Part shown: positions 1 to 64,000 of the stretch, piece by piece
How positions within the stretch are numbered: position 1 is the stretch's first letter
Layout of the letters: each line of letters starts with the position of its first letter
Assembly (NCBI GenBank): GCA_017535435.1
Contig: JAFXTY010000060.1
Coordinates: 654 to 64,653, forward strand
Origin: Spirochaetia bacterium
Lineage (GTDB): Bacteria > Spirochaetota > Spirochaetia > CADAEX01
DNA: 64,000 nt
Direction of reading: 5' to 3'
Position numbers and translations under genes: made by a program
The notes under the pieces: model-generated
Database searches by the model: none
The model's input: the letters and a program-made list of their open reading frames with translations, nothing else
Told to the model about the DNA's origin: nothing

Positions 1-903
1 GTCACCCTCGTTCCCTTCGCCATAGCTGTTGCCGAAGAGGGGCTGCAGGCCCTGGCTGGCCCCGATGAATATTGAGGCGGAGAAGGTGGCGATATACATG
101 AGGAGGGAATAGGCGTTGAGTGCGTTGTCCCCAAGATGCCGGGCCAGCATTATGTTGGTGAGCACCATGGTGATCGGAGTTCCGAAATGGGCCACGCATT
201 CAGGCATACCACGCTTGATCATGGTAAAGGTCAGCTTAGGGTCGAAATGGAAGGACCCAAGGTACAGTTTTCCTCTTCTGAAAAGGAAATGGCAGGAGAC
301 ATAGAGGAAGGAGATGCTTTGGGAGAGACCGGTGGCAATGGCCGCCCCCTTTATACCCATGTGCATGGGGAAGATAAGGATATAGTCTCCAATTATGTTG
401 AGTACCGACGCAGAGATTGTGAATGTGCTCACCAGCTCCGGAATGCCGTCGTTCCTGGCAAATCCCAGAAGAGTTCCGTTCAGGAAGCAGGGAATCATGA
501 AGATGGAATACCAGAAGATGTATTCCTTGACCAAGGGATAGAATGTATCAGTGGCCCCCAGCAGTCGGGCGATGAACCCTGCAAGGAGGGTTCCTGCAAG
601 GAAGAGGAAAAAGCTGATAGCTGTATTCAGGACCAAGACAAGGCGGAAAACCTGGTTTGCCCCCTCAAAATCTTTCCGTCCCACCCTGATGGCAGTGACA
701 GTGAGCCCTCCGATGGTGGTGAGCATGATCACAGACTCAAAGAACATGATGAAGGGGAAGGAGATGTTGATGGCACCCACCGCGTTGATTCCCACTCCGT
801 GGCCTACAAAGATGCCGTCCACGATGGAGAAGAGGAAAATGCTCACCATGCTGAGTATGGATGGGAGAGTGTAGCGTATGAGCTTGCGGGTCTGGTCTTT
901 CAT
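1..903 (-). CDS. MATE-family efflux transporter (partial; C-terminal part runs off window start)
   Basis: Reverse-strand translation from ATG (complement of 901-903) gives MKDQTRKLIRYTLPSILSMVSIFLFSIVDGIFVGHGVG..., a multi-TM protein with MATE/NorM-like N-terminal signature. Frame stays open to position 1. The + strand ORFs 136-927 and 551-874 (Glu/Asp-rich, low-complexity) are antisense artefacts of this gene. Confidence 0.7.
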   Translation of the reverse strand, partial: MKDQTRKLIRYTLPSILSMVSIFLFSIVDGIFVGHGVGINAVGAINISFPFIMFFESVIMLTTIGGLTVTAIRVGRKDFEGANQVFRLVLVLNTAISFFLFLAGTLLAGFIARLLGATDTFYPLVKEYIFWYSIFMIPCFLNGTLLGFARNDGIPELVSTFTISASVLNIIGDYILIFPMHMGIKGAAIATGLSQSISFLYVSCHFLFRRGKLYLGSFHFDPKLTFTMIKRGMPECVAHFGTPITMVLTNIMLARHLGDNALNAYSLLMYIATFSASIFIGASQGLQPLFGNSYGEGNEGD

Positions 904-923
904 GCCTGGTCAGTATATCCCTA

Positions 924-960
924 TTGACAAATTTTGTAAAATCATTAAATTTATTATACT
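924..960 (+). promoter_or_regulatory. candidate sigma70-type promoter region upstream of rplM (TTGACA ~924-929; TATACT ~955-960; spacing not ideal)
   Basis: Hexamer-like motifs in AT-rich divergent intergenic region between MATE gene and rplM; hand-read only. Confidence 0.25.
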
Positions 961-1063
961 TGTATTAGAATCTGCCCCGACTGTGCAGTTATGAGTCCGT
1001 TACCTTCATACCTGCCTGCTTCTAACAGACTGGAGCAGTGAAATTTTTATAAAGGACTATGAA

Positions 1064-1492
1064 ATGAAAACTATCTTTGTTAAACCAAAAGATGTTGTCA
1101 GAAAATGGTACGTGCTGGACGCCGAGGGTGTTCCTCTGGGACGCGTGGCTGTAAAGGCTGCTAACCTTGCAAGAGGTAAGCACAAGGCATGCTATGTTCC
1201 TCATCAGGAGATCGGCGACTTCGTCATCATCATCAATGCTGAGAAAGCAATTGTAACTGGCGGCAAAGAAAATAAAAAGATTTACTACAACTACTCTGGA
1301 TATCCAGGCGGAATGAGAGCAGAGACCTACAAGGCTGTCCTCGAGAAGAAGCCTACTTATCCGATGGAAAGAGCTGTAAAGGGAATGCTCCCTCACGGCG
1401 CTTTAGGAAACAAGCTTTTTGCAAACGTAAAGATTTACGCAGGACCTGATCATCCACATGCTGCACAGAATCCTGAAAAGCTGGAAATCTGA
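1064..1492 (+). CDS. rplM: 50S ribosomal protein L13
   Basis: 142 aa; MKTIFVKPKDVVRKWYVLDAEGVPLGRVA... is a typical L13 N-terminus; AGGA-type RBS upstream; followed by rpsI as in the conserved rplM-rpsI operon. Confidence 0.95.
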   Translation: MKTIFVKPKDVVRKWYVLDAEGVPLGRVAVKAANLARGKHKACYVPHQEIGDFVIIINAEKAIVTGGKENKKIYYNYSGYPGGMRAETYKAVLEKKPTYPMERAVKGMLPHGALGNKLFANVKIYAGPDHPHAAQNPEKLEI

Positions 1493-1510
1493 GGATAAGG
1501 AGAGTAAGAA

Positions 1511-1909
1511 GTGGCAAAAGTAACTAATCTTTCATTAGGAACCGGTAGAAGAAAAACTTCTGTTGCACGGGTTTATCTTAGAAGTGGAAACGGTGCCATC
1601 ATGGTCAACGGAAAGAGCGTTGAGGCATATTTCGCAAACCCTGAGCATGTGTTCACTGTAAAGCAGCCTCTGGTAGCTACAGCTTCCGAGGGCAAGTTTG
1701 ATATCCTTATCAATGTAAAGGGCGGCGGAGTCAGAGGACAGGCCGGTGCCTGCAGACACGGCATCGCAAGAGCTCTTGCAGCTAACGATGAGTCAAATAT
1801 CAGCGTTCTCCACGCCAATGGATTCCTCACCAGAGACTCCAGAATGGTAGAGAGAAAGAAATATGGTAGACGCGGTGCGAGAAGAAGATTCCAGTTCTCA
1901 AAGCGTTAA
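1511..1909 (+). CDS. rpsI: 30S ribosomal protein S9
   Basis: 132 aa ending ...GARRRFQFSKR, the universal S9 C-terminus; immediately downstream of rplM. Confidence 0.95.
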   Translation: MAKVTNLSLGTGRRKTSVARVYLRSGNGAIMVNGKSVEAYFANPEHVFTVKQPLVATASEGKFDILINVKGGGVRGQAGACRHGIARALAANDESNISVLHANGFLTRDSRMVERKKYGRRGARRRFQFSKR

Positions 1910-1952
1910 TATCTATATTACCGGAATTCAAACAAAGGAGGCATTCACCGAG

Positions 1953-2531
1953 GTGTCAATCTCGACTGGTGCCTCTTTTTTTATTTCCGATGCCGATTTC
2001 TTCTCTTTTCCTTTCGGCAAGGGGGATGAGATCTCTCCCGAAGTGGTGGAGCAGCTGGAGAGGGGACACAAGCTTATCCTGTGCCGCTCCAAGGCCTTAT
2101 CCCTCCTGGATCTGGCAGAGCACTCTGCCTTCATGCTCCGCACCAAGCTGCGGCAGCGGGGATTCGAGCCCCCTGTGGTAGAGACTGTCATTGCACAGCT
2201 TAAGGAAAAGAACTTCCTTGATGACAGCCGTTTTGCCCGGCTGTGGGTTGCCTCTCGGCTCAGGAGGAATCCGGCAGGAAAGAGCGTGCTGGTGTCGGGA
2301 CTCAGGGCAAAAGGGGTGAGCGCTCGTGATGCGGAAGAGGCTGTGGCTGAGGTTCTGGACGAGGAGGCTCTTTTAGAAGGGGCCAGGAAAGTGTATAATA
2401 AGGCTGCCAGGAAAAAGAATTCCACGCCTGATAAGATAAAAGCGGCGATGCTGCAGAAGGGATATTCCCTCTCTGTCATAAGACTTATAACAAAGGAGGT
2501 CTTGGATGGAAAAGAAACGGAAGAGGATTAA
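1953..2531 (+). CDS. recX: RecX-like regulatory protein (start uncertain)
   Basis: Repeated three-helix RecX-like segments (…LRTKLRQRGFEPPVVETVIAQLKEKNFLDDSRFARLWVASRL…; …LRAKGVSARDAEEAVAEV…). Longest ATG ORF (1863) overlaps rpsI by 46 nt. In-frame GTG at 1953 preceded by AAAGGAGG (1934-1941) is a more plausible start. Confidence 0.55.
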   Translation: MSISTGASFFISDADFFSFPFGKGDEISPEVVEQLERGHKLILCRSKALSLLDLAEHSAFMLRTKLRQRGFEPPVVETVIAQLKEKNFLDDSRFARLWVASRLRRNPAGKSVLVSGLRAKGVSARDAEEAVAEVLDEEALLEGARKVYNKAARKKNSTPDKIKAAMLQKGYSLSVIRLITKEVLDGKETEED

Positions 2532-3093
2532 GATTTATTCTGCCCTTGAAGTGGCCAACATCTGCGGAGTGGTGAACCAGACTGCCATAAACTGGATAAA
2601 GAACGGTTCCCTCAAGGCCTTCACAACCCCTGGCGGCCAGTACCGTATCTATGCCGAGCATCTGGTGGACTTCCTGAAAGAACGTGGTATGAAAGTGCCT
2701 GCCGAGGTGCTTGAGAGCCTGAACGACGGCTTTGTGAACGAGAAGAAAATACTTATAATTGACACCGACAGAATCGCTATGAAAGAGATGAGGGACGCCC
2801 TCGCTGACTCCCTGCCTGGTTATTCCTTCCTTTCGGCAGCCACCAGCTTTGACGCCGGGAGGCTCCTGATGGCAGAAAAGCCGGAGATAATCATACTGAC
2901 CGAATCTTTCCCGGAGCTTACTGTGGAGAACCTGTACGACACCATATCAAGCCGGCGGGATTACGAGAAACCGGTCATCATCTTCATTGCCGACGAGAAC
3001 TCAACAGCAAGGGAGAGCAAGAAGGCAGACCTGTTTCTGCACCAGCCTGTGGAACTGGAAAAGCTGTTGGAGGTTATAAATGGTATTCACTGA
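2506..3093 (+). CDS. excisionase/MerR-type HTH domain fused to CheY-like receiver-like domain protein
   Basis: 195 aa. N-term IYSALEVANICGVVNQTAINWIKNGSLKAF..GGQYRIYAEHL resembles HTH_17/excisionase-family DNA-binding domains. C-terminal ~120 aa (KKILIIDTD…PEIIILT…PVIIFIAD) has a receiver-like alpha/beta pattern. Confidence 0.5.
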   Translation: MEKKRKRIKIYSALEVANICGVVNQTAINWIKNGSLKAFTTPGGQYRIYAEHLVDFLKERGMKVPAEVLESLNDGFVNEKKILIIDTDRIAMKEMRDALADSLPGYSFLSAATSFDAGRLLMAEKPEIIILTESFPELTVENLYDTISSRRDYEKPVIIFIADENSTARESKKADLFLHQPVELEKLLEVINGIH

Positions 3094-4387
3094 TATTATA
3101 GAAAAGAAAAAGAACGGCCAGAAGCTTACTAAGGAGGAACTGGATTTTTTCATCGACGGCTATGTTAAAGGTGTCATCCCTGATTATCAGGTGTCGGCCC
3201 TTTTGATGGCTATTGTCCTCAAGGGGATGGATGATGAGGAGACAGCGGCGCTGACCACTGCCATGCTTAATTCAGGACCCCGGATGGACCTTTCCGGTAT
3301 CAAGGGCTTCAAGGTGGACAAGCACTCCACCGGCGGCGTAGGGGATGACACCACACTGCTGGTTGCCCCTCTGGTTGCTGCCTGCGGATGCAAGGTGGCC
3401 AAGATGTCGGGCCGGGGTCTGGGCTTTACCGGGGGTACACTGGACAAGCTTGAGTCTATTCCCGGCTTCAATGTTTTCCTGGACAACGAGACCTTTGTGA
3501 AGAATGTCTCCAAGGTGGGACTTGCCATAATGGGGCAGACCCAGGATCTGGTTCCTGCCGACAAGAAGCTTTATGCCCTGAGGGATGTGACCGGCACTGT
3601 GCAGAGCCTGCCCCTCATTGCCTCCAGCATAATGAGCAAGAAGATTGCCATGGGCACCGATGCAGTTGTCCTGGATGTGAAAACCGGCAACGGAGCCCTT
3701 ATGCCAGCCTTAAAGGATTCTATAAAATTGGCCGATATAATGGTAAGAATCGGCAAGGCCACAGGTCTTAAGACTACTGCTGTGGTCACCGACATGAACC
3801 AGCCCCTGGGCAACTGCATCGGGAATGCTCTGTCGGTGGAAGAGGCTATCCATGTGCTCAGGGACAACATCGAGTGCGACATCAAGACCATCTCCCTGAC
3901 ATTGGCAGCAAAGATGCTTATTCTGGGTGGAATCTGCGAGTCGGACAGCGAGGCCATGATGATGCTGGAGGAGAAGCTTGCTTCCGGTCAGGCACTGGTG
4001 AAGCTGGCTCAGATGATAAAGACCCAGGGCGGCGACCCTGCTGTGGTGGACGACACCTCCATACTGCCACATGCCAAGGAGCAGATTCCTGTATGTGCCG
4101 ATTCTGCCGGGTATGTGTCGGAGATAATCACACGTGATGTGGGCTCTGCCGCATCCCTTTTAGGGGCAGGCCGGATGACCAAAGAGGATGTGATTGATCC
4201 AGCTGTGGGCATTGTGATCAAGAAACGGCTTGGGGATTATGTGGAGAAAGGCGAGGAGCTTGCCATCTTCCATGTGAACGATAAAAAGAATTTTGAGGAA
4301 GCAGTGGCTAAGTTCAAGAAAGCATATACAATTTCCAAGGATCAGCCTGACGAGCTTCCCCTTATCTATACTGTGATTGAGGATTAG
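3080..4387 (+). CDS. pdp: pyrimidine-nucleoside (thymidine) phosphorylase
   Basis: 435 aa; KHSTGGVGD and glycosyl-transferase family 3 signature regions; C-terminal PYNP domain; overlaps previous gene by 14 nt. Confidence 0.88.
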   Translation: MVFTDIIEKKKNGQKLTKEELDFFIDGYVKGVIPDYQVSALLMAIVLKGMDDEETAALTTAMLNSGPRMDLSGIKGFKVDKHSTGGVGDDTTLLVAPLVAACGCKVAKMSGRGLGFTGGTLDKLESIPGFNVFLDNETFVKNVSKVGLAIMGQTQDLVPADKKLYALRDVTGTVQSLPLIASSIMSKKIAMGTDAVVLDVKTGNGALMPALKDSIKLADIMVRIGKATGLKTTAVVTDMNQPLGNCIGNALSVEEAIHVLRDNIECDIKTISLTLAAKMLILGGICESDSEAMMMLEEKLASGQALVKLAQMIKTQGGDPAVVDDTSILPHAKEQIPVCADSAGYVSEIITRDVGSAASLLGAGRMTKEDVIDPAVGIVIKKRLGDYVEKGEELAIFHVNDKKNFEEAVAKFKKAYTISKDQPDELPLIYTVIED

Positions 4388-6321
4388 TGTTTCCCTTGAA
4401 GAAGCTGGTTTCCATAGTCTTACTGCTTTTGCTTGTTCTCCCTTCTTTATGCTTTGCAGAGCTCTCTTATGACCCGAATGACGAAGTCATGCTTGTTGAT
4501 GTCCCTGTCTATATCGGAGAGGAGGCCTTTATCAAGAAGGCACAGGAGAGAGCGGCGGCGGCAGGACGTTCCCAGCCTTTAGGCCTTGTCCTTTCGGGCG
4601 GTGCAGCCCGGGCCATGGCTCATCTGGGTGTGCTTAAGAAGCTGGAGGAGGAGGGGATTGTCCCCGACTTCATGATAACCAACTCCATGGGTGCCATCAT
4701 CGGACTCCTCTACAGCGCCGGCATCTCCTGTGACGATATCTACAATGTGATGACAGAGTTCACCCTGGGGGAGTTCTTCAAACCCCAGCTGCCGGTGAAG
4801 GGGGGTGTTCTTGATACATCCCGCTTTATTTCGGTGATCCACGGAATCCTGGGGGACAAGCGCATAGAGGAACTGGACATTCCAGTGGCTGTCATCTGCG
4901 AAGACCTTATAACCCGCCGGCAGATTATTTTCGAGGCCGGGGATATGTATGACATTATCGAGGGAAGCATTGTAATCCCTGTGGATTTTGCACCTAAGGA
5001 ATATATGGGATACCTGCTTATGGACGGCGGGTGCACCAACCTGGTTCCTGTGGACCATGCTTACCGCTATACCGACAAGGTTGCAGTCTCCTCAACCTTA
5101 TACACCTTCAAGCAGAACCTGCGGAACTTTGTAACTGTGGTGAACCGCATGCAGGATGTGAGCAAGACAAGGAAGGGAGTGGAGGAGATAAAGAAGCACG
5201 AGAACCTGGTATGGCTCCGGAACCCGGTGGAGAAGTATTCATTCATGGGCTTCGACAAGAGCGATGAGATAATCCAGCTGGGATATGAGTGTGCTTCGAA
5301 GCATATGGCTGAGCTTAAGAGCCTGGCCGAGCTTTCGGACAAGACCGCTGCTGAGCAGGCATCATTCCTTTCCAAGAGAGAGAAAAACAGAGAAAAGATT
5401 GATGATTTCTGCAGGCGTTACCGGAAGACAGAAATGATTCCTCTCCGGGACCTGACTCCGCTGTTCACAGTAGGAATCTCCATGATGGGAGAAATTCCTA
5501 ACGACTACTATCTTAACAACTACAACTATATCTACCTGGGGGAAGAGCTGGGATACAAGACCATGCGGATCAACCTGCGGGAGTACTGGTTCCCCAATAA
5601 TTATGGCCTTGATTCTGCCCTTACCTTTGCCCTGGGAGACTTCTTCAAGTCCAAGACCAGGGGACTGGTGGACTTCAAGGACAACGATCTTCATAAATTC
5701 TATTATTATTCCAACAACGAGATAATCTACTTCTCCGGTGACAATGCCGGAATTGACCCGTTCTGCACCTTTGAGGGAACTATGGACAGGGATATGGATG
5801 AGATTGATTCCTTCCACCGTGCCGGACTTAAGGGATATATCGGCAGGGATAAGTTCATAAGATTCTCGGCTTTCGGATTCAAGGAGAACCGTGATACCGA
5901 CGGCTGGGGTGCATCTGTAACCTTTGACCACAAGCTGATATGGCTGCTGCATCTGGAGGAGAAAGCCACCTACAGGATGCCTCTCCCGGGCAATGACACA
6001 ATCTGTCTGTATAAAAACGACGGTGTACGGGGGAAGACCATAAGTGGAGATTTCGACCGGGTGCTGATGGCCCAGACCACTTTCTACCTTAAGCCTGATT
6101 TTACCCCCAGCCTGGCTGAAGCTTTCATCTTCAATGATGTGAGGCTGGGAGTGTTCGGCGACTTCTATTTCTTTGATGATGTCATATTCACAGCAGGTCT
6201 GTCACTGAAGTTTGACATAAGCTTTATCGGAGTGATGCCGGTCAAGTTCCTGTGCTATGGAGGCTGGGACTTTGACCAGAAGAAGATTTTCACCAAGTTT
6301 GCCATAGGTACGGAGTTCTGA
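4387..6321 (+). CDS. secreted patatin-like phospholipase with C-terminal beta-barrel-like domain (PlpD/type Vd autotransporter-like)
   Basis: 644 aa; GTG start; signal peptide MFPLKKLVSIVLLLLLVLPSLCFA. Patatin motifs: oxyanion LVLSGGAARAMAHLGV, nucleophile-Ser motif ITNSMGAIIG (atypical N in place of first G), and catalytic Asp-Gly LMDGGCTNLVP. The C-terminal half is aromatic/beta-rich and ends ...FAIGTEF (terminal Phe, OMP-like). Confidence 0.7.
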   Translation: MFPLKKLVSIVLLLLLVLPSLCFAELSYDPNDEVMLVDVPVYIGEEAFIKKAQERAAAAGRSQPLGLVLSGGAARAMAHLGVLKKLEEEGIVPDFMITNSMGAIIGLLYSAGISCDDIYNVMTEFTLGEFFKPQLPVKGGVLDTSRFISVIHGILGDKRIEELDIPVAVICEDLITRRQIIFEAGDMYDIIEGSIVIPVDFAPKEYMGYLLMDGGCTNLVPVDHAYRYTDKVAVSSTLYTFKQNLRNFVTVVNRMQDVSKTRKGVEEIKKHENLVWLRNPVEKYSFMGFDKSDEIIQLGYECASKHMAELKSLAELSDKTAAEQASFLSKREKNREKIDDFCRRYRKTEMIPLRDLTPLFTVGISMMGEIPNDYYLNNYNYIYLGEELGYKTMRINLREYWFPNNYGLDSALTFALGDFFKSKTRGLVDFKDNDLHKFYYYSNNEIIYFSGDNAGIDPFCTFEGTMDRDMDEIDSFHRAGLKGYIGRDKFIRFSAFGFKENRDTDGWGASVTFDHKLIWLLHLEEKATYRMPLPGNDTICLYKNDGVRGKTISGDFDRVLMAQTTFYLKPDFTPSLAEAFIFNDVRLGVFGDFYFFDDVIFTAGLSLKFDISFIGVMPVKFLCYGGWDFDQKKIFTKFAIGTEF

Positions 6322-7170
6322 TTGAAGAGAGTCCTTTCTGTCCTTCTGCTGTTTGCAGTAATGCTCTTGACAAGCTGCGATACACTGCCCCAGATCTTCG
6401 ACTGCCCTGCAGTCAAGCAGAAGCAGGAGAGGCAGACAGAGCAGGATAAGAAGGCGGCGGCAGGAATTGCTGAGGCTGCACCCAAAATAGTTTCCAAATC
6501 TCCAAACGGCACCAGCAAGAGTACAAATGCCAATACCAGCACCAGCTCAAGTACTGGTTCCGGCACCAGCCAAAGTACCAGTGCAGACACCAGCCCGGTA
6601 ATAACTCCAAGCCCAACCGTGACTAGTACCCCGAGTATCAGCCAGAAGCAGAAACAGCTGGTGGAGGCGGCCAACTGGGCAAAGGGAAGGAACTATCTGA
6701 CAATCAACGGCCATAGATTCAGGATGGACTGCTCCGGAGTGATCAGGGCTATATACTTTAAAGCGGGGATAGACCTGGCTAAGGATTTCAATAAATACAG
6801 GGGCGGCGGCACCCAGCGGATCCATGAGACTCTGCGGGTAAAAGGGCTCATATACAGGCCTACTGTCCCGGTGCCCGGTGATATCCTGTTCTGGGACAAC
6901 ACCTACGATGCCAACCATAACGGCCGGTCCGATGACATGCTGAGCCATATCGGCATGGTGGTCTCCTCCGATAAAAAGTCGGGAAATATAATCTATGTCC
7001 ATCATCACGAGAAGAAGGGGATAGTTTTTGAGAAGATGAACCTGCTTCATCCCAACGATTCCTCCTATAACGCTATAATGCGCTCCCAGAGAGCCCGCAA
7101 GCTGCCTGGAAATAAATATCTGGCCTCCCATCTGTATAAGGATGCAGGCAAAGGTTATCTGATGAGGTAG
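6322..7170 (+). CDS. NlpC/P60-family lipoprotein (putative cell-wall peptidase)
   Basis: 282 aa; TTG start; lipobox ...MLLTSC; Ser/Thr-rich linker; papain-like Cys (RMDCSGVIRAIY) and His (SHIGMVVS) arrangement. Confidence 0.6.
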   Translation: MKRVLSVLLLFAVMLLTSCDTLPQIFDCPAVKQKQERQTEQDKKAAAGIAEAAPKIVSKSPNGTSKSTNANTSTSSSTGSGTSQSTSADTSPVITPSPTVTSTPSISQKQKQLVEAANWAKGRNYLTINGHRFRMDCSGVIRAIYFKAGIDLAKDFNKYRGGGTQRIHETLRVKGLIYRPTVPVPGDILFWDNTYDANHNGRSDDMLSHIGMVVSSDKKSGNIIYVHHHEKKGIVFEKMNLLHPNDSSYNAIMRSQRARKLPGNKYLASHLYKDAGKGYLMR

Positions 7171-7178
7171 GGACAGTC

Positions 7179-8381
7179 ATGAATCTTGTAGTAGATCTTC
7201 ATTCACATTCACCATACGCAGGGGCCTCGGGCAAATCTGACTTCAAGCGTCTCTCCTATGTCATGGGGATAAAGGGAATCAATATCTATGGCAGCGGAGA
7301 CATACTCCTTAAGAAATGGGAGGATGAGCTTTGCGGCGAGTTCCCTTTCGACAAGCAGAAATCCATGTGGGTGATAAAGGAAGGGCAGTATCTTATGCCC
7401 CAGACCGAGATTATTGTCACCCTGCCATATGCCCAGAATCCGGCCAAGCGTAAGCTGTTTCATGTGGTGATACTCTTCGGTGACATGGAGAGCGTTTGCA
7501 CAGTCCGGGCTATGATGGAGAAGAAGGGGTCCAAGCTGGGAATCGGCCGGCCCTTTGTCAAGTTTGAAAGCTATGGGGAGATGCAGGATTTCTTTATAGA
7601 GATTAAGAGAAAGGCCCGGGTGGCCATAGTGCCGGCCCATGTGGTTACCCCGGAGGGAATCCTTGGAGGCAAGAACCCGGTGGATTCTGTGACCGAGATA
7701 TGGGGAGAGGCCTCCTCCTGCATAGACGCCCTGGAGACAGGCTTGAGCGCCGACCCGGAGATGCTGGGGGCGGTAGCCGGCGGCCTGGATGTCCCTCTGA
7801 TTTCCTCAAGCGATGCCCACTCGGCCGCCTTCAACAGGTTGGGTCGGGAGTTTACCCTGCTGGATATGCAGGAGGAGTCTGCTTCCGGTGTCCTGGCGGC
7901 ACTGGGGGCCAAGGCGGTGCTGAAGACAGCGGAGTTCCCGCCTTTCGAGGGGCGCTACTACCTGACAGGACACCGAGGGGACAGACCCGGCCACAAGGGG
8001 CAGGAGGTTTGGTACCTGGATAACCCGCCGGAGGTCTGCCCCCTGTGCGGCAAGCCCTTTGTGGAAGGGGTGCGCCAGCGTATCAAGCGTATCTCCAGCG
8101 GGCTTGCCGTACGGAAGCAGGCGTTTGTCTACCAGATGCCCCTTATCGAGATAATTGCCGCCAGCCTTGGCTGCGGCGTCGGCTCCAAGAAGGCATCTGA
8201 TCTTTATATCAAGATTGCGGGCCAGGCCGGGAACGAGAGCAACCTCTGGTTCGGCGATGCTGATGCGGCCCTGAAGGATGTTCCTGACGCAGTTGCAGAG
8301 GGAATAAGGGCAGTCAAGGAAAACAGGTTCAAGATAAAATATGGATTTGACGGGCAGTATGGTCAGATTTTGCTGGCTTGA
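7179..8381 (+). CDS. PHP-domain protein (possibly endonuclease Q-like)
   Basis: 400 aa; N-term MNLVVDLHSHSPYAG matches the PHP/histidinol-phosphatase His-rich motif; CxxC (EVCPLCGKPF) later; family assignment beyond the PHP domain is tentative. Confidence 0.55.
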   Translation: MNLVVDLHSHSPYAGASGKSDFKRLSYVMGIKGINIYGSGDILLKKWEDELCGEFPFDKQKSMWVIKEGQYLMPQTEIIVTLPYAQNPAKRKLFHVVILFGDMESVCTVRAMMEKKGSKLGIGRPFVKFESYGEMQDFFIEIKRKARVAIVPAHVVTPEGILGGKNPVDSVTEIWGEASSCIDALETGLSADPEMLGAVAGGLDVPLISSSDAHSAAFNRLGREFTLLDMQEESASGVLAALGAKAVLKTAEFPPFEGRYYLTGHRGDRPGHKGQEVWYLDNPPEVCPLCGKPFVEGVRQRIKRISSGLAVRKQAFVYQMPLIEIIAASLGCGVGSKKASDLYIKIAGQAGNESNLWFGDADAALKDVPDAVAEGIRAVKENRFKIKYGFDGQYGQILLA

Positions 8382-8412
8382 CAGCCTGTTTTTACCATTG
8401 TAAGGTGGAAAT

Positions 8413-9693
8413 ATGGATAAATATGTTATTGAGGGTTCTTATCCGCTTAAGGGCAAGATCAAAGCCAGTGGAAACAAAAATGCGGCGCTTCCATGCCTTG
8501 CCGCAGCACTTCTTACAGACGAGGAAGTAATACTGGAGAACATTCCTGAGATCGAGGATGTGGCTGTGATGGTGAGGATTCTCAAACAGCTGGGTTCCAA
8601 GGTCACCTGGATGGGAACCAATAAATATTCCATCAAGACAACAGATATAAAGAAGGCCGAGATTCCAGCCGCCGAGGCTAAGGCTGTCCGGGCCTCCATC
8701 CTGTTTGCAGGACCGCTTCTTGCAAGAACCGGTAGCGTCACTTTTCCACCTCCGGGTGGCGATGTAATTGGCCACAGAAGGCTTGATACCCACTTCCTTG
8801 CATTCACCGAGCTGGGTGCCCGGGTTTCTGCCGATGGCGTATACAAAGTCACTGCCAACAAGCTGGTGGGAGTTGATCTGTTTCTGGATGAGGCTTCTGT
8901 AACAGCTACCGAGAACGCTATTATGACAGCTGTGCTGGCCGAGGGTCAGACTGTTATTCAAAACGCCGCCTCTGAACCCCATGTTCAGGATCTCTGTAAT
9001 ATGCTGGTCTCCATGGGTGCTAAAATAGAGGGAATCGGCTCTAACATACTTAGAATCAAAGGTGTGTCAAAACTCCATGGCACCACTTTCCGCATAGGCT
9101 CTGACTTCATGGAGGTGGGCTCCTACATAGGTCTTGCGGCTGTTACCCACAGCAGGCTGGAGATAATCGATGCAGAGCCCAAGAACCTGCGTATGGCAAA
9201 AATTGCATTCGGCAAGCTGGGAATAAGCTGGGAGACCAGCGGCAATTCGATCCTTATCCGTCCACGGCAGGAGCTTAGGGTAAAGCCTGATATGGGAGAC
9301 CAGATTCCATCCATAGACGATGCTCCATGGCCAGGATTCCCACCTGATCTGACCAGTATTGTGACTGTAGTTGCCACCCAGGTGAGCGGTACTGTCCTGA
9401 TCCACGAGAAGATGTTTGAATCCAGGATGTTCTTTGTGGACAAGCTTATAGAGATGGGAGCCAAGATTGTGCTGTGCGATCCCCACCGGGCTGTGGTGAG
9501 CGGTCCTGCCGCCCTCAAGGGCTCCAGCATGGTATCTCCTGATGTCCGGGCTGGTATGGCTATGGTAATTGCTGCGTTGTGCGCAGAGGGAAAGAGTACT
9601 ATAAGCAATATCTACCAGATAGAGCGGGGCTACGAGAACCTGGCTGCCAAGCTTAAGAACCTGGGTGCGAAAATAGAGCGGATCTCCGACTGA
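8413..9693 (+). CDS. murA: UDP-N-acetylglucosamine 1-carboxyvinyltransferase
   Basis: 426 aa; MDKYVIEGSYPLKGKIKASGNKNAALP... canonical MurA N-terminus and EPSP-synthase fold repeats; RBS AAGGTGG upstream. Confidence 0.93.
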   Translation: MDKYVIEGSYPLKGKIKASGNKNAALPCLAAALLTDEEVILENIPEIEDVAVMVRILKQLGSKVTWMGTNKYSIKTTDIKKAEIPAAEAKAVRASILFAGPLLARTGSVTFPPPGGDVIGHRRLDTHFLAFTELGARVSADGVYKVTANKLVGVDLFLDEASVTATENAIMTAVLAEGQTVIQNAASEPHVQDLCNMLVSMGAKIEGIGSNILRIKGVSKLHGTTFRIGSDFMEVGSYIGLAAVTHSRLEIIDAEPKNLRMAKIAFGKLGISWETSGNSILIRPRQELRVKPDMGDQIPSIDDAPWPGFPPDLTSIVTVVATQVSGTVLIHEKMFESRMFFVDKLIEMGAKIVLCDPHRAVVSGPAALKGSSMVSPDVRAGMAMVIAALCAEGKSTISNIYQIERGYENLAAKLKNLGAKIERISD

Positions 9694-11361
9694 TCACCGG
9701 CTCTCTATAAGATAACGATATCCCTGTTCTGTAAGGAACTTCTGCCTGTTTGCTGAGAATTCCTCCTCCACGGTGAACCTTGATGTAAGGGTGTAGAATG
9801 TGGAGTTCCTGTCTTTTGGTCTCAATATCCTTCCAAGCCTCTGTGCCTCTTCCTGCCTTGATCCGAAGCTTCCCGATATCTGTATCGCCATGGATGCGTC
9901 AGGCAGGTCTATGGCAAAGTTCGCCACCTTCGATACAATGATTACCCTTTCCTCGCCCCGGCGGAACCTGTTGTAGATCTCTTCTCTGGTCTTGTTGGGA
10001 GTCTGTCCTGTTATGAGTGGGACATTCAGCAGCTTCTTCACCTCTTTCAGCTGAGAAAGGTACTGCCCTATGATAAGGATAAAATCATCAGGATGGTTGT
10101 CTATAAGCTCTTTGATGATAGGGAGCTTCCGGGAATTCTCCGATGCAATGCGGAACTTCTCCCTTTTGCCTGCGATGGAGTAGGGGACTTTCATATCCTC
10201 CGGCAGCTCCACCCGGATCTCGTGGCAAGATGCATCTGCAATCCACCCCTTGGCCTGCAGATCTTTCCATGGGCTGTCATACTTCTTGGGGCCTACCAGG
10301 GAGAAAAGATCTTTTTCCCTTCCGTCCTCCCTGATAAGTGTGGCGGTAAGGCCCACCCTGCTTATGGCCTGGATTTCCGCAGTTATCCTGAATACCGGCG
10401 CAGGGAGCAGGTGGACTTCGTCATAAATGATCAAGCCCCATTTGTTCTTCTTGAAAATCTCGAAGTGGGGGAAATGCTCTCTTTTATCAGGCCTCCAGGT
10501 GAGGATCTGGTATGTTGCCACAGTGATGGGCTTTATCTCCTTCTTCTCGCCGCTGTATTCCCCGATATCCTCAGGCTTTGCGAAGGACTTGTCCCGAAGC
10601 TCCTCCATCCACTGGTGCACAGCCGCTATATTGGTGGTCAGTATCAAAGTCTGGGTCTGCATAAGCTCCATTATCTTCATGCCCACCATAGTCTTTCCAG
10701 ACCCGCAGGCCATAACCACAGTACCATACCCATTGCCCGGGGCTCCCTTGCCGTAGAAGGCGTCGGCTGCCTCTGTCTGGTAATCCCGGATCACCAGCTT
10801 CTTGCCGCCTGCTGTGGTCTTCCGGAGCTTGAACTCCATTGGCGCACCGGCCCGCAGGGGAATGTTGTCCTTTACCGGATAGCCCAGGTTTATAAGTTCC
10901 TGCTTGACGGTGCCCCGGTCAAGGGTGTTCACAAAGAAGGCGTTTTCTTCAGGGGCGGGTATAAGGAGCTTTTCCAGCTTCTTCACTGCAAGAAGTGATT
11001 TGTACAGAATGATATTCTCAACCTTGAGCAGCAGGGTGTCGGGCTTATCAGTCTCCACCAGAACCAGCTTTCCGAAAAGGGAGCCGCTGTCCTCGATCTG
11101 GAACAGGACATTCTCGGGAATGGCGAACCTTGACCACTTCTTAAGCCGTTTTATCACCTGCTCAGTGGGGATACCGGCCGATGCGGCATTCCACAGGGAG
11201 ATGGGAGAGATGGAGTAGGTATGTATATGCTCAGGGGATTTAACAAGCTCTGCAAAGACAGAGATGTCGTCCCGTGCCGCTTCGAATTTTGAGGAGTGGA
11301 CATCCAGCAGAATGGTGCCGTCGCTCTGGACTATGATAGGTTTTTCTTCTGACAAAGCCAT
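9694..11361 (-). CDS. XPB/Ssl2-type SF2 DNA helicase (RED-motif helicase)
   Basis: 555 aa; Walker A MACGSGKTMVGM, DEVH box (YDEVHLLPAP), and the XPB-specific RED motif (GLTATLIREDGRE). Stop codon abuts the murA stop with no intergenic base. Confidence 0.85.
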   Translation of the reverse strand: MALSEEKPIIVQSDGTILLDVHSSKFEAARDDISVFAELVKSPEHIHTYSISPISLWNAASAGIPTEQVIKRLKKWSRFAIPENVLFQIEDSGSLFGKLVLVETDKPDTLLLKVENIILYKSLLAVKKLEKLLIPAPEENAFFVNTLDRGTVKQELINLGYPVKDNIPLRAGAPMEFKLRKTTAGGKKLVIRDYQTEAADAFYGKGAPGNGYGTVVMACGSGKTMVGMKIMELMQTQTLILTTNIAAVHQWMEELRDKSFAKPEDIGEYSGEKKEIKPITVATYQILTWRPDKREHFPHFEIFKKNKWGLIIYDEVHLLPAPVFRITAEIQAISRVGLTATLIREDGREKDLFSLVGPKKYDSPWKDLQAKGWIADASCHEIRVELPEDMKVPYSIAGKREKFRIASENSRKLPIIKELIDNHPDDFILIIGQYLSQLKEVKKLLNVPLITGQTPNKTREEIYNRFRRGEERVIIVSKVANFAIDLPDASMAIQISGSFGSRQEEAQRLGRILRPKDRNSTFYTLTSRFTVEEEFSANRQKFLTEQGYRYLIESR

Positions 11362-11425
11362 TCAAAAATTGTAGGTTTAAAAAAAGGAACTGTCAACTGG
11401 TACGGCAATATGTTATAGTAAAAGC

Positions 11426-12199
11426 ATGGGACAGATAAAGGAACATGTCAGACTGGACCGGCTTCTTGCAAACAGCGGGTATGGCTCCCGCAGCGATGTG
11501 AAGGCATTGATTCTTGACGGACTGGTGACAGTGAATGGAGTGCCGGCAGCCCGGGTCGATGTCCATGTGCATCTTTCCAAGGATAAAATCGAGGTGGATG
11601 GTCAGCCTCTCAAGGTTGCAATCCATGCATATTACATGATGAACAAGCCTGCAGGCTATGTCTGTTCCTCAAAGGGAGGGGCCAATCCCACAGTATTCGA
11701 CCTTCTGGATGTTGAGGACAGGGGCAGGAGGCTGGGAGGGGAGCTTGGTATTGTAGGGCGTCTTGACCTGGATACAGAGGGGCTTCTGATATTCACCACC
11801 GACGGAGATCTGAACCACAGATTGACTTCACCAAAATATCATGTTCCCAAAACCTATTTTGTACAGCTTGAGAATCCAGTCTCGGAGGCAGAGCAGAAGC
11901 AGTATGCAGAAGCTGTAGCTGCCGGTGTGGAGATACCTCCTGAGGACCATGAGCCAGGGGCTTTGTGCAGGGGCGGAAAGCTTGATTGGAAAAGTGATGA
12001 CACCTGTCAGCTGACTATCTACGAAGGGCTTTATCATGAGGTGAAGCGGATATTCACTGCTTTGGGGAACAGGGTTGCTTATCTCAAGCGGATCAACATA
12101 AATAATCTGGCCCTGGATCCATCTCTTGAACCGGGAGAGTATAGGGAGCTTTCGGAGCAGGAACTTTCGGCTCTAACCTTGACAAACGCTATTCTATGA
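11426..12199 (+). CDS. S4-domain pseudouridine synthase (RsuA/RluB family)
   Basis: 257 aa; N-terminal S4 domain (RLDRLLANSGYGSRSDVKALI) and catalytic motif GRLDLDTEGLLIFTTDG. Confidence 0.85.
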   Translation: MGQIKEHVRLDRLLANSGYGSRSDVKALILDGLVTVNGVPAARVDVHVHLSKDKIEVDGQPLKVAIHAYYMMNKPAGYVCSSKGGANPTVFDLLDVEDRGRRLGGELGIVGRLDLDTEGLLIFTTDGDLNHRLTSPKYHVPKTYFVQLENPVSEAEQKQYAEAVAAGVEIPPEDHEPGALCRGGKLDWKSDDTCQLTIYEGLYHEVKRIFTALGNRVAYLKRININNLALDPSLEPGEYRELSEQELSALTLTNAIL

Positions 12200-12897
12200 A
12201 TAAACTATTATATGTGAAAAAGTTTTATATTTTTATCTGTCTTATTATATTCCCAGTGCTTTTTTCTTCCGCTCAGGAACAGGATCGTATTGTCACAGCA
12301 AACGAATTCCTCAACTATGTCTCTGCCCAGTATGGCTCAATCAATGATTATGAGGCAAAAATTGCAATCACCAAGGGCAAGGAGAAGATGACTGGAATCA
12401 TATACTACAAGACTCCATCCCTCCTGAGGATCAATTTCGACAATCCGAAAGAGCAGGTCCTGGTGGTGGACAAGGAGAAGCTGGTCATCTATATCCCGAA
12501 ATACCGGGTCATCATGCAGCAGAAGCTGAAGAAGAAGGGTGGTGTCTCCGGAGCTGGTATGGCAAGCAAGGAAGGTCTTAAGCTCTTAAAGAAGAATTAT
12601 ACCGTCGCTTACCTGGAGAGCCCCGATTTTGTCCCTCTTGATGATGGCAGCGAAGAGATGGTGAAAAAGCTCAAGTTTGTCTGGAGGACTGCAGATGAAG
12701 GCTTCCGCCAGCTTATCATGTGTGTGGGGGAGGACAACCTTATACGGCGCATGATCTGTGTGACTGCCGATTATACCGAAATGCAGTTTGACTTTACCGA
12801 TATCAAGACCAACGAGGGTATCCCTGACACCCGGTTTGAATACGATTCCCCGGCCAGCGCCAATGTCTTTGAGAACTTCCTTTTCGAAGCGGAGTGA
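12196..12897 (+). CDS. secreted hypothetical protein (LolA-like size/fold suspected)
   Basis: 233 aa; ATGA overlap with upstream gene; signal peptide ...FPVLFSSAQE; no catalytic motif recognised. Confidence 0.4.
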   Translation: MNKLLYVKKFYIFICLIIFPVLFSSAQEQDRIVTANEFLNYVSAQYGSINDYEAKIAITKGKEKMTGIIYYKTPSLLRINFDNPKEQVLVVDKEKLVIYIPKYRVIMQQKLKKKGGVSGAGMASKEGLKLLKKNYTVAYLESPDFVPLDDGSEEMVKKLKFVWRTADEGFRQLIMCVGEDNLIRRMICVTADYTEMQFDFTDIKTNEGIPDTRFEYDSPASANVFENFLFEAE

Positions 12898-12900
12898 TCT

Positions 12901-13989
12901 ATGGATTCTATAGGCGCAATTCTTAAGGGAGCCAGAGAAGAGAAAAAGCTTCCTCTGAACCAGGTTTCATCCGATACTCATATTCTTCCGGGCTATATTC
13001 TGGCAATAGAGGAAAACCGTTTTCAGGACTTGCCGGGAGAGGCTTACTGTGCAGGTTTCATCGGCACTCTTGCCCGTTATTATGGACTTGACAGTGGAAG
13101 CCTGGTGGCTATGTTCAGGGGAGTTCCCGAGAAGGAGAGATCTGCCCCTAAGCCTAAGCCGAAAGCTCCTGTAGTAAAAACTGAAAAAAAGAATAAAGTC
13201 CCGGTGATACTCATCATTGTGATTCTGATTATCATGGGAGCAGCAATCTGGTTTATCCTTTCTGGCAATAAGAGTCAGGAGGTGGTTGCACCGGAGCCTG
13301 TGGCCCAGCAGGAAGAACCGAAGGCAAATGTATATGTGATGAACGAGGTCCTGTTTGAGCGATCTTTTGCAGAGAATGATATAGTGCAGGTGCAGCTGGG
13401 GGAAAGCTCTTCCGAGATTGCATGCAGAACAATCGGATCCTCTGTGCTGCTGGGAATCAGAAGCGGTAATGTCCTTCTGACCCCATCCCAGGAGAAGCTT
13501 TTGGACCTGAACGGTGATTCCAAGAATGATGTCAAGGTCACCCTCAAGGATGTCAATCCAGAGGCAAAAACTGCAATCATCCGGATAGACCGGGCTTTGG
13601 AGGCTCCTGTACCGCCTCCGCTGCCGGCTATTTCCATAGCAGCCAAGCCGGAATCAATAATAATGCATGACAAGGGCAGCGTGACAGTCCTTGCTTCTCC
13701 GGTAAAGCGGAACTTCATCATGGAGGTGAACTTCAGCGGGCCATGCATGTTCCGGTATCAGGCAGACAGCAATAAGAGTGCAGAAAAATATTATAAAGCT
13801 GAAGACCAGGTGCGCCTTGAGGTGGCTGACCAGGTCAGAGTATGGCTTTCCAATGCCGGTCATGCCAAGATTCTTATTGGTGATGCAGAGATAACCCTGG
13901 GCAACAAGGGTGATATCACATCAGAGAAAATCGGCTGGGAAGAGGCTGGGGATAAATCCTTCAACCTTTCAATTGTTGCAATGCACTGA
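12901..13989 (+). CDS. RodZ-like membrane protein (N-terminal XRE-type HTH, one TM, C-terminal periplasmic domain)
   Basis: 362 aa; N-term HTH (…KLPLNQVSSDTHILPGYILAIEENRFQDLPGEAY…), Lys/Pro-rich linker, TM VPVILIIVILIIMGAAIWFIL, C-terminal beta-rich domain; architecture typical of RodZ. Confidence 0.5.
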   Translation: MDSIGAILKGAREEKKLPLNQVSSDTHILPGYILAIEENRFQDLPGEAYCAGFIGTLARYYGLDSGSLVAMFRGVPEKERSAPKPKPKAPVVKTEKKNKVPVILIIVILIIMGAAIWFILSGNKSQEVVAPEPVAQQEEPKANVYVMNEVLFERSFAENDIVQVQLGESSSEIACRTIGSSVLLGIRSGNVLLTPSQEKLLDLNGDSKNDVKVTLKDVNPEAKTAIIRIDRALEAPVPPPLPAISIAAKPESIIMHDKGSVTVLASPVKRNFIMEVNFSGPCMFRYQADSNKSAEKYYKAEDQVRLEVADQVRVWLSNAGHAKILIGDAEITLGNKGDITSEKIGWEEAGDKSFNLSIVAMH

Positions 13990-13997
13990 GGTGAGCC

Positions 13998-15329
13998 TTG
14001 GAAAAAACTTTTTATATTGTGAACCTGGGCTGTTCCAAGAACCAGGTGGATGGGGAGACTGTCCTTGCCCTCATGGAGCAGAAGGGGTGGAAGTACACCG
14101 ATCTTGAGCATGCCCATGTGGTCATAATCAACACCTGCGGCTTTATCAACGATGCCAAAGAGGAATCCATCAACACAATCCTGAACTGCAAAAGCAGCTA
14201 TCCAGACAAGATAGTGATAGCGGCAGGGTGCCTTGCCCAGCGGTATGGGAAGGAGCTTTCCCAGGAGATGACTGAGGCTGACGGCTTTGTGGGAAACCAT
14301 GATCTGTATGCAGTGCCTGATGCGGTGGAGAAGATAGTAAAGGGAAAAACCCGGCTTGTGAGCCCCAAGAAGCCGTCGCCAGACTGCTTTGTGGAGCGCA
14401 GCACCCTCTTCACTTTCCCCAGGAGCACCTACATCAAGATTGCAGAGGGGTGCAACAACAACTGCACCTACTGTGCCATTCCTCTCATACGGGGACAGCT
14501 CAGGAGCATTCCTGCGGACATAATCATAAAAGAGATCAGGAGCTTTGTGAAAAAAGGCTTCTTCGAGATAAACCTGGTTAGCCAGGACCTGGCCTCCTGG
14601 GGTACTGACCTGGGACAGGATCTTATATATCTGCTCAAGCGGATATGCCGTCTTAAAGGAGACTTCCGGATTCGGCTCCTGTACATGCATCCTGACAAGT
14701 TCAATCCAGATATTCTCCCTCTGTTCAAAAAAGATGACCGGCTTATTCCCTATTTCGATATACCGTTCCAGCATGCTTCCGAGCCTCTCCTGGCTTCCAT
14801 GGGGCGGAAGGGGAACAAGGATAAATACCTTAAGCTGATTGCCTCTATCCGGAAAGCACTGCCTGAGAGCGTCATCCGGTCCACCATGATGCTGGGGTTT
14901 CCTGGTGAGAAAGAGGAGGATTTCCAGTGTCTTATGGACTTCCTTAAGGAGGCAGAGCTTGACTGGTGCGGCTTCTTCACTTATTCCAGGGAAGAGGGAA
15001 CCAAAGCCTTCAATTTCAAGGGAAAAGTGCCTATGGCCACGGCAGGGCTGAGGAAGGAGCAGGCTCAGGATCTACAGAACCGGATTACCGAGAAACGTCT
15101 TGATAGCTATGTGGGGAAAGAGATAGAGGTACTGGTGGAGGAGATTATAGCCGAGGAAGAGATTGCCCTGGGACGGGGATATATGAATGCTCCCGAGGTG
15201 GACGGCGCAATTATCCTTCACAGTGGCCTTGCCGCAGACGGTGGTGTGAAACCCGGCGATGTAGTCCGTGCACAAGTGGTGAAAAGGAACAACATAGATC
15301 TGGAAGCTGCAGATGTCAGATTATCTTGA
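13998..15329 (+). CDS. rimO: radical-SAM methylthiotransferase, MiaB/RimO family (RimO-like)
   Basis: 443 aa; TTG start; N-terminal MTTase domain (YIVNLGCSKNQVDGE), radical SAM CNNNCTYCAIP (CxxxCxxC), C-terminal TRAM-like domain; length and N-terminus favour RimO. Confidence 0.7.
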   Translation: MEKTFYIVNLGCSKNQVDGETVLALMEQKGWKYTDLEHAHVVIINTCGFINDAKEESINTILNCKSSYPDKIVIAAGCLAQRYGKELSQEMTEADGFVGNHDLYAVPDAVEKIVKGKTRLVSPKKPSPDCFVERSTLFTFPRSTYIKIAEGCNNNCTYCAIPLIRGQLRSIPADIIIKEIRSFVKKGFFEINLVSQDLASWGTDLGQDLIYLLKRICRLKGDFRIRLLYMHPDKFNPDILPLFKKDDRLIPYFDIPFQHASEPLLASMGRKGNKDKYLKLIASIRKALPESVIRSTMMLGFPGEKEEDFQCLMDFLKEAELDWCGFFTYSREEGTKAFNFKGKVPMATAGLRKEQAQDLQNRITEKRLDSYVGKEIEVLVEEIIAEEEIALGRGYMNAPEVDGAIILHSGLAADGGVKPGDVVRAQVVKRNNIDLEAADVRLS

Positions 15330-17388
15330 GAAACTGAATCCAAGACAGTATGAAGCCGTGGTGAACCAGGGGCATCCTCTTCTGATTCTGGCCGGCGCAG
15401 GCTCGGGGAAGACCCGGGTCATAACCTCCAAGATTGCATACCTGGTGGAGCACTGCGGCGCCCTGCCATCCTCCATACTGGCTGTCACCTTCACAAACAA
15501 GGCGGCAGGGGAGATGCGGGACCGGGTGGCCAATTTCCTTGGCTATACCGGAGATATGAAGTCCTACGAGCTTCCTATGATACGCACCTTCCACTCCTTC
15601 GGAGCCTGGATACTGCGGCGGAACAGCGAGTATGCAGGCCTTTCCCCCAACTTCTCCATATATGACGACTCTGATATGGTATCCCTTCTGAAAAGCCTTG
15701 AGAAGAGCGGCTCCAAGCGGGATATCAAGCTTTATGCCAATCTTATAAGCAGAGCCAAGGACTTTGGTCTTTCTCCTTATGACGATCTGACAGAGGTGAC
15801 CTTTGATCCTGATTTTCCTGCTGTATACAAGGCTTATCAGGAGAAGCTGGACTCCATAGGGAATGTGGATTTCGGAGACCTGATCCTAAAGGCTGTTGAG
15901 CTTTTAAAGAACAACAGGGAGATCAGGGATCACCTTTCCAGGAAGTTTCAGGTGATCCTGGTGGACGAGTACCAGGACTCCAACATTGCCCAGTTTGAGC
16001 TTCTCAAGCTTCTGGCCGGTGACGGCAGGAGCCTTACTGTAGTGGGGGACGATGACCAGTCCATATACAAATTCCGAGGCGCCGAGGTGCAGAACATAAT
16101 AGGGTTCCCTGAGTACTTCAGCGGCACCAAGGTGATAAAGCTGGAGCAGAACTACCGATCCACCGCCCCCATACTGAACCTGGCCAGCGCAGTGGTGGAC
16201 AGGAACAAAGGCCGGCTGGGCAAGAAATTGTGGACAGCCCGGAAGGGAGGCCGGAAGCCGGTGCTCACCTACTTCAACACTGCCCAGGAGGAGGCCGAAT
16301 ACTGTGCCAGCCTGGTGGCCAAGGACAAGGTGGAGACCGCCATCCTGTACCGCACCAATGCCCAATCCCGGCTTTTCGAGAACGTGTTCACCAGGCTCAA
16401 CATACCCTACCGCATAGTGGGGTCCCTAAGGTTCTACGAACGGGAGGAGGTAAAGGACACACTGGCATGGATGGCTTTCCTGGTGAACCCTAAGGATCAG
16501 GTCTCTTTCCAGCGCATAATAAACAAGCCGGCCCGGGGCATCGGGAAGGCGACTGTGGATAAAATCCTGGCATCGGAGGGGGAGGACATAGCCACCAGGC
16601 TCAAAACCTATGTGGCGGGCAGCCGGGGGAAGAGCAAGGAGGCTCTTGAGGAGTTCCTTGAGATATATTCCGGGCTTTCCACCCAGCTTGCCCAGCCGGG
16701 GGAGAACCTTTCCAGCCTGATAAACGAGATACTCTGCAGCTCGGGGCTCTATGACTACTACAAGGCTGAGGACAAAGAGGAGCGTACCTACAAGGTGGAC
16801 AACCTGATAGAGCTTTCCAATGCCGCCTCGGAATTCCCGGCCGGGGCAGAGGGGATAACCCAGTTCCTGGAGAACGTGGAGCTGGACTCCGGTGCATCCC
16901 AGACAGATGAGAACGCCCGTGTGACTCTGATAACCATGCACAATACCAAGGGGCTTGAGTTTGACAGGGTCATCATAACAGGCCTTGAGGACCAGCTCTT
17001 CCCCGGCCGTGGGGCCGAGGAGGAGGGGGAGATAGAGGAGGAGCGGCGCATCTTCTATGTAAGCATAACCAGGGCAAAAAACGAGCTTTATATGACATCC
17101 TGCCGGCAGCGGATGATCTGGGGCAAGTCCCAGTTCTGCAGCCCCTCCCGCTTCCTGGACGAGATTCCAGCAGGATATCTTGATATCAATGGAGGTGGTC
17201 ATACCAGGGGTAGGACAGGCACTGGATATAAGATAGGTGACTATATCTACCGGGACGACTACGGGGTAGGTGTTGTGGTGAAAAGCTGGGTCGAGGCTGG
17301 AGAACCTGTGGTGGTAGTACGGTTTGAGACCGGTCAGTATGCCCGGTTCCTGACTAATTATACTAAGCTTGAGAAGATAAGTCCCTGA
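15313..17388 (+). CDS. uvrD: ATP-dependent DNA helicase UvrD/PcrA
   Basis: 691 aa; Walker A AGAGSGKTRVIT, SF1 motifs (VLVDEYQDSN, TVVGDDDQSIYKFRGA, YRS…), C-terminal Tudor-like tail; 17-nt overlap with rimO. Confidence 0.9.
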   Translation: MSDYLEKLNPRQYEAVVNQGHPLLILAGAGSGKTRVITSKIAYLVEHCGALPSSILAVTFTNKAAGEMRDRVANFLGYTGDMKSYELPMIRTFHSFGAWILRRNSEYAGLSPNFSIYDDSDMVSLLKSLEKSGSKRDIKLYANLISRAKDFGLSPYDDLTEVTFDPDFPAVYKAYQEKLDSIGNVDFGDLILKAVELLKNNREIRDHLSRKFQVILVDEYQDSNIAQFELLKLLAGDGRSLTVVGDDDQSIYKFRGAEVQNIIGFPEYFSGTKVIKLEQNYRSTAPILNLASAVVDRNKGRLGKKLWTARKGGRKPVLTYFNTAQEEAEYCASLVAKDKVETAILYRTNAQSRLFENVFTRLNIPYRIVGSLRFYEREEVKDTLAWMAFLVNPKDQVSFQRIINKPARGIGKATVDKILASEGEDIATRLKTYVAGSRGKSKEALEEFLEIYSGLSTQLAQPGENLSSLINEILCSSGLYDYYKAEDKEERTYKVDNLIELSNAASEFPAGAEGITQFLENVELDSGASQTDENARVTLITMHNTKGLEFDRVIITGLEDQLFPGRGAEEEGEIEEERRIFYVSITRAKNELYMTSCRQRMIWGKSQFCSPSRFLDEIPAGYLDINGGGHTRGRTGTGYKIGDYIYRDDYGVGVVVKSWVEAGEPVVVVRFETGQYARFLTNYTKLEKISP

Positions 17389-17604
17389 TCAGACCTTATG
17401 GTAAGCATAAAGCAGGAAAGTAAGGCCTAAAAGAAGGCACATTCTTCCTGCAAGGCGGATCTGCCGTATATGTTTTGCATGAAATGCATCCCACCATTCA
17501 GGATTCTTAGGGTTGTGAGGAAATGCCTTGAACTCCATGAGGAAACCGATCATCGAAGCTATGATAAGCACGCTTCCAAGTATCATTTTGAAAACTGGAT
17601 TCAT
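17389..17604 (-). CDS. small two-TM membrane protein (hypothetical)
   Basis: 71 aa, two hydrophobic helices; co-directional 17 nt downstream of the M23 peptidase gene; no homology recognisable. Confidence 0.35.
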   Translation of the reverse strand: MNPVFKMILGSVLIIASMIGFLMEFKAFPHNPKNPEWWDAFHAKHIRQIRLAGRMCLLLGLTFLLYAYHKV

Positions 17605-17621
17605 AAAACCACTATACCTGT

Positions 17622-18779
17622 TTAATCCTTTTTCTTCAAGTTCTCAAAAAGCTCATCAATCTGGGCTCTCCGCTTTTCAAAGCGTTCCATCTCTGCTTTT
17701 GTCAGGTTCCGCTCTGGAGGTGACTTCACCGATGCCGGGTTTATCTTGACATTGTTGAGAATCACTTCGTAGTGCAGGTGAGGGCCTGTGGACATTCCTG
17801 TAGTGCCTATATAACCGATCACCTGTCCCTGCTTTACCCGCACCCCTTTCTTGATTCCCTTTCCATAGGCATTCATATGGCCATACAGGGTCTTATACCC
17901 GTTGCTGTGCCGCAGTATGATGCAGTTTCCATAGATGTCGAACCAGCCTGCCAGCTCCACAGTGCCGCTTCCCGATGCCAGGATAGGAGTGTTGAGGGGT
18001 GCTGCGAAATCCAGCCCTTTATGAAAGGATTCGTAACCATATATCGGATTGGTCCGCTTGCCATAGGTGGATGATATCCTGGCGTTGGCCACCGGGGTCT
18101 TGAGCAATGTCTTACGAACGCTTTTTCCCTCGGAGCTGTAATAATCGTATTCATTGCTGTCGGTGACAAAGCCGTAAAGGTTCACATCTGTAAAATTGGT
18201 CTTGAGGGCTGCGAACACGATGGGACCATGCTTTGCCACAGTGCCGTCCTCCTTGATAAAATCGTAGTAGAGAACCTTGAACTTATCCCCTTTCCGGATG
18301 TCCCGCTGGAAGTCAATGTCAAAGGAGAATATCCGGAACAGCTCCATTATCTTGGATCCGGCCACCCCTGCTGCCGCCATATCGTTGTAGAAACTGCTCT
18401 CTATGGATCCTTCAGCCGCTATGGGCACCATCCTTAGGGTAAGCTTCTCGGGGTAGGATTCGTATGCATATCCGTTATATTTTACAACAATATCCTCGTC
18501 AAAGTCGGCGGAAAGGCGCAGTTCCATAAGCCGGACATCCGGTTCGTTCTCTGTCTTTATAAGTATTTTCTGGTTTGGATATATATGCCTGAGGTTGTAA
18601 TGGTCCGAGAGGGCTCTGGTGACTTCTGATATCTGCTGGCTTGGAATATCCTCGTTTCTAAGCAGCGTTGAGAGGTTTCCCCCCTTGGGGACTGTAAGCT
18701 CTTTTTCTTCGGCCGAAAGCAGGAACACCGGGAACAGCAAGGAAAGAATGATGATGCATTTTGCCAGAACACGCCTCAT
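17622..18779 (-). CDS. M23-family metallopeptidase
   Basis: 385 aa; signal peptide; HKGLDFAAPLNTPILASGSGTV and GPHLHYEV M23/LytM zinc-binding motifs. Confidence 0.85.
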   Translation of the reverse strand: MRRVLAKCIIILSLLFPVFLLSAEEKELTVPKGGNLSTLLRNEDIPSQQISEVTRALSDHYNLRHIYPNQKILIKTENEPDVRLMELRLSADFDEDIVVKYNGYAYESYPEKLTLRMVPIAAEGSIESSFYNDMAAAGVAGSKIMELFRIFSFDIDFQRDIRKGDKFKVLYYDFIKEDGTVAKHGPIVFAALKTNFTDVNLYGFVTDSNEYDYYSSEGKSVRKTLLKTPVANARISSTYGKRTNPIYGYESFHKGLDFAAPLNTPILASGSGTVELAGWFDIYGNCIILRHSNGYKTLYGHMNAYGKGIKKGVRVKQGQVIGYIGTTGMSTGPHLHYEVILNNVKINPASVKSPPERNLTKAEMERFEKRRAQIDELFENLKKKD

Positions 18780-18807
18780 TCTTATATATTAACATATTAT
18801 TATATGC

Positions 18808-18837
18808 TTGACAATTTACAATTTTTGTGGGTAAACT
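18808..18837 (+). promoter_or_regulatory. sigma70-like promoter for tRNA-Ser (TTGACA 18808-18813; TAAACT ~18832-18837)
   Basis: Consensus -35 with 17-18 nt spacer to a TAnnnT -10, ~12 nt upstream of tRNA 5' end. Confidence 0.5.
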
Positions 18838-18849
18838 GTACGAGCCTTT

Positions 18850-18939
<90 letters not shown>

Positions 18940-19008
18940 CAGCCAGGCACTGTGCAATTGAGCTCCGCCCAACCCCGTCAGGATCGGAAGGTAGCAGCGG
19001 TAAGCGGT

Positions 19009-19045
19009 AGCCAATGTGATGCAGTCTGCTTGGCTGTTTTTTTTT
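19009..19045 (+). terminator. rho-independent terminator (AGCCAA…TTGGCT stem + T9)
   Basis: 6-bp stem with 15-nt loop followed by nine T residues, ~75 nt downstream of tRNA-Ser. Confidence 0.55.
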
Positions 19046-19055
19046 GGGAGGTTTT

Positions 19056-20759
19056 ATGCGGCGTATTATTTTGGCAGTTCTCTTGTTCAGCCTTTTCCTT
19101 CATCCTGCTATGGCTCAGGGTGTCACTTTTTATCCACAGGAAACAACAGCATTTATAGAAAGCATTGAGGATACCGAAACCCTTGACCTTCTCTTTTCCG
19201 ATGCCACTGGCAAAATACCCTATGTAAGTCTTCAAGACGGTCTGGATTTTCTCTATGGAACAGGGGAATGTACCAGCGAGGTAAAGGATGGAATTATTGT
19301 TGTCACCAGGACCAACGGAGCATCCCTTGAGGTGGATACCGAGGAAGAGACAATTTATTTTTCCGACTATGACCTCTTTTTGAAACAGCCTGATGCTGTC
19401 ACCCTCCTTGATATTGTCTTGGATGATACTGTCATCAAGCATGAGCCATTAAGCTTTGAGAGCAGGGGACGTCCTCTGACTGTAGAATATGGGTCTTTTG
19501 ATATAGATATATTCAAGGCTGGTGACCTTTGCCTTCTTCCTCTCCAGACTTTTTCTGATATCTTCGGTATAGCTTCTCTTGGGGCTCTGCTTTACAACGG
19601 GGAGGATTTGTTCTTCGTCTCCTCAAAAAGCTGCCTGAAAAATTATGATGATGAGCTTACAGAGCTGGGAAAAAAGTATTATTCGGTAGAACCGGCTGAA
19701 CTTGACGAGGCTTTTGCCGATTTCAACTACAAGGAGCTGGGGCTTAACCTGCAGCTCAACTATGGTCTTGCAGAGAGTCATAATATAACTAAAATCAGGG
19801 AATGGTTCGAGATGCTGGGGCTGGATGAGAAGCTTTCCTCCACCGATCCATTCCAAGGCGATTATGCACTGGCAGAAATATGCTACAAGTATTTCGGCGA
19901 TCTCCACAGCGCTTTCCATGTCCGGTCTCCATACACAGGAGTGCACCGGGAAGGGATAGATATTGTCCCCAGTCCGTCAGTCAAAAGCTATATCCAGAAT
20001 CTGCATGAAAGGCTTTCTGCCCGGGCGGAATATTTCCCTGATGGTGTCCCGGGATTCCAGAAGAAGGGAGACACTGCATACATCACCTTTGATGATTTCA
20101 GCTTTGATCGGTCCAGGGATTATGCAAAAGAACCCCTTACCCGCAAGGAGAAACGCGCTATAGAGAAGGATTTTGCCTCCAGCGGAATTGATACTGTGGG
20201 CCTTATCCATTATGCAAATGAGGAGATTCAGGATAATCCTAAGATAAGGAATGTGGTCATTGACCTTTCCTGCAACACAGGCGGCTCTGTGGATGCCGAA
20301 ATCTTTGTGGCCAGCTGGCTTTTGGGACAGAGCTCTCTGGCTGTACGGAGGAATATAACCGACTGTCAGTCTGCCACATCCTATACAGCAGACGTTAACT
20401 TTGATGGAAAATTCGGAGAGGCCGATGATTATGTAGGCGACCGCCGCATATTCTGTATTATCTCCAGCACTACTTTCTCCTGCGGAAACCTGCTGGCCTC
20501 CATGCTGGCAGAATCTGGGAAAACTACTCTTATCGGAGCAAAGACCGGCGGCGGTGCATGTGCTGTTTATCTTACATCCTCAGCGGCAGGATCCCTGTTC
20601 CAGACCTCAAGCCCATGGCTTTTCAGCTCGGTGCGGAATGGCGCCTTCTTTGATATCGAGGGTGGAGTTGTCCCCGACTATAAGCTTACAGGCTATTCTT
20701 CGTTCTACGACAGATCAGAGAGAAAAGGGTTGACTGCTTTCATCAAGAAGCTATACTGA
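19056..20759 (+). CDS. secreted S41-like (tail-specific protease family) peptidase
   Basis: Signal peptide MRRIILAVLLFSLFLHPAMA (ATG 19056 after GGGAGG; track TTG 19044 is upstream in frame). C-terminal region IISSTTFSCGNLLASMLAESGKTTLIGAKTGGG resembles the S41 catalytic Ser/Lys region; family call moderate. Confidence 0.5.
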   Translation: MRRIILAVLLFSLFLHPAMAQGVTFYPQETTAFIESIEDTETLDLLFSDATGKIPYVSLQDGLDFLYGTGECTSEVKDGIIVVTRTNGASLEVDTEEETIYFSDYDLFLKQPDAVTLLDIVLDDTVIKHEPLSFESRGRPLTVEYGSFDIDIFKAGDLCLLPLQTFSDIFGIASLGALLYNGEDLFFVSSKSCLKNYDDELTELGKKYYSVEPAELDEAFADFNYKELGLNLQLNYGLAESHNITKIREWFEMLGLDEKLSSTDPFQGDYALAEICYKYFGDLHSAFHVRSPYTGVHREGIDIVPSPSVKSYIQNLHERLSARAEYFPDGVPGFQKKGDTAYITFDDFSFDRSRDYAKEPLTRKEKRAIEKDFASSGIDTVGLIHYANEEIQDNPKIRNVVIDLSCNTGGSVDAEIFVASWLLGQSSLAVRRNITDCQSATSYTADVNFDGKFGEADDYVGDRRIFCIISSTTFSCGNLLASMLAESGKTTLIGAKTGGGACAVYLTSSAAGSLFQTSSPWLFSSVRNGAFFDIEGGVVPDYKLTGYSSFYDRSERKGLTAFIKKLY

Positions 20760-20760
20760 G

Positions 20761-22815
20761 TTACACCAGATTGATGAAGAATGTCAGAACCAGGCTGTTT
20801 ATAAAGTCTGAGAACATACCGCCCACAATAGGAACTAAAAGATAAGCTTTTACCGAAGGGAGATATTTGTCGGTGAGCACCTGCATGTTGACCATGGCAT
20901 TCGGTGTGGCACCCATGCCGAAACCGCAGGTTCCCGCGGTAAGTATAGCTGCGTCATAATTGCGTCCCATGGCATTGAATATGACGAAATAGGCAAACAC
21001 AAACATCAGCAGAGTCTGCCCCAGGAGCATGACAAGCAGAGGCAATGCCAGATCTGCCAGCTGCCACAGCTTGAGAGTCATCATGGCAATACCCAGGAAC
21101 AGAGAGAGGCAGATACCTCCAAGATCAGCTATCTCACCCATATGGATGGAGAACTTACCGGAGAACTCCCCCCAGTTGCGCATTACAGCCGCAACTATCA
21201 TGGCCCCGATATAGGCAGGGAATGTCATGCCGCTTTTTGAGAGCAGGTGGGATATGATGGTGCCTAAACCCATGGCTATCATAAGCTGATATGCGGCGGA
21301 GGCATAGAGGCTGGGGTTCTTTCGATGCTTTATCTCATCCTCCACCAGTATGGAGTCATCCTGGACAACTGCAGTCTTGAGCAGGTCCCGCTTTTTGATA
21401 AGATGTGCTCCTAAAGGGCCGCCCATGAGAGAGCCCATTATAAGACCGAAGGTGGCGGCAGCGGTGCACAGGGTGATGGCGCTGTCCAGTCCCAGGTCTT
21501 CCAGTACCGATCCGAAGGCCCCGGCAGTACCATGACCACCCACCATAGGGATAGATCCGGTGCAGAGTCCTATGAAAGGGCTTACCCCCATCACCTTTGC
21601 CAGGAACAGCGCCAGCAGGTTCTGTGACAGAATAAGGAAAAATATGAGCACCAGGAATACGACCAGGGCCATGCCGCCGCTTTTAAGCACTTTGAAGTTG
21701 GCCTGAAAACCTACGGAAGTGAAGAAGATAATCATGCAGACATCACGCAACGTCTCGTCAAACACAAATTCCGCTATGCCGGCAGAATAGAGGATGCAGG
21801 AGAGAATAGCAAACACCAGGCCACCTGTAACAGGGCTGGGGATACAGAACTTCTCCAGGAAGGAAGTTCTGCTGCGCATGAACATTCCCAGGTAAAGCAC
21901 ACCTACTGCCATAGCCATAGTAAGGAACATATTTATATGTATCTTGAATATTCCGGAAGGTTTTTCCTCTTCAAACACTTTTCCAAAGCTTACCTGCTGA
22001 AGGGCAGGGTTGTTCTCATTCAGTATCTTGAGCAGGGTCTCTTCGGCCTCGGGCACCAGTTTGTCTGATGCCACAAGCACTGCGGTCACAGCAATGGTGG
22101 GGATATCTGTGTTCTGACCACGGTAGCTGCCGGCTGGAATAGTGCTTTTTGTATAGACAGGGTTTGTCTCAATTATTCTGTCGCGTATTTCTTCGGACAA
22201 CGGAATGAAGCGTATATCCAGGTCATTGGAAACATTTGTTATAGACAGTACAGGAATGCCGGCAGTCAGAAAGAAGGCATCTATTTCTCCGGAAGCCAGC
22301 GCAGCATCTGCATCGGCAAAGGAGAGAGGTGTTTCTATGATATCATACAGATGGATATTGGCGGCATCCAGAATATCAATGGCATTCTTACGTCCACCGG
22401 AATCCAGTTCACCCAGAGAGAGCCGCTTGCCCCTGAGGTCTTTGACTTCTTTGATATTTGAACTGGCAGGAACTACTATGTGGCAGCTTTCGGGATACAG
22501 ACCTGTGATCACATGGAATCCTTCCTGCCTGTTTCCTGTAAGCAGGTTGTTCTGAGTCATGGCAATATCAAGGAAGTCCCGGCTTATAAGGCGGATATTT
22601 GCAGCAGCACCCCCGGTGGACACAACTTCGATGCCATACTCTGTCTTCTGGCGTACAAGCTTGTCCAAAGCCAGGCCGTAGCTGTAGTAGTTGCCTCCTA
22701 TGTTGCCGGTTCCAAGTTTTAATGTTTTTCCTGCATTCTCTTTCCCGGAGCAGCTGGTAAAAAGGCAGACTGCCAGAACGAAGCATAAAGCTGCAACTAT
22801 TGCTTTTTTCTTCAT
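20761..22815 (-). CDS. TAXI-family solute-binding lipoprotein domain fused to GltS-like sodium/glutamate symporter
   Basis: 684 aa; lipobox LFTSCSG; TAXI-like SBP motif GTGNIGGNYYSYG. C-terminal ~370 aa is polytopic with FFTSVGFQA and a second repeat, as in GltS (ESS family). Confidence 0.6.
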   Translation of the reverse strand: MKKKAIVAALCFVLAVCLFTSCSGKENAGKTLKLGTGNIGGNYYSYGLALDKLVRQKTEYGIEVVSTGGAAANIRLISRDFLDIAMTQNNLLTGNRQEGFHVITGLYPESCHIVVPASSNIKEVKDLRGKRLSLGELDSGGRKNAIDILDAANIHLYDIIETPLSFADADAALASGEIDAFFLTAGIPVLSITNVSNDLDIRFIPLSEEIRDRIIETNPVYTKSTIPAGSYRGQNTDIPTIAVTAVLVASDKLVPEAEETLLKILNENNPALQQVSFGKVFEEEKPSGIFKIHINMFLTMAMAVGVLYLGMFMRSRTSFLEKFCIPSPVTGGLVFAILSCILYSAGIAEFVFDETLRDVCMIIFFTSVGFQANFKVLKSGGMALVVFLVLIFFLILSQNLLALFLAKVMGVSPFIGLCTGSIPMVGGHGTAGAFGSVLEDLGLDSAITLCTAAATFGLIMGSLMGGPLGAHLIKKRDLLKTAVVQDDSILVEDEIKHRKNPSLYASAAYQLMIAMGLGTIISHLLSKSGMTFPAYIGAMIVAAVMRNWGEFSGKFSIHMGEIADLGGICLSLFLGIAMMTLKLWQLADLALPLLVMLLGQTLLMFVFAYFVIFNAMGRNYDAAILTAGTCGFGMGATPNAMVNMQVLTDKYLPSVKAYLLVPIVGGMFSDFINSLVLTFFINLV

Positions 22816-22820
22816 ATTAC

Positions 22821-24470
22821 CTACTTTTTATAAGTTTCTAAATCCAGCTCTTTTTCACTGGCGGCAATCATGACTGTTGCGGCGATATCTCCGTTTACAT
22901 TGGAGGCTGTAAGAATTCTGTCGATAACATTGTAGATACCGATGATAAAGCCTATTGCTGCTGTAGAAATTCCTAAGGAAGAGAGAATTGTGGCCATGAC
23001 CACAATGCCGCAGTTAGGAACACCTGGAGTTCCGATGATCAGAAGGAAAGTAAGAACTGCTATCTTTATACATGCTGATGTGTCAAGGTCGACTCCGCAC
23101 ATTTTGGCAAGGAGAATGACGATGATAATATTATTCATAGCACCAGCATTCATGTTTATGGTGGCACCCAGAGGAATGGCGAAGGAGGTGATTTTCTTCG
23201 ATGCACCCAGCCTTTTCTGGCAGAAGTCAATGGTCATGGGGATGCAGGCACTGCTGCTTGACAGGGTGAATGGTGTCAGCAGATACCCAAAGGTCTTTTT
23301 TACGTATGGCATCGGCGAGACATGTCCACCCAGGGCGATGATGAAGCAATAGAGGAAATAAAGGATAATAGCACCTGTGACAGTTGCCAGCAGATAAGTG
23401 AGCAAGACAAGCAGCGTGGACATTTCACAGGAGAACACCAGAAGAGCCATGGAGGCAAAGGCAACCAGAGGCATGAAGGTGATGATGATTTCCATCATCT
23501 TGAGTAAAAGGGAGTTGGCCTCGTTTAAGAAGCTCCTTAGTGAATTGATTTTATCACCTAGTATGTTCAGGGCTGATCCGGCAAGTACTGCGACAAAAAT
23601 AATCTGGAGCATGTTGCTTTCAAGAACAGGCAGAACCATATTGCTAGGGATGATGCCCAGCAGAATCGTCTTCACTGAGACATCGGCTGTGTTATGAATA
23701 TCCTGCGGCAATGCAGAAAGGTTTTCAGGAAGTGCAGGCACTCCACCGCCGAAGAATAATTTGGCCAGTCCGAATCCGATTAGAATTGCCACAACTGTAG
23801 TGGCAAAGTAGGTGCCCACAACCTTGCCGCCGATTCTTCCCGCCTCTTTGCTGCCCGACAGCCCGGAGAGGCTGGTTGCGATGGAGAAGAACACCAACGG
23901 TGCCAGCATAAGGGAAATAGCATTTAGGAAAAGGGTCTGTATTACAGAGAAAATATTATCGGCAACAAATCCCGATACTGCCTGGGGCAGCCATTTCATT
24001 CCCAGTCCCACAAAGAATCCCAGAATCATGAAGGCGAAGGTGAAAGCCACTTTCCGGCTGTCGGTCCTGTGGGTATGGATGATTATTATATTGTTGCCAT
24101 TGCGGCGGCTGAAGCTTAAGTCGGCCTGGTAGGTGCGGAAAATCAGATCCCGGTAGTAATCCTCGCTCTCTATATCCCAGCTTTGTATGGATTCAAAGGG
24201 ATTATATGCCTCCCCGTGGGATGAGATTGTGACTGTCACATCACCGAACAGCTTATTTATCTTTGCCTTGACAGTCTGTCCTCCATTCTCATAGAGCCGG
24301 ACAATAATCTCTTCCAGAAGCAGGATAGTGCTTGCCACTTCTTTTGAGGATGCTTTCATCTCTAAAAGCCGTTTCCGCAGTTTCTCGCTCTGCTCGCTGA
24401 TTTTATCAAGGGGGATTAAAAATTTATTTTCTTCCTGATGTCCCTTTCTGTTCATTTGTGTCCTATGCAT
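22821..24470 (-). CDS. dicarboxylate/amino-acid:cation symporter (DAACS) with ~150-aa N-terminal cytoplasmic extension
   Basis: 549 aa; C-terminal 400 aa show the DAACS TM/hairpin pattern (…SSSACIPMTID…, …NMNAGAMNNII…); N-terminal soluble domain unassigned. Confidence 0.8.
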   Translation of the reverse strand: MHRTQMNRKGHQEENKFLIPLDKISEQSEKLRKRLLEMKASSKEVASTILLLEEIIVRLYENGGQTVKAKINKLFGDVTVTISSHGEAYNPFESIQSWDIESEDYYRDLIFRTYQADLSFSRRNGNNIIIIHTHRTDSRKVAFTFAFMILGFFVGLGMKWLPQAVSGFVADNIFSVIQTLFLNAISLMLAPLVFFSIATSLSGLSGSKEAGRIGGKVVGTYFATTVVAILIGFGLAKLFFGGGVPALPENLSALPQDIHNTADVSVKTILLGIIPSNMVLPVLESNMLQIIFVAVLAGSALNILGDKINSLRSFLNEANSLLLKMMEIIITFMPLVAFASMALLVFSCEMSTLLVLLTYLLATVTGAIILYFLYCFIIALGGHVSPMPYVKKTFGYLLTPFTLSSSSACIPMTIDFCQKRLGASKKITSFAIPLGATINMNAGAMNNIIIVILLAKMCGVDLDTSACIKIAVLTFLLIIGTPGVPNCGIVVMATILSSLGISTAAIGFIIGIYNVIDRILTASNVNGDIAATVMIAASEKELDLETYKK

Positions 24471-25243
24471 TCTCCCATCTTTACAGGGGTTTCAAAATAT
24501 TTCTTTGGCACTGAGAGTTTGTTCTTCTCTATTAGAAGGATAACAGTTGAGCCACCATATTCAAAGTAGCCTTTCTCCAGGCCCCGCTCCGCTTTTCCCT
24601 CCTGCTCCAGGTTCACGATACGGCCCACCAGCATGGCTCCAACCTCCATCTGCACCACTTTGCCGAACTCCTTCGATTCAATGACAGTATACTCACGGCA
24701 GTTCTGGGCAAATACTGGAAAGGTTTCCAGCGCTATCGGACGTACAGTGTGCAAGATGCCAGGGATAAAGATATTTGGTCCTTTTGTCCCGGAGACAGGG
24801 TAGGCATACCGGTGGTAATTGTCCACACAGAGGCGGAACACCAGGCACCAGCCGCCGTTGTATCGGGATGCCAGTTCTTTGTCATTCAAAAGAGAGGTTA
24901 TGGTATAGGCCGACTGCTTTATGGGGACCACAGTTCCCTCGTCATTTATGGGATAGGCAGAGAGGAGCCCGTCGCATGGAGCGCACATATGATCCGGGTT
25001 CATATCGAAAGGGCGCTTTCCATCTTTAATCCTGCGTCGGAAGAACTGGTTGAAGGTTTTTATTCCATCCAGCTCGTAGTCATTGCAATTTATGTTGTTC
25101 TTTTTGACAAAGCCTTTTATGAGGAATGATGACAGGGGTGAATCCATGAATGAGCCACAGAGCTTTGAGATAGCACGGGATGCAAGAATCTTTAAAACGC
25201 ATCTTCCGGCGGCAGTTTTATATAAGAAGGTGAGCCCGTCCAT
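24452..25243 (-). CDS. psd: phosphatidylserine decarboxylase proenzyme
   Basis: 263 aa; C-terminal GST (EYGGSTVILL) self-cleavage/pyruvoyl site and PSD family body; adjacent to pssA. Confidence 0.85.
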   Translation of the reverse strand: MDGLTFLYKTAAGRCVLKILASRAISKLCGSFMDSPLSSFLIKGFVKKNNINCNDYELDGIKTFNQFFRRRIKDGKRPFDMNPDHMCAPCDGLLSAYPINDEGTVVPIKQSAYTITSLLNDKELASRYNGGWCLVFRLCVDNYHRYAYPVSGTKGPNIFIPGILHTVRPIALETFPVFAQNCREYTVIESKEFGKVVQMEVGAMLVGRIVNLEQEGKAERGLEKGYFEYGGSTVILLIEKNKLSVPKKYFETPVKMGECIGHK

Positions 25244-25258
25244 GGCAGTCAGTGCTTA

Positions 25259-25969
25259 TCAGCGGTTTTTAAGGAATATGAATATAAGGCCCAGTACAAT
25301 AGCCTCGGCTGCACCGAAAGCAATCATCACAAGCACATCTTTTGTGGTAGGTTTTTTAACCCTTATATCAGAGATGAACAGGATGCCCATGATAACCATA
25401 AGCAGAGAGTAGAGGAGGGTGAAATCCATGCTGAACACTATGTGGCACAGAAGGACAGTGGGGAACACAAGGGCGGCGCTGGTCACAGGGAGTCCATGGA
25501 AGAACTTGTCTGAAGAATTGTCAGAGTTCTGCCGCTCCTCCTCCAGCACATTGAAGAAGGCCAGACGGATCAAAGCTGCCAAGGTATAGAATGTGGCAGT
25601 TATAGTGAAAGCGATTTTCACACCCATAGCCCGTTCGGTGATCTTTAAGAAGAAGATAGTGCTGGGCAATGTCTCGTAGTAGATGCTGCTCCGCATCATG
25701 GCAATGCCGATACATGCAGGCAGCACACCGAATGCCACCAGGTCAGAGAGAGAGTCGATCTGGATTCCGAATTTTTTCATCCGCTCGGTCCGGTTCTTCT
25801 TGGTCCGGGCCACCTTGCCGTCAAAGGCATCGCACAGTCCGCAGAACAGGAGGAAAAGCATTCCGATATAGGGATGCCCGATGTTGTTCAGGCAGAAGAT
25901 AATTCCGCATGTGGCGGAAATCATGGAAAGATATGTAAGGATGACTGTGTAATCATAAAAACCAATCAT
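25259..25969 (-). CDS. pssA: CDP-diacylglycerol--serine O-phosphatidyltransferase (CDP-alcohol phosphatidyltransferase family)
   Basis: 236 aa polytopic; CDP-OH_P_transf motif DAFDGKVAR…G…DSLSDLVAFG. Confidence 0.85.
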   Translation of the reverse strand: MIGFYDYTVILTYLSMISATCGIIFCLNNIGHPYIGMLFLLFCGLCDAFDGKVARTKKNRTERMKKFGIQIDSLSDLVAFGVLPACIGIAMMRSSIYYETLPSTIFFLKITERAMGVKIAFTITATFYTLAALIRLAFFNVLEEERQNSDNSSDKFFHGLPVTSAALVFPTVLLCHIVFSMDFTLLYSLLMVIMGILFISDIRVKKPTTKDVLVMIAFGAAEAIVLGLIFIFLKNR

Positions 25970-27012
25970 GGCTCAACCTCGCTTTTTCTTCTGTGCTGTA
26001 TAAACCGGATGAATATATACCCTAATATTACTATAAAAAGTGTTACTATGCTACAGATATAGAAAGAAATTCCTCGGCTTGCCACAGCCAGTCCCACAGC
26101 CATGTCATCTGTCATCAGCATGGAATAGCCGAAGAACATGATGAATTCAGAGATTCCGACAGCACCGGGTATAGGGATGAAGTTGGATCCCACCACCACA
26201 TAGCACTGGATGATGAATATCATAAGACCATTGGAATAGTTGCCATGGAGCGCAAAGTATACAAAGACCGGAACCAGTATCTGGCTTGCCCGCTGCATAA
26301 GGTTGAGGAGGAAAGTCTTGCTGTAGAGCCCTTTTGCTCCGGAAAGCTCTTTTACGCACAGATTGTATTTTTCCATTCCCTTGGTGAACCGGGTCTCCAG
26401 CTTTTCGGCCAGATGCTTGAAATGGAACTTGCGAAGCAGATAGAAGATGACGCTTCCAGCCTTCAGAAGCACTGTTTTTTTCTTAAGCAGGATTATGAAG
26501 CAGAGCGTCAGGAGCACCATGGAGAAGATGCCGATCAGGATCATAACCTTGCAGGAGAGAGGGAACTGGAAAAAGATGCTGGGGAAGAAGATTACTGAAA
26601 GAAGCCCCAGGGTTATGATGGCCAGAGTATACATGGTCAGATTGAGGATGAGGGCTGCTGTCACCACCTCGGCAGGGAGACCATCGATATACATGAAATA
26701 GGCACTGGCAGGCTGTCCGCCGGTGGCCGATGGTGTTATGGAGGAGAAGTAGATGTCGGCAGAGGCATAGAGGAACCCTTTCCTGTGCTTTACAGGGTAG
26801 CCCAGGGAGCGGGTTATAAGTATAAGCGATTTTCCCTCGAACCAGATGAAAAGGAGCATGCAGACAACAGCCGGGATAAGCCAAAGGACATTGGCATTAC
26901 GTATTGCCTCTATGAAATCCGGGACCGACAGACTGCTCCTATCAAAGCAGATATACATGGTGAGAATGGAGAGGATCAGTGTAACTATGGTCCAGAACAG
27001 CTCTTTCTTCAT
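25966..27012 (-). CDS. flippase-like / lysylphosphatidylglycerol-synthase TM-region family membrane protein
   Basis: 348 aa with ~8 TM helices; overlaps pssA by 4 nt; resembles UPF0104/MprF-N-terminal flippase-like domain by topology and conserved-Gly pattern; tentative. Confidence 0.45.
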   Translation of the reverse strand: MKKELFWTIVTLILSILTMYICFDRSSLSVPDFIEAIRNANVLWLIPAVVCMLLFIWFEGKSLILITRSLGYPVKHRKGFLYASADIYFSSITPSATGGQPASAYFMYIDGLPAEVVTAALILNLTMYTLAIITLGLLSVIFFPSIFFQFPLSCKVMILIGIFSMVLLTLCFIILLKKKTVLLKAGSVIFYLLRKFHFKHLAEKLETRFTKGMEKYNLCVKELSGAKGLYSKTFLLNLMQRASQILVPVFVYFALHGNYSNGLMIFIIQCYVVVGSNFIPIPGAVGISEFIMFFGYSMLMTDDMAVGLAVASRGISFYICSIVTLFIVILGYIFIRFIQHRRKSEVEP

Positions 27013-27060
27013 AACGTTATAATATTATATCGGCAGAAAAATAGTGTATATAACCAATTT

Positions 27061-28197
27061 TTAGCGTAGAGGTTCGTACCAGCGGTTCTGGTAGTCCTGG
27101 ATTTTGGAGAATGGCACAGTTTCCCCTATGTAAGGGGTGATGATCGTGATGCCGCTTCCCCCGGCAGCCTTGACCACCCGCTGGACGCTGTCGTCCCAGG
27201 GATGTCGTGCCAGCCTGAAGGTGCCCCAGTGGATAGGGACGACATGCTTTGCCCCCACAGCCTTGGCGGCTTCGAAGGATTCTTCCGGCTTCATGTGCAC
27301 CGACGGCCAGCGGATGTCGTACTGCCCCGCCTCTATGAAGGCCAGGTCAAAGCTGCCGTATTTTTCTCCTATGCGCTGGAAGTGGTTGTCCCAGCCGCTG
27401 TCGCCGCTCTCGAAGATTCTGTATTTCCCGTCGGACACCACCCAGGAGGCCCACAGGGTCTCAAACCGGTCGGAAAGAGTCCTGCCGGAAAAATGGCGGG
27501 CCGGGGTGCAGGCTATGTCGATGCCATCTATGCAGATTTCCTCCCACCAGGCCATATTGGTGATTTTATCCTCTGCTACCCCGAATTTTTTCAGGCGCTT
27601 TTCAACACCCAGGGGGCACACATATTTCTGGACCTTGGAATCCAGCTTTTTTATTGTATTCTTGTCCAGATGGTCGTAGTGATCATGGGATATGACAAGG
27701 ATGTGGATTTCCGGCAGGTCGGCGACAGCGCAGGGGGGCGGGGTGAACCGCTTTGGCCCGGCGAACTGCACAGGAGAGGAACGTTTGCTGAAGACAGGGT
27801 CGAAAAGGATATTTTTGCCAGCCATCTGCAGGAGCAGACTGGAGTGGCCGAACCAAGTGAAGAACAGCTTGCCGCCTGTGGTGTCACCGGTGAAATCGGG
27901 GGTCTTGAGGGGTAACCTGTTTTCCGGTATGACCTCTTTGTCCGAAAGAGCCCAGATAGGAGCATCTTTAGGAATGTCATTCAGAAGTATGAACTCGTGT
28001 TCATTGTAGAAAATCTTGCCATCGTAATTTGAAGCCCGTTTCCCATAATCAGCGGGGTCTGAGAATATCACCCAGGGCAAAAGCAGAAAAAGAATCAAAA
28101 CAAAAACCCTGTGCCAAAGCTGGCACAGGGAACATATCTTTTTAGGAGAATTACTTTTACTATTATTCCATGTTTCCAGGGAATCTTGGAATTGCAT
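27061..28197 (-). CDS. metallo-beta-lactamase-fold hydrolase, NAPE-PLD-like
   Basis: Signal/TM then FTWFGHSSLLLQMAGKNILFDPVFS and ISHDHYDHLD (HxHxDH) as in Lactamase_B_2/NAPE-PLD family. Longest ORF start (28272) overlaps the upstream TrpB2 gene by 110 nt, so start moved to Met 28197 (MQFQDSLETWN…). Confidence 0.6.
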   Translation of the reverse strand: MQFQDSLETWNNSKSNSPKKICSLCQLWHRVFVLILFLLLPWVIFSDPADYGKRASNYDGKIFYNEHEFILLNDIPKDAPIWALSDKEVIPENRLPLKTPDFTGDTTGGKLFFTWFGHSSLLLQMAGKNILFDPVFSKRSSPVQFAGPKRFTPPPCAVADLPEIHILVISHDHYDHLDKNTIKKLDSKVQKYVCPLGVEKRLKKFGVAEDKITNMAWWEEICIDGIDIACTPARHFSGRTLSDRFETLWASWVVSDGKYRIFESGDSGWDNHFQRIGEKYGSFDLAFIEAGQYDIRWPSVHMKPEESFEAAKAVGAKHVVPIHWGTFRLARHPWDDSVQRVVKAAGGSGITIITPYIGETVPFSKIQDYQNRWYEPLR

Positions 28198-29548
28198 CAA
28201 AACCTCTCTTGAGGTCAGCGTCGGTTGGGATATAGTCGCCCATCTGACCGTCGTTGTACTTCTGGTAAGCAACCAGGTCGAAGTAGCCGGTTCCGGTAAG
28301 ACCGAATACGATTGTCTTCTCCTCGCCGGTCTCTTTGCACTTGAGAGCCTCGTCGATAGCTACGCGGATAGCATGGCTGGACTCCGGTGCCGGGAGGATT
28401 CCCTCAATTCTTGCGAACTGCTCTGCTGCCTGGAATACTGATGTCTGCTCAACAGCCCGTGCCTCAATAAGCTTGTCATCATACAGCTGGGAAAGAACAG
28501 AGCTCATGCCGTGGTAGCGGAGTCCGCCTGCGTGATTTGCAGATGGGATGAACTCGGAACCCAGTGTGTACATCTTTGCCAGAGGACATACATGGCCTGT
28601 GTCGCAGAAGTCGTATGCATATACACCTCTGGTGAAGCTTGGACAGGATGCAGGCTCTACAGCGATGATCTGATAGTCTGCCTCGCCCCGGAGCTTTCTT
28701 CCCATGAATGGAGAGATAAGACCGCCAAGGTTGGAACCGCCGCCGGCACATCCGATGATCATATCTGGCTTAACACCATATTTATCCAGTGCTGTCATTG
28801 TCTCAAGTCCGATTACCGACTGATGCAGCAGTACCTGAGAGAGCACACTTCCAAGAACATAGCGGTAGCCTTCCTGTGTTGTAGCTGCTTCAACAGCCTC
28901 GGAGATTGCGCATCCAAGGCTTCCTGTTGTTCCAGGGAACTCTTTGAGGATTTTGCGTCCAACTTCAGTGGTGTCAGATGGAGAAGGAGTCACCTTTGCT
29001 CCATAGGTTCGCATAACTTCCCGGCGGAATGGCTTCTGCTCGTAGGAAACTTTTACCATGTAGACCTGGCAGTCAAGGCCAAAGTATGCACATGCCATGG
29101 AGAGTGCTGTTCCCCACTGTCCTGCGCCAGTCTCGGTGGTCACACCCTTGAGGCCCTGCTTCTTTGCAAAATAGGCTTGGGCGATGGCGGAATTCAGCTT
29201 GTGGCTTCCTGAAGTGTTGTTTCCTTCAAACTTATAGTAGATCTTTGCAGGGGTTCCCAGCTGCTTCTCAAGGCAGTAAGCCCTTACTAATGGTGATGGG
29301 CGGTACATCTTGTAGAAGTTCCGGATCTCCTCTGGAATCTCGATATATGGAGTGGTGTCATCCAACTCCTGCTTTGCCAGCTCCTCACAGAAGATAGGGG
29401 TAAGCTCCTCCAGCTTCAGGGGCTGATGTGTACCCGGGTGGAGCAGGGGTGCCGGTTTGTTCTTCATGTCTGCGCGGAGATTATACCAGCTCTTTGGCAA
29501 CTCACTTTCTGACAGATAGATTTTATAAGGGATTTCGTTTTTGCTCAT
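28163..29548 (-). CDS. trpB: TrpB2-type tryptophan synthase beta-like PLP enzyme
   Basis: 461 aa; PLP-Lys motif GSHKLN; length and N-terminal extension typical of TrpB2; no trpA adjacent. Confidence 0.85.
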   Translation of the reverse strand: MSKNEIPYKIYLSESELPKSWYNLRADMKNKPAPLLHPGTHQPLKLEELTPIFCEELAKQELDDTTPYIEIPEEIRNFYKMYRPSPLVRAYCLEKQLGTPAKIYYKFEGNNTSGSHKLNSAIAQAYFAKKQGLKGVTTETGAGQWGTALSMACAYFGLDCQVYMVKVSYEQKPFRREVMRTYGAKVTPSPSDTTEVGRKILKEFPGTTGSLGCAISEAVEAATTQEGYRYVLGSVLSQVLLHQSVIGLETMTALDKYGVKPDMIIGCAGGGSNLGGLISPFMGRKLRGEADYQIIAVEPASCPSFTRGVYAYDFCDTGHVCPLAKMYTLGSEFIPSANHAGGLRYHGMSSVLSQLYDDKLIEARAVEQTSVFQAAEQFARIEGILPAPESSHAIRVAIDEALKCKETGEEKTIVFGLTGTGYFDLVAYQKYNDGQMGDYIPTDADLKRGFDAIPRFPGNME

Positions 29549-29566
29549 AAGACTCTATAACCTCCT

Positions 29567-29617
29567 TGTTCTTATGGATAGAAACACAATAGCATGTTTT
29601 GTTTCTATGTGCAAGAA
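29567..29617. promoter_or_regulatory. 18-bp imperfect inverted repeat (GTTCTTATGGATAGAAAC … GTTTCTATGTGCAAGAAC) spanning the putative -35/-10 of the trpB2-like gene promoter: candidate operator
   Basis: Read directly: arms ~29567-29584 and ~29600-29617 with 15-nt spacer; on the gene strand TTGCAC-17nt-TATTGT lies between/within the arms. Confidence 0.35.
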
Positions 29618-29662
29618 CAAAATGCAAAATTTTTGAAACTTTTTTATAATTCTTTGCAATGC

Positions 29663-29692
29663 AATAAAAAAGGCAGGAACGAAGTCCTGCCT
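29663..29692 (-). terminator. rho-independent terminator after lipoprotein gene (AGGCAGGA-CTTCGT-TCCTGCCT + T-run on minus strand)
   Basis: 8-bp GC-rich stem; run of T on the minus strand (AATAAAAA on +). Confidence 0.6.
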
Positions 29693-29716
29693 TGAAACAA
29701 TTATTTTTTAAGAGAA

Positions 29717-30187
29717 TCACTGCTTTGTGTAAATCAGCATAGCGTGAATATTGGGTTCTTCTGTGCTATCGGTCAGAGTTTTGCCATCTGCGGAAATGGT
29801 GACTGTTTCTGTACCGCCCTTGGAGGTTGATTTTATGGTTATTGTTGAACCACTGCGGCTCCATGTTCCGGAATCCGAGTATTTGGTCTCCCCGCCGAAT
29901 AAAACATCAACAGTAGCGGTGAATTTTCCACTTTTATCTAATGTAGCAGAATCAAATGTAATAGTTTTATATATCTTACATTGCATGCCGCCTTCTTTAA
30001 ATTCTATACCTTTTCCTTTGACGACTTTAAAGTTTGATATGCCCATGTGCGAAGTTAAGTCAGTGACAGTAAATTTTGCACCAGAACTTTTACCTATTTC
30101 GGAAGAATCGCTACCGCCACTGCCATCACAACCGATCATAAACACTACAAGGCACAGGGCCAGAAGAATCAGAACTGTTTTTTTCAT
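29717..30187 (-). CDS. lipoprotein, hypothetical
   Basis: 156 aa; lipobox LALCLVVFMIGCDG; beta-rich mature domain; no recognised family. Confidence 0.55.
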   Translation of the reverse strand: MKKTVLILLALCLVVFMIGCDGSGGSDSSEIGKSSGAKFTVTDLTSHMGISNFKVVKGKGIEFKEGGMQCKIYKTITFDSATLDKSGKFTATVDVLFGGETKYSDSGTWSRSGSTITIKSTSKGGTETVTISADGKTLTDSTEEPNIHAMLIYTKQ

Positions 30188-30274
30188 ATAAACAACTCCT
30201 TTCTATTTTTTTTGAGTTGTAATAAATATAACCCCTCAATATTTAACCGTCAACAAATATAAAAATAAAAAAAC

Positions 30275-30303
30275 TTGCCAAATAAGAAATCTCATAATAT
30301 ATT
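30275..30303 (+). promoter_or_regulatory. sigma70-like promoter for ADH gene (TTGCCA -17- TATATT)
   Basis: Hexamers read at 30275-30280 and 30298-30303; RBS AAGGAG 30327-30332. Confidence 0.45.
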
Positions 30304-30337
30304 GTAATTGATAGTTATTTATTTATAAGGAGAAATT

Positions 30338-31489
30338 ATGGCAAACAGAATTACACTGAATCAGACATCTTACCATGGAAAAGGGGCAATCAAAGAGATT
30401 GTGAACGAGGTGAAGACTCACGGATGGAAAAAGGCACTGGTCTGCACTGACCCTGACCTCCTTAAGTTCGGCGTCACCAAGAAAGTTACAGATATCCTTG
30501 ACGGAGCAGGTCTTGCTTACGAAGTATATTCCGACATCAAGCCAAACCCACCGGTAGAGAATGTGAAGAGCGGTGTGGAGTTCTGCAAGAAATGCGGAGC
30601 AGACTACATCATTGCAATCGGAGGAGGATCCTCCATGGATACAGCCAAGGCTGTGGGTATCATCATGACCAACCCTGAGTTCGCTGATGTGCGGAGCCTT
30701 GAGGGTGTGGCACCTACAAAGAAGCCTTGTCTTCCTATCATCGCTGTTCCTACAACATCTGGTACAGCTGCCGAGGTTACAATCAACTATGTAATCACAG
30801 ATGTCCAGGCAAAGCGCAAGTTTGTATGTGTGGATGTCCACGACATTCCAGTAATCGCATGTGTAGACCCTGACATGATGATGTCCATGCCTGCAAAGCT
30901 GGCCGCTTCCACAGGTATGGATGCCCTGACACACGCTATCGAGGGCTATATCACAAAGGGCGCATGGGAGATGACAGACATGATGCATCTCAAGGCAATC
31001 GAGATCATCGCACGGTCACTGCGGGCTTCCGTAAAGGGCGATGCAAAGGCACGGGAAGAGATGGCTCTTGGCCAGTATGTGGCTGGAATGGGCTTCTCCA
31101 ACGTAGGTCTTGGAATCGACCACTCTATGGCTCATACTCTGAGCGCTTTCTACGACACACCTCACGGAGTTGCATGTGCAATTCTTCTGCCTACAGTAAT
31201 GGAGTACAATGCTCCTGCTTCTGGCGAGAAATACCGCAACATCGCATGGGCAATGGGAGTGAAGGGCATTTCAACCATGACTCCTGAACAGTACCGCAAG
31301 GCTGCAGTGGACGCAGTGCGCCAGCTTTCCATCGATGTGGGAATTCCACAGAGCCTTAAGGGAATTGTGAAGGAAGAGGATCTGGATTACCTGGCAGAAT
31401 GTGCCATCAAGGATGCATGTACACCGGGCAACCCACGGGATGCTTCTAAGGAAGATGTTCTTGCTCTCTTCAAGAGCCTGATGAAATAA
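30338..31489 (+). CDS. iron-containing (group III) alcohol dehydrogenase, lactaldehyde/propanediol oxidoreductase-like
   Basis: 383 aa; GGGSSMDTAKA NAD-binding motif and His-rich Fe site (…HAIEGY…, …DHSMAHTLS…). Confidence 0.9.
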   Translation: MANRITLNQTSYHGKGAIKEIVNEVKTHGWKKALVCTDPDLLKFGVTKKVTDILDGAGLAYEVYSDIKPNPPVENVKSGVEFCKKCGADYIIAIGGGSSMDTAKAVGIIMTNPEFADVRSLEGVAPTKKPCLPIIAVPTTSGTAAEVTINYVITDVQAKRKFVCVDVHDIPVIACVDPDMMMSMPAKLAASTGMDALTHAIEGYITKGAWEMTDMMHLKAIEIIARSLRASVKGDAKAREEMALGQYVAGMGFSNVGLGIDHSMAHTLSAFYDTPHGVACAILLPTVMEYNAPASGEKYRNIAWAMGVKGISTMTPEQYRKAAVDAVRQLSIDVGIPQSLKGIVKEEDLDYLAECAIKDACTPGNPRDASKEDVLALFKSLMK

Positions 31490-31533
31490 AAGAGGTCATG
31501 CTGAACCAAAATCAGTATGACATGGAGATAAGG

Positions 31534-31565
31534 AAAGGGCAGCTTCTTGGCTGCCCTTTTTATAT
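31534..31565 (+). terminator. rho-independent terminator (AAGGGCAGC-TTCTTG-GCTGCCCTT + T-run)
   Basis: Perfect 9-bp stem followed by TTTTTATATT. Confidence 0.75.
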
Positions 31566-31607
31566 TATATTGACAGCTTTCCTTTAATCGACTACTTTTT
31601 AAAGGCT

Positions 31608-32270
31608 GTGGACTTTGAATTCATAAAACAGGTTATTCCCCTCTATATTGAGGCTGCAGGGCTTACACTCCGCATTGCCTTGGTAGGCATTCTTTTTTCT
31701 TTTGCCGTGGGGCTTTTCTGTGCCCTTATCCGCTATTATAAAGTCCCGCTTCTAAGCCCAATAACAGGATTCTATATTGAGCTTTCCCGGAACACCCCCC
31801 TTCTTATTCAGCTGTTCTTTCTCTATTTTGCCTTGCCAAATCTGGGTATAAAACTTAGTTCATTCCAGTGCTGCATAATCGGCCTTACCTTCCTGGGGGG
31901 CAGCTATATGGAGGAGACTTTCCGCAGTGCATTGGAGACAGTGAGCAAGGTTCAGATAGAGAGCGGCCAGTGCATCGGCCTTTCCGGGCTGCAGGTCATG
32001 CGGTACGTGGTGCTGCCTCAGGCTGTTTCGGTTTCTATTCCTGGTTTCTGTGCCAATGTCATGTTCCTGATCAAGGAGACATCTGTATTCAGTATTGTGG
32101 CTGTGGCAGACCTGATGTATGTTGCCAAGGATTTGATAGGTCTTTATTACAAGACAGACGAGGCCCTGTGGCTTCTGGCTATATCCTACTTTATTCTTCT
32201 TTTGCCTGTCTCGGCCATAAGCGGCTATGCCGAAAGGAGGTTGCGCTATGCTCAGTTCGGAAGCAATTGA
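31608..32270 (+). CDS. polar amino-acid ABC transporter permease (HisM/GlnP family)
   Basis: 220 aa; 5 TM, EAA-like loop region; first gene of permease-permease-ATPase-SBP operon. Confidence 0.85.
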   Translation: MDFEFIKQVIPLYIEAAGLTLRIALVGILFSFAVGLFCALIRYYKVPLLSPITGFYIELSRNTPLLIQLFFLYFALPNLGIKLSSFQCCIIGLTFLGGSYMEETFRSALETVSKVQIESGQCIGLSGLQVMRYVVLPQAVSVSIPGFCANVMFLIKETSVFSIVAVADLMYVAKDLIGLYYKTDEALWLLAISYFILLLPVSAISGYAERRLRYAQFGSN

Positions 32271-32952
32271 AGCTATCTCCAAGGCCTTCAGTGTCTTCTT
32301 CATGGGGAAGAACTTTATCAGGCTGGTCATGGGACTTCTGGTCACTATCCAGATAGCTGCCATATCTGTACTTCTGTCTCTGTTCTTCGGCACCCTGTTC
32401 GGCATGCTTATGACTGTGAAAAACCGCTATATAAAGGCTCTGTGCAAGATATACCTTGAGTTCATGCGTATAATGCCTCAGCTGGTTCTGCTGTTCATGG
32501 CCTATTACGGCCTGACCCGTACCTTCGGAATTTCTCTTTCAGGCGAAGCTGCCTCTGTCCTTGTCTTCACTATGTGGGGTACTGCCGAGATGGGAGATTT
32601 GGTGCGTGGCGCGCTACAGTCAGTGCCGGCCCATCAGTACGACAGTGGTATGGCAATAGGGCTTACAGACAAGCAGATATTCCGTTATATTATCCTGCCT
32701 CAGACCCTGCGGCGGCTGGTGCCTCTTTCCATGAACCTGGTGACTAGAATGATAAAGACTACATCGCTGGTGGTATTTGTAGGTGTGATTGAGGTAGTCA
32801 AGATAGGACAGCAGATTATAGAGGGAAACCGACTTACAGTTCCTACCTGTTCCATTGCAGTGTATGCAGTGATTTTCTTTATGTATTTCTTCGTGTGCTG
32901 GATATTTTCCCTTATGGCCTCAATAATTGAGAAGCGGCAGAAAGAGGCGTAA
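32227..32952 (+). CDS. polar amino-acid ABC transporter permease
   Basis: 241 aa; paralogous to upstream permease; true start possibly at Met 32248. Confidence 0.85.
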   Translation: MPKGGCAMLSSEAIEAISKAFSVFFMGKNFIRLVMGLLVTIQIAAISVLLSLFFGTLFGMLMTVKNRYIKALCKIYLEFMRIMPQLVLLFMAYYGLTRTFGISLSGEAASVLVFTMWGTAEMGDLVRGALQSVPAHQYDSGMAIGLTDKQIFRYIILPQTLRRLVPLSMNLVTRMIKTTSLVVFVGVIEVVKIGQQIIEGNRLTVPTCSIAVYAVIFFMYFFVCWIFSLMASIIEKRQKEA

Positions 32953-32970
32953 AACCGGAAGGAGTGGATC

Positions 32971-33717
32971 ATGGCATTATTAGAGATCAGCCATCTTAAG
33001 AAAAGTTTTGATAAGAATGAAGTCCTCAAGGATGTATCTTTTTCTGTAAATAAAGGTGAGGTTGTCGTCATCCTGGGTCCCTCCGGCTGTGGGAAATCTA
33101 CTCTGCTCCGCTGCATAAACGGTCTTGAGACAGTACAGGACGGGAAAATAATCCTGGATGGAGAGGTTATTTCCAACCGCACAAAGGATATGCATCTGAT
33201 ACGGCAGAAGGTGGGCATGGTGTTCCAGAGCTATGACCTGTTTCCTCATATGAACGTGCTGGACAATATTCTGCTGGGTCCTATGAAAGCTCAGCACCGG
33301 GATAAGCAGGAGGTGGTCAGAGAGGCCGAGGAGTGGCTTGCACGGGTAGGGCTTCCCGATAAGAAGCTATCATATCCAAGGCAGCTTTCCGGTGGACAGA
33401 AACAGCGGGTGGCCATAGTGCGTGCACTGTGCATGAATCCGGAAGTGATGCTCTTTGACGAGGTTACTGCAGCCCTTGATCCGGAGATGGTAAGGGAAGT
33501 TCTTGATGTTATGATGAACCTGGCCAACGATGGAATGACTATGCTGATTGTCACCCACCAGATGGATTTTGCCCGGGCCATAGCTGACCGCATCATATTT
33601 ATGGATGAGGGCTCTATAGTGGAAGAGACCGAGCCGGGACAGTTCTTTTCAAACCCCAAGAGCGAGCGTGGAAAAAAATTTTTGGAAAATTTCACTTTTA
33701 GGGTTTACAGAAAATAA
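32971..33717 (+). CDS. amino-acid ABC transporter ATP-binding protein (GlnQ-like)
   Basis: 248 aa; Walker [10 protein letters not shown], signature [15 protein letters not shown], Walker [12 protein letters not shown]-loop. Confidence 0.9.
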
Positions 33718-33771
33718 GGAAAGGGATATAATGCCACTAACCTACCAGTTAGGTAGGTAAAGGAGAACAAG

Positions 33772-34602
33772 ATGAGAAAATCAACAATGGTAAAACTGCT
33801 TGCCGCATTTATTGCACTGACAGCAGTATTCAATGTATCAGCAGCACCGAAAGCAGGACGTACCGTTGAGCAGATTAAAAAAAGCAAGACAGTGCGCATT
33901 GCTGTATTCAGCGATAAAAAACCTTTCGGATATGTGGACGAGAATGGAGTTTATCAGGGTTATGATGTTTACTTTGCAGAGCGGATTGCAAAAGACCTGG
34001 GTGTGAAAGTCAAGTATGTTCCTGTAGAACCTGCTGCAAGAGTAGAGGTTCTTGAGACCAACAAGGTTGATATTGTACTGGCTAACTTCACAAAGACACC
34101 TGAGCGGGCAGAGAAGGTAGACTTTGCTCTGCCATATATGAAAGTTGCCCTTGGTGTGGTTTCCCCTGACAAAGCACTTATCACCAAGCCCGAGCAGCTT
34201 AATGGCAAGACCCTTATTATTGCAAAGGGAACAACTGCCGAGACATTCTTCACCGAGAACTATCCTCAGGTAAAGCTGCTTAAGTTTGACCTTTATGCCG
34301 ACACTTACAAGGCACTGCTGGATGGACGCGGAGATGCTTTCAGCACAGACAACACAGAGGTTCTGGCATGGGCGATTGAGAACCCGGGATTCACTGTGGG
34401 AATTGATTCCCTGGGAAGCCTTGATACTATCAACCCTGCTGTAAAGAAAGGCAACACAGATCTGCTTAACTGGCTGAATGCTGAGATTGAGGCACTGGGA
34501 AAAGAGAATTTCTTCCATGCTGACTACGAGGCAACCCTCAGAGCAGTATACGGAAAGGACAGCGATGCCGATGCTCTGGTTGTTGAGGGCGGAAAACTCT
34601 GA
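33772..34602 (+). CDS. amino-acid ABC transporter substrate-binding protein (SBP family 3)
   Basis: 276 aa; signal peptide; bilobed periplasmic-binding fold motifs (…DIVLANFTKTPER…). Confidence 0.85.
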   Translation: MRKSTMVKLLAAFIALTAVFNVSAAPKAGRTVEQIKKSKTVRIAVFSDKKPFGYVDENGVYQGYDVYFAERIAKDLGVKVKYVPVEPAARVEVLETNKVDIVLANFTKTPERAEKVDFALPYMKVALGVVSPDKALITKPEQLNGKTLIIAKGTTAETFFTENYPQVKLLKFDLYADTYKALLDGRGDAFSTDNTEVLAWAIENPGFTVGIDSLGSLDTINPAVKKGNTDLLNWLNAEIEALGKENFFHADYEATLRAVYGKDSDADALVVEGGKL

Positions 34603-34630
34603 GATAAATAATCAGTTATTGTATTTCTGG

Positions 34631-34670
34631 AGCCCTTGTCTGGTATTTGTTTACTCGGCAAGGGCTTTTT
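34631..34670 (+). terminator. rho-independent terminator (AGCCCTTG … CAAGGGCT + TTTTT), long loop
   Basis: 8-bp stem with 20-nt loop then T5; overlaps 3' end of minus-strand TSCPD gene. Confidence 0.5.
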
Positions 34671-34902
34671 CCACACCCAGGGCCAGCTGGTCGGCACAGG
34701 AGGTCCCTTTCCCGCCGCAGTCATTTCCTTTAAGAATATCAACAACCCGCTGGGCATCGGTTCCTTCCAGGAGCTTTGCTATAGCCTTGGTGTTGCCGGG
34801 GCATCCACCTGCAAACTTGATGTTGTAAATTTTTCCATCCTCAAGGGAGAACGAGATAGAGCGGGGACAGATATTGTGGGTAGGGATAGTGAAATCTTTC
34901 AT
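34651..34902 (-). CDS. TSCPD-domain protein
   Basis: 83 aa; …FAGGCPGNTKAIAKLLEG… and CGGKGTSCADQL conserved-Cys pattern of TSCPD domain. Confidence 0.55.
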   Translation of the reverse strand: MKDFTIPTHNICPRSISFSLEDGKIYNIKFAGGCPGNTKAIAKLLEGTDAQRVVDILKGNDCGGKGTSCADQLALGVEKALAE

Positions 34903-35741
34903 TTTTTCTCCTTGTCATCATCCAATTTCTTCTTTATCGCATCCAAGTCCTTCTTCATCTGTTTTAGCAGCTTTAAGCTCTCTTCTGCTTCTGCCTCTTT
35001 TGCCTCTTCCTGGGCATCCTCAAACAGGCCGGAGGAGATGATACCTGTAGGAACCGCAACCACTGCCATGCCCAGAATTGCCATAAAACCGCCTAAGATT
35101 CTGCCAGGTATAGTGATGGGCCAGATATCCCCAAGCCAGGCAAAAGAATAAATAGAAATAGCGTACCACAAGCCGTCCAGGGCAGTATGGAATATTCCAG
35201 GCTGTGCTTCGTTCTCAAAGCGGAACATCAGCACAGAGCAGACCAGCATCATGATAAAAAGGACAAAGAGGGAAGAAAGGAGCTCTGACCGTTTGGCCCT
35301 TATTACTTTGTGGATCCGCTGCAGCGATATGAGGTGCCGGTTTGCCTTGATAAGCCAGAAGACCCTTAGGATACGCAGGTCATCCAGGCGCCAGAAAGGC
35401 ATATAGTATGGCAGTATTGCCAGTAAATCGACGATAGCCATGAAGGTGAAGAAATATTTGATCCGCGCACGCCATGGCTGGATGTCCTGGTATTGATATG
35501 GAGCCACCCAGAGGCGCAGGACATATTCCACAGTGAAGACTATCACTGAAAAAGTCTCAAAATTGTCCATAAGGCGCTTAAAATATGGGGAGATGTCGAA
35601 GGTCTCGATAAATATTGCCAGGATATTGGTGATGATCAATGTCATCATAGAGATATCAAAAATATGGCTTGCAATATCTCCGGGTCTTGCCTTGTCCAGA
35701 ATCTCATATATTCTTCTTTTGATTTTTTGGTATAACATCAT
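34899..35741 (-). CDS. voltage-gated ion channel family protein (single 6TM-type subunit)
   Basis: 280 aa; S4-like helix with Arg/Lys every third residue (RILRVFWLIKANRHLISLQRIHKVIRAK); pore region FAWLGDIW is non-canonical (not TxGYGD). Confidence 0.7.
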   Translation of the reverse strand: MMLYQKIKRRIYEILDKARPGDIASHIFDISMMTLIITNILAIFIETFDISPYFKRLMDNFETFSVIVFTVEYVLRLWVAPYQYQDIQPWRARIKYFFTFMAIVDLLAILPYYMPFWRLDDLRILRVFWLIKANRHLISLQRIHKVIRAKRSELLSSLFVLFIMMLVCSVLMFRFENEAQPGIFHTALDGLWYAISIYSFAWLGDIWPITIPGRILGGFMAILGMAVVAVPTGIISSGLFEDAQEEAKEAEAEESLKLLKQMKKDLDAIKKKLDDDKEKK

Positions 35742-35803
35742 AAAAATTGTACCTTCCCGGCAGGTGATTTGTCAATTGACTTATGGCCTTAATTAAACTA
35801 AAC

Positions 35804-35809
35804 TATAAT
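35804..35809 (+). promoter_or_regulatory. TATAAT hexamer 2 nt upstream of dnaX ATG (candidate -10 for leaderless transcript)
   Basis: Perfect TATAAT at 35804-35809; no Shine-Dalgarno between it and ATG 35812. Confidence 0.3.
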
Positions 35810-35811
35810 AG

Positions 35812-37398
35812 ATGTCGTATACAGTAACTGCAACCAGAATGAGACCCGCCATTTTCGACCAGCTGGCAGGGCAGGATTTTGTGGCCACCAGCCTCAAGAA
35901 ATCGGTGGCTTCCGGCAAGATTGCCCATGCATTTCTGTTCTCTGGCCCTCGGGGTGTCGGCAAGACTTCTGCCGCCCGTATCCTGGCCAAAGCTATAAAT
36001 TGCCAGAATCCGTCCCCCGACGGAAACCCATGCTGCCAGTGCTCCAGCTGCAGGGAGATTGCCCAGGGCAACTCCATGGATGTCATCGAGATAGACGGCG
36101 CCTCCAACACATCGGTCAACGACGTGCGGCAGATCAAGGACGAGGTGCTCTTCGCCCCTGCCAATTCCAAGTATAAAGTCTACATCATCGACGAGGTGCA
36201 TATGCTTTCCAACAGTGCCTTCAACGCACTGCTCAAGACTATCGAGGAGCCGCCTCCATATATTGTCTTCATCTTTGCCACCACCGAGGTCTACAAGGTG
36301 CCAGCCACCATCCGCTCCCGGTGCCAGCATTTCAATTTCCGCCTTATCCACACCGACGTGATCAAGGATAGACTTAGGAAGATCTGTGAAGACAGCGGCA
36401 TAAAGGCCGATGATGATGTCCTCTTCTGGATAGCAAAGGAAGCCACCGGGTCCCTCCGGGATTCCTATACCCTGTTTGACAAGATAGCGGCATTCTCAGG
36501 AAGCGAGATATCCCTTGCCCTTATAAAAGAGAAGATGGGGCTGGTGGGCTTTGACAAGATAAACCAGCTGGCAGAGTGCTTTGCCGACAGCTCTTCCACC
36601 CGTGCTCTGGAAATACTGGATGATATCCTGGCCAGCGGCGTGGCTGTGGAGCAGTTTGTCACCGAGCTTACCGAATATTTCCGCAACATCCTGCTGATTA
36701 AAAACAATGTCACCAAGGAAGCTGTGCTGGGCTACTCCAGCGTCGCATTCTCCAAGAAAGTCATAGATACATTCTCTGTATACCAGATAGAGCAGGCTCT
36801 GGCTCTGGTGCTGCAGCTTTACCGGGACTTGCGTTATTCCTTGAGCCAGCGGTTCGAACTTGAGCTCCTGGTGACACGGCTCTCCTCTATGAAGAACTTT
36901 GTTTCCAGCGCCGAACTGGTGGAGCGGCTTGAGGCTCTTAAGAAAGGCTTTGCAGCAGCTCCAGGGCAGAAAGTGGATGTAAGGCCAACGCCGCAGCCCG
37001 TGGTGGAAGAGCAGCCTTATGAGCCGGAACAGCTGGTCCAGGCTCCGATTTCAGCTCCAGAAATAAAACTGGATATAAAAACTGTAAGGAACAGCGTCAT
37101 AGCTGCCTTCAAGAAGAGAAAAGAGCCTTTCCTGTCATCGGCTTTGGATCGTACCGGAGAATGGATTCTTCAGGACGGAAAGGTTGCAATACCCTGTCCC
37201 GACTCTTTCCAGGCTGTAAAGGTGGAAGAATCTACCCAAAAGATTGAGGCGGTGATTGCAGAGTTGACAGGTCAGAATATTGCAGTTGAGGTGTGCAGGC
37301 CTAAAATGGAGGAAGGCTCCGGGGCTGCAGATGAAAAGCCAGCTGTATCTCCATCAGTTGAGATGGTGAAAAAAGTTTTTAAAGGCGAGATTGTCTGA
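35812..37398 (+). CDS. dnaX: DNA polymerase III subunit gamma/tau
   Basis: 528 aa; MSYTVTATRMRPAIFDQLAGQDFV N-terminus, Walker A GPRGVGKTS, zinc module CQNPSPDGNPCCQCSSC, Walker B IIDEVHML. Confidence 0.9.
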   Translation: MSYTVTATRMRPAIFDQLAGQDFVATSLKKSVASGKIAHAFLFSGPRGVGKTSAARILAKAINCQNPSPDGNPCCQCSSCREIAQGNSMDVIEIDGASNTSVNDVRQIKDEVLFAPANSKYKVYIIDEVHMLSNSAFNALLKTIEEPPPYIVFIFATTEVYKVPATIRSRCQHFNFRLIHTDVIKDRLRKICEDSGIKADDDVLFWIAKEATGSLRDSYTLFDKIAAFSGSEISLALIKEKMGLVGFDKINQLAECFADSSSTRALEILDDILASGVAVEQFVTELTEYFRNILLIKNNVTKEAVLGYSSVAFSKKVIDTFSVYQIEQALALVLQLYRDLRYSLSQRFELELLVTRLSSMKNFVSSAELVERLEALKKGFAAAPGQKVDVRPTPQPVVEEQPYEPEQLVQAPISAPEIKLDIKTVRNSVIAAFKKRKEPFLSSALDRTGEWILQDGKVAIPCPDSFQAVKVEESTQKIEAVIAELTGQNIAVEVCRPKMEEGSGAADEKPAVSPSVEMVKKVFKGEIV

Positions 37399-37411
37399 AA
37401 AGGAAAAATAG

Positions 37412-37729
37412 ATGAATTTCAATCCCATGGATATATTGAAAAATGCCTCTGGCATCCAGGCCAAGATGGAAGAGATGAAGAAATCGATGGAATCCCTTTC
37501 TGTCAGCGGCTATGGCGGAGGCGATATGGTGCGGGTGGACATGAACGGCAAGATGGAGATCACCGATGTCAAGATATCTCCCGATGCTATAGATGCTTCC
37601 GACCCCTCTATGACAGAGCAGCTGGTGAAGGCTGCCTGCACCGATGCATATATAAAGATGAAGCAGAAGATAAATGAGGAATTCTCGTCCCGGATGGGCG
37701 GGCTCCCTCCTGGATTCGCAGGTATCTGA
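37412..37729 (+). CDS. ybaB: nucleoid-associated protein YbaB/EbfC
   Basis: 105 aa; conserved position between dnaX and recR; helical YbaB-like sequence. Confidence 0.85.
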   Translation: MNFNPMDILKNASGIQAKMEEMKKSMESLSVSGYGGGDMVRVDMNGKMEITDVKISPDAIDASDPSMTEQLVKAACTDAYIKMKQKINEEFSSRMGGLPPGFAGI

Positions 37730-38334
37730 TGAAGACTCAAGAGACCATCATTGATGTTCTTATAAAGAATTTCTCCTCTCTGCCCGGCATCGGGCGCAAA
37801 AGTGCGGCCCGGATTGTATATCATCTTCTCCGGCAGGATTCTCTTTTCACCGACAACCTGGCCGGCAACATAAAAAAGCTTAAAGAGACTATCAAGCCCT
37901 GTCCTGTATGCGGCTGCTATACCGATGCCCACGAATGTAGCATATGCTCTGACGCCACCCGGAACAAGAAGCTTCTGTGTGTTGTGGAGAATCCTCAGGA
38001 TATAGATATCATTGAATCCACCGGGGCTTTTGACGGCTACTATCATGTCATCATGGGGCTGCTCTCTCCGATTGAAGGTATCGGCCCCGAGAAGCTGAAT
38101 GTCTATCCCCTTATAAACCGGATTGAGAAAGGGGAGGTGGAGGAGCTTATCTTTGCCCTTAACCCATCGGTGGAGGGGGAGACCACTGCCCTATATATCC
38201 AGAAGATGCTTGAGAACAGGGGCATCCATATAAAGGTTACCCGCCTTGCCTCCGGCCTTCCTGTGGGGGGAGACCTTGAGTATGTGGACAGGATGACCCT
38301 GACCCGTTCTCTCCTTGGGCGTACCTCCATCTGA
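37729..38334 (+). CDS. recR: recombination protein RecR
   Basis: 201 aa; HhH N-term, C4 zinc finger CPVCGCYTDAHECSIC, Toprim domain; overlaps ybaB stop. Confidence 0.92.
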   Translation: MKTQETIIDVLIKNFSSLPGIGRKSAARIVYHLLRQDSLFTDNLAGNIKKLKETIKPCPVCGCYTDAHECSICSDATRNKKLLCVVENPQDIDIIESTGAFDGYYHVIMGLLSPIEGIGPEKLNVYPLINRIEKGEVEELIFALNPSVEGETTALYIQKMLENRGIHIKVTRLASGLPVGGDLEYVDRMTLTRSLLGRTSI

Positions 38335-38339
38335 TTATT

Positions 38340-39533
38340 ATGCTGACAAAAATCACCCCGGAAACAAAGAAATTTGTCATAGTCATGATCATAGTGGGGC
38401 TGGGAATGGCCGGGGATGCCATGATCTACTGCCTGCTGCCAGTCACTCCTGAAAGCTTTCATATAACAGTATTCCAGATTGGAATCCTGCTGTCGGTGAA
38501 CCGGTTTGTCCGGCTTATAACAAACGAGATCTCAACCTCGGTGGTGACCCGGCTCAATTCGGACAAGCCACTTGTAATAGCAGTATGCCTTTCTACCTTC
38601 ATTACATTGGGATATGCAATCCCCTGGGGCTTCTGGTGGCTCCTGTTCCTCCGCATACTGTGGGGAGGCTGCTTCTCGCTGCTCCGGATCGAGGGCTACA
38701 TAGCCGCCCTGCGCTATTCAAACCGGGAGTCCTTAGGCCGTTATATGGCATGGCACGAGACCATAAAAGGACAGATTTACGGCATAATAACTATTATCTC
38801 CGGCGTTCTGGCCGACCTTATATCCCCCCGGGCGGTGCCTGTACTGCTGGCGGTCCTGACTGCGGCATGCCTGCTGTTCTTCAAGGGGGGCAGGGCGAAC
38901 CTTATGGGTGTGGACGGAGCAGCGGTGGATACAGCACCCCGGGCAGGGCATGGCAAGGTAAGCAACCCAAAGGTGCTTGTTATACTGGGGCTTGTAATTC
39001 TGGTTTCCGCCACCTTTGCCACTATGATGGTGGCTCTGCGGGGCCGTGCTATTGTGGACTATATCCTGCCCGGGGCCGCCATAGCGGTGGGTGCCGCCAC
39101 CTTCGCCGCCCTGTTCCAGGTGGCAGGGCAGATTGTCTCCCTGAGCGGCCCTGTGATAGGGTATATCTGCGACAAGATTGGGCGAAGGAAAGCCTTCTCC
39201 ATAGTGTTCATGATCCAGCTGACCATAATCCTGACCCTTGCTCTCTTCAAGCTGTGGTACATAATCCTGGCCATGTTCGTGGTGCAGCTTTTCTCCGGTT
39301 CCGCATCCCAGATCCTGCGCACCTCCATCGCCGGGGAGTATGCCAACCCTTCGGAGCAGGCTGTGTTCATGAACCGCATTGCCACATTTCAGGATATGGG
39401 AAGCGCCACAGGGCCGTTCCTAGGTTATGCCCTGTACGCCGGAACAGGAAACTTCCAGCTTATCGCCCTTATTATGATTCCCTGTCTGCTGTTCTCTCTC
39501 TTTGCACTTAGAAAAATCGGCAAGGCAACTTGA
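38340..39533 (+). CDS. MFS transporter
   Basis: 397 aa, ~12 TM segments in two 6-helix halves. Confidence 0.75.
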   Translation: MLTKITPETKKFVIVMIIVGLGMAGDAMIYCLLPVTPESFHITVFQIGILLSVNRFVRLITNEISTSVVTRLNSDKPLVIAVCLSTFITLGYAIPWGFWWLLFLRILWGGCFSLLRIEGYIAALRYSNRESLGRYMAWHETIKGQIYGIITIISGVLADLISPRAVPVLLAVLTAACLLFFKGGRANLMGVDGAAVDTAPRAGHGKVSNPKVLVILGLVILVSATFATMMVALRGRAIVDYILPGAAIAVGAATFAALFQVAGQIVSLSGPVIGYICDKIGRRKAFSIVFMIQLTIILTLALFKLWYIILAMFVVQLFSGSASQILRTSIAGEYANPSEQAVFMNRIATFQDMGSATGPFLGYALYAGTGNFQLIALIMIPCLLFSLFALRKIGKAT

Positions 39534-39569
39534 CAACAAATATTGTAATAAATATACTTCTCTTATCTT

Positions 39570-39643
39570 GGGCCCTTAGCTCAGCTGGATAGAGCAACTG
39601 CCTTCTAAGCCGTAGGTCAGAAGTTCGAATCTTCTAGGGCCTA
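39570..39643 (+). tRNA. tRNA-Arg (anticodon TCT)
   Basis: Acceptor GGGCCCT/AGGGCCT (G1-U72), D-arm TAGCTCAGCTGGATAGAGC, anticodon loop CTTCTAA (TCT, U33, A37) with one stem mismatch, T-arm AGAAG-TTCGAAT-CTTCT, discriminator A. Confidence 0.7.
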
Positions 39644-39645
39644 AT

Positions 39646-39671
39646 GCCTCCCGAAAGGGAGGCTTTTTTTT
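39646..39671 (+). terminator. rho-independent terminator (GCCTCCC-GAAA-GGGAGGC + T8)
   Basis: Perfect 7-bp GC stem, GAAA tetraloop, eight T; directly after tRNA-Arg. Confidence 0.85.
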
Positions 39672-39673
39672 GC

Positions 39674-40429
39674 CTATTGCCCGGCAGCAGAGCCGGGATT
39701 GCATATCATCTTTACCGCCAGGTCGGCTATTGTAATCCCGAACACAGCGGTCACCGGGGGATAGCTGCCCAGTATGTTCCGTTCCCGGCCCCTGTGGAGC
39801 TGCTCGTCATCCGGGTCTATCTCCGGAGCCTTCAGAGCCTCGTTGTCCGGCAGCTCGGTGGAGTAGACGCACAGGATGCCGTCAGCTATCCCCCGGCGGC
39901 GCAAGTACTTGCGCAGGCTGCGGGCCAGGGGGCAGACCGTGGTCTTGAACAGGTCCCCGGTGCGGACAGCGGTGATGTCGGTCTTGAGGGCGGCCCCCAT
40001 GGAGGATATGGCCCGCAGTCCCCGCTGGTGGATAGTTTCCAGCAGTGCGGCCTTGGGACCCAGTGAATCTATGGCGTCGATGACTATGTCTGGTTTTTCG
40101 TCCAATATTGCATCCCGGTTGGTGTAGTCGGCAAACAGCTTGAGGGCTTTCACCTCGGCCTTGGGATTTATGTCCAGAATCCGGTTCCGCACCGCCTCCA
40201 CCTTGGGGATTCCTATGGTGGATTCGGCAGCGCAGACATGCCGGTTTATGTTGGTCTTGGCAATCTTGTCAAAATCCACCAGGGTGAAGTGTCCGACACC
40301 GCTCCGGGCCAGCATCTCGGCCGCCCAGGCCCCCACAGCTCCCAGTCCGAATATGGTTATATGGGCATTCTGGAGTTTCTGAAAAGCGTCTTCCCCTATC
40401 ACCTGTATGATTCTTGAAAATCGTTCCAT
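39674..40429 (-). CDS. tcdA: ThiF/MoeB-family E1-like protein, tRNA threonylcarbamoyladenosine dehydratase (TcdA/CsdL)-like
   Basis: 251 aa; nucleotide-binding GLGAVGAWAAEMLARSG; length and lack of C-terminal rhodanese/CxxC fit TcdA rather than MoeB/ThiF. Confidence 0.65.
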   Translation of the reverse strand: MERFSRIIQVIGEDAFQKLQNAHITIFGLGAVGAWAAEMLARSGVGHFTLVDFDKIAKTNINRHVCAAESTIGIPKVEAVRNRILDINPKAEVKALKLFADYTNRDAILDEKPDIVIDAIDSLGPKAALLETIHQRGLRAISSMGAALKTDITAVRTGDLFKTTVCPLARSLRKYLRRRGIADGILCVYSTELPDNEALKAPEIDPDDEQLHRGRERNILGSYPPVTAVFGITIADLAVKMICNPGSAAGQ

Positions 40430-40547
40430 ATATTTATTTTAACTATTACTAAAGTTATTATCAATATAAAAAATATATATAATATACCAACAAAAATCGG
40501 TTGACTTATAAGGTGAAATCGGGGAAAATATATGAACATATATCTAA

Positions 40548-41657
40548 ATGGAGGAAAATATGAAAAAAGCTTTACTTGTTCTTCTTGTTGTCCTCGTATG
40601 TGCATCTGTTGCATTTGCCGGCGGAAACAAAGAGAAGGCAGCTGAGGGAAACAAAGTTCTTAGAATGTTGACATGGACAGGATATGCTCCACAGTCACAG
40701 ATTGATGAGTTCTTCAGAATTTATGGTATCAAGGTTGAAGCTACACCATCAAGCAACGAGGAGATGATCTCCAAGCTGATTGCTACCGGCGGAAGCGGAT
40801 TCGACCTGGCACAGCCATCACAGGACAGAATTGTATCTGTTGTTAAGTCAAACGGCATCTATCAGCCAATCGACTATTCAAAGATCAACGAGGATCAGCT
40901 TGACCCAGCACTGGTTGCTTCCACAAAGAAGTTCACAGCTTATGAGGGCAAGATTTACGCAGTTCCACACGTATTCGGAACATCCGGACTCGTTGTAAAC
41001 AAGAAATATGTTAAGAAGAATCCAAAAGACCTGGACTACACAGACCTTCTGGACCCAGCATATGCAGGACACGTATCCTACAGATGCAAGAGACCTATCC
41101 TCTGCGCAATGGGATTTGCAATGGGATATGACGTATGGGATCTTTACAACAAGCCAGCAGAATACCAGAAGATGCTTGATGCAGTTGGAGCAAAACTGAT
41201 CGAAGGCAAGAAAGTTCTTAAGTATTACTGGGAAAACGGAGATCAGCTGCTGCAGGGTATGCAGTCTGGTGAGATCTGGATTGCAAAAGGTTGGGAGCAG
41301 GGAGCATGGAAGCTCTACAAAGAGAACCCAGACATCGACTACGTAGCACCAAAGAGCGGATCAATGGCATTCATCGATACATTTGCTATTCCTGCAAAGT
41401 CCGAGAATGTTGACGGCGCTTACAAGTGGATCAACTTCGTTCTCGAGCCAAAGAACGCTGCAGAGTTCACAAATGCAGAGGGTTATGGTACAGCATCAAA
41501 GGATGCAGTTAAGTACTATGAGCCAGAAGCTAAGGCTAACTTCGAGAGATGTTTCACACCAGAAGTTATGGCTAACATGAACTGGTATCCAACCGTTCCA
41601 GATGGCCTTGAGTCAATGGAAGGAAAGACTCTCGACAAGATGAGAGCTGCAAAATAA
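40548..41657 (+). CDS. ABC transporter substrate-binding protein, spermidine/putrescine (PotD/PotF)-like
   Basis: 369 aa; signal peptide; SBP family 1 polyamine-binding-like; first gene of potDABC-like operon. Confidence 0.75.
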   Translation: MEENMKKALLVLLVVLVCASVAFAGGNKEKAAEGNKVLRMLTWTGYAPQSQIDEFFRIYGIKVEATPSSNEEMISKLIATGGSGFDLAQPSQDRIVSVVKSNGIYQPIDYSKINEDQLDPALVASTKKFTAYEGKIYAVPHVFGTSGLVVNKKYVKKNPKDLDYTDLLDPAYAGHVSYRCKRPILCAMGFAMGYDVWDLYNKPAEYQKMLDAVGAKLIEGKKVLKYYWENGDQLLQGMQSGEIWIAKGWEQGAWKLYKENPDIDYVAPKSGSMAFIDTFAIPAKSENVDGAYKWINFVLEPKNAAEFTNAEGYGTASKDAVKYYEPEAKANFERCFTPEVMANMNWYPTVPDGLESMEGKTLDKMRAAK

Positions 41658-41670
41658 GTTTTAATCTTAG

Positions 41671-41704
41671 GCAAAGCTGGCTTTGTGCCGGCTTTGCTTT
41701 TTTT
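41671..41704 (+). terminator. terminator/attenuator hairpin after SBP gene (GCAAAGCTGGC…GCCGGCTTTGC + T-run)
   Basis: 11-bp stem with one mismatch followed by TTTTTTTTAT; located between SBP and ATPase genes, so likely partial (SBP over-expression) terminator. Confidence 0.65.
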
Positions 41705-41729
41705 ATCTTTTAATTAGTGCAGGTATAAC

Positions 41730-42839
41730 ATGGAAATTGCTCTTTCAGTAAAAAATGTAGTAAAGAAATATGGAGATTTTACTGCAGTGAATGATGTGTC
41801 CTTTGATGTGGAGGATGGAAAATTCTTCTCTATCCTGGGACCTTCCGGATGTGGAAAAACAACGTTGCTCAGAATGATTGCAGGCTTTTTTGAGCCTACC
41901 GCCGGTTCTATACAGATCCGCGGAAAAGATATGGCGAATGTACCACCTAACAAGCGGCCTGTAAACCTTGTTTTTCAGCATCTTGCACTTTTCCCTATGA
42001 TGGATGTCAAGGAGAATATAGCCTTTGGACTCCGCCGCCGCGGCGAGAAGACACCCGAGGTTATGAAAAAAGTGCATAACATTCTTGAGAGAGTAGGTCT
42101 TCCTGAGTATGCCGACAAGCGTATCGACCAGCTTTCCGGCGGCCAGAAGCAGCGTATCGCAATTGCCCGCTGTCTGGTGCTGGAGCCTGCTGTACTGCTT
42201 CTGGACGAGCCTCTGGGAGCTCTTGACCTCAAGCTGAGAGAGCACATGAAGGTGGAGCTCAAGAAGCTTCAGGCAGAGATCGGCACCACATTCGTCTACA
42301 TTACCCATGACCAGTCTGAGGCCATGGTCATGAGCGACCATGTGGCTGTAATGAACAACGGCCATTTCGAGCAGATTGACTCTCCAAGCAACCTGTACAA
42401 CAACCCGGCTTCTTCCTTTGTTGCTATGTTCGTAGGAAACAACAACAAGGTCACCGGCGTGCTGGCTAAGGACGATAGTGGCAAGTTCTTCGTTCAGGAC
42501 AAGAACCAGCTTAAGTATGCCATCAGCACTGTCAAGGACTGCAAGGAAGGGGATGTGGTAGGTATGTATACACGCCCCGAGGCAATCATCATCAACCCGG
42601 CAGAGGACAAGACCTTCTTCAACCGCACCGGTGTTCATGTGAAGGCTGTGCTGTTCGACGGCGGAAACTCAAGGCTTCTGGTTGTGACACCTACCGGACA
42701 GGAAGTTCTGGTTGCCCTGCCTCAGAACCATCAGTTCGACTATATCAAGAAAGGCGACAATATCGTAATCGGCTGGGATCCAGCTTCTTCTGTATGTTTC
42801 AAGGAAACAGGAGCGAAGATGTATGATGACGAAATCTAA
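41730..42839 (+). CDS. potA: polyamine ABC transporter ATP-binding protein (PotA-like)
   Basis: 369 aa; Walker [23 protein letters not shown], Walker B LLLDEPLGALD, C-terminal TOBE-like domain. Confidence 0.88.
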   Translation: MEIALSVKNVVKKYGDFTAVNDVSFDVEDGKFFSILGPSGCGKTTLLRMIAGFFEPTAGSIQIRGKDMANVPPNKRPVNLVFQHLALFPMMDVKENIAFGLRRRGEKTPEVMKKVHNILERVGLPEYADKRIDQLSGGQKQRIAIARCLVLEPAVLLLDEPLGALDLKLREHMKVELKKLQAEIGTTFVYITHDQSEAMVMSDHVAVMNNGHFEQIDSPSNLYNNPASSFVAMFVGNNNKVTGVLAKDDSGKFFVQDKNQLKYAISTVKDCKEGDVVGMYTRPEAIIINPAEDKTFFNRTGVHVKAVLFDGGNSRLLVVTPTGQEVLVALPQNHQFDYIKKGDNIVIGWDPASSVCFKETGAKMYDDEI

Positions 42840-43689
42840 AAAGCTCAGATGGAGCTTCTTTGTATTCTTTATCCCGGTATTCCTGTGGCTGCTGCTTCTT
42901 ATAGTGCTGCCCCACATAGAGCTGCTGAGAATGTCCTTCGCAAGACCTGCTTATCTTAAGCAGCCTGGTTTCACATTCTCCAACTACATAGAGTTCTTCA
43001 AGGAGCCTATCTACTGGAACACATTCTTCCGGACAGCTATGTATTCCATCACAGTCACAATGATTGTGCTGATCATAGGTCTTCCGGTTGCCTTCTATAT
43101 CACCAAGATTGCAAGCTTAAAGACAAGAGGCTTCCTGACAATCCTTATCCTTATTCCGTTCTGGGTAAGCGAGCTTATCAGAGTGTATGGATGGACAATC
43201 ATCCTCAGGGAGAGCGGTATCATAAACCACTTCATGACCAAGTATGGTATCTGGAAGCAGCCTATCGAGATGCTGTATAACGATGCTGCCATGATCATGG
43301 GTCTGGTCTATACTTCCATCCTGTTCATGGTCGTGCCTATAATCGGAGTAATGGACAGCCTGGACAACTCCCTTATCGAGGCAGCCTACGACCTGGGTGC
43401 CAAGAAGACAGTAATATGGCGTCAGATCATTATTCCTCACTGCATGCCTGGTATCATCTCCGGCTGCATCATCGTGTTCATGATGGTTCTTGGAAGCTAC
43501 CTGACACCGAACCTGATGGGAGGAAAGAACTCCATGTGGTTCACCGAGCAGATCTACAACCAGTTCATCCTTTACCGGAACTGGAATATGGGTTCAGCCT
43601 TCGGCTTCCTGCTGCTCTTTATGTCTTCCATCATTATCTGGGTAGCCCTGAAGCTTTCCGGCCAGAGCCTTAAGGAGGTGGTAAAATGA
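42823..43689 (+). CDS. potB: polyamine ABC transporter permease (PotB-like)
   Basis: 288 aa, 6 TM, EAA loop; 17-nt overlap with potA. Confidence 0.85.
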   Translation: MMTKSKKLRWSFFVFFIPVFLWLLLLIVLPHIELLRMSFARPAYLKQPGFTFSNYIEFFKEPIYWNTFFRTAMYSITVTMIVLIIGLPVAFYITKIASLKTRGFLTILILIPFWVSELIRVYGWTIILRESGIINHFMTKYGIWKQPIEMLYNDAAMIMGLVYTSILFMVVPIIGVMDSLDNSLIEAAYDLGAKKTVIWRQIIIPHCMPGIISGCIIVFMMVLGSYLTPNLMGGKNSMWFTEQIYNQFILYRNWNMGSAFGFLLLFMSSIIIWVALKLSGQSLKEVVK

Positions 43690-44543
43690 TCAGGTCACTT
43701 CCTAACTCCAAGCTTTATACATTTAGCTTTACAGCGTTTATAGTGCTTTATTTCTTTTTCCTTTTTGCACCTCTTCTGATCACCTGTATCCTGGCTTTCA
43801 ACAACTCCATGATTCCGACCCTTCCTTGGAAGGGCTTCACACTGGACTGGTTCTTCGGTACAGGCAAGAAGACAGGTTTCTTCCACGATCCTATAAACCT
43901 GCGGGCATTCGGTGTATCTTTCCGGCTGGCAATTGCAGTTTCCCTTATGTCAACAGCTATGGGAACCTGTGCGGCATTCCTCTTCGAGCAGGAGAACTTC
44001 CCCCTCAAGAATGTCATGTACCTGCTGATGATTGCACCTATCGTAATCCCTGGTGTAATCCTGGGTATCTCGATCCTCTCCTTCACCACTACAGTGGCTG
44101 ATTTCTTCAAGAACAACTTCGGAATCAGACTGGACTTCATAAGACCAAGCTTCTGGCTGGTGGCCTTCGGACAGTTCTCCTTCATATCCACCTATGTGTG
44201 TATGGTAGTTTCTGCCCGGCTTAAGAAATTCGACAGGACTCTGGAGGATGCAGCCTACAACTTGGGTGCAAACCGTTTCCAGGTGATCTGGTACATCACC
44301 CTTAAGTATCTGCGGCCTTCCATTATCGGAGGACTTGCACTTTCTTTCCTGCTTTCCTTTGAGAACTTCAACACCACAATGTTCCTGGTAGGAGCAGAGT
44401 TCCCGTTGCCGATCGCACTGTTCAACCGCGTGCGGGATGGATCAACACCAGTTATCAACGCAATATCGTTCCTGCTGATCTTTGCTACATCTGTCTGCGC
44501 AATGGTTAACCTGATTCTCTCAAGGAAGAAGAAAGAAGACTGA
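43686..44543 (+). CDS. potC: polyamine ABC transporter permease (PotC-like)
   Basis: 285 aa, 6 TM; ATGA overlap with potB. Confidence 0.85.
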   Translation: MIRSLPNSKLYTFSFTAFIVLYFFFLFAPLLITCILAFNNSMIPTLPWKGFTLDWFFGTGKKTGFFHDPINLRAFGVSFRLAIAVSLMSTAMGTCAAFLFEQENFPLKNVMYLLMIAPIVIPGVILGISILSFTTTVADFFKNNFGIRLDFIRPSFWLVAFGQFSFISTYVCMVVSARLKKFDRTLEDAAYNLGANRFQVIWYITLKYLRPSIIGGLALSFLLSFENFNTTMFLVGAEFPLPIALFNRVRDGSTPVINAISFLLIFATSVCAMVNLILSRKKKED

Positions 44544-44559
44544 AGAGGAAGCAAAAGAG

Positions 44560-45789
44560 ATGAGCTCAACACTTGAAACATACTTTGCAGATGTGGACAA
44601 GGCAATAGTCCGCATGAAGAGCTATCCCTCGAAGGAGATAGTCCTGCTGCATCATAACGACACCGACGGTCTTACATCGGGCTCTGTTTTATACAAGGCA
44701 TTCTGTGACGAAGGTTACAAAGTGCAGCGTTTCTCCCTGGAAAAGCCTTATCCTAAGGTGCTGGAGAAGCTGTTTGCAGAAAACTCCGGAAAGCTGATTG
44801 TGTTTGCAGACTTCGCGGGGAAGATCGCACCTCTTATCTGCAAGCTGAACGGCGACCGGAACTTGGTGATCCTTCTGGACCACCACAAGGCGGAGAAGTC
44901 TGTATCCGATTCTGTCATCAATCTTGACCCGGATCTCTACGGCCTTAAGGGGGACCGGGATATATCGGCATCGGTGACCTGCTGGTACTTTGCATGCCAC
45001 CTGAATCCGGCCAACAAGAAGATGGCCCACATTGCTGCCCTTGGCGGTATCGCCGATTTCTTCTACCTGGACTGGCAGGTTCACGGCGAGAACTGGAAGT
45101 GCGTGGAGGAGGCTGTTAAGCAGGGAACCATGCGCATCGAGAAGAAGGATGGCAAGGATGTCTTCTACATCACACTCCCGGACAGAGAGTTTGAGATAAT
45201 CGAGCTTTACACTCTGATGGATATCATCGGCGGGGTAGGCTTCTACGGCGGCGGTCCTGAGCTGGGAATAAAGATGCTGCTCCATGGCACAGATGCGGCA
45301 GACCAGAAGACTATAGAGAAGTTCTGCAGCATGAAGAAGGAGAAGTTCGACCAGGAATTTGACCGGATAAGGAAAGGGGAGTTCCAGGAGACAGAGCACA
45401 TTGTGTGGTTCGACGTGAAGGACCGGTTCAAGCCTATGGGTGTTAAGATGATCGGCCTTCTCTGCGAGGCTCTTACCGACAGCGGTCTGGTTCCGGTGGA
45501 CAAGTATCTGGCCGGTTATCAGCAGATTCCGGACGAGGTTCCTGGATTCGGCGAGGTGGATATGGGAGAGACCAAGGTTTCCATGAGGACATCATTGCCT
45601 CTTACCGACCGGGTGCTTAAAGCAGAACTTCCGGGCCTCAATGAGTTCCTGCCTGAGGCAACACTGAACCTGGGCGGCTTTGCAGATGCATGCCATAGAG
45701 TGGCGGCTGCAACCACAATTAAAATTGGAAAGGAATCACAGCTTATGGATGAATGCGAGAACGTTCTGAAAAAGCTTATGAATAAATAA
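44560..45789 (+). CDS. DHH-family phosphoesterase (NrnA/RecJ-like)
   Basis: 409 aa; HHNDTDGLTSGSVLY (motif I/II) and LLDHHK (DHH motif); C-terminal DHHA1-like region. Confidence 0.75.
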   Translation: MSSTLETYFADVDKAIVRMKSYPSKEIVLLHHNDTDGLTSGSVLYKAFCDEGYKVQRFSLEKPYPKVLEKLFAENSGKLIVFADFAGKIAPLICKLNGDRNLVILLDHHKAEKSVSDSVINLDPDLYGLKGDRDISASVTCWYFACHLNPANKKMAHIAALGGIADFFYLDWQVHGENWKCVEEAVKQGTMRIEKKDGKDVFYITLPDREFEIIELYTLMDIIGGVGFYGGGPELGIKMLLHGTDAADQKTIEKFCSMKKEKFDQEFDRIRKGEFQETEHIVWFDVKDRFKPMGVKMIGLLCEALTDSGLVPVDKYLAGYQQIPDEVPGFGEVDMGETKVSMRTSLPLTDRVLKAELPGLNEFLPEATLNLGGFADACHRVAAATTIKIGKESQLMDECENVLKKLMNK

Positions 45790-45813
45790 AACGTTAGTAA
45801 ACGGAGGATAAAA

Positions 45814-46785
45814 ATGGGTATTGGATATGCATATGGAAAAAACATTCTGATCGGCGACCAGTTTGTACTTAACGGCGTACCAGCAATTGTTTCAGCTCTT
45901 CCTTTCAGGACAGAGACAAAAGTAGAGCGTCTGCCTGCGGGATCAGACCTTATCATCGAGGACCACAGAACCGAGGTTCCAGGATATATTCAGAAAAAGG
46001 CAGCTAAATGCCGTCTTTCATATGAAAGAATGATTGAGAAGATGGGTCTCGACATCAAGAAGAACCCGATGAAGATCACAGTAGGCGGCGACCTTCTGGC
46101 AGGAAGCGGTGTAGGAGCCAGCGCAGCAATAAGCGTATCCTTCGGCCGTGCATGCAACGACGAGTTCAAGCTTGGTCTGGACCTGGTGGAGCAGAACTGG
46201 GTAGGATTCCAGGGCGAGTTCCCATATCACGGAGAGCCGAGCGGTGTTGACAACACAGCATCTTCCTTCGGCGGAATCATGATGTATCAGATCCGGGACG
46301 GCAAGAAGATGTACGAGCGGATCAAACCGCCGAAGCCACTCTATGTAGTACTGGCAAACAGTGGCGTGACCTACGACACAGCTCTGATGGATGCCGAGAT
46401 TGAGGCCCTTATCAAGAAAGATGCCGGCTTCTTCTATAAGAGACTTAACAAGACAGCAGAACAGGTATATGCCCTCAAGGCAGCCCTGACAGCTGGCGAC
46501 TACGACGCAGTAGGCGAGATCATGACAGCAAACCATCAGCTTCTTATCGAGCTTAACATGAGCCATCCACGGCTTATCGAGCTCTGCGAGCGCTCCATCA
46601 AGATGGGTGCTTACGGCGCAAAGCTCACCGGCGGCGGAAGAGGCGGCTACATGGTTGCTCTGGTCAAGGACCTGGATATGCAGGCTAAGATCGCAGGCAC
46701 CTTCGAGAAGGAAGGAGTTCCTGTCATCACTGCAGAACTTGGTCTTAACCCAGTTGACGATGTTGACTTTAGAATATTAAAATAA
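45814..46785 (+). CDS. GHMP-family kinase, mevalonate kinase-like
   Basis: 323 aa; N-term GKNILIGDQFVLNGVPAI (MVK-like), ATP motif GGDLLAGSGVGASAAISV, C-terminal KLTGGGRGGYMVAL. Confidence 0.6.
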   Translation: MGIGYAYGKNILIGDQFVLNGVPAIVSALPFRTETKVERLPAGSDLIIEDHRTEVPGYIQKKAAKCRLSYERMIEKMGLDIKKNPMKITVGGDLLAGSGVGASAAISVSFGRACNDEFKLGLDLVEQNWVGFQGEFPYHGEPSGVDNTASSFGGIMMYQIRDGKKMYERIKPPKPLYVVLANSGVTYDTALMDAEIEALIKKDAGFFYKRLNKTAEQVYALKAALTAGDYDAVGEIMTANHQLLIELNMSHPRLIELCERSIKMGAYGAKLTGGGRGGYMVALVKDLDMQAKIAGTFEKEGVPVITAELGLNPVDDVDFRILK

Positions 46786-46789
46786 ACGC

Positions 46790-47533
46790 ATGAAAATTTT
46801 ATTATCAGGCTACGGCCAGATGGGAAAGGAAATCGAGAAGATTCTCCTTTCCCGTGGTCATATTGTGTCTGCCATTGTAGACCCGATGGTTGAGACCGCT
46901 CACAAGGAGATATCAGCTGCTGTACTGGCTGATGCAGATGTAGTAATCGACTTCTCATCACCAGCAGCTGTGCTTAAAAACTGCACCGCCTACGCGCAGG
47001 GTTCCACACCTGTTGTTCTTGGAACTACCGGCTGGGGTGACAAGTATGACCAGATCAAGGCTATGATCGAGAAAGCAGGCATCGGCTTTGTATGGGGATC
47101 CAACTTCTCCATCGGCGCCCATATGCTGTTCAAGCTGGCAAGCTATGCCGCATTACTGGCAAACGCAGTGCCGGACTATGACATCATGGTTCACGAGATG
47201 CATCATAAGCTTAAGAAGGATTCACCCTCCGGCACCGCCATCACACTGGCAGAGAAGATTCTTGCCAACTGTGACCGGAAGACCAAGATCGTGACACAGT
47301 GCCTGGACCGGCGGATCGAGCCGGAAGAGCTTCACGTGTCATCCACAAGAGGTGGCAGCATTCCTGGAATCCATACTATGTATATGGATTCACCTGCCGA
47401 CACCATCGAGATAACCCATAATGCACGGAGCCGGGGAGGCTTTGCACTGGGTGCAGTCATGGCAGCAGAGTGGATCAAGGGCAAGAAAGGCTTCTACAGT
47501 GTAGAGGACTTTATAAAGGAAATTTTACCGTAA
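46790..47533 (+). CDS. dapB: 4-hydroxy-tetrahydrodipicolinate reductase
   Basis: 247 aa; N-terminal Rossmann MKILLSGYGQMGKEI, DapB C-terminal domain (…EMHHKLKKDSPSGTA…). Confidence 0.85.
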   Translation: MKILLSGYGQMGKEIEKILLSRGHIVSAIVDPMVETAHKEISAAVLADADVVIDFSSPAAVLKNCTAYAQGSTPVVLGTTGWGDKYDQIKAMIEKAGIGFVWGSNFSIGAHMLFKLASYAALLANAVPDYDIMVHEMHHKLKKDSPSGTAITLAEKILANCDRKTKIVTQCLDRRIEPEELHVSSTRGGSIPGIHTMYMDSPADTIEITHNARSRGGFALGAVMAAEWIKGKKGFYSVEDFIKEILP

Positions 47534-47548
47534 TATAGGAGAAAATAA

Positions 47549-48424
47549 ATGAAGTTTGAAGGAATTTATACCGCCCTTATCACACCATTCAATAAGGACG
47601 AGTCAATTGACTGGGGCGCACTCAAGGCCCTTGTAGATTTTCAGGTGGAATCCGGAGTTGCCGGAATTGCACCTATGGGCACCACAGGCGAGAGCCCTAC
47701 AATCATCCATGAGGATCACCTTAAGATTATCGAATTTGTAGCAAGACAGGCTGCAGGCCGCTGTCAGATTATCGCAGGTGCAGGCTCCAACAGCACATCT
47801 GAGGCAATCCATATGACCAAGATCGCAGCAAGCTTCGGAGTAGATGCCACACTGCAGGTTGCACCATACTACAACAAGCCCAGCATGGAGGGTTTCTACC
47901 GCCACTTCATGACAATTGCAGACGCAGCTGATATTCCAATGGTTGTATACAACATTCCTGGACGGACAGGAAAGAACATCGACAATGCCACAATGCTCCG
48001 CCTGGCACAGCATCCAAATATTCAGGCTGTAAAGGAAGCAAGCGGCGATGTGAACCAGATGATGAACCTGATTGCCGCAAAGCCAGACTCATTCACAGTG
48101 CTCTCCGGCGACGACAACCTGGGATTCCTCCTTATCGCCATGGGCGGAAAGGGAATTGTATCTGTAGCATCCAACCTCTATCCAAAGGAGATGAATGCTC
48201 TGTGCAACGCAGCACTGGCTGGCAAGCTTGAAGAAGCTAAGAAGCTCCACTACAAGATGCTTCCATTCTTCAGAGCAGAGTTTGCAGACACAAACCCAGT
48301 TCCTATCAAGTACGCTATGTACAAGGCCGGCATGATCCAGGAAGCTTACCGGCTCCCACTGTGCGAAACCTCTGCCGCTGTAAAGGCTCAGGTGGACGCC
48401 GCAATGGCCAAGCTGGCACAGTAA
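47549..48424 (+). CDS. dapA: 4-hydroxy-tetrahydrodipicolinate synthase
   Basis: 291 aa; TIM-barrel DapA/NAL family, GTTGE motif (PMGTTGESPT) and active-site Lys region (…LQVAPYYNKPS…). Confidence 0.9.
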   Translation: MKFEGIYTALITPFNKDESIDWGALKALVDFQVESGVAGIAPMGTTGESPTIIHEDHLKIIEFVARQAAGRCQIIAGAGSNSTSEAIHMTKIAASFGVDATLQVAPYYNKPSMEGFYRHFMTIADAADIPMVVYNIPGRTGKNIDNATMLRLAQHPNIQAVKEASGDVNQMMNLIAAKPDSFTVLSGDDNLGFLLIAMGGKGIVSVASNLYPKEMNALCNAALAGKLEEAKKLHYKMLPFFRAEFADTNPVPIKYAMYKAGMIQEAYRLPLCETSAAVKAQVDAAMAKLAQ

Positions 48425-48445
48425 TTATTTTATTAGCAAGTATTT

Positions 48446-48474
48446 AGCCCCGGGACAACCCCGGGGCTTTTTTA
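48446..48474 (+). terminator. rho-independent terminator (AGCCCCGGG-ACAA-CCCGGGGCT + T6)
   Basis: Perfect 9-bp GC-rich stem and T-run 22 nt after dapA stop; marks end of the core operon and start of accessory segment. Confidence 0.85.
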
Positions 48475-48557
48475 TGCTTGCGTTTTTAAACGGTACAAAT
48501 GCTTACCAGAAATGAAGCTGTTAGTTTCAACATAAATTCATTTTCAGGAGGTGTTTT

Positions 48558-49226
48558 GTGCAAAACATCAATTTTTTACCATGGATTGGCAAAAATTATC
48601 AGACAGGCCTCGGTCCAAAAGGTCTTCGGGTGCTGGTTTTAGGCGAAAGTCACTATTGTTTCACCCTTGGACAGGGAAAATGTCCAGGATGTTCACTTAA
48701 GAATTGTATTGCCGCAGGTTTTACAAAGGAAGATTTCGAGCAGCAGACAATAGAGTACATCAAGGATATCCTCTATAACAACAAAGGATTGCCTTATCAA
48801 CAGACAGCATTAAGCTTTGAGAGGGCAATCGTGGGCAAGAAGAAACTGACTCAGGCAGAGCGGGAGGATTTTTGGAACAGTGTTATCTTCTATAATTATA
48901 TTCAGAAGTCGCTTCCAAAGCTTGATGGAAAAAGGACAGAGTTCACAGTAAATGACTTGGTTGGTTCAGATTCTGCATTTGATTTCATACTTGGTACATA
49001 TTTGCCTGATCTCATCATTGTCTGGGGGTTCAGGCTGTTCAAAATTTTGCCTCCCTGGGGTTCTGTCCGGTCAGAGCTGGAGCTACCATCGGGAGAAAAG
49101 ACGGATATCAGGATGTATTATGTCTGTGGGAAAAGCATTCCAGCCATAAAGGTGGCTCATCCAAGCTGTCCAAAGGGTCGTCAGTGGGAGTACTGGCATC
49201 AGTTCTACGATGTATTTTTGAATTGA
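48558..49226 (+). CDS. hypothetical Cys-containing protein (first gene of accessory segment)
   Basis: 222 aa; GTG start 6 nt after AGGAGG; Cys cluster CFTLGQGKCPGCSLKNC plus HPSCPKG; no family recognised. Confidence 0.5.
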   Translation: MQNINFLPWIGKNYQTGLGPKGLRVLVLGESHYCFTLGQGKCPGCSLKNCIAAGFTKEDFEQQTIEYIKDILYNNKGLPYQQTALSFERAIVGKKKLTQAEREDFWNSVIFYNYIQKSLPKLDGKRTEFTVNDLVGSDSAFDFILGTYLPDLIIVWGFRLFKILPPWGSVRSELELPSGEKTDIRMYYVCGKSIPAIKVAHPSCPKGRQWEYWHQFYDVFLN

Positions 49227-49245
49227 GATTCTGAAGTCTGCTTAC

Positions 49246-49306
49246 ATATCGGCAATATATAAATGGTATATAAAGTAAAAATACCACTTTATATTTTGCC
49301 GATATT
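49246..49306. promoter_or_regulatory. inverted repeat ATATCGGCAA(49246-55)/TTGCCGATAT(49297-306) flanking an AT-rich hairpin upstream of the Fic gene; candidate operator/promoter region
   Basis: 10-bp perfect reverse-complementary arms ~40 nt apart; TATATA-like -10 candidates between and after them. Confidence 0.35.
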
Positions 49307-49322
49307 GTGTTATTATATAGAC

Positions 49323-50192
49323 ATGGGAAAAGTAGATTATCTGCAGGTCGCCGATATAGCCAAAGCATGGGAAGTCTCAGACCGCAGTGTGCGGAACTAC
49401 TGTTGCCATGGGCGGGTCCCTGGGGCCATCATTGCCGGCAAGACTTGGCAGATACCTGCAGATACCCCTAAACCAAAGCGGCAGATTCGTCATTGCAGGA
49501 AAAAAGAGGAGACTGTTCTGGAGCAGCTTAAGAGGGAAAAGGATTCTGGGTTTAAGGGAGGGATGTACCATCGTATACAGATTGATTTTACTTATAACTC
49601 TAATCATATAGAGGGCTCCCGCCTGACTCCGGAGCAGACCCGCTATATCTTTGAGACCAACACCATCGGGATAACCGATAAAAGCGTCAATGTAAATGAT
49701 ATCATAGAGACAGTGAACCACTTTCGATGTGTAGATCTGGCTATCGAAGGGGCCAAGTCAAAGCTGACCGAAAGTTTTATCAAGCAGCTTCATTTTATAC
49801 TTAAGAACGGAACCTCCGATTCCCGGAAAAGCTGGTTCAAGGTTGGCGAATACAAGCTGCTGGAGAACGAGGTAGGTGGCATGGAGACAGCGGCCCCCGA
49901 AGATGTGAAGCCCCGGATGAAGGAACTCCTTGCCTGGTACAATGCAAAGAAGGTTGTGACCTTGGATGATATTCTTGATTTTCATGTACGGTTTGAGCGT
50001 ATCCATCCGTTCCAGGATGGAAACGGCAGGGTGGGGCGGCTGATTATGTTCAAGGAGTGTTTAAAAAACAACCTAAAACCGATTATAATAACCGAACAGC
50101 TCAAGTGGTTCTACTACCGCGGTCTCAAGGAGTGGTTCCATGAGCGTGGTTTTCTACGTGAGACTTGTCTGGAGGCAATGGAGGGGGTATAA
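49323..50192 (+). CDS. Fic-family protein (AMPylase-type) with N-terminal excisionase-type HTH, class II auto-inhibited
   Basis: Canonical Fic motif HPFQDGNGRVGR; upstream inhibitory-helix motif SNHIEG ([ST]xxxE[GN]) in same polypeptide; N-term MGKVDYLQVADIAKAWEVSDRSVRNYC HTH. Track ORF starts 60 nt earlier (49263) inside the promoter-like AT-rich region. Confidence 0.85.
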   Translation: MGKVDYLQVADIAKAWEVSDRSVRNYCCHGRVPGAIIAGKTWQIPADTPKPKRQIRHCRKKEETVLEQLKREKDSGFKGGMYHRIQIDFTYNSNHIEGSRLTPEQTRYIFETNTIGITDKSVNVNDIIETVNHFRCVDLAIEGAKSKLTESFIKQLHFILKNGTSDSRKSWFKVGEYKLLENEVGGMETAAPEDVKPRMKELLAWYNAKKVVTLDDILDFHVRFERIHPFQDGNGRVGRLIMFKECLKNNLKPIIITEQLKWFYYRGLKEWFHERGFLRETCLEAMEGV

Positions 50193-50201
50193 TTTATAGG
50201 T

Positions 50202-51815
50202 ATGAGTGATAAAATAATTATAAAAAAAGAAGATGAAGGGATACAAAGACTTGAAGTTAGTAACGAAGTTGTTGATAGGCTTAATAATATTTTTCGACGT
50301 GTAATTTGGAGAGACCCTGAAGGAAAAAACGAAGGTTATTTTGACATAAATAAAGATATATCTTTTCATAAAGATCTCTGTGATAAAATATTAGAGAAGA
50401 AAGTATCTGATTATAGTATTGTTGAGATTTTTTATTCTAAGAAAAAAGATGATTCGAAATATGAATACTTATTGCCACCTGAAAAAGAGTTTAAACAGAT
50501 TGATATTAATGAATTTAATACTTTTAAAAGCGAGCCTAAATATACTGAAGGTGGTTATTACTATCTCTTTAATAAATGTTTTATTGAAAAGAATTTTGTA
50601 AAGAATCTCGGAATACCGACAAATAAAGAAGATGGTTTCTTCCCATTATGGAAAGAGTATGAGCAATTTGAAAAGAAAGAATGGATTTGTCAATATCTCT
50701 ATAGGCAGGCACGTTTTAACTGGTATAATAGCGGAAATATAAATTTTTATTATAAACCTGCACAGCCATGGGTAGAATTTTATCATTTTTGCCAATTTTG
50801 CTATACATTAGTTAGAGCCGGGCTTGAAGTGAAAAAAGACAATAAAGGAAAACAGCTGAAAGAGTATAAAAACGATGGATATAAATATCTTATAGATAGA
50901 TATCTTGGGGAAAATATAAAAAAAATTAATAAAATTAAAAAAATAATATCAGATACAAAGGGAAAAACAAGTAAAAAGCAGGATTCATCTTTAGAAAAAC
51001 TAGAAAAAGAGTATTCTTATATAATGGGAAATATCGAATATGGAATAGAAGATGATTCAAAACCATTTCATATAAAAAGCCTTAAAGAAACAATTTTACA
51101 AATAAATTTCCATAAAGTCCATAATAGTTATCAAAAGTATAATTTTTTTAGTTTTGATTCTAATGATTGTGAATCTATTAAAAATATATATAAGAAATTA
51201 AATGACAAAGATTCTGAAGGTGATTACAATATTAGTTTAAAAAATTATTCTCAAATGTTTGATTATATTTTAAAGCATATATCACAATTGTCTAAAGAAG
51301 ACAAGGATACTATAACCTATATTTTTAAAAAAAAGAACTTTAAAAAAAATCCGGAATGCTATGATAAAGATACTGAGACAGAAGGCAATGATAAAGATAC
51401 TGAAGAATCTGAGAATAATGCTTCCCCAGAAAAACATATAATAAGTGGATCAGAAGGTGCTGATGAAATAATGTACAAGAAAGCCCAAGAAGAGAAAATA
51501 ATTAAGATTACTATAAAGATTTTTTGCAAACAATTCCCTTTCGATGAAAGATTTGTTCATTGGTTGAATGGATTGAATAGTTATGAGGAACTTGAATCCT
51601 TTCTTGTTGCGTTTATTCAGCTTAGTAAAAAGGGTAAAGTAAAGGAAGATCTTGCTGAGAAGAAAGTTAAGAATATGCTAATTGATAAATACAATGAAAT
51701 GGAAAATCTAAAAGAATACAGTGATGAAATAATCTCTCTTTTTGAGGAAAGGGTTAAGAAAGTTAAGGATTTGATTAAGAGGAAGTATAATGGAAAAAAT
51801 GACCTTTCTGAATGA
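50202..51815 (+). CDS. hypothetical protein, AT-rich cassette gene 1 (Lys/Asp/Glu-rich)
   Basis: 537 aa uninterrupted ORF in ~1/3-GC DNA; 9 nt after Fic stop; contains internal tandem DKDTE(T/E)EG repeat; no NTPase/nuclease motif found by eye. Confidence 0.55.
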   Translation: MSDKIIIKKEDEGIQRLEVSNEVVDRLNNIFRRVIWRDPEGKNEGYFDINKDISFHKDLCDKILEKKVSDYSIVEIFYSKKKDDSKYEYLLPPEKEFKQIDINEFNTFKSEPKYTEGGYYYLFNKCFIEKNFVKNLGIPTNKEDGFFPLWKEYEQFEKKEWICQYLYRQARFNWYNSGNINFYYKPAQPWVEFYHFCQFCYTLVRAGLEVKKDNKGKQLKEYKNDGYKYLIDRYLGENIKKINKIKKIISDTKGKTSKKQDSSLEKLEKEYSYIMGNIEYGIEDDSKPFHIKSLKETILQINFHKVHNSYQKYNFFSFDSNDCESIKNIYKKLNDKDSEGDYNISLKNYSQMFDYILKHISQLSKEDKDTITYIFKKKNFKKNPECYDKDTETEGNDKDTEESENNASPEKHIISGSEGADEIMYKKAQEEKIIKITIKIFCKQFPFDERFVHWLNGLNSYEELESFLVAFIQLSKKGKVKEDLAEKKVKNMLIDKYNEMENLKEYSDEIISLFEERVKKVKDLIKRKYNGKNDLSE

Positions 51816-52530
51816 GCTTATGAATGCTAATGGTATCTCTATTGCAGATATTTCAAGGTGTCATAATTGCAAGTTTTTTAAAAATTTAAAATACAATGAA
51901 ATATTTAAATGTAATATAAACAATGATAATTCTTTGGCAGTAACTGTTGCTGAGTTATTATATCCAGAAAAAGTGAAGTATATAAAGAATTATTTATTTA
52001 AAGATTCTAAAAATTGGCGAAAAGATTTGGTAAATTATGGCAAACAGTACAAAAAAATAATTATTACTGCAATGTTATTTGATACAGATTTCTATGTATA
52101 TGCCAGTAACTGGTGCTATCTTATGAGATTAGCCGCAGATCAGTATTATGCCAGACATAAAGAAAAAAAATTCTATGTGCTTGACCGGCCCGCTGAGGGG
52201 TATGGTGCAAAGATTTTTGATATTGGAGAGCCAATGGTGCTGGAGGGCACCGGAGTTCTGACTGTGGCTGGCAGATATATTCATGAAGATAATGAAGGGG
52301 ATCCCAGTAAAAAGATAATGAAGACTACCTTTAATTTTGAGTTTGGAAAGGAAGTATTGGAAGGGAAAGACGTTAGAATAACTATAGAGTGTGATGATAA
52401 TGTTAATAAGACTAGAGAAATAGTAATTGATTCCAGGTCTCTACAGGATGGAAAGAATAAAGTTCATAAAACTGTCGACCTAGATTTTGAGAATGGTTTT
52501 GATATTTCTGTAAAAAAAAATATCCTCTAG
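51790..52530 (+). CDS. hypothetical protein, AT-rich cassette gene 2
   Basis: 246 aa; overlaps gene 1 by 26 nt (translational coupling); Cys pair CHNCKFF…C; no family recognised. Confidence 0.5.
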   Translation: MEKMTFLNELMNANGISIADISRCHNCKFFKNLKYNEIFKCNINNDNSLAVTVAELLYPEKVKYIKNYLFKDSKNWRKDLVNYGKQYKKIIITAMLFDTDFYVYASNWCYLMRLAADQYYARHKEKKFYVLDRPAEGYGAKIFDIGEPMVLEGTGVLTVAGRYIHEDNEGDPSKKIMKTTFNFEFGKEVLEGKDVRITIECDDNVNKTREIVIDSRSLQDGKNKVHKTVDLDFENGFDISVKKNIL

Positions 52531-52576
52531 AGAAATTTCTTTCCCCATAAAATCATTATATGGGTAGGAGGAAAAA

Positions 52577-54553
52577 ATGGAAATACTGATTCCAATTGTA
52601 GAAAAAACTGTAGAAGGAAAAACTGAAGTATCATTTCATAGCATAACTAATGTTTACCAGAGAGAGCTTGCCCGAGGTGGAGTAATCGCTGTCAACGAAT
52701 TTGATGAGGAAACAAAGTTTGATGAAGAAACGAAAGGAATATTTGGACAAGATTTGAACCCCTGTCAGGTCATGGTCGAGCCAAGACCCGCTACAGGCAA
52801 GGAAATATCTGCCAATGACATTGTGCTCTTACCAGCAATACCGCTTGGGATATTGCTGGCAATTGAAAAGATGATTAATTATAGATTCTTCAAAGAATAC
52901 TATGACATACTGATTGTTGCAGGCTATGTCGAGAATGGCATATTGAAAGCCATCAATGATAGTCAGCATATTTATGAAGAAGCAAGTAATAATAAGTATG
53001 TTGCACGTTTAATCTCAAATAAGAAGCGAGTTCAATTCCTATATGTGGCCAATGATGATATCGAGATTGTGACAAACAATAATGAAACTCACTGCTGGGA
53101 TGGTACTTATCCTATTTCTGTTTTTCGATTTGCCCCTGATATTCCATATGCCAATATTCTTGAAGAACTATTCACAGTCGTAGGTAATAAAATTGTATAT
53201 TATCCGAATTGGGTTGAGAACGATGGTCTGCCATGGGGACGGAAAGAAAACGATTTTTCAAGAGAAGATATAAAGTATAGAGATGCTTCATATATGTTCA
53301 CATATAAAGATGATGAACTTAAGAGTGTTAGAAAAATTAACAGTGCTGGATTGCCCTATGCCTATTCAGGTCCAATAGATAATCCTGTGTTTCAAGAGTT
53401 TTATTACCATGATTCTGATAAATCTGATAAACCAAATATAACAGTTCTCTACAAGACAAAATCTGGGAATACTGTATATAGAAAAGAGATTAAGAGAGAG
53501 AGTAATAATTCTTATAAGGTGACCTTCTATAACTGCTTGGATGCAGGTCCTTTCTTCTTTAACAGTGATTTTATGGAATATAAGCCTGAAACAATTGACA
53601 GTGTTTGCTCTTTGCCAGATGCATTCATAGGAAAAGAGTGGCTAGTAGAATGTAATCAGCATGGCTTCGTGACTAGCAAGCTTGCTACAAGAAGTAATAA
53701 TGAAATATATGGTATGGAATATTCCTATGATGAAGACGATAAAGCAGGCAACATTTGTAAGGAATATTTTCTTGGTCAAGATGGCAAGCCAATTACTGTC
53801 AATGGGATTGTTGGATATGAAATGCAGTATGACAATAATAATAATATGACAGAGCGGAAGGCATTGGATGCAGAATATAAAAATCTGAATAGAGCTAAAT
53901 TTGAATATGATGAGAACAACAGACAGGTTCGCTGCGAGCTTTATGATAGTCAAGGTAAGTGTCATGTGGTAAAGACAAACTGGAAAAACTTTCCCCGGAC
54001 AATAGAGACAGATTATGGTCATAGCATCTTAAGAAGAAAGTATGATTGGCTTGGATACTGTGTATCCCTGGCAGTTCTTGACGACAAGAATAAACCGACT
54101 TGTGGTAGAGTAGGTAATGCTCTATGCTCAGAGATTCGAAGAGTGTTTAATGAGGGAACTCTGCCAATTGAAATCTCATACCGAGATGAAGAACAAGAGC
54201 TTGCTTGTCGGGATGATGGAGTAGCTGTCATAAAGACCAAGTATGATCCTGATAAAAATATAGCAAAAGAGACTTATCATGGAATATATGGAAATGCAAC
54301 AGAAGATGAACGTGGAATTGCTCAGATAAAGCAATATTATGAATATTATAAAGATGGAAAAATTGGAAGGTTTATATTATTATATAGATTGTCAGAGCTT
54401 GATGATTTATATAAAGATGAAATCCAATTGGGTGAGATTAAGGATGGATTAGCTTGGTTTATGTCAAATCCTGTGAAAGTTCCCAATTTGGCCATAGATA
54501 TAAATGCATATCTTTATAACTTACCCCAAATACCGTTGCCTCTCCATTTTTAA
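52577..54553 (+). CDS. hypothetical large protein, AT-rich cassette gene 3
   Basis: 658 aa; AGGAGG RBS; Asn/Tyr/Asp-rich, no Walker A or known catalytic signature seen. Confidence 0.55.
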   Translation: MEILIPIVEKTVEGKTEVSFHSITNVYQRELARGGVIAVNEFDEETKFDEETKGIFGQDLNPCQVMVEPRPATGKEISANDIVLLPAIPLGILLAIEKMINYRFFKEYYDILIVAGYVENGILKAINDSQHIYEEASNNKYVARLISNKKRVQFLYVANDDIEIVTNNNETHCWDGTYPISVFRFAPDIPYANILEELFTVVGNKIVYYPNWVENDGLPWGRKENDFSREDIKYRDASYMFTYKDDELKSVRKINSAGLPYAYSGPIDNPVFQEFYYHDSDKSDKPNITVLYKTKSGNTVYRKEIKRESNNSYKVTFYNCLDAGPFFFNSDFMEYKPETIDSVCSLPDAFIGKEWLVECNQHGFVTSKLATRSNNEIYGMEYSYDEDDKAGNICKEYFLGQDGKPITVNGIVGYEMQYDNNNNMTERKALDAEYKNLNRAKFEYDENNRQVRCELYDSQGKCHVVKTNWKNFPRTIETDYGHSILRRKYDWLGYCVSLAVLDDKNKPTCGRVGNALCSEIRRVFNEGTLPIEISYRDEEQELACRDDGVAVIKTKYDPDKNIAKETYHGIYGNATEDERGIAQIKQYYEYYKDGKIGRFILLYRLSELDDLYKDEIQLGEIKDGLAWFMSNPVKVPNLAIDINAYLYNLPQIPLPLHF

Positions 54554-54555
54554 TC

Positions 54556-54598
54556 TGAGCGGGACTGAGTAATCAGCCTCGCTTTTTTTATTTTTTTT
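54556..54598 (+). terminator. probable terminator (imperfect hairpin + T7ATTTTTTTT)
   Basis: AGCGG…CC(T)CGCT stem with internal CTGA/TCAG hairpin followed by long T-run immediately after cassette gene 3. Confidence 0.45.
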
Positions 54599-54701
54599 CT
54601 AAAATTTTAATTTTTGTTACCCCAAATATCTATATGAACTATTGAGAGGGCAAAATGGCGTGTTTCGCCATCCCCTCATACATATTAAGTGGAGGAAAAC
54701 T

Positions 54702-55550
54702 ATGAAGAAAGCTTTCATTGCTGTGGACGGTATCTTTGGATTTGACCTGTTCCAGCATGGTAAGGAGCAGTACCACAAGGTACTTGATTTCGGTGGACTC
54801 ATTCAGGATGTCTGCCAGCGTCTGGGGACAAAAGGTGACTGCCAGGTCTTGGTTCCAAAGGTCTTAAGGCGGTGCTACATAGGGGCAACAACTAAGTGCT
54901 GGAATCCAGTCAGGAGAGAGTACGAGACTGCGCTGAGAAATGCCAAGTTCGTAATGCCCGGCAGGCCGCTTTGCAGCAACGGCAAGGAAAAGGGGATAGA
55001 CACTTTGCTCTTCTCTGAAGTCATAGAGGCTGCTCGGTATGACTATTTTGATTACCTAGTGCTACTGACTGGAGATCTGGATCACATCACACTGGTTCAA
55101 GATCTCAAAGAGATGGGGAAGGAAACCATACTGCTCACAGGGAAGGTATGTGGCGAGGATGGTTTGGAGAAGACTGGTTACTCAAAGGAACTTGAGAACA
55201 ACTGTATGGAAACAATAGATATATTTAGCCTTATTGGCGAACCTAAGGTATTTAAAGATGTCCCTGCCATTCCTGCTGTCGCAGCAGATAAGAAGCAGAT
55301 TCCGCAGGTCGTACAGGCAATTGTGGAAATAATGGCAGAGAAATCAAAGGAGGTGGGGAAAACAGCGGTCTTTGCCTACCAGGATATGGTTGAGGCACGA
55401 TTAGTCCAAAACGGCACACAGCTGGGTATGCCACTAGGCGAGTATCTGGTTTCCTTCCCGACAATTTTCAAGGTTGGGTGTGTCTGGTTCTCCCAGAGGA
55501 AGACAGTGTCACTTATTAACACCACTAATACTCTTAAGGAGGTAATATGA
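54702..55550 (+). CDS. NYN (LabA-like, PIN-fold) nuclease domain protein with C-terminal OST-HTH/LOTUS-like domain
   Basis: Start at MKKAF after GGAGGA (track ORF begins 54642). NYN motifs FIAVDG, GKEKGIDTLLFSEVIE, DYLVLLTGDLDHITLVQDLKEMGKETILL; C-terminal ~90 aa helical LOTUS-like segment. Confidence 0.65.
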   Translation: MKKAFIAVDGIFGFDLFQHGKEQYHKVLDFGGLIQDVCQRLGTKGDCQVLVPKVLRRCYIGATTKCWNPVRREYETALRNAKFVMPGRPLCSNGKEKGIDTLLFSEVIEAARYDYFDYLVLLTGDLDHITLVQDLKEMGKETILLTGKVCGEDGLEKTGYSKELENNCMETIDIFSLIGEPKVFKDVPAIPAVAADKKQIPQVVQAIVEIMAEKSKEVGKTAVFAYQDMVEARLVQNGTQLGMPLGEYLVSFPTIFKVGCVWFSQRKTVSLINTTNTLKEVI

Positions 55551-55614
55551 TCACTTTAGCAATCATAGCGTTTATTATCTCAAAACTGTGAGAAGCGAAG
55601 GAAAAATAATAATA

Positions 55615-55803
55615 ATGACTTTTGAAGAAATTAAGAAGCAGATTGAAATAGGCAATCTTGAGTGGAAAGAACTGCTTACTATGAGGGCTTTATTCCCAAA
55701 GTATCGGCAGGATTTAAGACACGAAGTAATTAAGAGGAACATCCCCTGGTGGATGCCATGTAAGGATTGGATTGCGAAAAGAATTGAGAAAAAGATCAAC
55801 TAA
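55615..55803 (+). CDS. small hypothetical protein (62 aa from MTFEEIKK…)
   Basis: Short ORF between NYN and DUF1232 genes; Trp/Lys-rich; weak RBS; could be non-coding. Confidence 0.3.
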   Translation: MTFEEIKKQIEIGNLEWKELLTMRALFPKYRQDLRHEVIKRNIPWWMPCKDWIAKRIEKKIN

Positions 55804-55813
55804 GGAGTAAAAA

Positions 55814-56215
55814 ATGAAATATAACTATGACGACAAAGACCTCAGCAGAGAGTTTGAGGCAAGAAAATCAACTTCTACAAAAGATGTGGATAATGTGCTG
55901 AAGAACGAGGAGAAAATCAAGAGGATGGCGAAGAAGGGAGCGCTGGCCAAGTTCTTTGGAGACATCGTACTGTTTTTCCAGCTGCTGGGTGATTATACCA
56001 GAGGAAGATACCGGAAGGTTCCTTTGCGGACGATTGCCGCTATTGTAGGCGCATTGGCCTATGTCTTGAGCCCTATAGACATTATCCCAGACTTATTTCC
56101 GGTAATCGGTTATGTAGACGATGCCGGAGTGATGGCCCTCTGCCTGAAGCTTGTTCAGTCAGATATCGACCATTATCGTACATGGAGAGAGGGTAACAAC
56201 AAGAAAGCTGCGTAA
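55814..56215 (+). CDS. DUF1232 (YkvA-like) membrane protein
   Basis: 133 aa; signature …PIDIIPDLFPVIGYVDDAGV… typical of DUF1232. Confidence 0.65.
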   Translation: MKYNYDDKDLSREFEARKSTSTKDVDNVLKNEEKIKRMAKKGALAKFFGDIVLFFQLLGDYTRGRYRKVPLRTIAAIVGALAYVLSPIDIIPDLFPVIGYVDDAGVMALCLKLVQSDIDHYRTWREGNNKKAA

Positions 56216-56374
56216 TTATCAATGGGGCGCCCTGCTTTTTTTGCAGGGCGATATTTAGAGTCCAACATTGAACCCCCAGAAAATCATATAAAAAGTAGAG
56301 AAGATTAAAAGGGCAGCCTGACAAGGGCAATTTTGAATTGAATAGAGCGCCATAGGGCTACCAAAGGAGGACAG

Positions 56375-57364
56375 ATGAAAAAGAGAAAATTAGTTAGGGG
56401 ATTAGTCGAATTTGTACTGGTCATGGCATTCTTGTTCACAGTTGTTATCTGCATTGGGGACAGGATAAGATTGTCTGGCCACAAGGAGCCGGTGTTCGAA
56501 AACGCAAAAGTGGTACCCGAAGCGAACTATAATTTGAATGCGGAGACACAAATGGCTATGGCTACTGCAAAGGAAGTTGCATATCAGTATGCTTGCGACG
56601 AGTTGGACAAATGGATAGCAGAGATAATGAAAGAGACAGACCGTTTCGCTAATGAATATTTTGAATATGGAGCAGAGAACAGCCGGGGGCTTTCAGCAGT
56701 CTACCATGATGTAATGCATAAGTTGATTAGTTCGCATAAGACAGCAAACGAAGCATTGATGGAAGACTTGGAGCAGCAGATTTCATGTCATCTTTTTAAC
56801 AAAGAGGCAGCACAGGCAAGAATTACAAACATAACAAACGAAACTGTAGCGGTCTACATGAAGACTTTTGGCCGGGAATTAGCCAAGATTCAGGAGAAGC
56901 ACAGTATACCTCAGCCAGTGTGGGACAAGCATATTTACCATCTCTGCTCCATAACCGCAGGCTTTGACTCAAGAAGTGTTCCTATGACAACTAAAGTTGT
57001 TGTCTCAACAGCAGCCGGTATTACTCTTAAGGTTGCAACTCCACTTGTTGCCAGAGTTGGACAGCATGTAGGAGAGAAGTTTGCTGCCAAAGCAGGGACA
57101 AAATTTGTTGCTAAAAACTTTGGGAAGTGGATTCCCGGACTTGGAACGGTTATTGCAGCAACAGTAATAGGCTGGGATTTGATAGATTACAAGCTGACTG
57201 CAGAGAAGAACAAACGTGCTCTTAATGCAGGGTTTGATTTGTATTTTCAGGAGATGAAAACCGAACTTCTTGGACCGACTGACGACAGCATCATGGGGTC
57301 TATTACCCTGTTGGAAAACAACATTAAGTCTAAGCTTGCTTTAAGTAAGGAGGACACAATATGA
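56375..57364 (+). CDS. uncharacterised single-pass membrane protein, paralog A
   Basis: 329 aa; N-in TM (VEFVLVMAFLFTVVICIG), long helical domain, C-terminal Gly/Ala-rich hydrophobic segment (…GLGTVIAATVIGWDLIDY…) and conserved tail QEMKTELLGPTDDSIMGSI. Confidence 0.6.
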   Translation: MKKRKLVRGLVEFVLVMAFLFTVVICIGDRIRLSGHKEPVFENAKVVPEANYNLNAETQMAMATAKEVAYQYACDELDKWIAEIMKETDRFANEYFEYGAENSRGLSAVYHDVMHKLISSHKTANEALMEDLEQQISCHLFNKEAAQARITNITNETVAVYMKTFGRELAKIQEKHSIPQPVWDKHIYHLCSITAGFDSRSVPMTTKVVVSTAAGITLKVATPLVARVGQHVGEKFAAKAGTKFVAKNFGKWIPGLGTVIAATVIGWDLIDYKLTAEKNKRALNAGFDLYFQEMKTELLGPTDDSIMGSITLLENNIKSKLALSKEDTI

Positions 57365-58344
57365 AAAATTATATCAGGATTATATGCTATCTGATTGCTG
57401 CTGTATTTGTTATAACAGTTGTTACCATATTTGGCTATTCCAACTCTTCAGAGCCGGAGGCCCCGCATTTTGAAAGCAGACAGATAGAAGAGAAGGAGTT
57501 TGTCTTTGACCACAGGATAGACATGGAAATACTTGATTCCTTGGACTTGGCTGAACAGAAGGCCAAAGAATATGCAGCCGGACGGCTTGATCGTTGGATT
57601 TCTGGGTTGATGGTGCGTACTGACAGTTTCCTTGACGAATATTTTAACCTGCTCAATGTCAAAAAGAGAGAGGTATCTGCAGCATGGCATACCGTCAGTC
57701 ATAAAATCAGCAAGAGTTCACCTTCGGCAGAAGATGTCATTATGGATGACCTGATGGCAAGATTTGAAGAGAAGGTTCTTAACCGGAATGATGCACAGCG
57801 GATGCTGGAGGATATAGGTAACAACGCTATAATGGTTTTTATTGACTTATTTGAACATGGCCTTGATTTGATTAAGGAAAAGTATAGTGTACCTGAACAG
57901 GACTGGACGAAACATATTTCCAGTTTGTGTGGCTATGCGGCAGACTTTGAGGCACGGCGGGTATCTATTATAGCCAAGATCTCAATAGCGAGCTCAGCTG
58001 TACTTGGAACGGAAGTTGCCTATAGAATTGTGTCCTCCGTTGTTAGTAAGCTTGGAAAGAATCTTGCAATTAAAGCTGGAACAAAGGCAGCCGGTTCAAC
58101 AGGAGCAAAGGCCGTAAGCAGTGCTGTCCCGATTGTTGGTTTTGCTATCACAGCAGCTGTAATAGGCTGGGATATCTATGACTCTATCACCACTTCAGAA
58201 CGGAATAAACGGGATATGCGAGCTGGAGTTGAACAATATTTCCAAGAAATGAAGGCATATCTTCTTGGCCCAGCCCAGGACAGCATCATAGGCTCTATTG
58301 TTTTATGGGAAAAAGAAGTACGGAACAGGATTCAGACACGATAA
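57361..58344 (+). CDS. uncharacterised single-pass membrane protein, paralog B
   Basis: 327 aa; ATGA overlap with paralog A; alignable along its length (…AVIGWDIYD…, QEMKAYLLGPAQDSIIGSI; KYSVPEQDWTKHISSLCGYAADFEARRV vs KHSIPQPVWDKHIYHLCSITAGFDSRSV). Confidence 0.6.
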   Translation: MKNYIRIICYLIAAVFVITVVTIFGYSNSSEPEAPHFESRQIEEKEFVFDHRIDMEILDSLDLAEQKAKEYAAGRLDRWISGLMVRTDSFLDEYFNLLNVKKREVSAAWHTVSHKISKSSPSAEDVIMDDLMARFEEKVLNRNDAQRMLEDIGNNAIMVFIDLFEHGLDLIKEKYSVPEQDWTKHISSLCGYAADFEARRVSIIAKISIASSAVLGTEVAYRIVSSVVSKLGKNLAIKAGTKAAGSTGAKAVSSAVPIVGFAITAAVIGWDIYDSITTSERNKRDMRAGVEQYFQEMKAYLLGPAQDSIIGSIVLWEKEVRNRIQTR

Positions 58345-58355
58345 GGAGGAAAGGA

Positions 58356-58589
58356 ATGACATTAAACTATTTTATGAACTTGCTTGAGGACCATGGATGG
58401 GATGTTGAGAGTGACCCTCTTTGTTTTACTAATGGAAATGCCGAGATTCACATTGGGTTTAATGAGTATGACGAAGAATATATTGAAGATGGTGCTCTTC
58501 TTTGTCATGTCACATGGATCAAGTTTACAAGGCGAAGTATGACAATTTTTTGGGATGATGGCGATAGTTGGAGATATAACTATTGGTGA
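58356..58589 (+). CDS. small acidic Trp-rich hypothetical protein (77 aa)
   Basis: Start MTLNYFMN… 6 nt after GGAGGAAAGGA; 12 nt downstream of paralog B; acidic, aromatic-rich. Confidence 0.4.
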   Translation: MTLNYFMNLLEDHGWDVESDPLCFTNGNAEIHIGFNEYDEEYIEDGALLCHVTWIKFTRRSMTIFWDDGDSWRYNYW

Positions 58590-58701
58590 AAGAAAAATAG
58601 GGTATTTTAAGCCCTATAAGAGGGGGATAGAATTATTGAGGGCGACGTCCAAACCTGCAGGGGAGTTGCCATATTTGAACCATAGAGAACCTCCTTACTT
58701 T

Positions 58702-58735
58702 GGGGGACCGAGCAATCGGTCTCCCCTTTTTATTT
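58702..58735 (+). terminator. rho-independent terminator (GGGGGACCGA-GCAA-TCGGTCTCCCC + T-run)
   Basis: GC-rich stem with one bulge, followed by TTTTTATTTT; separates membrane-pair operon from patatin-LRAT unit. Confidence 0.6.
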
Positions 58736-58799
58736 TCAGAGTTGGGTGGAATAATCTTCGTGAATACTGTAATCTCTTATATGGGAGAAAGCTAATACT

Positions 58800-59879
58800 A
58801 TGTTTTTCAAGCGTAAGATAGGGTTAGTTCTGGCAGGGGGCGGCGGCAAAGGAGCGTACGAGCTCGGTGTCTGGAAGTACCTGTCAGAGATAGGCCTTAT
58901 CAAGAAAATATCTGTTATCTCAGGCTCTTCGGTAGGGGCGCTGAACGCCATCCTGCTGAACCTATGTGATTTTGATACTGCTGTAGACATATGGACTACC
59001 CAGCTTGAGAGCAATATCCTTGACTTCAAATCCACCACAAAGCGGTCCGGGGCTATCTTCAGCAGGGAAGGGCTCTATCGGATTATGGAGCAGCTGGATT
59101 TCAGCAAGCTGCCTGCACTTAAGAAAAAGATATATGCAACCTGCCTCAATACTGATACTAAAAAACCTGAGAGCTTCTGTCTGAACAATTATGACGAAGA
59201 GACTGTGAAGCAGCTCCTGTGTGCCACCAGCGCCATTCCCCTTGTGTTCCAGGGTGAGAAGATTTTCGGAAACAACTATATTGACGGTGGTTGGGGAGAT
59301 GAGGTCCCTATCCAGCCTCTGCTGGATGAGGGGTGCACCGATGCAATCGTGGTGAACCTTAAGCGTAGTTATCATGTGGATTATTCCGGCCTTGGGATCA
59401 ATACAGTTGTGATTCATCCAACTGTCAACCTGGGGGACAACTGGTTTGGTATTCTTGACTTCTCTGCCAAAGGGGCACACAGACGGATGAAGCTGGGCTA
59501 TGATGACTGCAGAAGAAGGTTTGCACCACTCCTTAAGACATTGCGGGGACACTTGAGCTTCAGCCTCAGCGGTGTCCGGGCCAAGAAGATAAATGCCATG
59601 ACTGACGAGGAAATCCTTCAGAGGACCTTGGAGGTGATATCTGCCCATCCTGAGCATCTTAATGAAATACAGGGGTATTTCAACATCGATTTCCTGACGG
59701 CCGGTGGCGAGGTGTTCTGGAAAGAGCTGGCAGAATATCATGGCTGGCGGTTCCAGGAGAACAATATCACCAGACATATAAGACTGATTGATCCCACCAA
59801 TTTCCGCCGGGCCTGGGGCAGGAGACGGCAGCTGGTGGATTACTGCCGCTCTTTTTTAATTGGACAGTTGGCGAAATAG
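58800..59879 (+). CDS. cytoplasmic patatin-like phospholipase
   Basis: 359 aa, no signal peptide; oxyanion LVLAGGGGKGAYELGV, nucleophile GSSVGALNA (GxSxG), catalytic IDGGWGDEV (DGG). Confidence 0.85.
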   Translation: MFFKRKIGLVLAGGGGKGAYELGVWKYLSEIGLIKKISVISGSSVGALNAILLNLCDFDTAVDIWTTQLESNILDFKSTTKRSGAIFSREGLYRIMEQLDFSKLPALKKKIYATCLNTDTKKPESFCLNNYDEETVKQLLCATSAIPLVFQGEKIFGNNYIDGGWGDEVPIQPLLDEGCTDAIVVNLKRSYHVDYSGLGINTVVIHPTVNLGDNWFGILDFSAKGAHRRMKLGYDDCRRRFAPLLKTLRGHLSFSLSGVRAKKINAMTDEEILQRTLEVISAHPEHLNEIQGYFNIDFLTAGGEVFWKELAEYHGWRFQENNITRHIRLIDPTNFRRAWGRRRQLVDYCRSFLIGQLAK

Positions 59880-59903
59880 CCTTTCCGGAGGTATATTTAT
59901 AAT

Positions 59904-60368
59904 ATGACAAGTATCACTGAAAAAGTTCCGCTCTCTGGCGATGTGATAGTCGCAGACCGGGGATTATACAAGCACTATGGTATTTATATCGGGAACGGCC
60001 GGGTCATCCACTATTCGGCTGGCATGGGCATAGAGCTGGATGCAGCCAAGGCTAAGATAATCGAAACTTCCCTTGCTGAATTCCTGGATGGCAGCGCCCT
60101 CTATGTGGAGGAGTCGGATGAGCCGGGCGCCTTCCCGCCGGACCGTGTGGTGGAGAGGGCCAGATCCATGGTGGGCCACCTACATGGCGAGTACAACATT
60201 GCCTTCAACAACTGTGAGCATTTTACCCACTGGTGCAAATACGGAACTAAAGAGTCGAGCCAGGTGAACACGGTCCTGAAGGCAGTGGTGGGCGTGGCCG
60301 CCATTGCCTTGGGACTTGCCGCCGGGGGCAAGTTCCTGGGCGGGAAGGGTGGAAGAGGCCTGCTTTAA
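59904..60368 (+). CDS. LRAT/PLAAT-like (NlpC/P60 superfamily, H-box/NCEHF) protein with C-terminal membrane tail-anchor
   Basis: 154 aa; His box HYGIYIGNGRVIHY and catalytic-Cys motif NCEHFTHWC as in LRAT/HRASLS acyltransferase-phospholipases; C-terminal VLKAVVGVAAIALGLAAGGKFLGG hydrophobic tail; 24 nt after patatin gene, GGAGG RBS. Confidence 0.7.
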   Translation: MTSITEKVPLSGDVIVADRGLYKHYGIYIGNGRVIHYSAGMGIELDAAKAKIIETSLAEFLDGSALYVEESDEPGAFPPDRVVERARSMVGHLHGEYNIAFNNCEHFTHWCKYGTKESSQVNTVLKAVVGVAAIALGLAAGGKFLGGKGGRGLL

Positions 60369-60961
60369 GCCTTCTTTCCCAGCCCTATCACAAATGTTTC
60401 GAAGGAATTGCTCCGGGATGCCTGGGGCTTCAATATCTTCACTGCGCTGAAGTGCTTCTTCATATCCTCAAGAATCTCTTTCTCCTTGCCTCCCTGGAAC
60501 ATCTTGAACACAAAGTTACCGCCAGGGGTAAGCACCTGCAGGGCAGTATTGTAAATCGATTCTATCAGCTGTATTGAACGTTCGGTATCCACTATCTTGT
60601 TGCCTGTGGTGGATGGAGCAGCATCGCTCACTACTGCATTGTAAGGCCCTTTCTCTGCCAGCAGCCTTATGTTTTCGGGGTCAAAGGCATCGCCCTGGAC
60701 AAAGAAGAAGTTGGGGTTCTTTATAGTTATGCTCAAAGGCTTGAGGTCGATGGCTGACAAAAAACCGCTTTCTCCCAGCATCCTCATGATATACATGGTC
60801 CAGCTGCCTGGGGAAGCCCCCACATCCAGCACCTTGAAATCTTTCTTTATGACGCTGAATTTCTGCTGGATCTCCTGCAGCTTGTAGACAGAGCGAGCAG
60901 GGTAGCCTTCCTTCTGCGCCTTCTTGGTATAAAAATCATCGTCCCAGGTTCCTTTTTTCAT
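60365..60961 (-). CDS. rlmE: 23S rRNA (uridine-2'-O)-methyltransferase RlmE (FtsJ)
   Basis: 198 aa; ARSVYKLQEI…, SAM motif VLDVGASPGSW, FtsJ K-D-K-E pattern (…VVSDAAP…, …FVFKMFQG…). Confidence 0.82.
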   Translation of the reverse strand: MKKGTWDDDFYTKKAQKEGYPARSVYKLQEIQQKFSVIKKDFKVLDVGASPGSWTMYIMRMLGESGFLSAIDLKPLSITIKNPNFFFVQGDAFDPENIRLLAEKGPYNAVVSDAAPSTTGNKIVDTERSIQLIESIYNTALQVLTPGGNFVFKMFQGGKEKEILEDMKKHFSAVKILKPQASRSNSFETFVIGLGKKA

Positions 60962-60995
60962 CTTGCATTAAAACCCTATTACCCTTACATTATAT

Positions 60996-62033
60996 ATGAT
61001 GAGATTAGCAAAAATCGAGGAATATTTACAGACCATTCTCCCGGAAAAAGTTAATAAAAACTGGAAAGAGGCAGTAATGGGCCCTGCTGTAGTCAAGGAT
61101 GAGTTCCTGGACCAGATTAATGCACCGGCCCGGGATCTCCTGAGCCGTGGCGGCAAACGGTGGCGTCCTCTTCTTATGATGCTCTTCTACAACCTGTACC
61201 GCCCTGATGATGAAATCCTGCCCCTTACACCTCTGGTGGAACTGCCCCACAACGGCAGCCTTATAATTGACGATATTGAGGATTCCTCCGACTTCCGCCG
61301 GGGTAAGCCTGCAGTTCATCTTCTATATGGCACCGATCTTGCCATCAATACCGGCAACTTCCTCTACTTCTTGCCCCATATATTCATCGATTCGTGCTCA
61401 TTCCCGGATGAGATTAAGCTTGCAGCCTACAGCTATTACAACGAGAGCGTGACCAAGCTCCACGTAGGGCAGGGGCTGGATATTCTGTGGCATAGGGATA
61501 AGGATTACATTCCTTCTGTGGACGAATATATGACCATGTGCAGCTTCAAGACAGGATGTCTTGCCCAGCTTTCCGGCCGCTTGGGTGTAAGAGCCGGCGG
61601 TGGTTCTGAGGAGACTGCCCTTGCCATGGGAAAGGCCTGCAAGCAGATGGGAGTGGGATTCCAGATACTTGATGATGTGACCAACCTGACCACTGGAAAC
61701 CCTGGCAAGAAACGGGGGGATGACATTGTGGAGGGGAAGAAGAGCCTTCCTGTAATTCTTTGCAGCCAGCTGGGCGGCGACATGACCCGACTTAAGGAAA
61801 TCTTAGCCTATGCAGGAGAGCAGGGCATAGAGAAGGCAGGTGATGCAGTGGAGGAGGCTATAGCCCTTATCCAGGCTACAGGTGCAATCGACAAGGCAAA
61901 GGAAAAGGCTCTTTCTATCCTGGAAGAGAGCCGGAAGACTATAATGAACTCATATCCGGCCAGCCCTGTATTGGATGAAATAAACGCCCTGTTCAGCTCA
62001 TTCCTCAAACCTAAAAAAGGAGAAAACAGATGA
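60996..62033 (+). CDS. polyprenyl diphosphate synthase (trans-isoprenyl diphosphate synthase family)
   Basis: 345 aa; first Asp-rich motif LIIDDIEDSSDFRRGKP, second ILDDVTNL; chain-length class not assignable. Confidence 0.85.
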   Translation: MMRLAKIEEYLQTILPEKVNKNWKEAVMGPAVVKDEFLDQINAPARDLLSRGGKRWRPLLMMLFYNLYRPDDEILPLTPLVELPHNGSLIIDDIEDSSDFRRGKPAVHLLYGTDLAINTGNFLYFLPHIFIDSCSFPDEIKLAAYSYYNESVTKLHVGQGLDILWHRDKDYIPSVDEYMTMCSFKTGCLAQLSGRLGVRAGGGSEETALAMGKACKQMGVGFQILDDVTNLTTGNPGKKRGDDIVEGKKSLPVILCSQLGGDMTRLKEILAYAGEQGIEKAGDAVEEAIALIQATGAIDKAKEKALSILEESRKTIMNSYPASPVLDEINALFSSFLKPKKGENR

Positions 62034-62671
62034 AAATCCGGGACCTTCTTTCCACCAGGTTCAGATATGTCTACAACAACTGGTGTCTATATATAATCAT
62101 AGCCAATGTGGCAGTATTTCTGCTCACCTCTATGAACAGCCGCCTTGCCTCATACTTGGCCATGAACCCAATCAATGTGGCGCATCATCACATGTACTGG
62201 CAGTTTGTCACCTATATGTTTGTCCACGGAAGCTTAAGCCATCTCTTCTTCAACATGCTGGGTCTATACTTCTTCGGAATAGCTGTGGAGCAGTCCATCG
62301 GCAGCAAAGAATTTCTCCTGTTCTACCTTTTGTGCGGAACCCTTGCCGGTATCTTCTCCTATTTTGTCTATGTGAACACAGGCTATTTCCGTATATTCCT
62401 GCTGGGAGCCTCGGGCGCTCTTTTTGCCGTGCTTCTGGCCTATGCAGTGATATTCCCTGATTCAACTGTGTTCCTTTTCGGCATTGTCCCGATGTCGGCA
62501 CGGATGCTTATTCTGGGCTACACCGTGCTTGAGATTGTCTACCAGATGACTGGCTACAATGCTGGGGTTGCCCATCTGACCCACCTGGGTGGCTTTGCGT
62601 TTGCCTATCTTTACTTTGTGATCCGGTTCAGAGTTAATCCTGCAGACCGGCTTTTCGGCAGGAGACGTTGA
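62030..62671 (+). CDS. rhomboid-family intramembrane serine protease
   Basis: 213 aa; 6 TM; catalytic GASGALFAVL (GxSG) and His in AHLTHLGGFAFAY; ATGA overlap with upstream gene. Confidence 0.85.
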   Translation: MKIRDLLSTRFRYVYNNWCLYIIIANVAVFLLTSMNSRLASYLAMNPINVAHHHMYWQFVTYMFVHGSLSHLFFNMLGLYFFGIAVEQSIGSKEFLLFYLLCGTLAGIFSYFVYVNTGYFRIFLLGASGALFAVLLAYAVIFPDSTVFLFGIVPMSARMLILGYTVLEIVYQMTGYNAGVAHLTHLGGFAFAYLYFVIRFRVNPADRLFGRRR

Positions 62672-62672
62672 A

Positions 62673-63149
62673 ATGTTCAGACCTATGCGGAGATTCAAGC
62701 AGCAGCTTTCCCAGGAGGATTGCGTCTCTATTCTTAAGAGCGAGGTGAGGGGTATCCTGTCTCTTCTTGGTGATGACGATTATCCCTATGGAGTTCCTCT
62801 TGATTTCTACTATTCAGAGGAAGATGGCCATATCTATTTCCATGGTGCAGGGGAAGGACATAAGATTGACTCCATCAAAAAGCATGACAAGGTCTCATTC
62901 TGCGTCATGGACAAAGGAACCCCCGATGCCGAGAGCTGGTTTCTCCATTTCAAGAGCGTGATAGTGTTCGGCCGCATCAAGATTGTGGAAGACCATGCCA
63001 AGGCTCTTGATATCTGCAGAAAGCTTAGCTATAGGTTTGGATTGGCTCCAGATGTTGTTGAGAAGATGGTTGAGAAAAGCGGAGCCCATGTCACCTGTCT
63101 GGAGCTTATTCCAGAGCACATAACCGGCAAAGCTGTAAAAGAAGAGTAA
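62673..63149 (+). CDS. pyridoxamine 5'-phosphate oxidase-like FMN-binding split-barrel protein (NimA-like)
   Basis: 158 aa; MFRPMRRFKQQLSQEDC… typical PNPOx-like/nitroimidazole-reductase-family N-terminus and beta-barrel pattern. Confidence 0.6.
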   Translation: MFRPMRRFKQQLSQEDCVSILKSEVRGILSLLGDDDYPYGVPLDFYYSEEDGHIYFHGAGEGHKIDSIKKHDKVSFCVMDKGTPDAESWFLHFKSVIVFGRIKIVEDHAKALDICRKLSYRFGLAPDVVEKMVEKSGAHVTCLELIPEHITGKAVKEE

Positions 63150-63150
63150 T

Positions 63151-63996
63151 TCAACTTTCCAGAAATAATTTTATTTTTTCCAGCCGTTTCTCTGCAACTT
63201 GGCGTCCTGCTTCGTAGCACCGCTGCAGTTCATCAGGATTATGCTCTATCCGGGATATTCCCAGAGGTTTCTCAGGGCACAGCACTATAGCCTTTCCCTC
63301 TTTCTCCTGCTGGAATGCATAATCGTGCTGCCGGTTGTAATCGATATGGCGGTTCTCCATCTTTGCAAGGAGCTTGGGATAGCGGCGCAGAGAAAGTCGC
63401 ATTGGCTTTATAAGGGAATCAGGCTCTTTGATGAAATCCTTTGGCTGGGTCAGAATCACAATGTTCTTGTCGTAGCCCATCTCCTGGAACTTTGCCAGGG
63501 GGATTGAGTCGGTCATGCCTCCATCCAGAAGCTTGTAGCTGTCCACCTTCACCACGCTGGAGACTAATGGCATGCTGGCGCTGGCTCTCATCCATGTAAG
63601 GTCGGTTCCATATCCTGTCTTCAGCTCCTTGTAGATAGGTTCCCCAGTGAGGCAGTCTGATACCACCACGTAAAAGCGCATAGGGTCTTTGGCAAAGGTA
63701 TCGTAGTCGAAAAGATCCAGCTTGTTTGGAATCACATTGTAGCAGAAGTCGGCGCCATAGAGGTCGCCTGTAAGGAGCAGGGATCGGAGGCTGCAGTACC
63801 GCCAGTTGCGGGCAAAACGCTTGTTGTACCGTATTACACGGCCTATCTGATGTGATTTATAGTTGCAGCCGAAGGTGGCGCCGGCGGAGACGCCGATTGC
63901 GCCGTCAAATTTGATGCCGTGCTCCATCAGCACATCGCAGACACCGGCGGTGAACATGCCCCGCATGGCTCCGCCTTCCATTACCAGTCCAGTCAT
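63151..63996 (-). CDS. patatin-like phospholipase
   Basis: 281 aa; LVMEGGAMRGMFTAGV (GGxRG), GVSAGATFG (GxSxG), LLDGGMTDSIPL (DGG). Confidence 0.85.
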   Translation of the reverse strand: MTGLVMEGGAMRGMFTAGVCDVLMEHGIKFDGAIGVSAGATFGCNYKSHQIGRVIRYNKRFARNWRYCSLRSLLLTGDLYGADFCYNVIPNKLDLFDYDTFAKDPMRFYVVVSDCLTGEPIYKELKTGYGTDLTWMRASASMPLVSSVVKVDSYKLLDGGMTDSIPLAKFQEMGYDKNIVILTQPKDFIKEPDSLIKPMRLSLRRYPKLLAKMENRHIDYNRQHDYAFQQEKEGKAIVLCPEKPLGISRIEHNPDELQRCYEAGRQVAEKRLEKIKLFLES

Positions 63997-64000
63997 AATA

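Follow-up and report, generated by a model that had tools for sequence, protein, structure and literature searches.

We report a gene block in which a homologue of N-acyl-phosphatidylethanolamine (N-acyl-PE) phospholipase D (NAPE-PLD) with a metallo-beta-lactamase (MBL) fold stands at the head of genes for a flippase-like membrane protein, a probable phosphatidylserine synthase (PssA), and a predicted phosphatidylserine decarboxylase (Psd). The widely conserved unit is flippase-PssA-Psd, with the MBL gene excluded; the MBL gene is a clade-specific addition to this trio. All four gene families are already known, and it is their combination here that constitutes a new variant.

Layout of the locus

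The block lies within a 64,000-nucleotide stretch of Spirochaetia DNA (referred to here as the window), the source of which is a gut or rumen spirochaete. A preliminary description, made from the sequence alone, had placed a cluster of four tightly packed minus-strand genes at positions 24452 to 28272. These genes are real and lie at those coordinates, and the motifs quoted for them are legible in the translations: DGKVAR...G..ID...D in PssA, GGST in Psd, and SHDHYDH in the MBL protein. The gene calls stand, whereas the MBL start and the downstream limit at psd do not. For the MBL gene, the likely start is not the TTG at 28272 but the ATG at 28197, which is preceded at 5 nt by a ribosome-binding site, AGAGAGG. 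A 48-nt gap separates the MBL gene from the flippase-like gene, the 3' end of which shares 4 nt with the start of pssA; pssA and psd are 15 nt apart. Beyond psd, an SDF-family symporter gene overlaps psd by 19 nt and is followed after 5 nt by a binding-protein/GltS fusion gene, the final one of the co-directional run. The features are as follows:

20761..22815, minus strand, NMT1_3 (TAXI-like) lipoprotein-type binding domain fused to GltS (PF16868, 1.3e-48; PF03616, 2.2e-105)
22821..24470, minus strand, SDF-family (DctA/GltP/SstT-like) symporter (PF00375, 2.1e-80, residues 146-537)
24452-25243, minus strand, psd (ORF, 263 aa)
25259-25969, minus strand, pssA (ORF, 236 aa)
25966-27012, minus strand, flippase-like gene (ORF, 348 aa)
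27013..27060, minus strand, MBL/flippase-like spacer (48 nt, conserved, TATAAT-like hexamer)
27061..28197, minus strand, NAPE-PLD-family MBL-fold phosphodiesterase (378 aa from ATG 28197)
27061-28272, minus strand, MBL ORF as mechanically called (TTG start at 28272)
28107..28130, minus strand, predicted intrinsic-terminator hairpin from a terminator scan (10-bp stem, GCTT loop, then TTTTTGTTTT)
28163..29548, minus strand, TrpB-like (TrpB2) PLP enzyme (NCBIfam PRK12391, 682 bits, above cutoff)
4387-6321, plus strand, patatin
58800-59879, plus strand, patatin
63151-63996, minus strand, patatin
59904-60368, plus strand, LRAT (PLAAT-like) gene

The three patatin genes and one LRAT gene, also mentioned in the preliminary description, are indeed present within the 64 kb; at 18 to 35 kb from the block, they do not belong to the cluster. 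The view of the window as unusually rich in lipid functions draws on these unlinked genes.

Affinity of the MBL protein to NAPE-PLD

As first proposed, the MBL protein groups with NAPE-PLD and not with beta-lactamase or RNase-type MBLs; it is a NAPE-PLD homologue, closer to this enzyme than to beta-lactamase, RNase Z/ELAC, UlaG, or glyoxalase II. Its Pfam match is Lactamase_B_2 (PF12706; 3e-41, 141.7 bits against a cutoff of 27), and its AlphaFold model (pLDDT 85.2) displays a beta-sandwich pattern. Human NAPE-PLD (PDB entry 4qn9) was the best hit in a sequence search of the PDB (1.2e-52; runner-up, 5e-9), in a family-profile search of the PDB (1.8e-66; runner-up, 2.4e-12), and in a Foldseek search with the model (2e-29, TM 0.80 on the target; runner-up, 1.1e-17). 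Other MBLs were weaker by at least 12 orders of magnitude in all three comparisons. The zinc ligands H171, H173, D175, H176, H235, D266, and H323 are invariant across 21 homologues, and residue-level alignment to 4qn9 places them opposite human H185, H187, D189, H190, H253, D284, and H343. The latter are the zinc ligands of the human enzyme under its own numbering, in agreement with the aligned residues.

The two proteins belong to the same MBL subfamily and share a core aligned over ∼240 residues, all seven zinc ligands, and an SP.Q..GPKRF segment, but they are only 33% identical over the full Foldseek alignment. The likeness shown here is one of sequence and fold. Literature searches retrieved no bacterial NAPE-PLD-family member with an established substrate. 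To our knowledge, plain PE is not cleaved by mammalian NAPE-PLD. The gene itself is under purifying selection, with dN/dS values of 0.11 to 0.15 against four relatives.

The N-terminus of the MBL protein reads as a signal or anchor sequence (..KKICSLCQLWHR-VFVLILFLLLPWVIF-SDPADY), and the protein is therefore probably exported. Lipoboxes or AxA-type sites (e.g., FLTGC, LLTGC, and AMAFA) occur in both close and distant homologues, the carriers including spirochaete homologues and many others; all MBL export signals were identified by reading the sequences, without a dedicated predictor. The human enzyme resides on the cytosolic face, whereas the bacterial protein, with its N-terminal signal or anchor, is probably extracytoplasmic. 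Signal-less association with the cytosolic face, as in mammalian NAPE-PLD, is not what its N-terminal sequence predicts.

The flippase-like protein and the headgroup enzymes

The flippase-like assignment survived HMM analysis, with matches above the curated cutoffs to both LPG_synthase_TM (PF03706; 2.5e-32, 113 bits, cutoff 33.4), spanning profile positions 5 to 301 of 302, and NCBIfam TIGR00374 (83.2 bits, cutoff 43.2). The predicted structure is all-helical and of moderate quality (pLDDT 70.6). No sequence-level PDB match was found, and in Foldseek, MprF entries were the top matches and the sole PDB matches with a TM score above 0.4 (0.41 to 0.50 on the query, probability 0.75 to 1.0), with weak E values of 0.011 to 1.3. 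The gene is predicted to encode a stand-alone, polytopic PplT/MprF-flippase-domain protein. MprF (PDB entries 7duw, 7f47, and 6lvf) shares its Pfam domain and may share its logic, in which a synthase passes an aminophospholipid to a dedicated translocator. However, the protein lacks the aminoacyl-PG synthase domain of MprF and is half its size, and its proposed cargo is PS or PE rather than Lys-PG.

PssA matches CDP-OH_P_transf (PF01066; 1.4e-11, 45.4 bits, cutoff 22), and its DG(x)2AR...G(x)3D(x)3D motif reads DGKVAR-x12-G-IQI-D-SLS-D. The best-matching models are those of archaetidylserine synthase and pssA, and the best NCBIfam scores fall below cutoff (TIGR00473, 66 versus 107 bits; NF038087, 79 versus 240 bits). 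Since these equivalog cutoffs are missed, the case for serine specificity is made by which models match best and by psd, which follows pssA in related loci without exception. The protein is a probable phosphatidylserine synthase of the integral-membrane (B. subtilis/archaeal) type, subclass II. Psd matches PS_Dcarbxylase (PF02666; 8e-51, 173 bits) over profile positions 1 to 197 of 198, carries the GGST self-cleavage motif near its C-terminus, and scores 232 bits against PRK00723, under the equivalog cutoff of 371; it is a predicted phosphatidylserine decarboxylase proenzyme.

Among the downstream genes, the SDF protein has only sub-cutoff NCBIfam matches, including SstT (2.8e-19), and its N-terminal extension of ∼145 aa returned no PDB relative. 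The symporter may be a source of serine or some other amino acid. Its gene has the same position in one relative (L084); in another (L086), it is found upstream of the block. The fusion gene, in which GltS is the sodium/glutamate symporter part, is also present in L081, L082, and L084, again on the downstream side of the block.

Conservation of the trio and of the MBL gene

Of 59 metagenome loci that extend far enough downstream, 36 keep the order and strand of the trio. Grouped by flippase identity, the trio is found in 8/8 loci at ≥50% and in 20/27 at 38 to 49%; named relatives belong to the Spirochaetia, Lachnospiraceae, and Clostridia. The 4-nt overlap between the flippase stop and the pssA start recurs in L081, L085, and L087, as in the window. 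A few proteins are flippase-PssA fusions (P0238, and P0402 spanning the junction), although these rare cases could be frameshift artifacts. Serine-related neighbors, namely, SHMT, the SDF transporter, and TrpB2, recur near trio loci.

For the MBL gene, the suggested check of whether it is conserved beside psd in related genomes came out positive within a narrow clade and negative elsewhere. The MBL gene precedes flippase-PssA-Psd in 6/6 close relatives, counting the window itself (the others being L081, L082, L084, L086, and L088), with MBL proteins 75 to 83% identical. The four-gene block is intact in all six while the flanks are rearranged on both sides: trpB2, an SDR gene, or an MFS transporter gene upstream, and an SDF gene, GltS, or an S41 peptidase gene downstream. 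Outside the clade, the MBL gene adjoins the trio in only 1 of 54 metagenome trio loci, and no member of the MBL family was found beside PS/PE genes in 80 genome loci from many phyla. Three loci checked individually (L083, L169, and L170) have the MBL gene isolated from PS/PE genes, and the commonest close neighbors of the family are assorted SDR-type reductases.

An independent parallel comes from Clostridia-like loci, where the slot of the MBL gene is often filled by a lipid phosphatase gene of the PAP2 type. Of 35 genes immediately upstream of the flippase gene, 10 encode a PAP2/PAP2_3 lipid-phosphate enzyme; 8 of these were checked individually and share the strand of the flippase gene, at distances of no more than about 130 nt. 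Enzymes of this kind, as known from PgpB, LpxE, and BcrC, have outward-facing active sites.

Transcription signals

A strong predicted terminator sets trpB2 apart from the cluster. The hairpin starts 32 nt past the trpB2-like stop, within coding sequence at the 5' end of the MBL ORF, and folds at −22.8 kcal/mol (z = −5.7), with no equally stable structure among 200 shuffles. Its stem is kept in L084 and also in L088, there with a single wobble pair; in L088, the hairpin is intergenic, and the ribosome-binding site and ATG of the MBL gene come after it. Terminator-like hairpins lie on both sides of trpB2 (29693-29670 and 28130-28107), so that trpB2 is probably a separate transcription unit; it adjoins the block in some relatives, not all. 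The 48-nt spacer, aligned with those of L081, L086, and L088, contains a conserved TTATATATACTATTTTTCTGCCGATAxAAT. An internal promoter that serves the trio may lie in this spacer, a weak suggestion given that the promoter scan made no call in 27013..27060.

Parallels in characterized operons

In the B. subtilis pssA-petA(ybfM)-psd operon, the DedA-family protein PetA is needed for outward-facing PE, and fusion proteins are described in which a DedA domain stands in place of the flippase domain of MprF (PMC10193950). Both loci combine PE biosynthesis genes with a polytopic membrane protein, in synteny across related genomes. PetA is required for PE in the outer leaflet, while such a role is only proposed for the PF03706 protein, to which the DedA transporter is nonhomologous. 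The order here is transporter-pssA-psd rather than pssA-transporter-psd, and the head of the block carries an additional hydrolase gene. We infer flippase activity on the basis of MprF and the PetA operon and propose, by this analogy, that the PF03706 protein is a transbilayer transporter of PE (or PS).

The E. coli ybhP-clsB-ybhN operon, in which YbhN (PF03706) interacts with lipid synthases (bioRxiv 10.1101/2022.03.11.483950), likewise has a stand-alone PF03706 protein, overlapping genes, and a phospholipid headgroup enzyme. It also includes a putative phosphoesterase, YbhP (EEP family), but of a fold different from that of the MBL protein. The partner in E. coli is the PLD-type cardiolipin synthase ClsB, as opposed to PssA and Psd, and pairwise similarity between the flippase-like protein and YbhN is negligible (E = 0.15).

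Proposed function and alternatives

We favor, tentatively, a reading of the block as a module for PE synthesis and distribution, equipped with an exported NAPE-PLD-family phosphodiesterase that acts on outward-facing lipid. PssA would convert CDP-diacylglycerol and serine to phosphatidylserine at the cytoplasmic face, and Psd would decarboxylate this product to PE. The PF03706 protein, presumably coupled to PssA in translation, would carry the new aminophospholipid to the outer leaflet, playing the part of the unrelated PetA in B. subtilis. In this Spirochaetia clade, a membrane-tethered, exported di-zinc MBL would have joined the trio at its head, where it would most likely cut the glycerophosphodiester bond of a PE-derived or PE-like outward lipid (N-acyl-PE or lyso-N-acyl-PE), yielding phosphatidic acid and (N-acyl)ethanolamine. 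The two downstream transporters would probably bring in the amino acid substrate. Several observations count against this mechanism: the MBL family is rarely beside PS/PE genes outside the clade, the PssA and Psd scores are sub-equivalog, and the flippase model is of moderate quality. In addition, the block has no N-acyltransferase gene, plain PE is not known to be cleaved by the mammalian enzyme, and the strong terminator within the MBL 5' end complicates any account of how the MBL gene and the genes after it are transcribed.

A less probable account, though one to be taken seriously, is that the trio alone forms a PE synthesis and translocation unit and that a lineage-specific rearrangement brought in the MBL gene as a passenger. 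The enzyme would then act on an unrelated substrate, e.g., some other phosphodiester or a lipid from the diet or the host, and have no functional tie to PssA or Psd. The scatter of its family over many phyla, among unrelated neighbors and without PS/PE genes, is what this account predicts; the 5' end of the gene appears remodeled around the terminator, and the conserved spacer with its TATAAT-like hexamer suggests that the trio may keep its own promoter. A mere passenger, however, fits poorly with a block that stays intact in all six clade members despite shuffled flanks, with a nearest characterized relative that works on a PE derivative, and with the outward-facing PAP2 lipid enzyme that fills the same slot in other lineages.

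Salvage is improbable as the role of the block. Here, the exported MBL would strip headgroups from exogenous phospholipids, such as rumen N-acyl-PE that derives from plant feed, leaving phosphatidic acid; lipid would be moved inward by the PF03706 protein; and CDP-DAG synthase, PssA, and Psd would rebuild PE with serine imported by the transporters. In its favor, rumen treponemes depend on exogenous fatty acids, metagenomes of rumen and gut supplied the relatives, an extracytoplasmic location is predicted for the MBL, the window encodes three lipases of the patatin-like kind and one PLAAT-like enzyme, and PF03706 proteins have no established direction of transport. Nevertheless, most lineages keep the trio without the MBL gene, MprF and PetA (the sole studied analogues) transport lipid outward, and the block has no cdsA or acyltransferase gene. 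Least probable is that the PF03706 protein is no transporter but an obligatory membrane partner or scaffold that stabilizes the small integral PssA or channels its substrate: the 4-nt start/stop overlap and occasional fusions suggest 1:1 complexes, and E. coli YbhN has several lipid synthases as two-hybrid partners and leaves bulk lipid composition unchanged, but experiments on MprF support translocation as the function of this domain, the equivalent Bacillus slot is held by an unrelated, genuine PE transporter, and the flippase and pssA genes are 80 to 130 nt apart in many distant loci.

If the block is a PE synthesis and distribution module with an outward-acting phosphodiesterase, headgroup synthesis, export, and turnover at the outer face would be expressed together.

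Composition of the four-gene block

The block consists of four minus-strand ORFs within 24452-28272, at exactly the positions given in the preliminary description, and the motifs quoted there for their products were found in the translations. In transcription order, the genes are as follows.

Genes of the block
28272/28197-27061, minus strand: metallo-beta-lactamase-fold protein (MBL), 378 aa from the ATG at 28197
27012-25966, minus strand: polytopic membrane protein (flippase-like), 348 aa
25969-25259, minus strand: CDP-alcohol phosphatidyltransferase (PssA), 236 aa
25243-24452, minus strand: phosphatidylserine decarboxylase (Psd), 263 aa

The MBL and flippase-like genes are separated by 48 nt, the flippase-like gene overlaps pssA by 4 nt, and 15 nt lie between pssA and psd. 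All four protein families are already known, and each product scored above the Pfam gathering score: Lactamase_B_2 for the MBL (3e-41), LPG_synthase_TM for the flippase-like protein (2.5e-32), CDP-OH_P_transf for PssA (1.4e-11), and PS_Dcarbxylase for Psd (8e-51). The flippase-like protein also exceeded the cut-off of NCBIfam TIGR00374 ("flippase-like domain-containing protein"), so that its initial assignment held against both curated HMMs. The best NCBIfam models were pssA and archaetidylserine synthase for PssA and psd for Psd, with scores below the strict equivalog cut-offs in both cases. The window belongs to a Treponema-like member of the Spirochaetia and is most closely related to contigs from rumen and gut metagenomes and to "Spirochaetia bacterium" MAGs.

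The flippase-like protein, a stand-alone PF03706 protein, had no sequence match in the PDB even at E <= 1, and a fold search was therefore needed. Its predicted structure (pLDDT 70.6, moderate) gave TM scores on the query of 0.41-0.50 for MprF cryo-EM entries and of <0.2 for all others, with weak E values. Two homologues (P0455 and P0456) carry 250-300 extra C-terminal residues.

A probably exported homologue of NAPE-PLD

Among all solved chains, human NAPE-PLD (PDB entry 4qn9) was the top match to the MBL, whichever type of search was used.

Best PDB matches of the MBL
Single-sequence search: 4qn9, 1.2e-52; next best, 5e-9 (UPF0173)
Profile search, 21 homologues: 4qn9, 1.8e-66; next best, 2.4e-12
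Foldseek on the AlphaFold model (pLDDT 85): 4qn9, 2e-29, TM 0.80 on target; next best, 1e-17 (UlaG-type)

Residues H171/H173/D175/H176, H235, D266, and H323 align with human H185/H187/D189/H190, H253, D284, and H343, and all seven are invariant across the 21 homologues. Given this agreement of sequence, profile, fold, and aligned residues, the MBL does not cluster with ordinary beta-lactamase or RNase-type MBLs and can be regarded as NAPE-PLD-like, as first suggested. The gene is under purifying selection (dN/dS of 0.11-0.15 against four relatives).

In location, the bacterial protein differs from its mammalian counterpart. Its N terminus is a hydrophobic signal or anchor. By reading sequences, we found clear lipoboxes or signal-peptidase sites in spirochaete relatives (FLTGC, AMAFA, and MRKKHLLFITWLLLLPWLVF) and in relatives from Proteobacteria and Bacteroidota (LLTGC, AAGC, FSAC, and others). 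The catalytic domain is thus most likely located outside the cytoplasm.

Conservation of the trio and of the MBL

Synteny was scanned from two genes of the block, the flippase-like gene and the MBL gene. From the flippase side, 80 metagenome loci were retrieved, 59 of which had enough downstream sequence to be informative; the order flippase-PssA-Psd on one strand (hereafter, the trio) was found in 36 of these. Its frequency depended on flippase identity, with 8/8 loci at >=50%, 20/27 at 38-49%, and 8/24 below 38%, and the named relatives of distant trio loci are Lachnospiraceae and Clostridia. An MBL lay upstream of the flippase homologue in only 1 of 54 metagenome loci. From the MBL side, using one genome per species, no Psd, PssA, or flippase gene was present within 10 kb of the MBL homologue in any of 80 loci from many phyla. 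The unit conserved across phyla is therefore the trio, to which the MBL has been added in a clade-specific manner.

Within the window's clade (MBL identity, 75-83%; flippase identity, 87-96%), the four genes are intact in all six contexts seen, namely the window and the related loci L081, L082, L084, L086, and L088. Apparent flippase truncations in L082 and L084 proved to be scaffold gaps filled with N and not deletions. The flanks vary among the six contexts, with a trpB2, SDR, or MFS gene upstream and an SDF gene, GltS, or S41 peptidase gene downstream. Conservation of the NAPE-PLD-like gene beside psd, a check suggested in the preliminary description, therefore holds for its own clade and not for the other genome loci scanned, and a general NAPE-PLD-psd linkage was rejected. 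MBL relatives on a spirochaete contig (61% identity), in Treponema (54%), and in a Lachnospiraceae genome (49%) all lack the block.

The commonest operon-like close neighbours of the bacterial NAPE-PLD family are SDR-type genes (73 unrelated loci). Upstream of the MBL, L086 (3874-5904) and L081 (5312-7799) carry SDR-family reductases together with an MFS transporter or carboxylesterase. These SDRs belong to different subfamilies, and an SDR was therefore not counted as a conserved MBL partner; nor was the MFS gene in L086 accepted as a lysophospholipid transporter, as it gave generic MFS matches only.

Other genes recur around the trio. Serine-related genes are frequent: SHMT immediately precedes the trio in Treponema-like contigs, and the window's clade has an SDF transporter and TrpB2. 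In Clostridia-like loci, 10 of the 35 genes that immediately precede the flippase gene encode, on its strand, a PAP2/PAP2_3 membrane phosphatase, in the slot that the MBL holds in the window. Individual checks confirmed eight of these, which scored close to or above the cut-offs (L099, L102, L104, L123, L127, L145, L148, and L150). PAP2 enzymes act on the outer face of the membrane, as established for PgpB, LpxE, and BcrC.

The 4-nt overlap of the flippase stop with the pssA start recurs often among trio loci. Flippase-PssA fusions are rare: among 1.84 billion representatives, we found P0238 (581 aa) and a junction-spanning fragment, P0402 (490 aa), both of which join the PF03706 domain to PssA at the position of the gene overlap. 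These may be real fusions or frameshift artefacts, and they were not accepted as strong Rosetta-stone evidence.

Operon boundaries and transcription

The tight spacing initially described for the four genes was borne out, but the co-directional run continues beyond psd, which is overlapped over 19 nt by an SDF transporter gene; a binding-protein/GltS fusion gene follows 5 nt on. The N-terminal 145 aa of the SDF symporter (24030-24470, minus strand) form a soluble extension with no relative in Pfam, NCBIfam, or the PDB. The fusion (20761-22815, minus strand) is a single 684-aa ORF combining a lipoprotein-type NMT1_3 (TAXI-like) solute-binding domain with a GltS sodium/glutamate symporter, and it is also present in L081, L082, and L084.

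At the upstream end, a trpB2-like gene overlaps the MBL ORF by 35 nt. A strong intrinsic terminator of textbook type, assigned to the trpB2-like gene (28107-28130, minus strand; T-run to 28097; 10-bp stem, -22.8 kcal/mol, z = -5.7) starts 32 nt past the trpB2 stop, inside the region encoding the MBL signal sequence. The corresponding hairpin in L088 is intergenic and is followed by a separate RBS and ATG for the MBL. The window and L084 no longer have this start; their MBL ORFs open at an ATG within trpB2 and continue across the hairpin. Judging from this arrangement, the MBL could be expressed by read-through, perhaps with help from ribosomes that translate through the hairpin. Another possibility is that expression of the trio starts mainly in the conserved 48-nt spacer, which contains a TATAAT-like element. 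A promoter scan of the 3' end of trpB2 gave no convincing sigma-70-type promoter for the MBL. In an Rfam search, the cluster was free of riboswitches and other known RNAs; elsewhere in the window the search found only two tRNA genes and a small SRP RNA.

RNA genes
18850-18934, 18941-19038, and 39570-39643, plus strand: two tRNA genes and a small SRP RNA

A mechanically called ORF overlapping the SRP RNA (18978-19442, minus strand) is probably not a gene.

Precedents and proposed mechanism

The name PplT has been given to stand-alone PF03706 proteins, for which a general role as phospholipid translocators in prokaryotes has been proposed; one of them, E. coli YbhN, is encoded in a ybhP-clsB-ybhN operon and binds lipid synthases (bioRxiv 10.1101/2022.03.11.483950). 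We confirmed this operon in the K-12 annotation; it likewise pairs a PF03706 protein with a putative phosphoesterase. The closest functional precedent is pssA-petA-psd of B. subtilis, where the product of the middle gene belongs to the DedA family and is needed for PE to reach the outer leaflet (PMC10193950). The same study notes DedA domains in place of the flippase domain of MprF in certain fusion proteins. The trio is the reciprocal case, with an MprF-type domain within a PE operon.

On the strength of this reciprocity, we propose a model in which PssA and Psd would produce PE on the inner membrane face, the PF03706 protein would distribute PE, or perhaps PS, across to the outer leaflet, and the exported NAPE-PLD homologue would meet its substrate there. 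Judged by family, that substrate would most plausibly be a PE-derived phosphodiester, such as N-acyl-PE. The families and synteny of the block are observed; transport, cargo, substrate, and co-transcription we infer, and the model as a whole is tentative, at somewhat under an even chance.

The main competing explanation is that the MBL is an unrelated passenger, which we regard as somewhat less likely than the model. Phosphoesterases of three unrelated families accompany PF03706 genes, each in other lineages: NAPE-PLD-like proteins, PAP2 enzymes, and YbhP, an EEP protein. With PAP2 in the same slot elsewhere and YbhP in the YbhN operon, this recurring pattern supports functional coupling rather than chance adjacency, although it does not identify the substrate. 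The pattern also points to a general design in which synthase, translocator, and phosphoesterase are combined, the last acting at the outer face in the case of the MBL and PAP2. A further alternative, inward salvage of exogenous lipid, appears improbable. Finally, the flippase-like protein could be an accessory subunit of PssA, in keeping with the gene overlap and the synthase binding of YbhN; this appears distinctly unlikely.

Other lipid genes in the window

The three patatin-like genes and one LRAT-family gene mentioned in the preliminary description do exist, though at a distance of 18-35 kb from the operon. The product of the LRAT-family gene (59904-60368, plus strand) is PLAAT-like, with PLAAT3 and PLAAT2 as best PDB matches (about 1e-11). 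As in mammalian PLAATs, it combines an intact H-H-C catalytic set (H24, H36, and the Cys in NCEHF) with a C-terminal hydrophobic tail as membrane anchor. Its gene follows that of a patatin-like phospholipase (58800-59879, plus strand) after 24 nt, at the edge of a low-GC island, and the two genes may serve together in lipid remodelling or as a toxin/effector pair. The island itself (49263-58344, plus strand; GC of 0.29-0.43 versus about 0.49 elsewhere; strong GC skew) begins with a Fic-like protein matching candidate defence family PDC-S04 (1e-102) and SoFic, followed by several large ORFs without family match and an NYN-domain protein.

Mammalian PLAATs are able to make N-acyl-PE; on this basis, both steps of the animal N-acylethanolamine route would have relatives encoded in this genome. 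Conceivably, gut and rumen anaerobes run such a mammalian-type two-step route, leading to N-acylethanolamines as endocannabinoid-like signals, on their own surface: PE from PssA and Psd would be exposed on the outer leaflet by the PF03706 translocator and N-acylated by a PLAAT/LRAT-type enzyme (candidate, 59904-60368), and the exported NAPE-PLD homologue would cleave the product, releasing N-acylethanolamines into the gut lumen. No LRAT/PLAAT gene was found near the MBL in other loci, even at E <= 10, and we therefore consider this route very improbable. The literature searched yielded nothing usable on a characterised bacterial NAPE-PLD with known substrate or on N-acyl-PE in Butyrivibrio.

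Implications

It has long been debated which proteins carry phospholipids across bacterial membranes, and, to our knowledge, experimental support is limited to MprF (Lys-PG) and, more recently, the DedA protein PetA (PE). Operons pairing a PF03706 protein with a lipid synthase (bioRxiv 10.1101/2022.03.11.483950) and a PE operon containing a transporter (PMC10193950) have already been described. In the literature searched, we found no report that the PF03706-PssA-Psd trio is a unit widespread among gut Spirochaetia and Clostridia, nor any of a version extended by an exported NAPE-PLD homologue or, in other lineages, by a PAP2 enzyme.

The block is of moderate interest in that it suggests specific substrates, open to testing, for two families of bacterial proteins that are poorly understood. 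The widely conserved joining of PssA and Psd to a stand-alone MprF-type domain provides a specific candidate cargo for PF03706 proteins. The NAPE-PLD family is common in bacteria, and only in this block does genomic context point to PE-derived lipids; should the MBL release N-acylethanolamines in the gut, lipid signals that act on the host would have a microbial source.

Follow-up and report, generated by a model that had tools for sequence, protein, structure and literature searches.

A strain-variable slot without mobility genes between dapA and a patatin gene in a rumen spirochaete carries a rare AT-rich module and putative conflict cargo

The window, a 64,000-nucleotide stretch of a Spirochaetia genome, holds a series of genes between two sets of core genes: dapB-dapA on the left and rlmE (reverse strand), polyprenyl synthase and rhomboid on the right, as the first-pass annotation had reported (Table 1). 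Four units are stacked in this allele, namely the 222-aa protein gene; HTH-Fic with A537-A246-A658; the NYN, 62-aa and DUF1232 genes; and the M329-M327 pair with the small acidic protein. They adjoin fixed patatin and LRAT lipase genes. Pfam recovered Fic, NYN, DUF1232, patatin and LRAT domains in agreement with the earlier gene list, while no Pfam family was found for the 222-, 537-, 246-, 658-, 329-, 327- and 94-aa proteins. Pfam did not detect the LOTUS domain that had been proposed beside NYN, not even with a permissive cutoff. The prediction of at least four terminator-bounded units agrees with four terminator-like hairpins (z-scores of -3.5 to -4.7), of which the stem type behind DUF1232 also precedes patatin in four comparison loci (L010, L013, L002 and L008) and, in L029, stands downstream of DUF1232; no Rfam element was found in the segment. 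Base composition is heterogeneous, as anticipated: GC drops from about 0.50 to 0.26-0.36 across 50.0-54.5 kb, and the GC at third codon positions (GC3) is 0.21-0.30 in the three AT-rich genes versus 0.55-0.65 in the backbone.

Table 1. Features of the dapA-rlmE interval (window positions)
Feature	Position	Strand	Remarks
dapA, conserved left flank	47549..48424	+	Pfam DHDPS 1e-88
Strain-variable slot, true accessory extent among conspecifics	48427..58788	.	blastn breakpoints
dapA terminator hairpin, then T-run	48446..48468	+	dG -21.9 kcal/mol, z -4.7
222-aa Cys-rich protein	48558..49226	+	GTG start; can fill slot alone
Inverted repeat	49246..49305	.	17-18 bp arms TATCGGCAATATATAAA / TTTATATTTTGCCGATA, 22-24 nt spacer; z -6.5
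HTH-Fic protein, PDC-S04 family	49323..50192	+	Pfam Fic 2e-18, weak HTH_17
A537 (537 aa), first AT-rich module gene	50202..51815	+	starts 9 bp after Fic
A246 (246 aa), second module gene	51790..52530	+	26-nt overlap with A537
A658 (658 aa)	52577..54553	+	~210-aa conserved N-terminal domain, then YD/RHS-like beta-hairpin repeats
Terminator hairpin (54557-84) and T-run closing Fic-A537-A246-A658	54557..54600	+	z -3.75
NYN-domain protein	54702..55550	+	Pfam NYN 1.7e-6; unassigned C-terminal ~90-aa domain
62-aa ORF	55615..55803	+	called in all assemblies
DUF1232 small membrane protein	55814..56215	+	Pfam 3e-15
Hairpin	56228..56250	+	CGCCCTGC-N7-GCAGGGCG, weak T-run; z -3.5
M329, membrane protein anchored at its N-terminus; first of paralogous pair	56375..57364	+	weak PADLOC PDC-S29 match
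M327, paralogue of M329	57361..58344	+	4-nt gene overlap
Small acidic protein, 77 aa (94 aa from 58305)	58356..58589	+	both lengths called in independent assemblies
Terminator hairpin, last slot element	58702..58725	+	z -4.2
Patatin-like phospholipase, conserved right flank of species-level clade	58800..59879	+	Pfam 1e-27
LRAT/NlpC-P60 family protein	59904..60368	+	Pfam LRAT 5e-28; C-terminal hydrophobic tail
rlmE (FtsJ), convergent core gene	60365..60961	-	Pfam FtsJ 5e-48

The accessory segment had been placed at 48,476-60,368. Breakpoints determined by blastn against L004, L006, L010, L013, L014, L017, L002 and L008 confirm a variable part and restrict it to a slot of 10.4 kb (48,427-58,788), the remainder being conserved right flank. 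Homology to all other strains stops at 48426-48429 and restarts at 58789-58799, with a further breakpoint at 49228; these junctions coincide with gene ends or terminators and show no target duplication. The patatin gene, formerly counted as accessory, is present in all close loci and absent from the more distant L026-L028, and the LRAT gene, counted likewise, is kept in all relatives and lies directly 3' of dapA in those distant species. Occupancy of the slot varies among strains, with at least eight states among contigs of identical or near-identical DapA or RlmE. In these contigs the slot may be empty or filled by the 222-aa gene alone (intact in L013, L014 and L017), by Fic with XRE and a small ORF, by XRE with other genes, by Fic alone, by a cassette of a viperin-like radical-SAM gene and SNF2, or by the full island. 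In L022/L024 it has a GC of 29-35% and encodes an XRE regulator together with a radical-SAM protein resembling pVip and an SNF2 helicase resembling DpdE/ZorD.

The comparison set consists throughout of metagenome assemblies or MAGs, in which mis-joined strain mixtures are possible, and chimeric joins of organisms or strains could in principle imitate such variability. L008 is visibly a scaffold of this kind, with an N-run joining two alternative alleles, and L029 is binned as Ruminococcus but has this spirochaete's dapA. However, the full allele was recovered end to end at 99.8-99.98% identity in five independent samples processed with different assembly pipelines, which shows that it is no chimera. 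At least three independent assemblies contain each of the empty-site and 222-aa-only alleles, with identical junctions every time, and both flanks are collinear on single contigs of up to 108 kb. An assembly artefact is thus an exceedingly improbable source of the variability.

The absence of mobility genes noted in the first pass was confirmed: Pfam found no integrase or transposase domain among the segment proteins, no tRNA lies in the segment and no flanking direct repeats were found around it. A decayed prophage, ICE or integrative island that had integrated site-specifically and lost its integrase would account for the foreign composition of the three AT-rich genes, the distant homologues of the 222-aa protein on conjugative plasmids and an IS66 transposase near the module copy in L043. 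Such a remnant is nonetheless very unlikely, since att-like repeats are lacking along with the enzymes, the junctions lie flush with gene ends, one site holds many unrelated cargoes, the module has no match in IMG/VR and the NYN protein none in phage and plasmid collections, and a lineage at a dS of about 0.5 or more has retained the arrangement. The varied occupants and gene-end junctions without target duplication also support the earlier view that this is not a recently integrated element. A second, diverged lineage (L037/L038) has this island with unchanged gene order, which indicates an old recombining allele rather than a one-off acquisition. Between the window and L037, dS is 0.05-0.15 for DUF1232 and M327 (the latter 98.8% identical, dS 0.05) against 0.2-0.9 for the backbone, the 62-aa ORF is 64.5% identical (dN/dS 0.45), and protein identity of A537, A246 and A658 falls to 35-72%; these values indicate a mosaic history of the island. 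Because the junctions are flush and free of duplications, the pattern fits cassette exchange by homologous recombination.

The 222-aa protein has no match in Pfam or PDB. Its homologues are distant (25-30% identity) and likewise hypothetical proteins, and the motifs PWIG, LGESHY, FYNY and HPS are conserved. The arms of the inverted repeat behind its gene do not differ among the window, L002, L023, L029 and L037, where they precede Fic; the spacer varies. This palindrome is a probable operator of the HTH-Fic gene, which is presumably autoregulated, and translation of Fic probably starts at 49323, downstream of the repeat, and not at 49263. The protein matches the PADLOC candidate PDC-S04 at 1e-102; assignment to SoFic was rejected (NCBIfam SoFic, 25.7 bits versus a cutoff of 550). 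It shares with both the Fic/DOC fold of an AMP-transferase and differs in its N-terminal HTH and its putative dedicated operator. PDC-S04 is common in rumen MAGs, and one deletion test in a native host revealed no defence activity. Its close spacing to A537, with a 9-bp gap in the window and an 8-bp overlap in L037, speaks for a tie to the module. Fic also occupies the slot alone in L002, L023 and L029, however, and may be an independent neighbour rather than part of the module.

Downstream of Fic, A537-A246-A658 and the NYN gene constitute one conserved module, found in only a handful of metagenome contigs. Its gene order is kept in L033, L037/38, L039-41, L043-49 and L061. The module has 24-34% GC inside hosts of 37-53% GC (26-36% for the A537-A246-A658 operon in the window). 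A537, for which six homologues were found among 1.84 billion representative proteins, is mostly helical and rich in Lys, Glu and Asn, with one conserved Cys-Gln motif in the family alignment. In L039, L041 and L043, the partner proteins of the A537 homologues match A246 (phmmer, 1e-14 to 1e-17). A658 has one homologue among 5.8 billion proteins, and its N-terminal domain occurs in proteins of 400-1235 aa, of which the larger carry YD/RHS-like repeats and that of L061 a STAND NTPase with ankyrin repeats; the window protein itself has no STAND NTPase. The NYN protein matches the NYN genes 3' of every module copy at 1e-58 to 1e-60 and is predicted to be a PIN-like RNase and an effector, with A658 as the predicted sensor. 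A terminator separates A658 from NYN in the window, so the two may not be co-transcribed. The module proteins are fast-evolving (dN/dS 0.21-0.51 versus 0.005-0.08 for the backbone). Neither a fold nor a family could be detected for A537, A246 or A658, and the AlphaFold2 models are of low confidence (pLDDT 61, all helical, for A537 and 42 for A658), so that the sensor, adaptor and effector roles of A658, A537/A246 and NYN are guesses.

Elsewhere, neighbours of the module include a JAB-E1 fusion, an IetA-like AAA protein, AbiD, WYL and IS66. The JAB-E1 fusion, the usual gene 5' of the module outside the window, lies immediately before it and in the same orientation in L043-45, L046/47 and L061. 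This placement resembles bacterial ubiquitination-like (6E/Bub) operons (Iyer et al. 2006, PMC1779556; PMC11601596), but the module loci lack DUF6527/BubE, a recognizable Ubl-E2 and a Ubl with C-terminal Gly, the JAB-E1 proteins have an extra N-terminal region of ~250 aa, and HTH-Fic holds the position in the window and L037.

M329 and M327 (329 and 327 aa) are ~35-37% identical, which bears out the paralogy proposed earlier; M329 has seven homologues in 5.8 billion proteins, and the small acidic protein behind the pair has no family match. In L050/L051, a homologous pair is flanked by a CRISPR array on one side and cas1-cas2 on the other within a type III-A locus; genes for DUF1232 and LRAT proteins follow downstream at a distance of 2 kb. 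The pair thereby resembles ancillary membrane genes of type III systems, an association seen at one locus type in two samples, although no CRISPR-Cas lies near the window copy and neither a CARF nor a SAVED sensor domain was found. DUF1232 recurs beside the module (L046) and beside membrane-pair homologues (L050 and L052).

The slot resembles core defence hotspots such as cDHS1/cDHS2 of Pseudomonas aeruginosa (Johnson et al. 2023, PMC10250203) and the mobility-gene-free defence hotspots of E. coli (PMC10121019). The likeness lies in a fixed core flanking pair, cargo highly variable between isolates and mostly of unknown function, GC below that of the genome, no single mobile-element family, and homologous recombination via the flanks as the proposed means of transfer. 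It differs in its much smaller size (0-10 kb), its uncultured rumen spirochaete host, the lack of flanking tRNA or tmRNA, very few recognizable validated systems, a nested second slot (patatin|LRAT) and an island common to two diverged lineages. The first-pass term "defence/variable island" stands for a variable chromosomal locus, with defence attached by association: PADLOC, run as had been advised, returned hits on Fic and weakly on M329, and none of the defence systems with experimental validation occurs in the window, its sole database match, PDC-S04, being an unvalidated candidate.

The module also recalls STAND/NLR-like conflict systems, Avs-type sensors included, with their "effector-associated domain" (EAD) logic (Kaur, Burroughs, Iyer and Aravind 2020/2021, PMC8195603). 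The A658 family joins a constant N-terminal domain to swappable C-terminal repeats (YD, ankyrin), one member has the STAND P-loop NTPase, a nuclease (NYN) adjoins, and the proteins are sporadic as well as fast-evolving. Unlike these systems, the window A658 lacks the NTPase, and none of the described EAD or Death-like families matches its N-domain, which shares no homotypic domain with NYN or A537. A537 and A246 are additional conserved partners that have not been described. The repeats and the high dN/dS might instead reflect competition between bacteria, with A658 as a polymorphic toxin-like YD-repeat protein and the patatin, LRAT, DUF1232 and membrane-pair proteins acting on membranes; the two lipase domains and the several membrane proteins encoded would suit such an antagonism or lipid-remodelling locus without antiviral function. 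We consider this unlikely, if less so than a mobile-element remnant, because A658 lacks a signal peptide as well as RHS core-end and toxin domains, is not accompanied by PAAR/VgrG or another secretion-system partner and, in the window, gives no Pfam RHS_repeat match. In homologues, the array is replaced by STAND and ankyrin or absent, a pattern typical of cytoplasmic sensors, and the associated genes are CRISPR-Cas, JAB-E1, AbiD and WYL rather than secretion genes.

Collectively, we favor, with a probability of roughly two in three, the dapA|patatin interval as a mobility-gene-free hotspot whose cassettes are likely exchanged by homologous recombination and whose cargo we infer, from gene associations, to be conflict or defence machinery. 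Self-contained, terminator-bounded cassettes would be gained, lost and swapped in this interval of the rumen Spirochaetia species, probably by recombination through the conserved flanks and shared cassette ends. In the module, the A658-family protein, with its constant N-domain and variable repeat array, would recognize an invader, the NYN RNase would act as effector, A537 and A246 would be regulatory or adaptor subunits, and an AMP-transferring enzyme encoded upstream (Fic in this strain, JAB-E1 elsewhere) would control the whole. This very rare, unannotated and very AT-rich operon looks like an immune system.

Contigs encoding a DapA or RlmE protein exactly identical to that of the window were collected and aligned to it. 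Every locus long enough to show both sides kept dapB-dapA on the left and patatin-LRAT-rlmE-ispA-rhomboid on the right. Between these anchors, homology to other strains stops at 48426-48429 or 49228 and restarts at 58789-58799, which defines a strain-variable slot at 48,427-58,788; no duplicated sequence was found at the junctions of the aligned alleles. At least eight occupancy states were recognized, an empty site among them. The window arrangement itself was found again in five independent samples at 99.8 to 99.98% identity and is thus not an assembly chimera. The sequence comes from an uncultured rumen Spirochaetaceae/Spirochaetia bacterium whose closest MAG is RUG13243. The first-pass annotation had proposed a chromosomal defence/variable island ending at 60,368. 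Its core idea stands, since alignment to relatives reveals differing cargo behind the same dapA, while the right boundary has to move inward because close relatives all carry the patatin and LRAT genes. Species farther away (L026 to L028) lack patatin and have the LRAT gene directly 3' of dapA. The term "defence" was too firm, as PADLOC returned only candidate or "-like" matches among the cargo of about 20 loci (PDC-S04, and in other alleles pVip-like, DpdE/ZorD-like SNF2, and XRE/capH-like proteins) and no complete validated anti-phage system.

Cargo found between dapA and patatin in aligned alleles other than that of the window
Slot content	Loci
Empty site (dapA stop, single terminator, patatin ATG; spacing 66-70 bp)	L004, L006, L010; MAGs L021, L025
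222-aa gene alone, intact	L013, L014, L017
Fic (79% identical), XRE regulator, small Zn-ribbon ORF	L002
XRE and other genes	L005, L008
Fic alone, 5 bp 5' of patatin	L023
LRAT-like, DUF1232, and Fic ahead of patatin	L029
Distinct 6.8-kb cassette, 29-35% GC (viperin-like radical-SAM protein, DpdE/ZorD-like SNF2 helicase, XRE regulator)	L022, L024

The 6.8-kb cassette occupies the same slot in two sister species (L022:11046-17636 and L024:11063-17654) and also includes a 318-aa protein and a 120-aa ORF. Its radical-SAM protein matched pVip at 3e-22 and its SNF2 helicase scored 3e-119; the cassette as a whole matches no named system. L024 carries, in addition, a patatin paralogue (62% identical) upstream of the resident patatin. 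The patatin-LRAT junction is a further, smaller point of variation: it is empty in the window, contains a 1.4-kb insert in L023 (12953-14324), and holds a DUF3990 gene and an HTH_3 gene in L037 (17430-18738). The flanks differ in divergence: in L004 and L002, whose DapA protein is identical to that of the window, nucleotide identity is 94 to 96% on the left (up to 48426) and ∼81 to 83% on the right (from 58798, patatin to rhomboid), which suggests, from alignment, differing recombination histories on either side of the hotspot. A hairpin of the type GCCCTG-loop-CAGGGC with a T-run follows DUF1232 in the window and in L029, and the same type lies just upstream of patatin in L010, L013, L002, and L008; the pre-patatin terminator of the window is unrelated to it. 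Such shared cassette ends could act as internal recombination joints. In L008 (3170-3420), an empty-site allele and a filled allele are joined across an N-run in one scaffold, a scaffolder mis-join indicating that both alleles coexist in one rumen sample. L029 (JAFZYX010000155.1) carries a hotspot allele and a dapA 95% identical to that of the spirochaete, yet it was assigned, probably by a binning error, to a MAG labelled Ruminococcus sp.

All ORFs previously listed for the segment were found where they had been placed. The GC content drops from ∼0.50 to 0.26-0.36 over 50.0-54.5 kb of the window, and the slot cargo as a whole ranges from 0.26 to 0.46 against ∼0.50, the lower-than-genome GC of a core defence hotspot. 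GC3 is 0.21 to 0.30 in A537, A246, and A658 (the 537-, 246-, and 658-aa proteins of the AT-rich operon 3' of HTH-Fic) versus 0.55 to 0.65 in backbone genes. No Pfam, NCBIfam, or PHROG family matched the 222-aa protein, these three proteins, the paralogous membrane proteins of 329 and 327 aa (M329 and M327), or the small acidic 94/77-aa protein that follows them, and PADLOC likewise gave no match for A537, A246, A658, the 222-aa protein, M327, or the small ORFs. Hairpins were located 3' of dapA, A658, DUF1232, and the small acidic gene; T-runs follow three of the four, the DUF1232 hairpin having a weak T-run only, which supports the earlier count of at least four transcription units. Of the NYN-LOTUS label, the NYN part was detected (Pfam, 1.7e-6) and the LOTUS part was not reproduced, the C-terminal 92 aa giving no OST-HTH match at E≤5. 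A site-specifically integrated island or prophage would be expected to have an integrase or recombinase together with att direct repeats and, in many cases, a tRNA target. The segment has no tRNA, integrase or transposase domain, or flanking direct repeats, as first reported, and an Rfam scan of 47.5-61.5 kb returned only sub-threshold chance matches and no element. Elsewhere in the window, a sharp GC dip to 0.36 lies between genes assigned by eye as TrpB-like and iron-containing alcohol dehydrogenase-like, and it holds a 156-aa lipoprotein-like ORF with a signal peptide ending in Cys. A second patatin-like gene lies on the opposite strand ∼3 kb downstream of the hotspot; precomputed annotation of L011 and L012 gives it as Patatin plus DUF6363.

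Window features, with protein identity to L037, a diverged lineage bearing the same island
Feature	Window position	Evidence	Protein identity
Sharp GC dip	29500-30500		
Lipoprotein-like ORF (-)	29717-30187		
mvk			99.7%
dapB		Pfam	99.2%
dapA		Pfam	∼94%
222-aa protein			∼70%
Inverted repeat	49246-49305	Perfect arms of 17-18 bp	
Fic with weak HTH	49263/49323-50192	Pfam	∼83%
A537			∼35-40%
A246			∼53%
A658			∼71%
NYN	54702-55550	Pfam	∼79%
62-aa ORF			∼65%
DUF1232	55814-56215	Pfam	98.5%
GCCCTG-loop-CAGGGC hairpin	56228-56250		
M329			93%
M327			98.8%
Pre-patatin terminator	58702-58725		
Patatin	58800-59879	Pfam	∼90%
Patatin/LRAT variable point	59880-59903		
LRAT/NlpC-P60	59904-60368	Pfam	∼88%
rlmE (-)		Pfam	
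Polyprenyl synthase		Pfam	
Rhomboid		Pfam	
Second patatin-like gene (-)	63151-63996		

Two loci from other samples (L037 and L038) carry an island of identical gene order in a diverged lineage. Relative to L037, dN/dS is 0.005 to 0.08 in the backbone, 0.51 in A537, 0.23 in A246, 0.34 in A658, 0.21 in NYN, and 0.45 in the 62-aa ORF; dS is ∼0.5 and unsaturated for A658 and NYN. The small acidic gene was left out of this comparison, its dN/dS value being unreliable for reasons of codon mapping. For DUF1232 and M327, dS is 0.05 to 0.15 versus 0.2 to 0.9 for the flanking core genes, which indicates a recently exchanged block. Judged from these substitution patterns, the island is an old, mosaic allele composed of blocks with differing histories, a pattern that repeated homologous recombination, unlike a single insertion, would be expected to leave. 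L037 also revealed a fragment upstream in L033, marginally matching the C terminus of A537 (E value, 0.08), to be a diverged allele.

The Fic protein matched the PADLOC PDC-S04 model (PDLC04836) at 1.1e-102 over residues 83-306. PDC-S04 is frequent in rumen MAGs and is an unvalidated candidate, which displayed no defence activity in one published native-host deletion test. Assignment to SoFic, to which PADLOC gave a match of 2e-22 confined to the Fic core, failed against the NCBIfam equivalog NF046030 (25.7 bits, cutoff 550). The inverted repeat is situated 3' of the 222-aa gene, ahead of the likely Fic start at 49323. The five loci examined (the window, L002, L023, L029, and L037) all have it 5' of Fic with identical arms and a differing spacer. 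This palindrome is probably the operator for the Fic protein's own HTH domain, and operator, promoter, and Fic gene appear to move as one. Fic is also known without the AT-rich module; HTH-Fic is separated from A537 by 9 bp in the window and overlaps it by 8 bp in L037.

The AT-rich module (A537-A246-A658 and NYN) is very rare, with one A658 homologue among 5.8 billion clustered proteins and six A537 homologues among 1.84 billion representative proteins. No member of the A537 family was found in IMG/VR viral contigs, and the NYN protein has no match in phage or plasmid collections. The contigs encoding homologues share a gene order, confirmed with phmmer, of A537-like, A246-like, often a ∼110-aa ORF, a protein with the A658 N-domain, NYN, and often a ∼90-aa Zn-ribbon ORF; in the window, A658 and NYN have a terminator between them. 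In every host the module has 24 to 34% GC and a GC3 of 0.16 to 0.30, with neighbour genes at 37 to 53% GC. A JAB-E1 fusion of 687 to 719 aa lies 3 to 60 bp upstream in L043 to L045, L046/L047, and L061, a position taken by HTH-Fic in the window and L037. Further neighbours include an IetA-like AAA protein, an ankyrin protein (PDC-M72A), AbiD, WYL, HD, and IS66. A Bub/6E operon would combine JAB-E1 or E2-E1 with Ubl, E2, and DUF6527. Pfam found no ThiF, JAB, or DUF6527 domain in the window, and the module relatives share with such operons the JAB-E1 fusion only. The fusions of L043 (7781-9940), L046 (5024-7117), and L061 (1633-3786) have an extra N-terminal region of ∼250 aa, follow ORFs of 112 aa and 50 aa, and had no detectable DUF6527 or Ubl-E2 partner; possibly, they belong to a variant of the bacterial ubiquitin-like conjugation operons that is still undescribed.

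Proteins of the A658 family possess a constant N-domain of ∼210 aa and a variable C terminus, which is missing in 400-aa forms and consists of YD/RHS-like repeats in the window and in L043/L044. One homologue (L061:6184-9891) joins the N-domain (E value, 3.9e-77) to a STAND P-loop NTPase (nSTAND3, 1e-5; motif GKSNSGKT) and ankyrin repeats (5e-53). A constant N-domain with varying C-terminal repeats is the build of NLR-like immune sensors (PMC8195603). By this likeness, the A658-family protein would act as a sensor and the NYN protein as an RNase effector, with an adaptor or regulatory role for A537 and A246 and a controlling role for the upstream nucleotidyl-transferase (HTH-Fic or JAB-E1). 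The A658 of the window lacks the central P-loop NTPase that marks a STAND/NLR-like (Avs-type) sensor. Its repeats also recall Rhs/YD polymorphic toxins, which are recognized by a repeat shell, core-end motif, C-terminal toxin, secretion partner, and immunity gene. The window A658 had no Pfam RHS_repeat match, the L043/L044 homologues had sub-threshold ones only, and no toxin domain, PAAR, or secretion gene was found at the locus. Comparison by hhalign detected no domain common to the A658 N-domain and NYN or A537, and a by-eye resemblance of the N-domain to a Lon-protease domain was dropped for want of support. Neither sequence nor profile searches of the PDB produced anything meaningful, whether the query was A658, A537, the 222-aa protein, or one of the family alignments A2, A3, and A6. 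AlphaFold2 models from shallow alignments reached a pLDDT of 61 (A537) and 42 (A658), with no Foldseek match in the PDB at E≤1e-3; matches to an OspA-like single-layer sheet (A658) and a 14-3-3-like fold (A537) had TM-scores below 0.15 and are not evidence. These negative searches, together with the terminator between A658 and NYN and the occurrence of Fic without the module, call for caution over the proposed roles.

The membrane pair is also very rare, with seven M329 homologues in a database of 5.8 billion proteins. In L050 (9266-15819) and L051, an M329-like and M327-like pair is flanked by a CRISPR array (69-bp period) on one side and by cas1-cas2-cas2 of a type III-A locus on the other, with DUF1232 and LRAT genes 2 kb downstream. 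A DUF1232 gene is again close to an M329-like gene in L052, and in L046 DUF1232 accompanies the AT-rich module. The joint presence of DUF1232, the membrane pair, and LRAT in defence-type settings is thus recurrent, although seen in only a few loci. Type III CRISPR ancillary genes sit within or beside a type III cas operon and mostly encode a cOA-sensing domain. Such an association is seen in L050/L051 only; no cas genes lie in the examined 43.7-64 kb of the window, and Pfam found no CARF or SAVED domain in M329 or M327.

The 222-aa protein, able to fill the slot alone, has homologues at 25 to 30% identity among hypothetical proteins on conjugative plasmids and is absent from phages. The family has the invariant motifs PWIG, LGESHY, FYNY, and HPS, of which LGESHY and HPS resemble motif A (GE..) and motif B (HPS) of the UDG superfamily. 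No Pfam or PDB profile matched a UDG fold, and the single link is a weak hhalign match (34% probability) to a protein 3' of the module in L043 that itself has a marginal Pfam UDG match. We regard membership in the UDG superfamily as a lead and not as a result.

Collectively, we consider it possible, at a probability of roughly one in three, that A537-A246-(∼110 aa)-A658-family-NYN, following an AMP-transferring enzyme (mostly the JAB-E1 fusion, HTH-Fic here), is an undescribed multi-gene immune system. It would combine a sensor bearing a new N-domain and interchangeable repeats (YD or ankyrin, with or without a STAND NTPase) with an NYN RNase output, extremely AT-rich in all hosts, and the membrane pair with DUF1232 would form a second new module that type III CRISPR-Cas can also recruit. 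Both are unmatched in PADLOC-DB v2.0.0, except for a weak PDC-S29 match of the membrane pair, and are good candidates for new immune systems. By the features tested, the locus does not qualify as an integrated island, Rhs toxin locus, Bub operon, SoFic, or canonical STAND sensor. Like the core defence hotspots described in cultured Proteobacteria (PMC10250203), it has core flanks that stay constant around a variable, low-GC cargo and is not tied to a single mobile-element family; it belongs to a kind of hotspot already known, here in a poorly studied phylum.

These results extend the core defence hotspot architecture to uncultured rumen Spirochaetota and provide dapA and patatin/LRAT-rlmE as exact anchors with which thousands of rumen MAGs can be mined for strain-level cargo. 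The JAB-E1 fusion, the STAND-ankyrin fusion, the place inside a type III-A CRISPR locus, and the fast protein evolution are concrete, testable leads for new immune mechanisms, and the rare modules offer a route to asking how nucleotidyl-transfer enzymes connect to RNase effectors.

Follow-up and report, generated by a model that had tools for sequence, protein, structure and literature searches.

Our analysis suggests that positions 49246 to 50192 of the window (the whole 64-kb stretch of DNA analysed, 64,000 nucleotides) hold a stand-alone module composed of an operator, a promoter and a gene for a protein that joins a helix-turn-helix (HTH) to a Fic domain (hereafter HTH-Fic). In this module, expression would be autorepressed and the Fic enzyme would be self-inhibited; we put the probability of this overall reading at about 0.7. 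Fic enzymes are widespread and, to our knowledge, the target and the trigger have been identified for only a minority of the bacterial ones. The analysis supplies a concrete regulatory model, with a defined 12-bp half-site (TTTTGCCGATAA), a spacing of about 45 bp, a base-exact promoter position and a candidate Ser22/Met22 recognition code.

The open reading frame extends from 49263 to 50192 on the forward strand and contains an internal ATG at 49323. We assigned the HTH-Fic coding sequence to 49323..50192 (+ strand; 289 amino acids plus stop) on the basis of homologue N-termini, the position of the -10 box and the absence of a Shine-Dalgarno sequence ahead of ATG 49323. Most homologues begin at the position of M21 of the longer frame, and the 20 codons added by a start at ATG 49263 would span both operator and promoter, so that the upstream ATG was rejected. 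Some gene calls do show apparent peptide conservation upstream of M21, but this arises because the regulatory DNA itself is conserved, and other loci carry stop codons there. A promoter scan detected a sigma-70-type promoter at 49288..49316 on the same strand, consisting of a -35 box TTTATA (49288-49293), a 17-nt spacer, a TG (49308-49309) and a -10 box TATTAT (49311-49316); the same layout is found in 44 loci and in close relatives. Since the -10 box ends only 6 nt before ATG 49323, this promoter (TTTATA-17-TGtTATTAT) is predicted to yield a leaderless mRNA whose 5′ end lies at or adjoining the A of that ATG, a geometry that likewise speaks against ATG 49263. Homologue N-termini and promoter geometry thus both favor the shorter start that had been preferred in the original prediction.

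The inverted repeat that had been noted upstream of the gene is present, with ATATCGGCAA at 49246-49255 paired with TTGCCGATAT at 49296-49305. A repeat finder lengthens its arms to 18 nt with 94% complementarity and 24 nt between them. The left arm (ATATCGGCAATATATAAA, 49246..49263) contains the half-site ATCGGCAA at 49248-49255, and the right arm (TTTATATTTTGCCGATAT, 49288..49305), which extends over the -35 box and into the promoter spacer, contains the half-site TTGCCGAT at 49296-49303. The half-sites therefore bracket the -35 box, the right one being inside the promoter spacer. The intervening segment (49264..49287) forms an inner hairpin, TGGTAT...ATACCA, that is specific to the window. 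The exact pair ATCGGCAA-N-TTGCCGAT with a spacing of 40-50 bp occurs once in the 64-kb window, which holds no other exact operator pair. Two pairs with 2 mismatches (3683-3736 and 62297-62350) both lie within coding regions, relatives do not share the copy of TCGCCGATA at 49348, and 771 kb of loci yielded only two operator pairs that do not lie upstream of fic. We took all of these to be chance occurrences and rejected them as members of a regulon.

To assess conservation of the operator, we compared 76 homologous loci from Spirochaetes, Firmicutes, Bacteroidetes and other groups, representing at least four phyla. The 8-mer core TTGCCGAT/ATCGGCAA has a density of 10.1 copies per kb within a 160-nt stretch around the start codon and of 0.095 per kb in the remaining 696 kb, and 67 of the 76 loci contain an exact copy. 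Because the core is enriched approximately 107-fold upstream of the gene across these loci, the repeat is not a product of chance. Of 74 pairs, 65 have their half-sites 42-48 bp apart, with a mode of 45; the window has 48 bp. Placement relative to the promoter is also regular: 44 out of 71 loci have the right half-site separated by exactly 7 nt from a TAnnnT -10 box on its downstream side and by 2 nt from a -35-like box on its upstream side. Loci from Bacteroidetes have the same half-sites rearranged around a TAnnTTTG-type promoter; if the model is true, the family would offer a portable repressor-operator pair for both sigma-70-type and Bacteroidetes-type promoters. When viral contigs were scanned for the operator first, 10 loci were recovered, seven of which have an HTH-Fic gene 36-50 nt away. 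Homology between the window and related contigs, moreover, sets in precisely at the left half-site.

The two halves of the operator also change together, as in L019 (TGACGGCAA / TTGCCGTCA), L044 (TTCGGCAA / TTGCCGAA) and L056. An S22M substitution in the recognition helix is found in three loci (L056, L069 and L087), and these are the sole loci with T instead of G at half-site position 3. Serine at residue 22 with G at position 3, and methionine with T, are thus candidate recognition-code pairs. The three loci may represent one or two evolutionary events, and a wider metagenome scan for S22M and T3 contributed only one of them, L087. Taken together, conserved half-sites, fixed spacing, fixed promoter position and matched changes in half-site and recognition helix lend strong comparative support to the predicted autoregulation through the repeat, and repression by HTH-Fic of its own promoter is, in our estimate, likely.

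The putative DNA-binding region is an excisionase/HTH_17-type winged HTH encoded at 49338..49457 (+), corresponding to residues 6-45, with SDRSVRNYC as the recognition helix. The HTH_17 profile (PF12728) gives 17.5 bits with the HTH-Fic protein (E 0.005), below its gathering score of 27, and matches 44 of 46 close family members at E <= 0.01 (best 1.8e-07). A profile of the family also matches the excisionase of phage Pukovnik (4j2n; E 7.5e-04), and PHROG family 10045, annotated as HTH DNA binding, is matched at E 1.1e-06. In the AlphaFold model, the elements E6-8, H9-16, H20-28, E36-38 and E41-45 form the winged-HTH topology, in which a strand is followed by a helix-turn-helix and a two-strand wing (beta-alpha-alpha-beta-beta), with pLDDT values of 79-91 over residues 1-50. 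Profile matches, PHROG families and model topology therefore agree with the N-terminal excisionase-type HTH originally proposed. The HTH had further been likened to that of the protein at 2506-3093; the two do have the HTH_17 class in common, but a specific kinship was rejected (BLASTP E 19; hhalign probability 9%). Downstream of the HTH, a basic linker that is modeled with low confidence (DTPKPKRQIRHCRKKEE, 49458..49514, + strand, residues 46-64) contains K50, P51, R53, R56 and H57, which are invariant among close relatives, and we infer that it may take part in DNA contact.

The C-terminal part of the protein belongs to the Fic/Fido superfamily. Pfam Fic (PF02661) matches with E 1.9e-18 and 67.5 bits against a cut-off of 24, and the HxFx(D/E)GNGRxxR motif is complete as HPFQDGNGRVGR (50004..50039, + strand, residues 228-239 of the 289-aa protein), where it had been claimed to lie, inside a Fic fold; the protein model superposes on CdFic, BtFic and FICD. 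Upstream in the same chain, the inhibitory-helix motif SNHIEG ([ST]xxxE[GN]; 49599..49616, + strand, residues 93-98) aligns with the motifs of CdFic, BtFic and FICD, column for column with SNKIEG of CdFic (ANKIAG in the mutant structures 4x2c/4x2d) and SNHLEG of BtFic. Both motifs are invariant among the 46 relatives, including S93, E97 and G98 of the inhibitory one. With the inhibitory motif N-terminal to the Fic core, the protein belongs to class II in the classification of Engel et al., as had been anticipated. We consider it very probable that HTH-Fic is an active or activatable Fic enzyme. Auto-AMPylation has been reported for CdFic even though it has an inhibitory helix (PMC10628234), a behavior that may or may not extend to HTH-Fic. 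The term self-inhibited may consequently fail to apply here, and an E-to-G change in the motif may tell little about de-repression because the reported activity of CdFic persists in the presence of the helix. The final five codons (M E G V stop; 50178..50192, + strand) have no homology to relatives and mark the left junction of an AT-rich insertion. As a result of downstream insertions, the protein ends 12-20 residues short of the family consensus, and this shortening could impair function.

Based on these features, we propose that the protein, probably a dimer as CdFic is, uses its excisionase-type winged HTH to bind both ATCGGCAA (49248) and TTGCCGAT (49296), the two inverted half-sites. Because the first of these precedes the -35 box and the second lies in the promoter spacer, their occupancy would block RNA polymerase and keep the protein low and self-limited. 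In the CdFic-type, class II enzymatic part, E97 would normally restrain AMP transfer and may in addition support de-AMPylation. The 45 bp that typically separate the half-site centres correspond to approximately 150 Å on straight DNA, which is long for a small dimer; to cover this span, the DNA would have to bend, the linker be flexible or the protein form a higher oligomer.

A precedent for such control is CccR (YPK_0951) of Yersinia pseudotuberculosis, an autoregulated class II Fic toxin that is also a transcription factor and represses its own promoter through the widely spaced palindrome AGATAATCAT-N26-ATGATAATCT near -35/-10, with binding dependent on dimer formation (PMC9755527). HTH-Fic resembles CccR in combining a class II Fic domain (motif SARIEG in CccR) with an HTH in one polypeptide, in having a widely spaced inverted repeat that overlaps its own promoter, a layout kept in 44 loci, and in its predicted repression of that promoter. 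The two differ in several respects. The HTH of CccR is C-terminal and of another family, whereas HTH-Fic has an N-terminal HTH_17; the operator sequences are different and the spacing in HTH-Fic loci is wider (34-40 nt between cores); and the Fic domain of HTH-Fic falls in the CdFic branch rather than that of SoFic. Secretion by a T6SS and AMPylation of FtsZ are features of CccR with no sign of a counterpart in HTH-Fic. The CccR structure (7xux) matches HTH-Fic weakly (E 9e-06, in the Fic core), and HTH-Fic lacks the C-terminal HTH after a SoFic-like Fic domain that characterizes the CccR family. The best reading of this comparison is that HTH-Fic may work like CccR yet stands outside the CccR family. 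If so, the CccR principle of a toxic Fic enzyme that keeps watch over the promoter of its own gene would have a second, independently built example.

Analysis of the flanks (146 ORFs, 208 Pfam families) identified no Pfam family shared by more than four ORFs, and the largest cluster of neighbours comprised 10 of 78 loci, at varying positions. Across these 78 loci, we found no conserved partner gene, be it an integrase, a downstream effector or a separate adjacent antitoxin as in class I Fic type II toxin-antitoxin systems, and no conserved downstream sequence or ORF. Since no neighbouring gene is conserved, the module is solitary. For the upstream 222-aa gene (48558-49226) and the genes of the AT-rich island, searches of Pfam, NCBIfam, PADLOC, PHROGs and PDB yielded weak hints at most.

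The repeat starts 20 nt past the stop codon of the 222-aa gene, and we considered whether it is an RNA hairpin that terminates this gene instead of a protein-binding operator. The entire repeat region does fold into a long structure in the window (-27.4 kcal/mol, z -4.7), and its inner part is unusually self-complementary (z -4.05), so that the hairpin originally described as bracketed by the repeat is real in this DNA. It is not a conserved feature of the family, however, in which the inner 34-40 nt are not self-complementary (median z -0.09; below -2 in 4 of 63 loci). The A+T-rich stem is not followed by the T-run of an intrinsic terminator, and a terminator scan, which picked up the dapA terminator at 48446-48468 and no other, was blank over 49246-49320. 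In the related Treponema contigs L085 and L086, moreover, the repeat comes after a proper dapA terminator with no gene between, and in Bacteroidetes the half-sites are arranged differently. Neither the terminator scan nor the folding of the family thus supports a terminator or a conserved RNA hairpin, and we judge it highly improbable that this is what the repeat is; in this one window, it could still act secondarily as a terminator. Recognition by some other factor, with the repeat serving as a recombination or mobility site (and the HTH as a directionality factor) or as the target of a host regulator, would accord with the excisionase class of the HTH, with the spread of the module across phyla and at insertion junctions, and with the finding that homology to L085 and L086 begins exactly at the left half-site. 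Nevertheless, neither an integrase nor any other partner is conserved nearby, the base-exact position of the right half-site between -35 and -10 in 44 loci is typical of a repressor site, and the half-site co-varies with the recognition helix of the adjacent protein, all of which make this explanation very unlikely. No direct repeats were found at the island junctions.

A further possibility is that HTH-Fic is mainly a transcription factor, with a Fic domain that senses or sets the regulatory state, and that its promoter also drives the downstream insert (the AT-rich block from 50202), so that it would switch a variable island much as certain defence islands are headed by a regulator. A gene on the same strand begins 10 nt beyond the Fic stop codon, no terminator was detected up to 50400, related strains have different cargo at the same 3′ junction, including a patatin gene that overlaps the Fic stop, and DNA binding switches the activity of CbFic2, another protein with HTH and Fic domains (PMC10628234). 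Over the 78 loci, however, the downstream gene is not conserved and is often on the opposite strand or hundreds of bases off; control of cargo therefore cannot be the general function of the family. In addition, promoter-like sites were detected within the 3′ end of fic, at 50060-50089 and 50165-50193, from which the island could be transcribed on its own, and the invariant catalytic residues argue for a working enzyme over a mere sensor. We regard the island switch as unlikely.

The closest solved relative of the Fic part is CdFic of C. difficile (4x2e, 4x2c, 4x2d), which aligns with residues 76-259 (E 8e-35), is the best fold match (Foldseek TM 0.75 on target) and has the inhibitory motif in the same position and the same catalytic motif; CdFic differs in being a 235-aa protein without an HTH, and no operator has been described for it. 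The PADLOC model PDLC04836 for PDC-S04, a phage-defence candidate by genomic association, matches residues 63-286 (E 9e-103). In line with HTH-Fic, whose loci have no conserved neighbour, PDC-S04 consists of one gene, but its model spans the Fic part only, without HTH or operator. One study tried a PDC-S04 gene in its native host and saw no defence (bioRxiv 10.1101/2024.12.20.629700).

SoFic (Shewanella / E. coli) and CbFic2 (Coxiella) likewise join a class II Fic enzyme to a DNA-binding HTH, and SoFic has been described as causing abortive infection by AMPylation (PMC12249575). Both differ from HTH-Fic in having a C-terminal winged HTH and an N-terminal DUF4172-type extension. Similarity of HTH-Fic to SoFic chains is weak (E 0.003), and the PADLOC SoFic model scores 2e-22 versus 9e-103 for PDC-S04. 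SoFic is furthermore accompanied by a small downstream antitoxin, AS1, whereas HTH-Fic loci have no conserved downstream ORF. The class I pairs FicT/FicA and VbhT/VbhA and the 'mobile mystery protein A/B' pair share with HTH-Fic a potentially toxic Fic protein, an [ST]xxxE[GN] helix and HTH-mediated control. In those systems the helix or the HTH resides on a separate protein, whereas in HTH-Fic both are fused to the enzyme; NCBIfam mob_myst_B matches HTH-Fic weakly (E 2e-07), far below the cut-off.

The most likely role is that of a growth-arresting or abortive-infection effector, with phage defence or a toxin-antitoxin-like function contained in one polypeptide; phage defence as such is a tentative assignment to which we give somewhat less than even odds. 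A more speculative and rather doubtful extension is a 'three-in-one' conflict module whose single polypeptide unites a toxin, an antitoxin helix and a repressor, and in which operator DNA would also gate the enzyme. The operator-bound dimer would be inactive or a de-AMPylase, and its release, upon phage attack or auto-AMPylation, would both de-repress the gene and unleash AMPylation, creating a self-amplifying abortive-infection switch that has spread over at least four phyla with its operator code kept and with its 3′ end as a recurrent insertion point for variable cargo. Carriage by plasmids or phages was rejected as an explanation of this spread: plasmid matches are mostly HTH-less relatives (74 of 82 records are Helicobacter plasmids) and only four phage records match, so the full module is mainly chromosomal. 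The family is very large, with at least 8,000 protein clusters and a number of genomic loci that exceeds 587; its members are frequent in gut and rumen bacteria and carry no annotation beyond 'Fic family protein' or the defence candidate PDC-S04.

The Fic gene lies in an open reading frame at 49263..50192 on the forward strand, with an internal ATG at 49323, and encodes the motif SNHIEG (49599-49616, +) and the catalytic Fic motif HPFQDGNGRVGR (50004-50039, +). Upstream, an inverted repeat (ATATCGGCAA / TTGCCGATAT) occupies 49246-49255 and 49296-49305. The positions of these features agree with the original prediction, and a repeat finder lengthened the repeat arms to 18 nt with 94% complementarity (49246-49263 and 49288-49305). 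The shorter start favored in that prediction proved correct. When the product was aligned with 19 relatives (67-90% identity), most of them began at the position of M21 (MGKVDY...), the 20-codon N-terminal extension was confined to a subset of the gene calls in very close relatives, and stop codons interrupted the corresponding upstream stretch in more distant loci. The M21 starts and the stop codons rule out initiation at the upstream ATG (49263) and indicate that the seeming conservation of the extension is that of regulatory DNA. On this alignment, the product is a protein of 289 aa encoded by 49323-50192.

Comparisons with known Fic proteins support the predicted class II assignment. The Pfam Fic domain was detected with an E-value of 1.9e-18, and the nearest solved structure is that of CdFic from C. 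difficile (4x2e; E 8e-35, residues 76-259), followed by BtFic (3cuc) and animal FICD. CdFic also gave the best superposition of the AlphaFold model (mean pLDDT 78.7; TM 0.75, normalised to the target). SNHIEG matches the SNKIEG of CdFic column by column in the alignment, and S93, E97, G98, and every catalytic residue are invariant in 46 relatives; the CdFic mutant structures 4x2c and 4x2d carry alanine in place of the S and E of SNKIEG. Residues 63-286 match the PADLOC model PDLC04836 (E 9e-103) for the phage-defence candidate PDC-S04, an unvalidated candidate for which one study saw no defence in the native host (bioRxiv 10.1101/2024.12.20.629700), and the PADLOC model of the validated SoFic defence protein matches with an E-value of 2e-22.

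The HTH_17 match of the product on its own is weak (17.5 bits vs a Pfam cut-off of 27), and HTH_17 was found in 44 of 46 relatives (best E 1.8e-07). AlphaFold models the N-terminal 45 residues as two helices preceded by a strand and followed by a two-strand wing (pLDDT 79-91). A profile of 21 diverse N-termini matches the mycobacteriophage Pukovnik excisionase (4j2n; E 7.5e-04), while residues 5-46 match PHROG family 10045 ('HTH DNA binding protein'; E 1.1e-06). Together, the HTH_17 hits, these two matches, and the model point to an excisionase-type winged HTH. The likeness originally proposed between this HTH and the protein encoded at 2506-3093 holds for the broad HTH class but not as specific similarity (BLASTP E 19; hhalign probability 9%). 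In the latter protein (195 aa), HTH_17 (33.6 bits) occupies the N-terminus and is joined to a response-regulator receiver domain, an unusual domain order.

A scan with one genome per species found at least 587 relatives, the best 80 of which, all 55-66% identical to the query, were taken further. Hosts of these 80 include Treponema and other Spirochaetes, many Clostridia, Erysipelotrichales, Negativicutes, Anaeroplasma, and many Bacteroidota, and one contig was binned as Bifidobacterium. Within 160 nt around the start codon, the 76 usable loci together contain 123 copies of the 8-mer TTGCCGAT or its complement (10.1 per kb), compared with 66 in their remaining 696 kb (0.095 per kb), and 67 loci carry at least one exact upstream copy. 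Measured from start to start, ATCGGCAA and the next TTGCCGAT are 42-48 bp apart in 65 of 74 pairs; the most frequent distance is 45 bp, and that in the window is 48 bp. The consensus of the extended half-site is TTTTGCCGATAA. In 44 of 71 loci, exactly 7 nt separate the promoter-proximal half-site from a TAnnnT hexamer on its 3′ side (TATAAT 20 times, TATACT 17 times) and 2 nt separate it from a -35-like hexamer on its 5′ side (TTGATA 15 times); the promoter spacer measures 17 nt. The window has the matching layout, TTTATA followed by TTTTGCCGAT inside the spacer and then TGtTATTAT, and this promoter site was picked up independently by a promoter scan. Bacteroidota loci keep the half-sites, ordered around the TAnnTTTG promoter type of that phylum: a tight palindrome, TTGCCGATATCGGCAA, stands immediately 5′ of the TAnnTTTG box, and a third half-site, TTGCCGATA, a few bases before the ATG.

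Three of the homologous loci have half-sites altered on both arms, namely L019 (TGACGGCAA / TTGCCGTCA), L044 (TTCGGCAA / TTGCCGAA), and L056 (ATCGGAAA / TTCCGAT). Only L056, L069, and L087 (about 4915-4975, 3680-3745, and 330-375 of the respective loci) have T for G at half-site position 3, with half-sites TTTCCGAT, TTCCGAT, and TTCCAAT, and it is these three whose recognition helix reads (E/D)RMVRNYC rather than ERSVRNYC, a change of Ser22 to Met. The G is retained in about 130 loci whose residue 22 is Ser or Thr. Given that the three loci may represent one or two evolutionary events, this covariation is suggestive rather than statistical. An operator-first scan of viral contigs with the pattern TATCGGCAAAA-N29-37-TTTTGCCGATA returned 10 loci; in seven, the match lies 36-50 nt from the start of an HTH-Fic gene. 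The remaining three represent one context in a single species (L171, 1940-2060, also L174 and L175), where an operator with three normally spaced half-sites but no fic gene precedes a terminator-like hairpin and then a large ORF, taken from its translation to be nrdD (anaerobic ribonucleotide reductase); this orphan operator is probably the relic of a deleted module. Within the window, the exact operator pair occurs once. Two operator-like pairs inside coding regions (3683-3736 and 62297-62350; two mismatches each, 46-bp spacing) and a one-mismatch half-site, TCGCCGATA, inside fic (49348-49356, 52 bp downstream of the right half-site), which shows no conservation in the related Treponema contigs L085 and L086, are probably due to chance.

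The hairpin that the original prediction placed between the repeat arms does fold in the window, where the entire repeat as RNA reaches -27.4 kcal/mol (z -4.7), but it is not a family feature: the inner 40-nt complementarity has a z-score of -4.05 in the window vs a median of -0.09 across 63 loci, only four of which fall below -2. A terminator scan found no terminator at the repeat, and in L085 the operator comes after a normal dapA terminator. What is conserved is not the hairpin but two protein-sized half-sites that keep a fixed distance from each other. The -10 hexamer of the window ends at 49316, so that transcription would be expected to start close to the A of the ATG (about 49323), before which there is no Shine-Dalgarno sequence. 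A 6-7 nt gap from -10 to ATG also occurs in L001, L002, L003, L044, L085, and L086, the last two being close relatives; most Firmicute loci have a leader of 15-83 nt, commonly with GGAGG. A leaderless mRNA is the best prediction for the Spirochaete branch.

The gene neighbours of fic are not conserved: no cluster among 567 flanking ORFs was tied to a fixed position, the 146 immediate neighbours matched 208 different Pfam families with at most four ORFs per family, and the 300 nt downstream of fic share no similarity between loci. The module is thus solitary. The observed features and their conservation best support an autorepressed single-gene module; from them we infer DNA binding by the HTH, repression, the transcription start, and the activity, target, and role of the enzyme. 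The winged HTH would occupy both half-sites, of which the first lies upstream of the -35 box and the second within the promoter spacer, keeping RNA polymerase out and the level of a potentially growth-arresting class II Fic enzyme low. Spanning the 45 bp between the half-sites (about 150 Å on straight DNA) would take bent DNA, a contribution of the basic linker of 20 residues, or a higher-order oligomer. The inhibitory glutamate would act as a second, intramolecular brake and, by analogy with FICD, EfFic, and CbFic2, may also confer de-AMPylase activity.

The regulatory principle has one experimental precedent, and the classes of the protein are already known. CccR of Yersinia pseudotuberculosis, an HTH-bearing class II Fic toxin, represses its own promoter as a dimer through AGATAATCAT-N26-ATGATAATCT near the -35 and -10 boxes (PMC9755527). 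Despite this functional likeness, the protein studied here falls outside the CccR family, with its N-terminal excisionase-class HTH, CdFic-like Fic domain, and different operator. Unlike class I Fic toxin-antitoxin pairs and SoFic, which has the AS1 antitoxin, it has no partner gene. A full-text literature search for HTH_17 with Fic found only a draft-genome report, and no description of this architecture or operator. The original finding is real and its interpretation supported; what is new is an architecture with HTH_17 at the N-terminus, an operator of fixed geometry that recurs across phyla, and a candidate recognition code.

In L085 and L086, the gene order is dapB, dapA, fic, patatin. 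Homology of the window to these contigs starts exactly at 49246/49247, ends at 50177, and returns at 58799, which identifies 48435-49245 and 50178-58798 as insertions in the window. The former carries a 222-aa ORFan gene (48558-49226) that separates the dapA terminator (48446-48468) from the fic operator; it is absent from L085/L086, and searches of Pfam, NCBIfam, PADLOC, PHROGs, and PDB gave no match. The latter, an 8.6-kb block of 26-43% G+C vs about 50% around it, abuts the fic stop codon and carries ORFan genes on the same strand (537, 246, 658, 302, 62, 133, 329, and 327 aa), the sole hints being DUF1232, a weak match to NYN and, for the last two genes, weak matches to PADLOC PDC-S29; no repeats were found at its junctions. 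It has replaced the last fic codons, and the Fic C-terminus is already 12-20 residues shorter than the family consensus throughout the Treponema clade. Beyond the conserved TCL (about 50160-50192), alignment with relatives revealed three endings: MEGV in the window, QLCSSS(G/V)K in relatives with the patatin junction, and the longer ...QDAMKxxLDYFGIKYE of the consensus, suggesting that recombination or insertion has recurred at the 3′ end of the gene. The patatin-like phospholipase gene (window 58800-59879; L085 3598-4677), with weak PADLOC 'Effector phospholipase' matches, directly overlaps the fic stop codon in related strains and is followed by DUF3990 and HTH_3 genes, a content that gives the region downstream of dapA the look of a variable island of the defence type. 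Plasmids and phages rarely carry full-length relatives. HTH-less Fic relatives (43-48% identical) adjoin the replication gene on small cryptic Helicobacter pylori plasmids (3-18 kb; records H2-H15).
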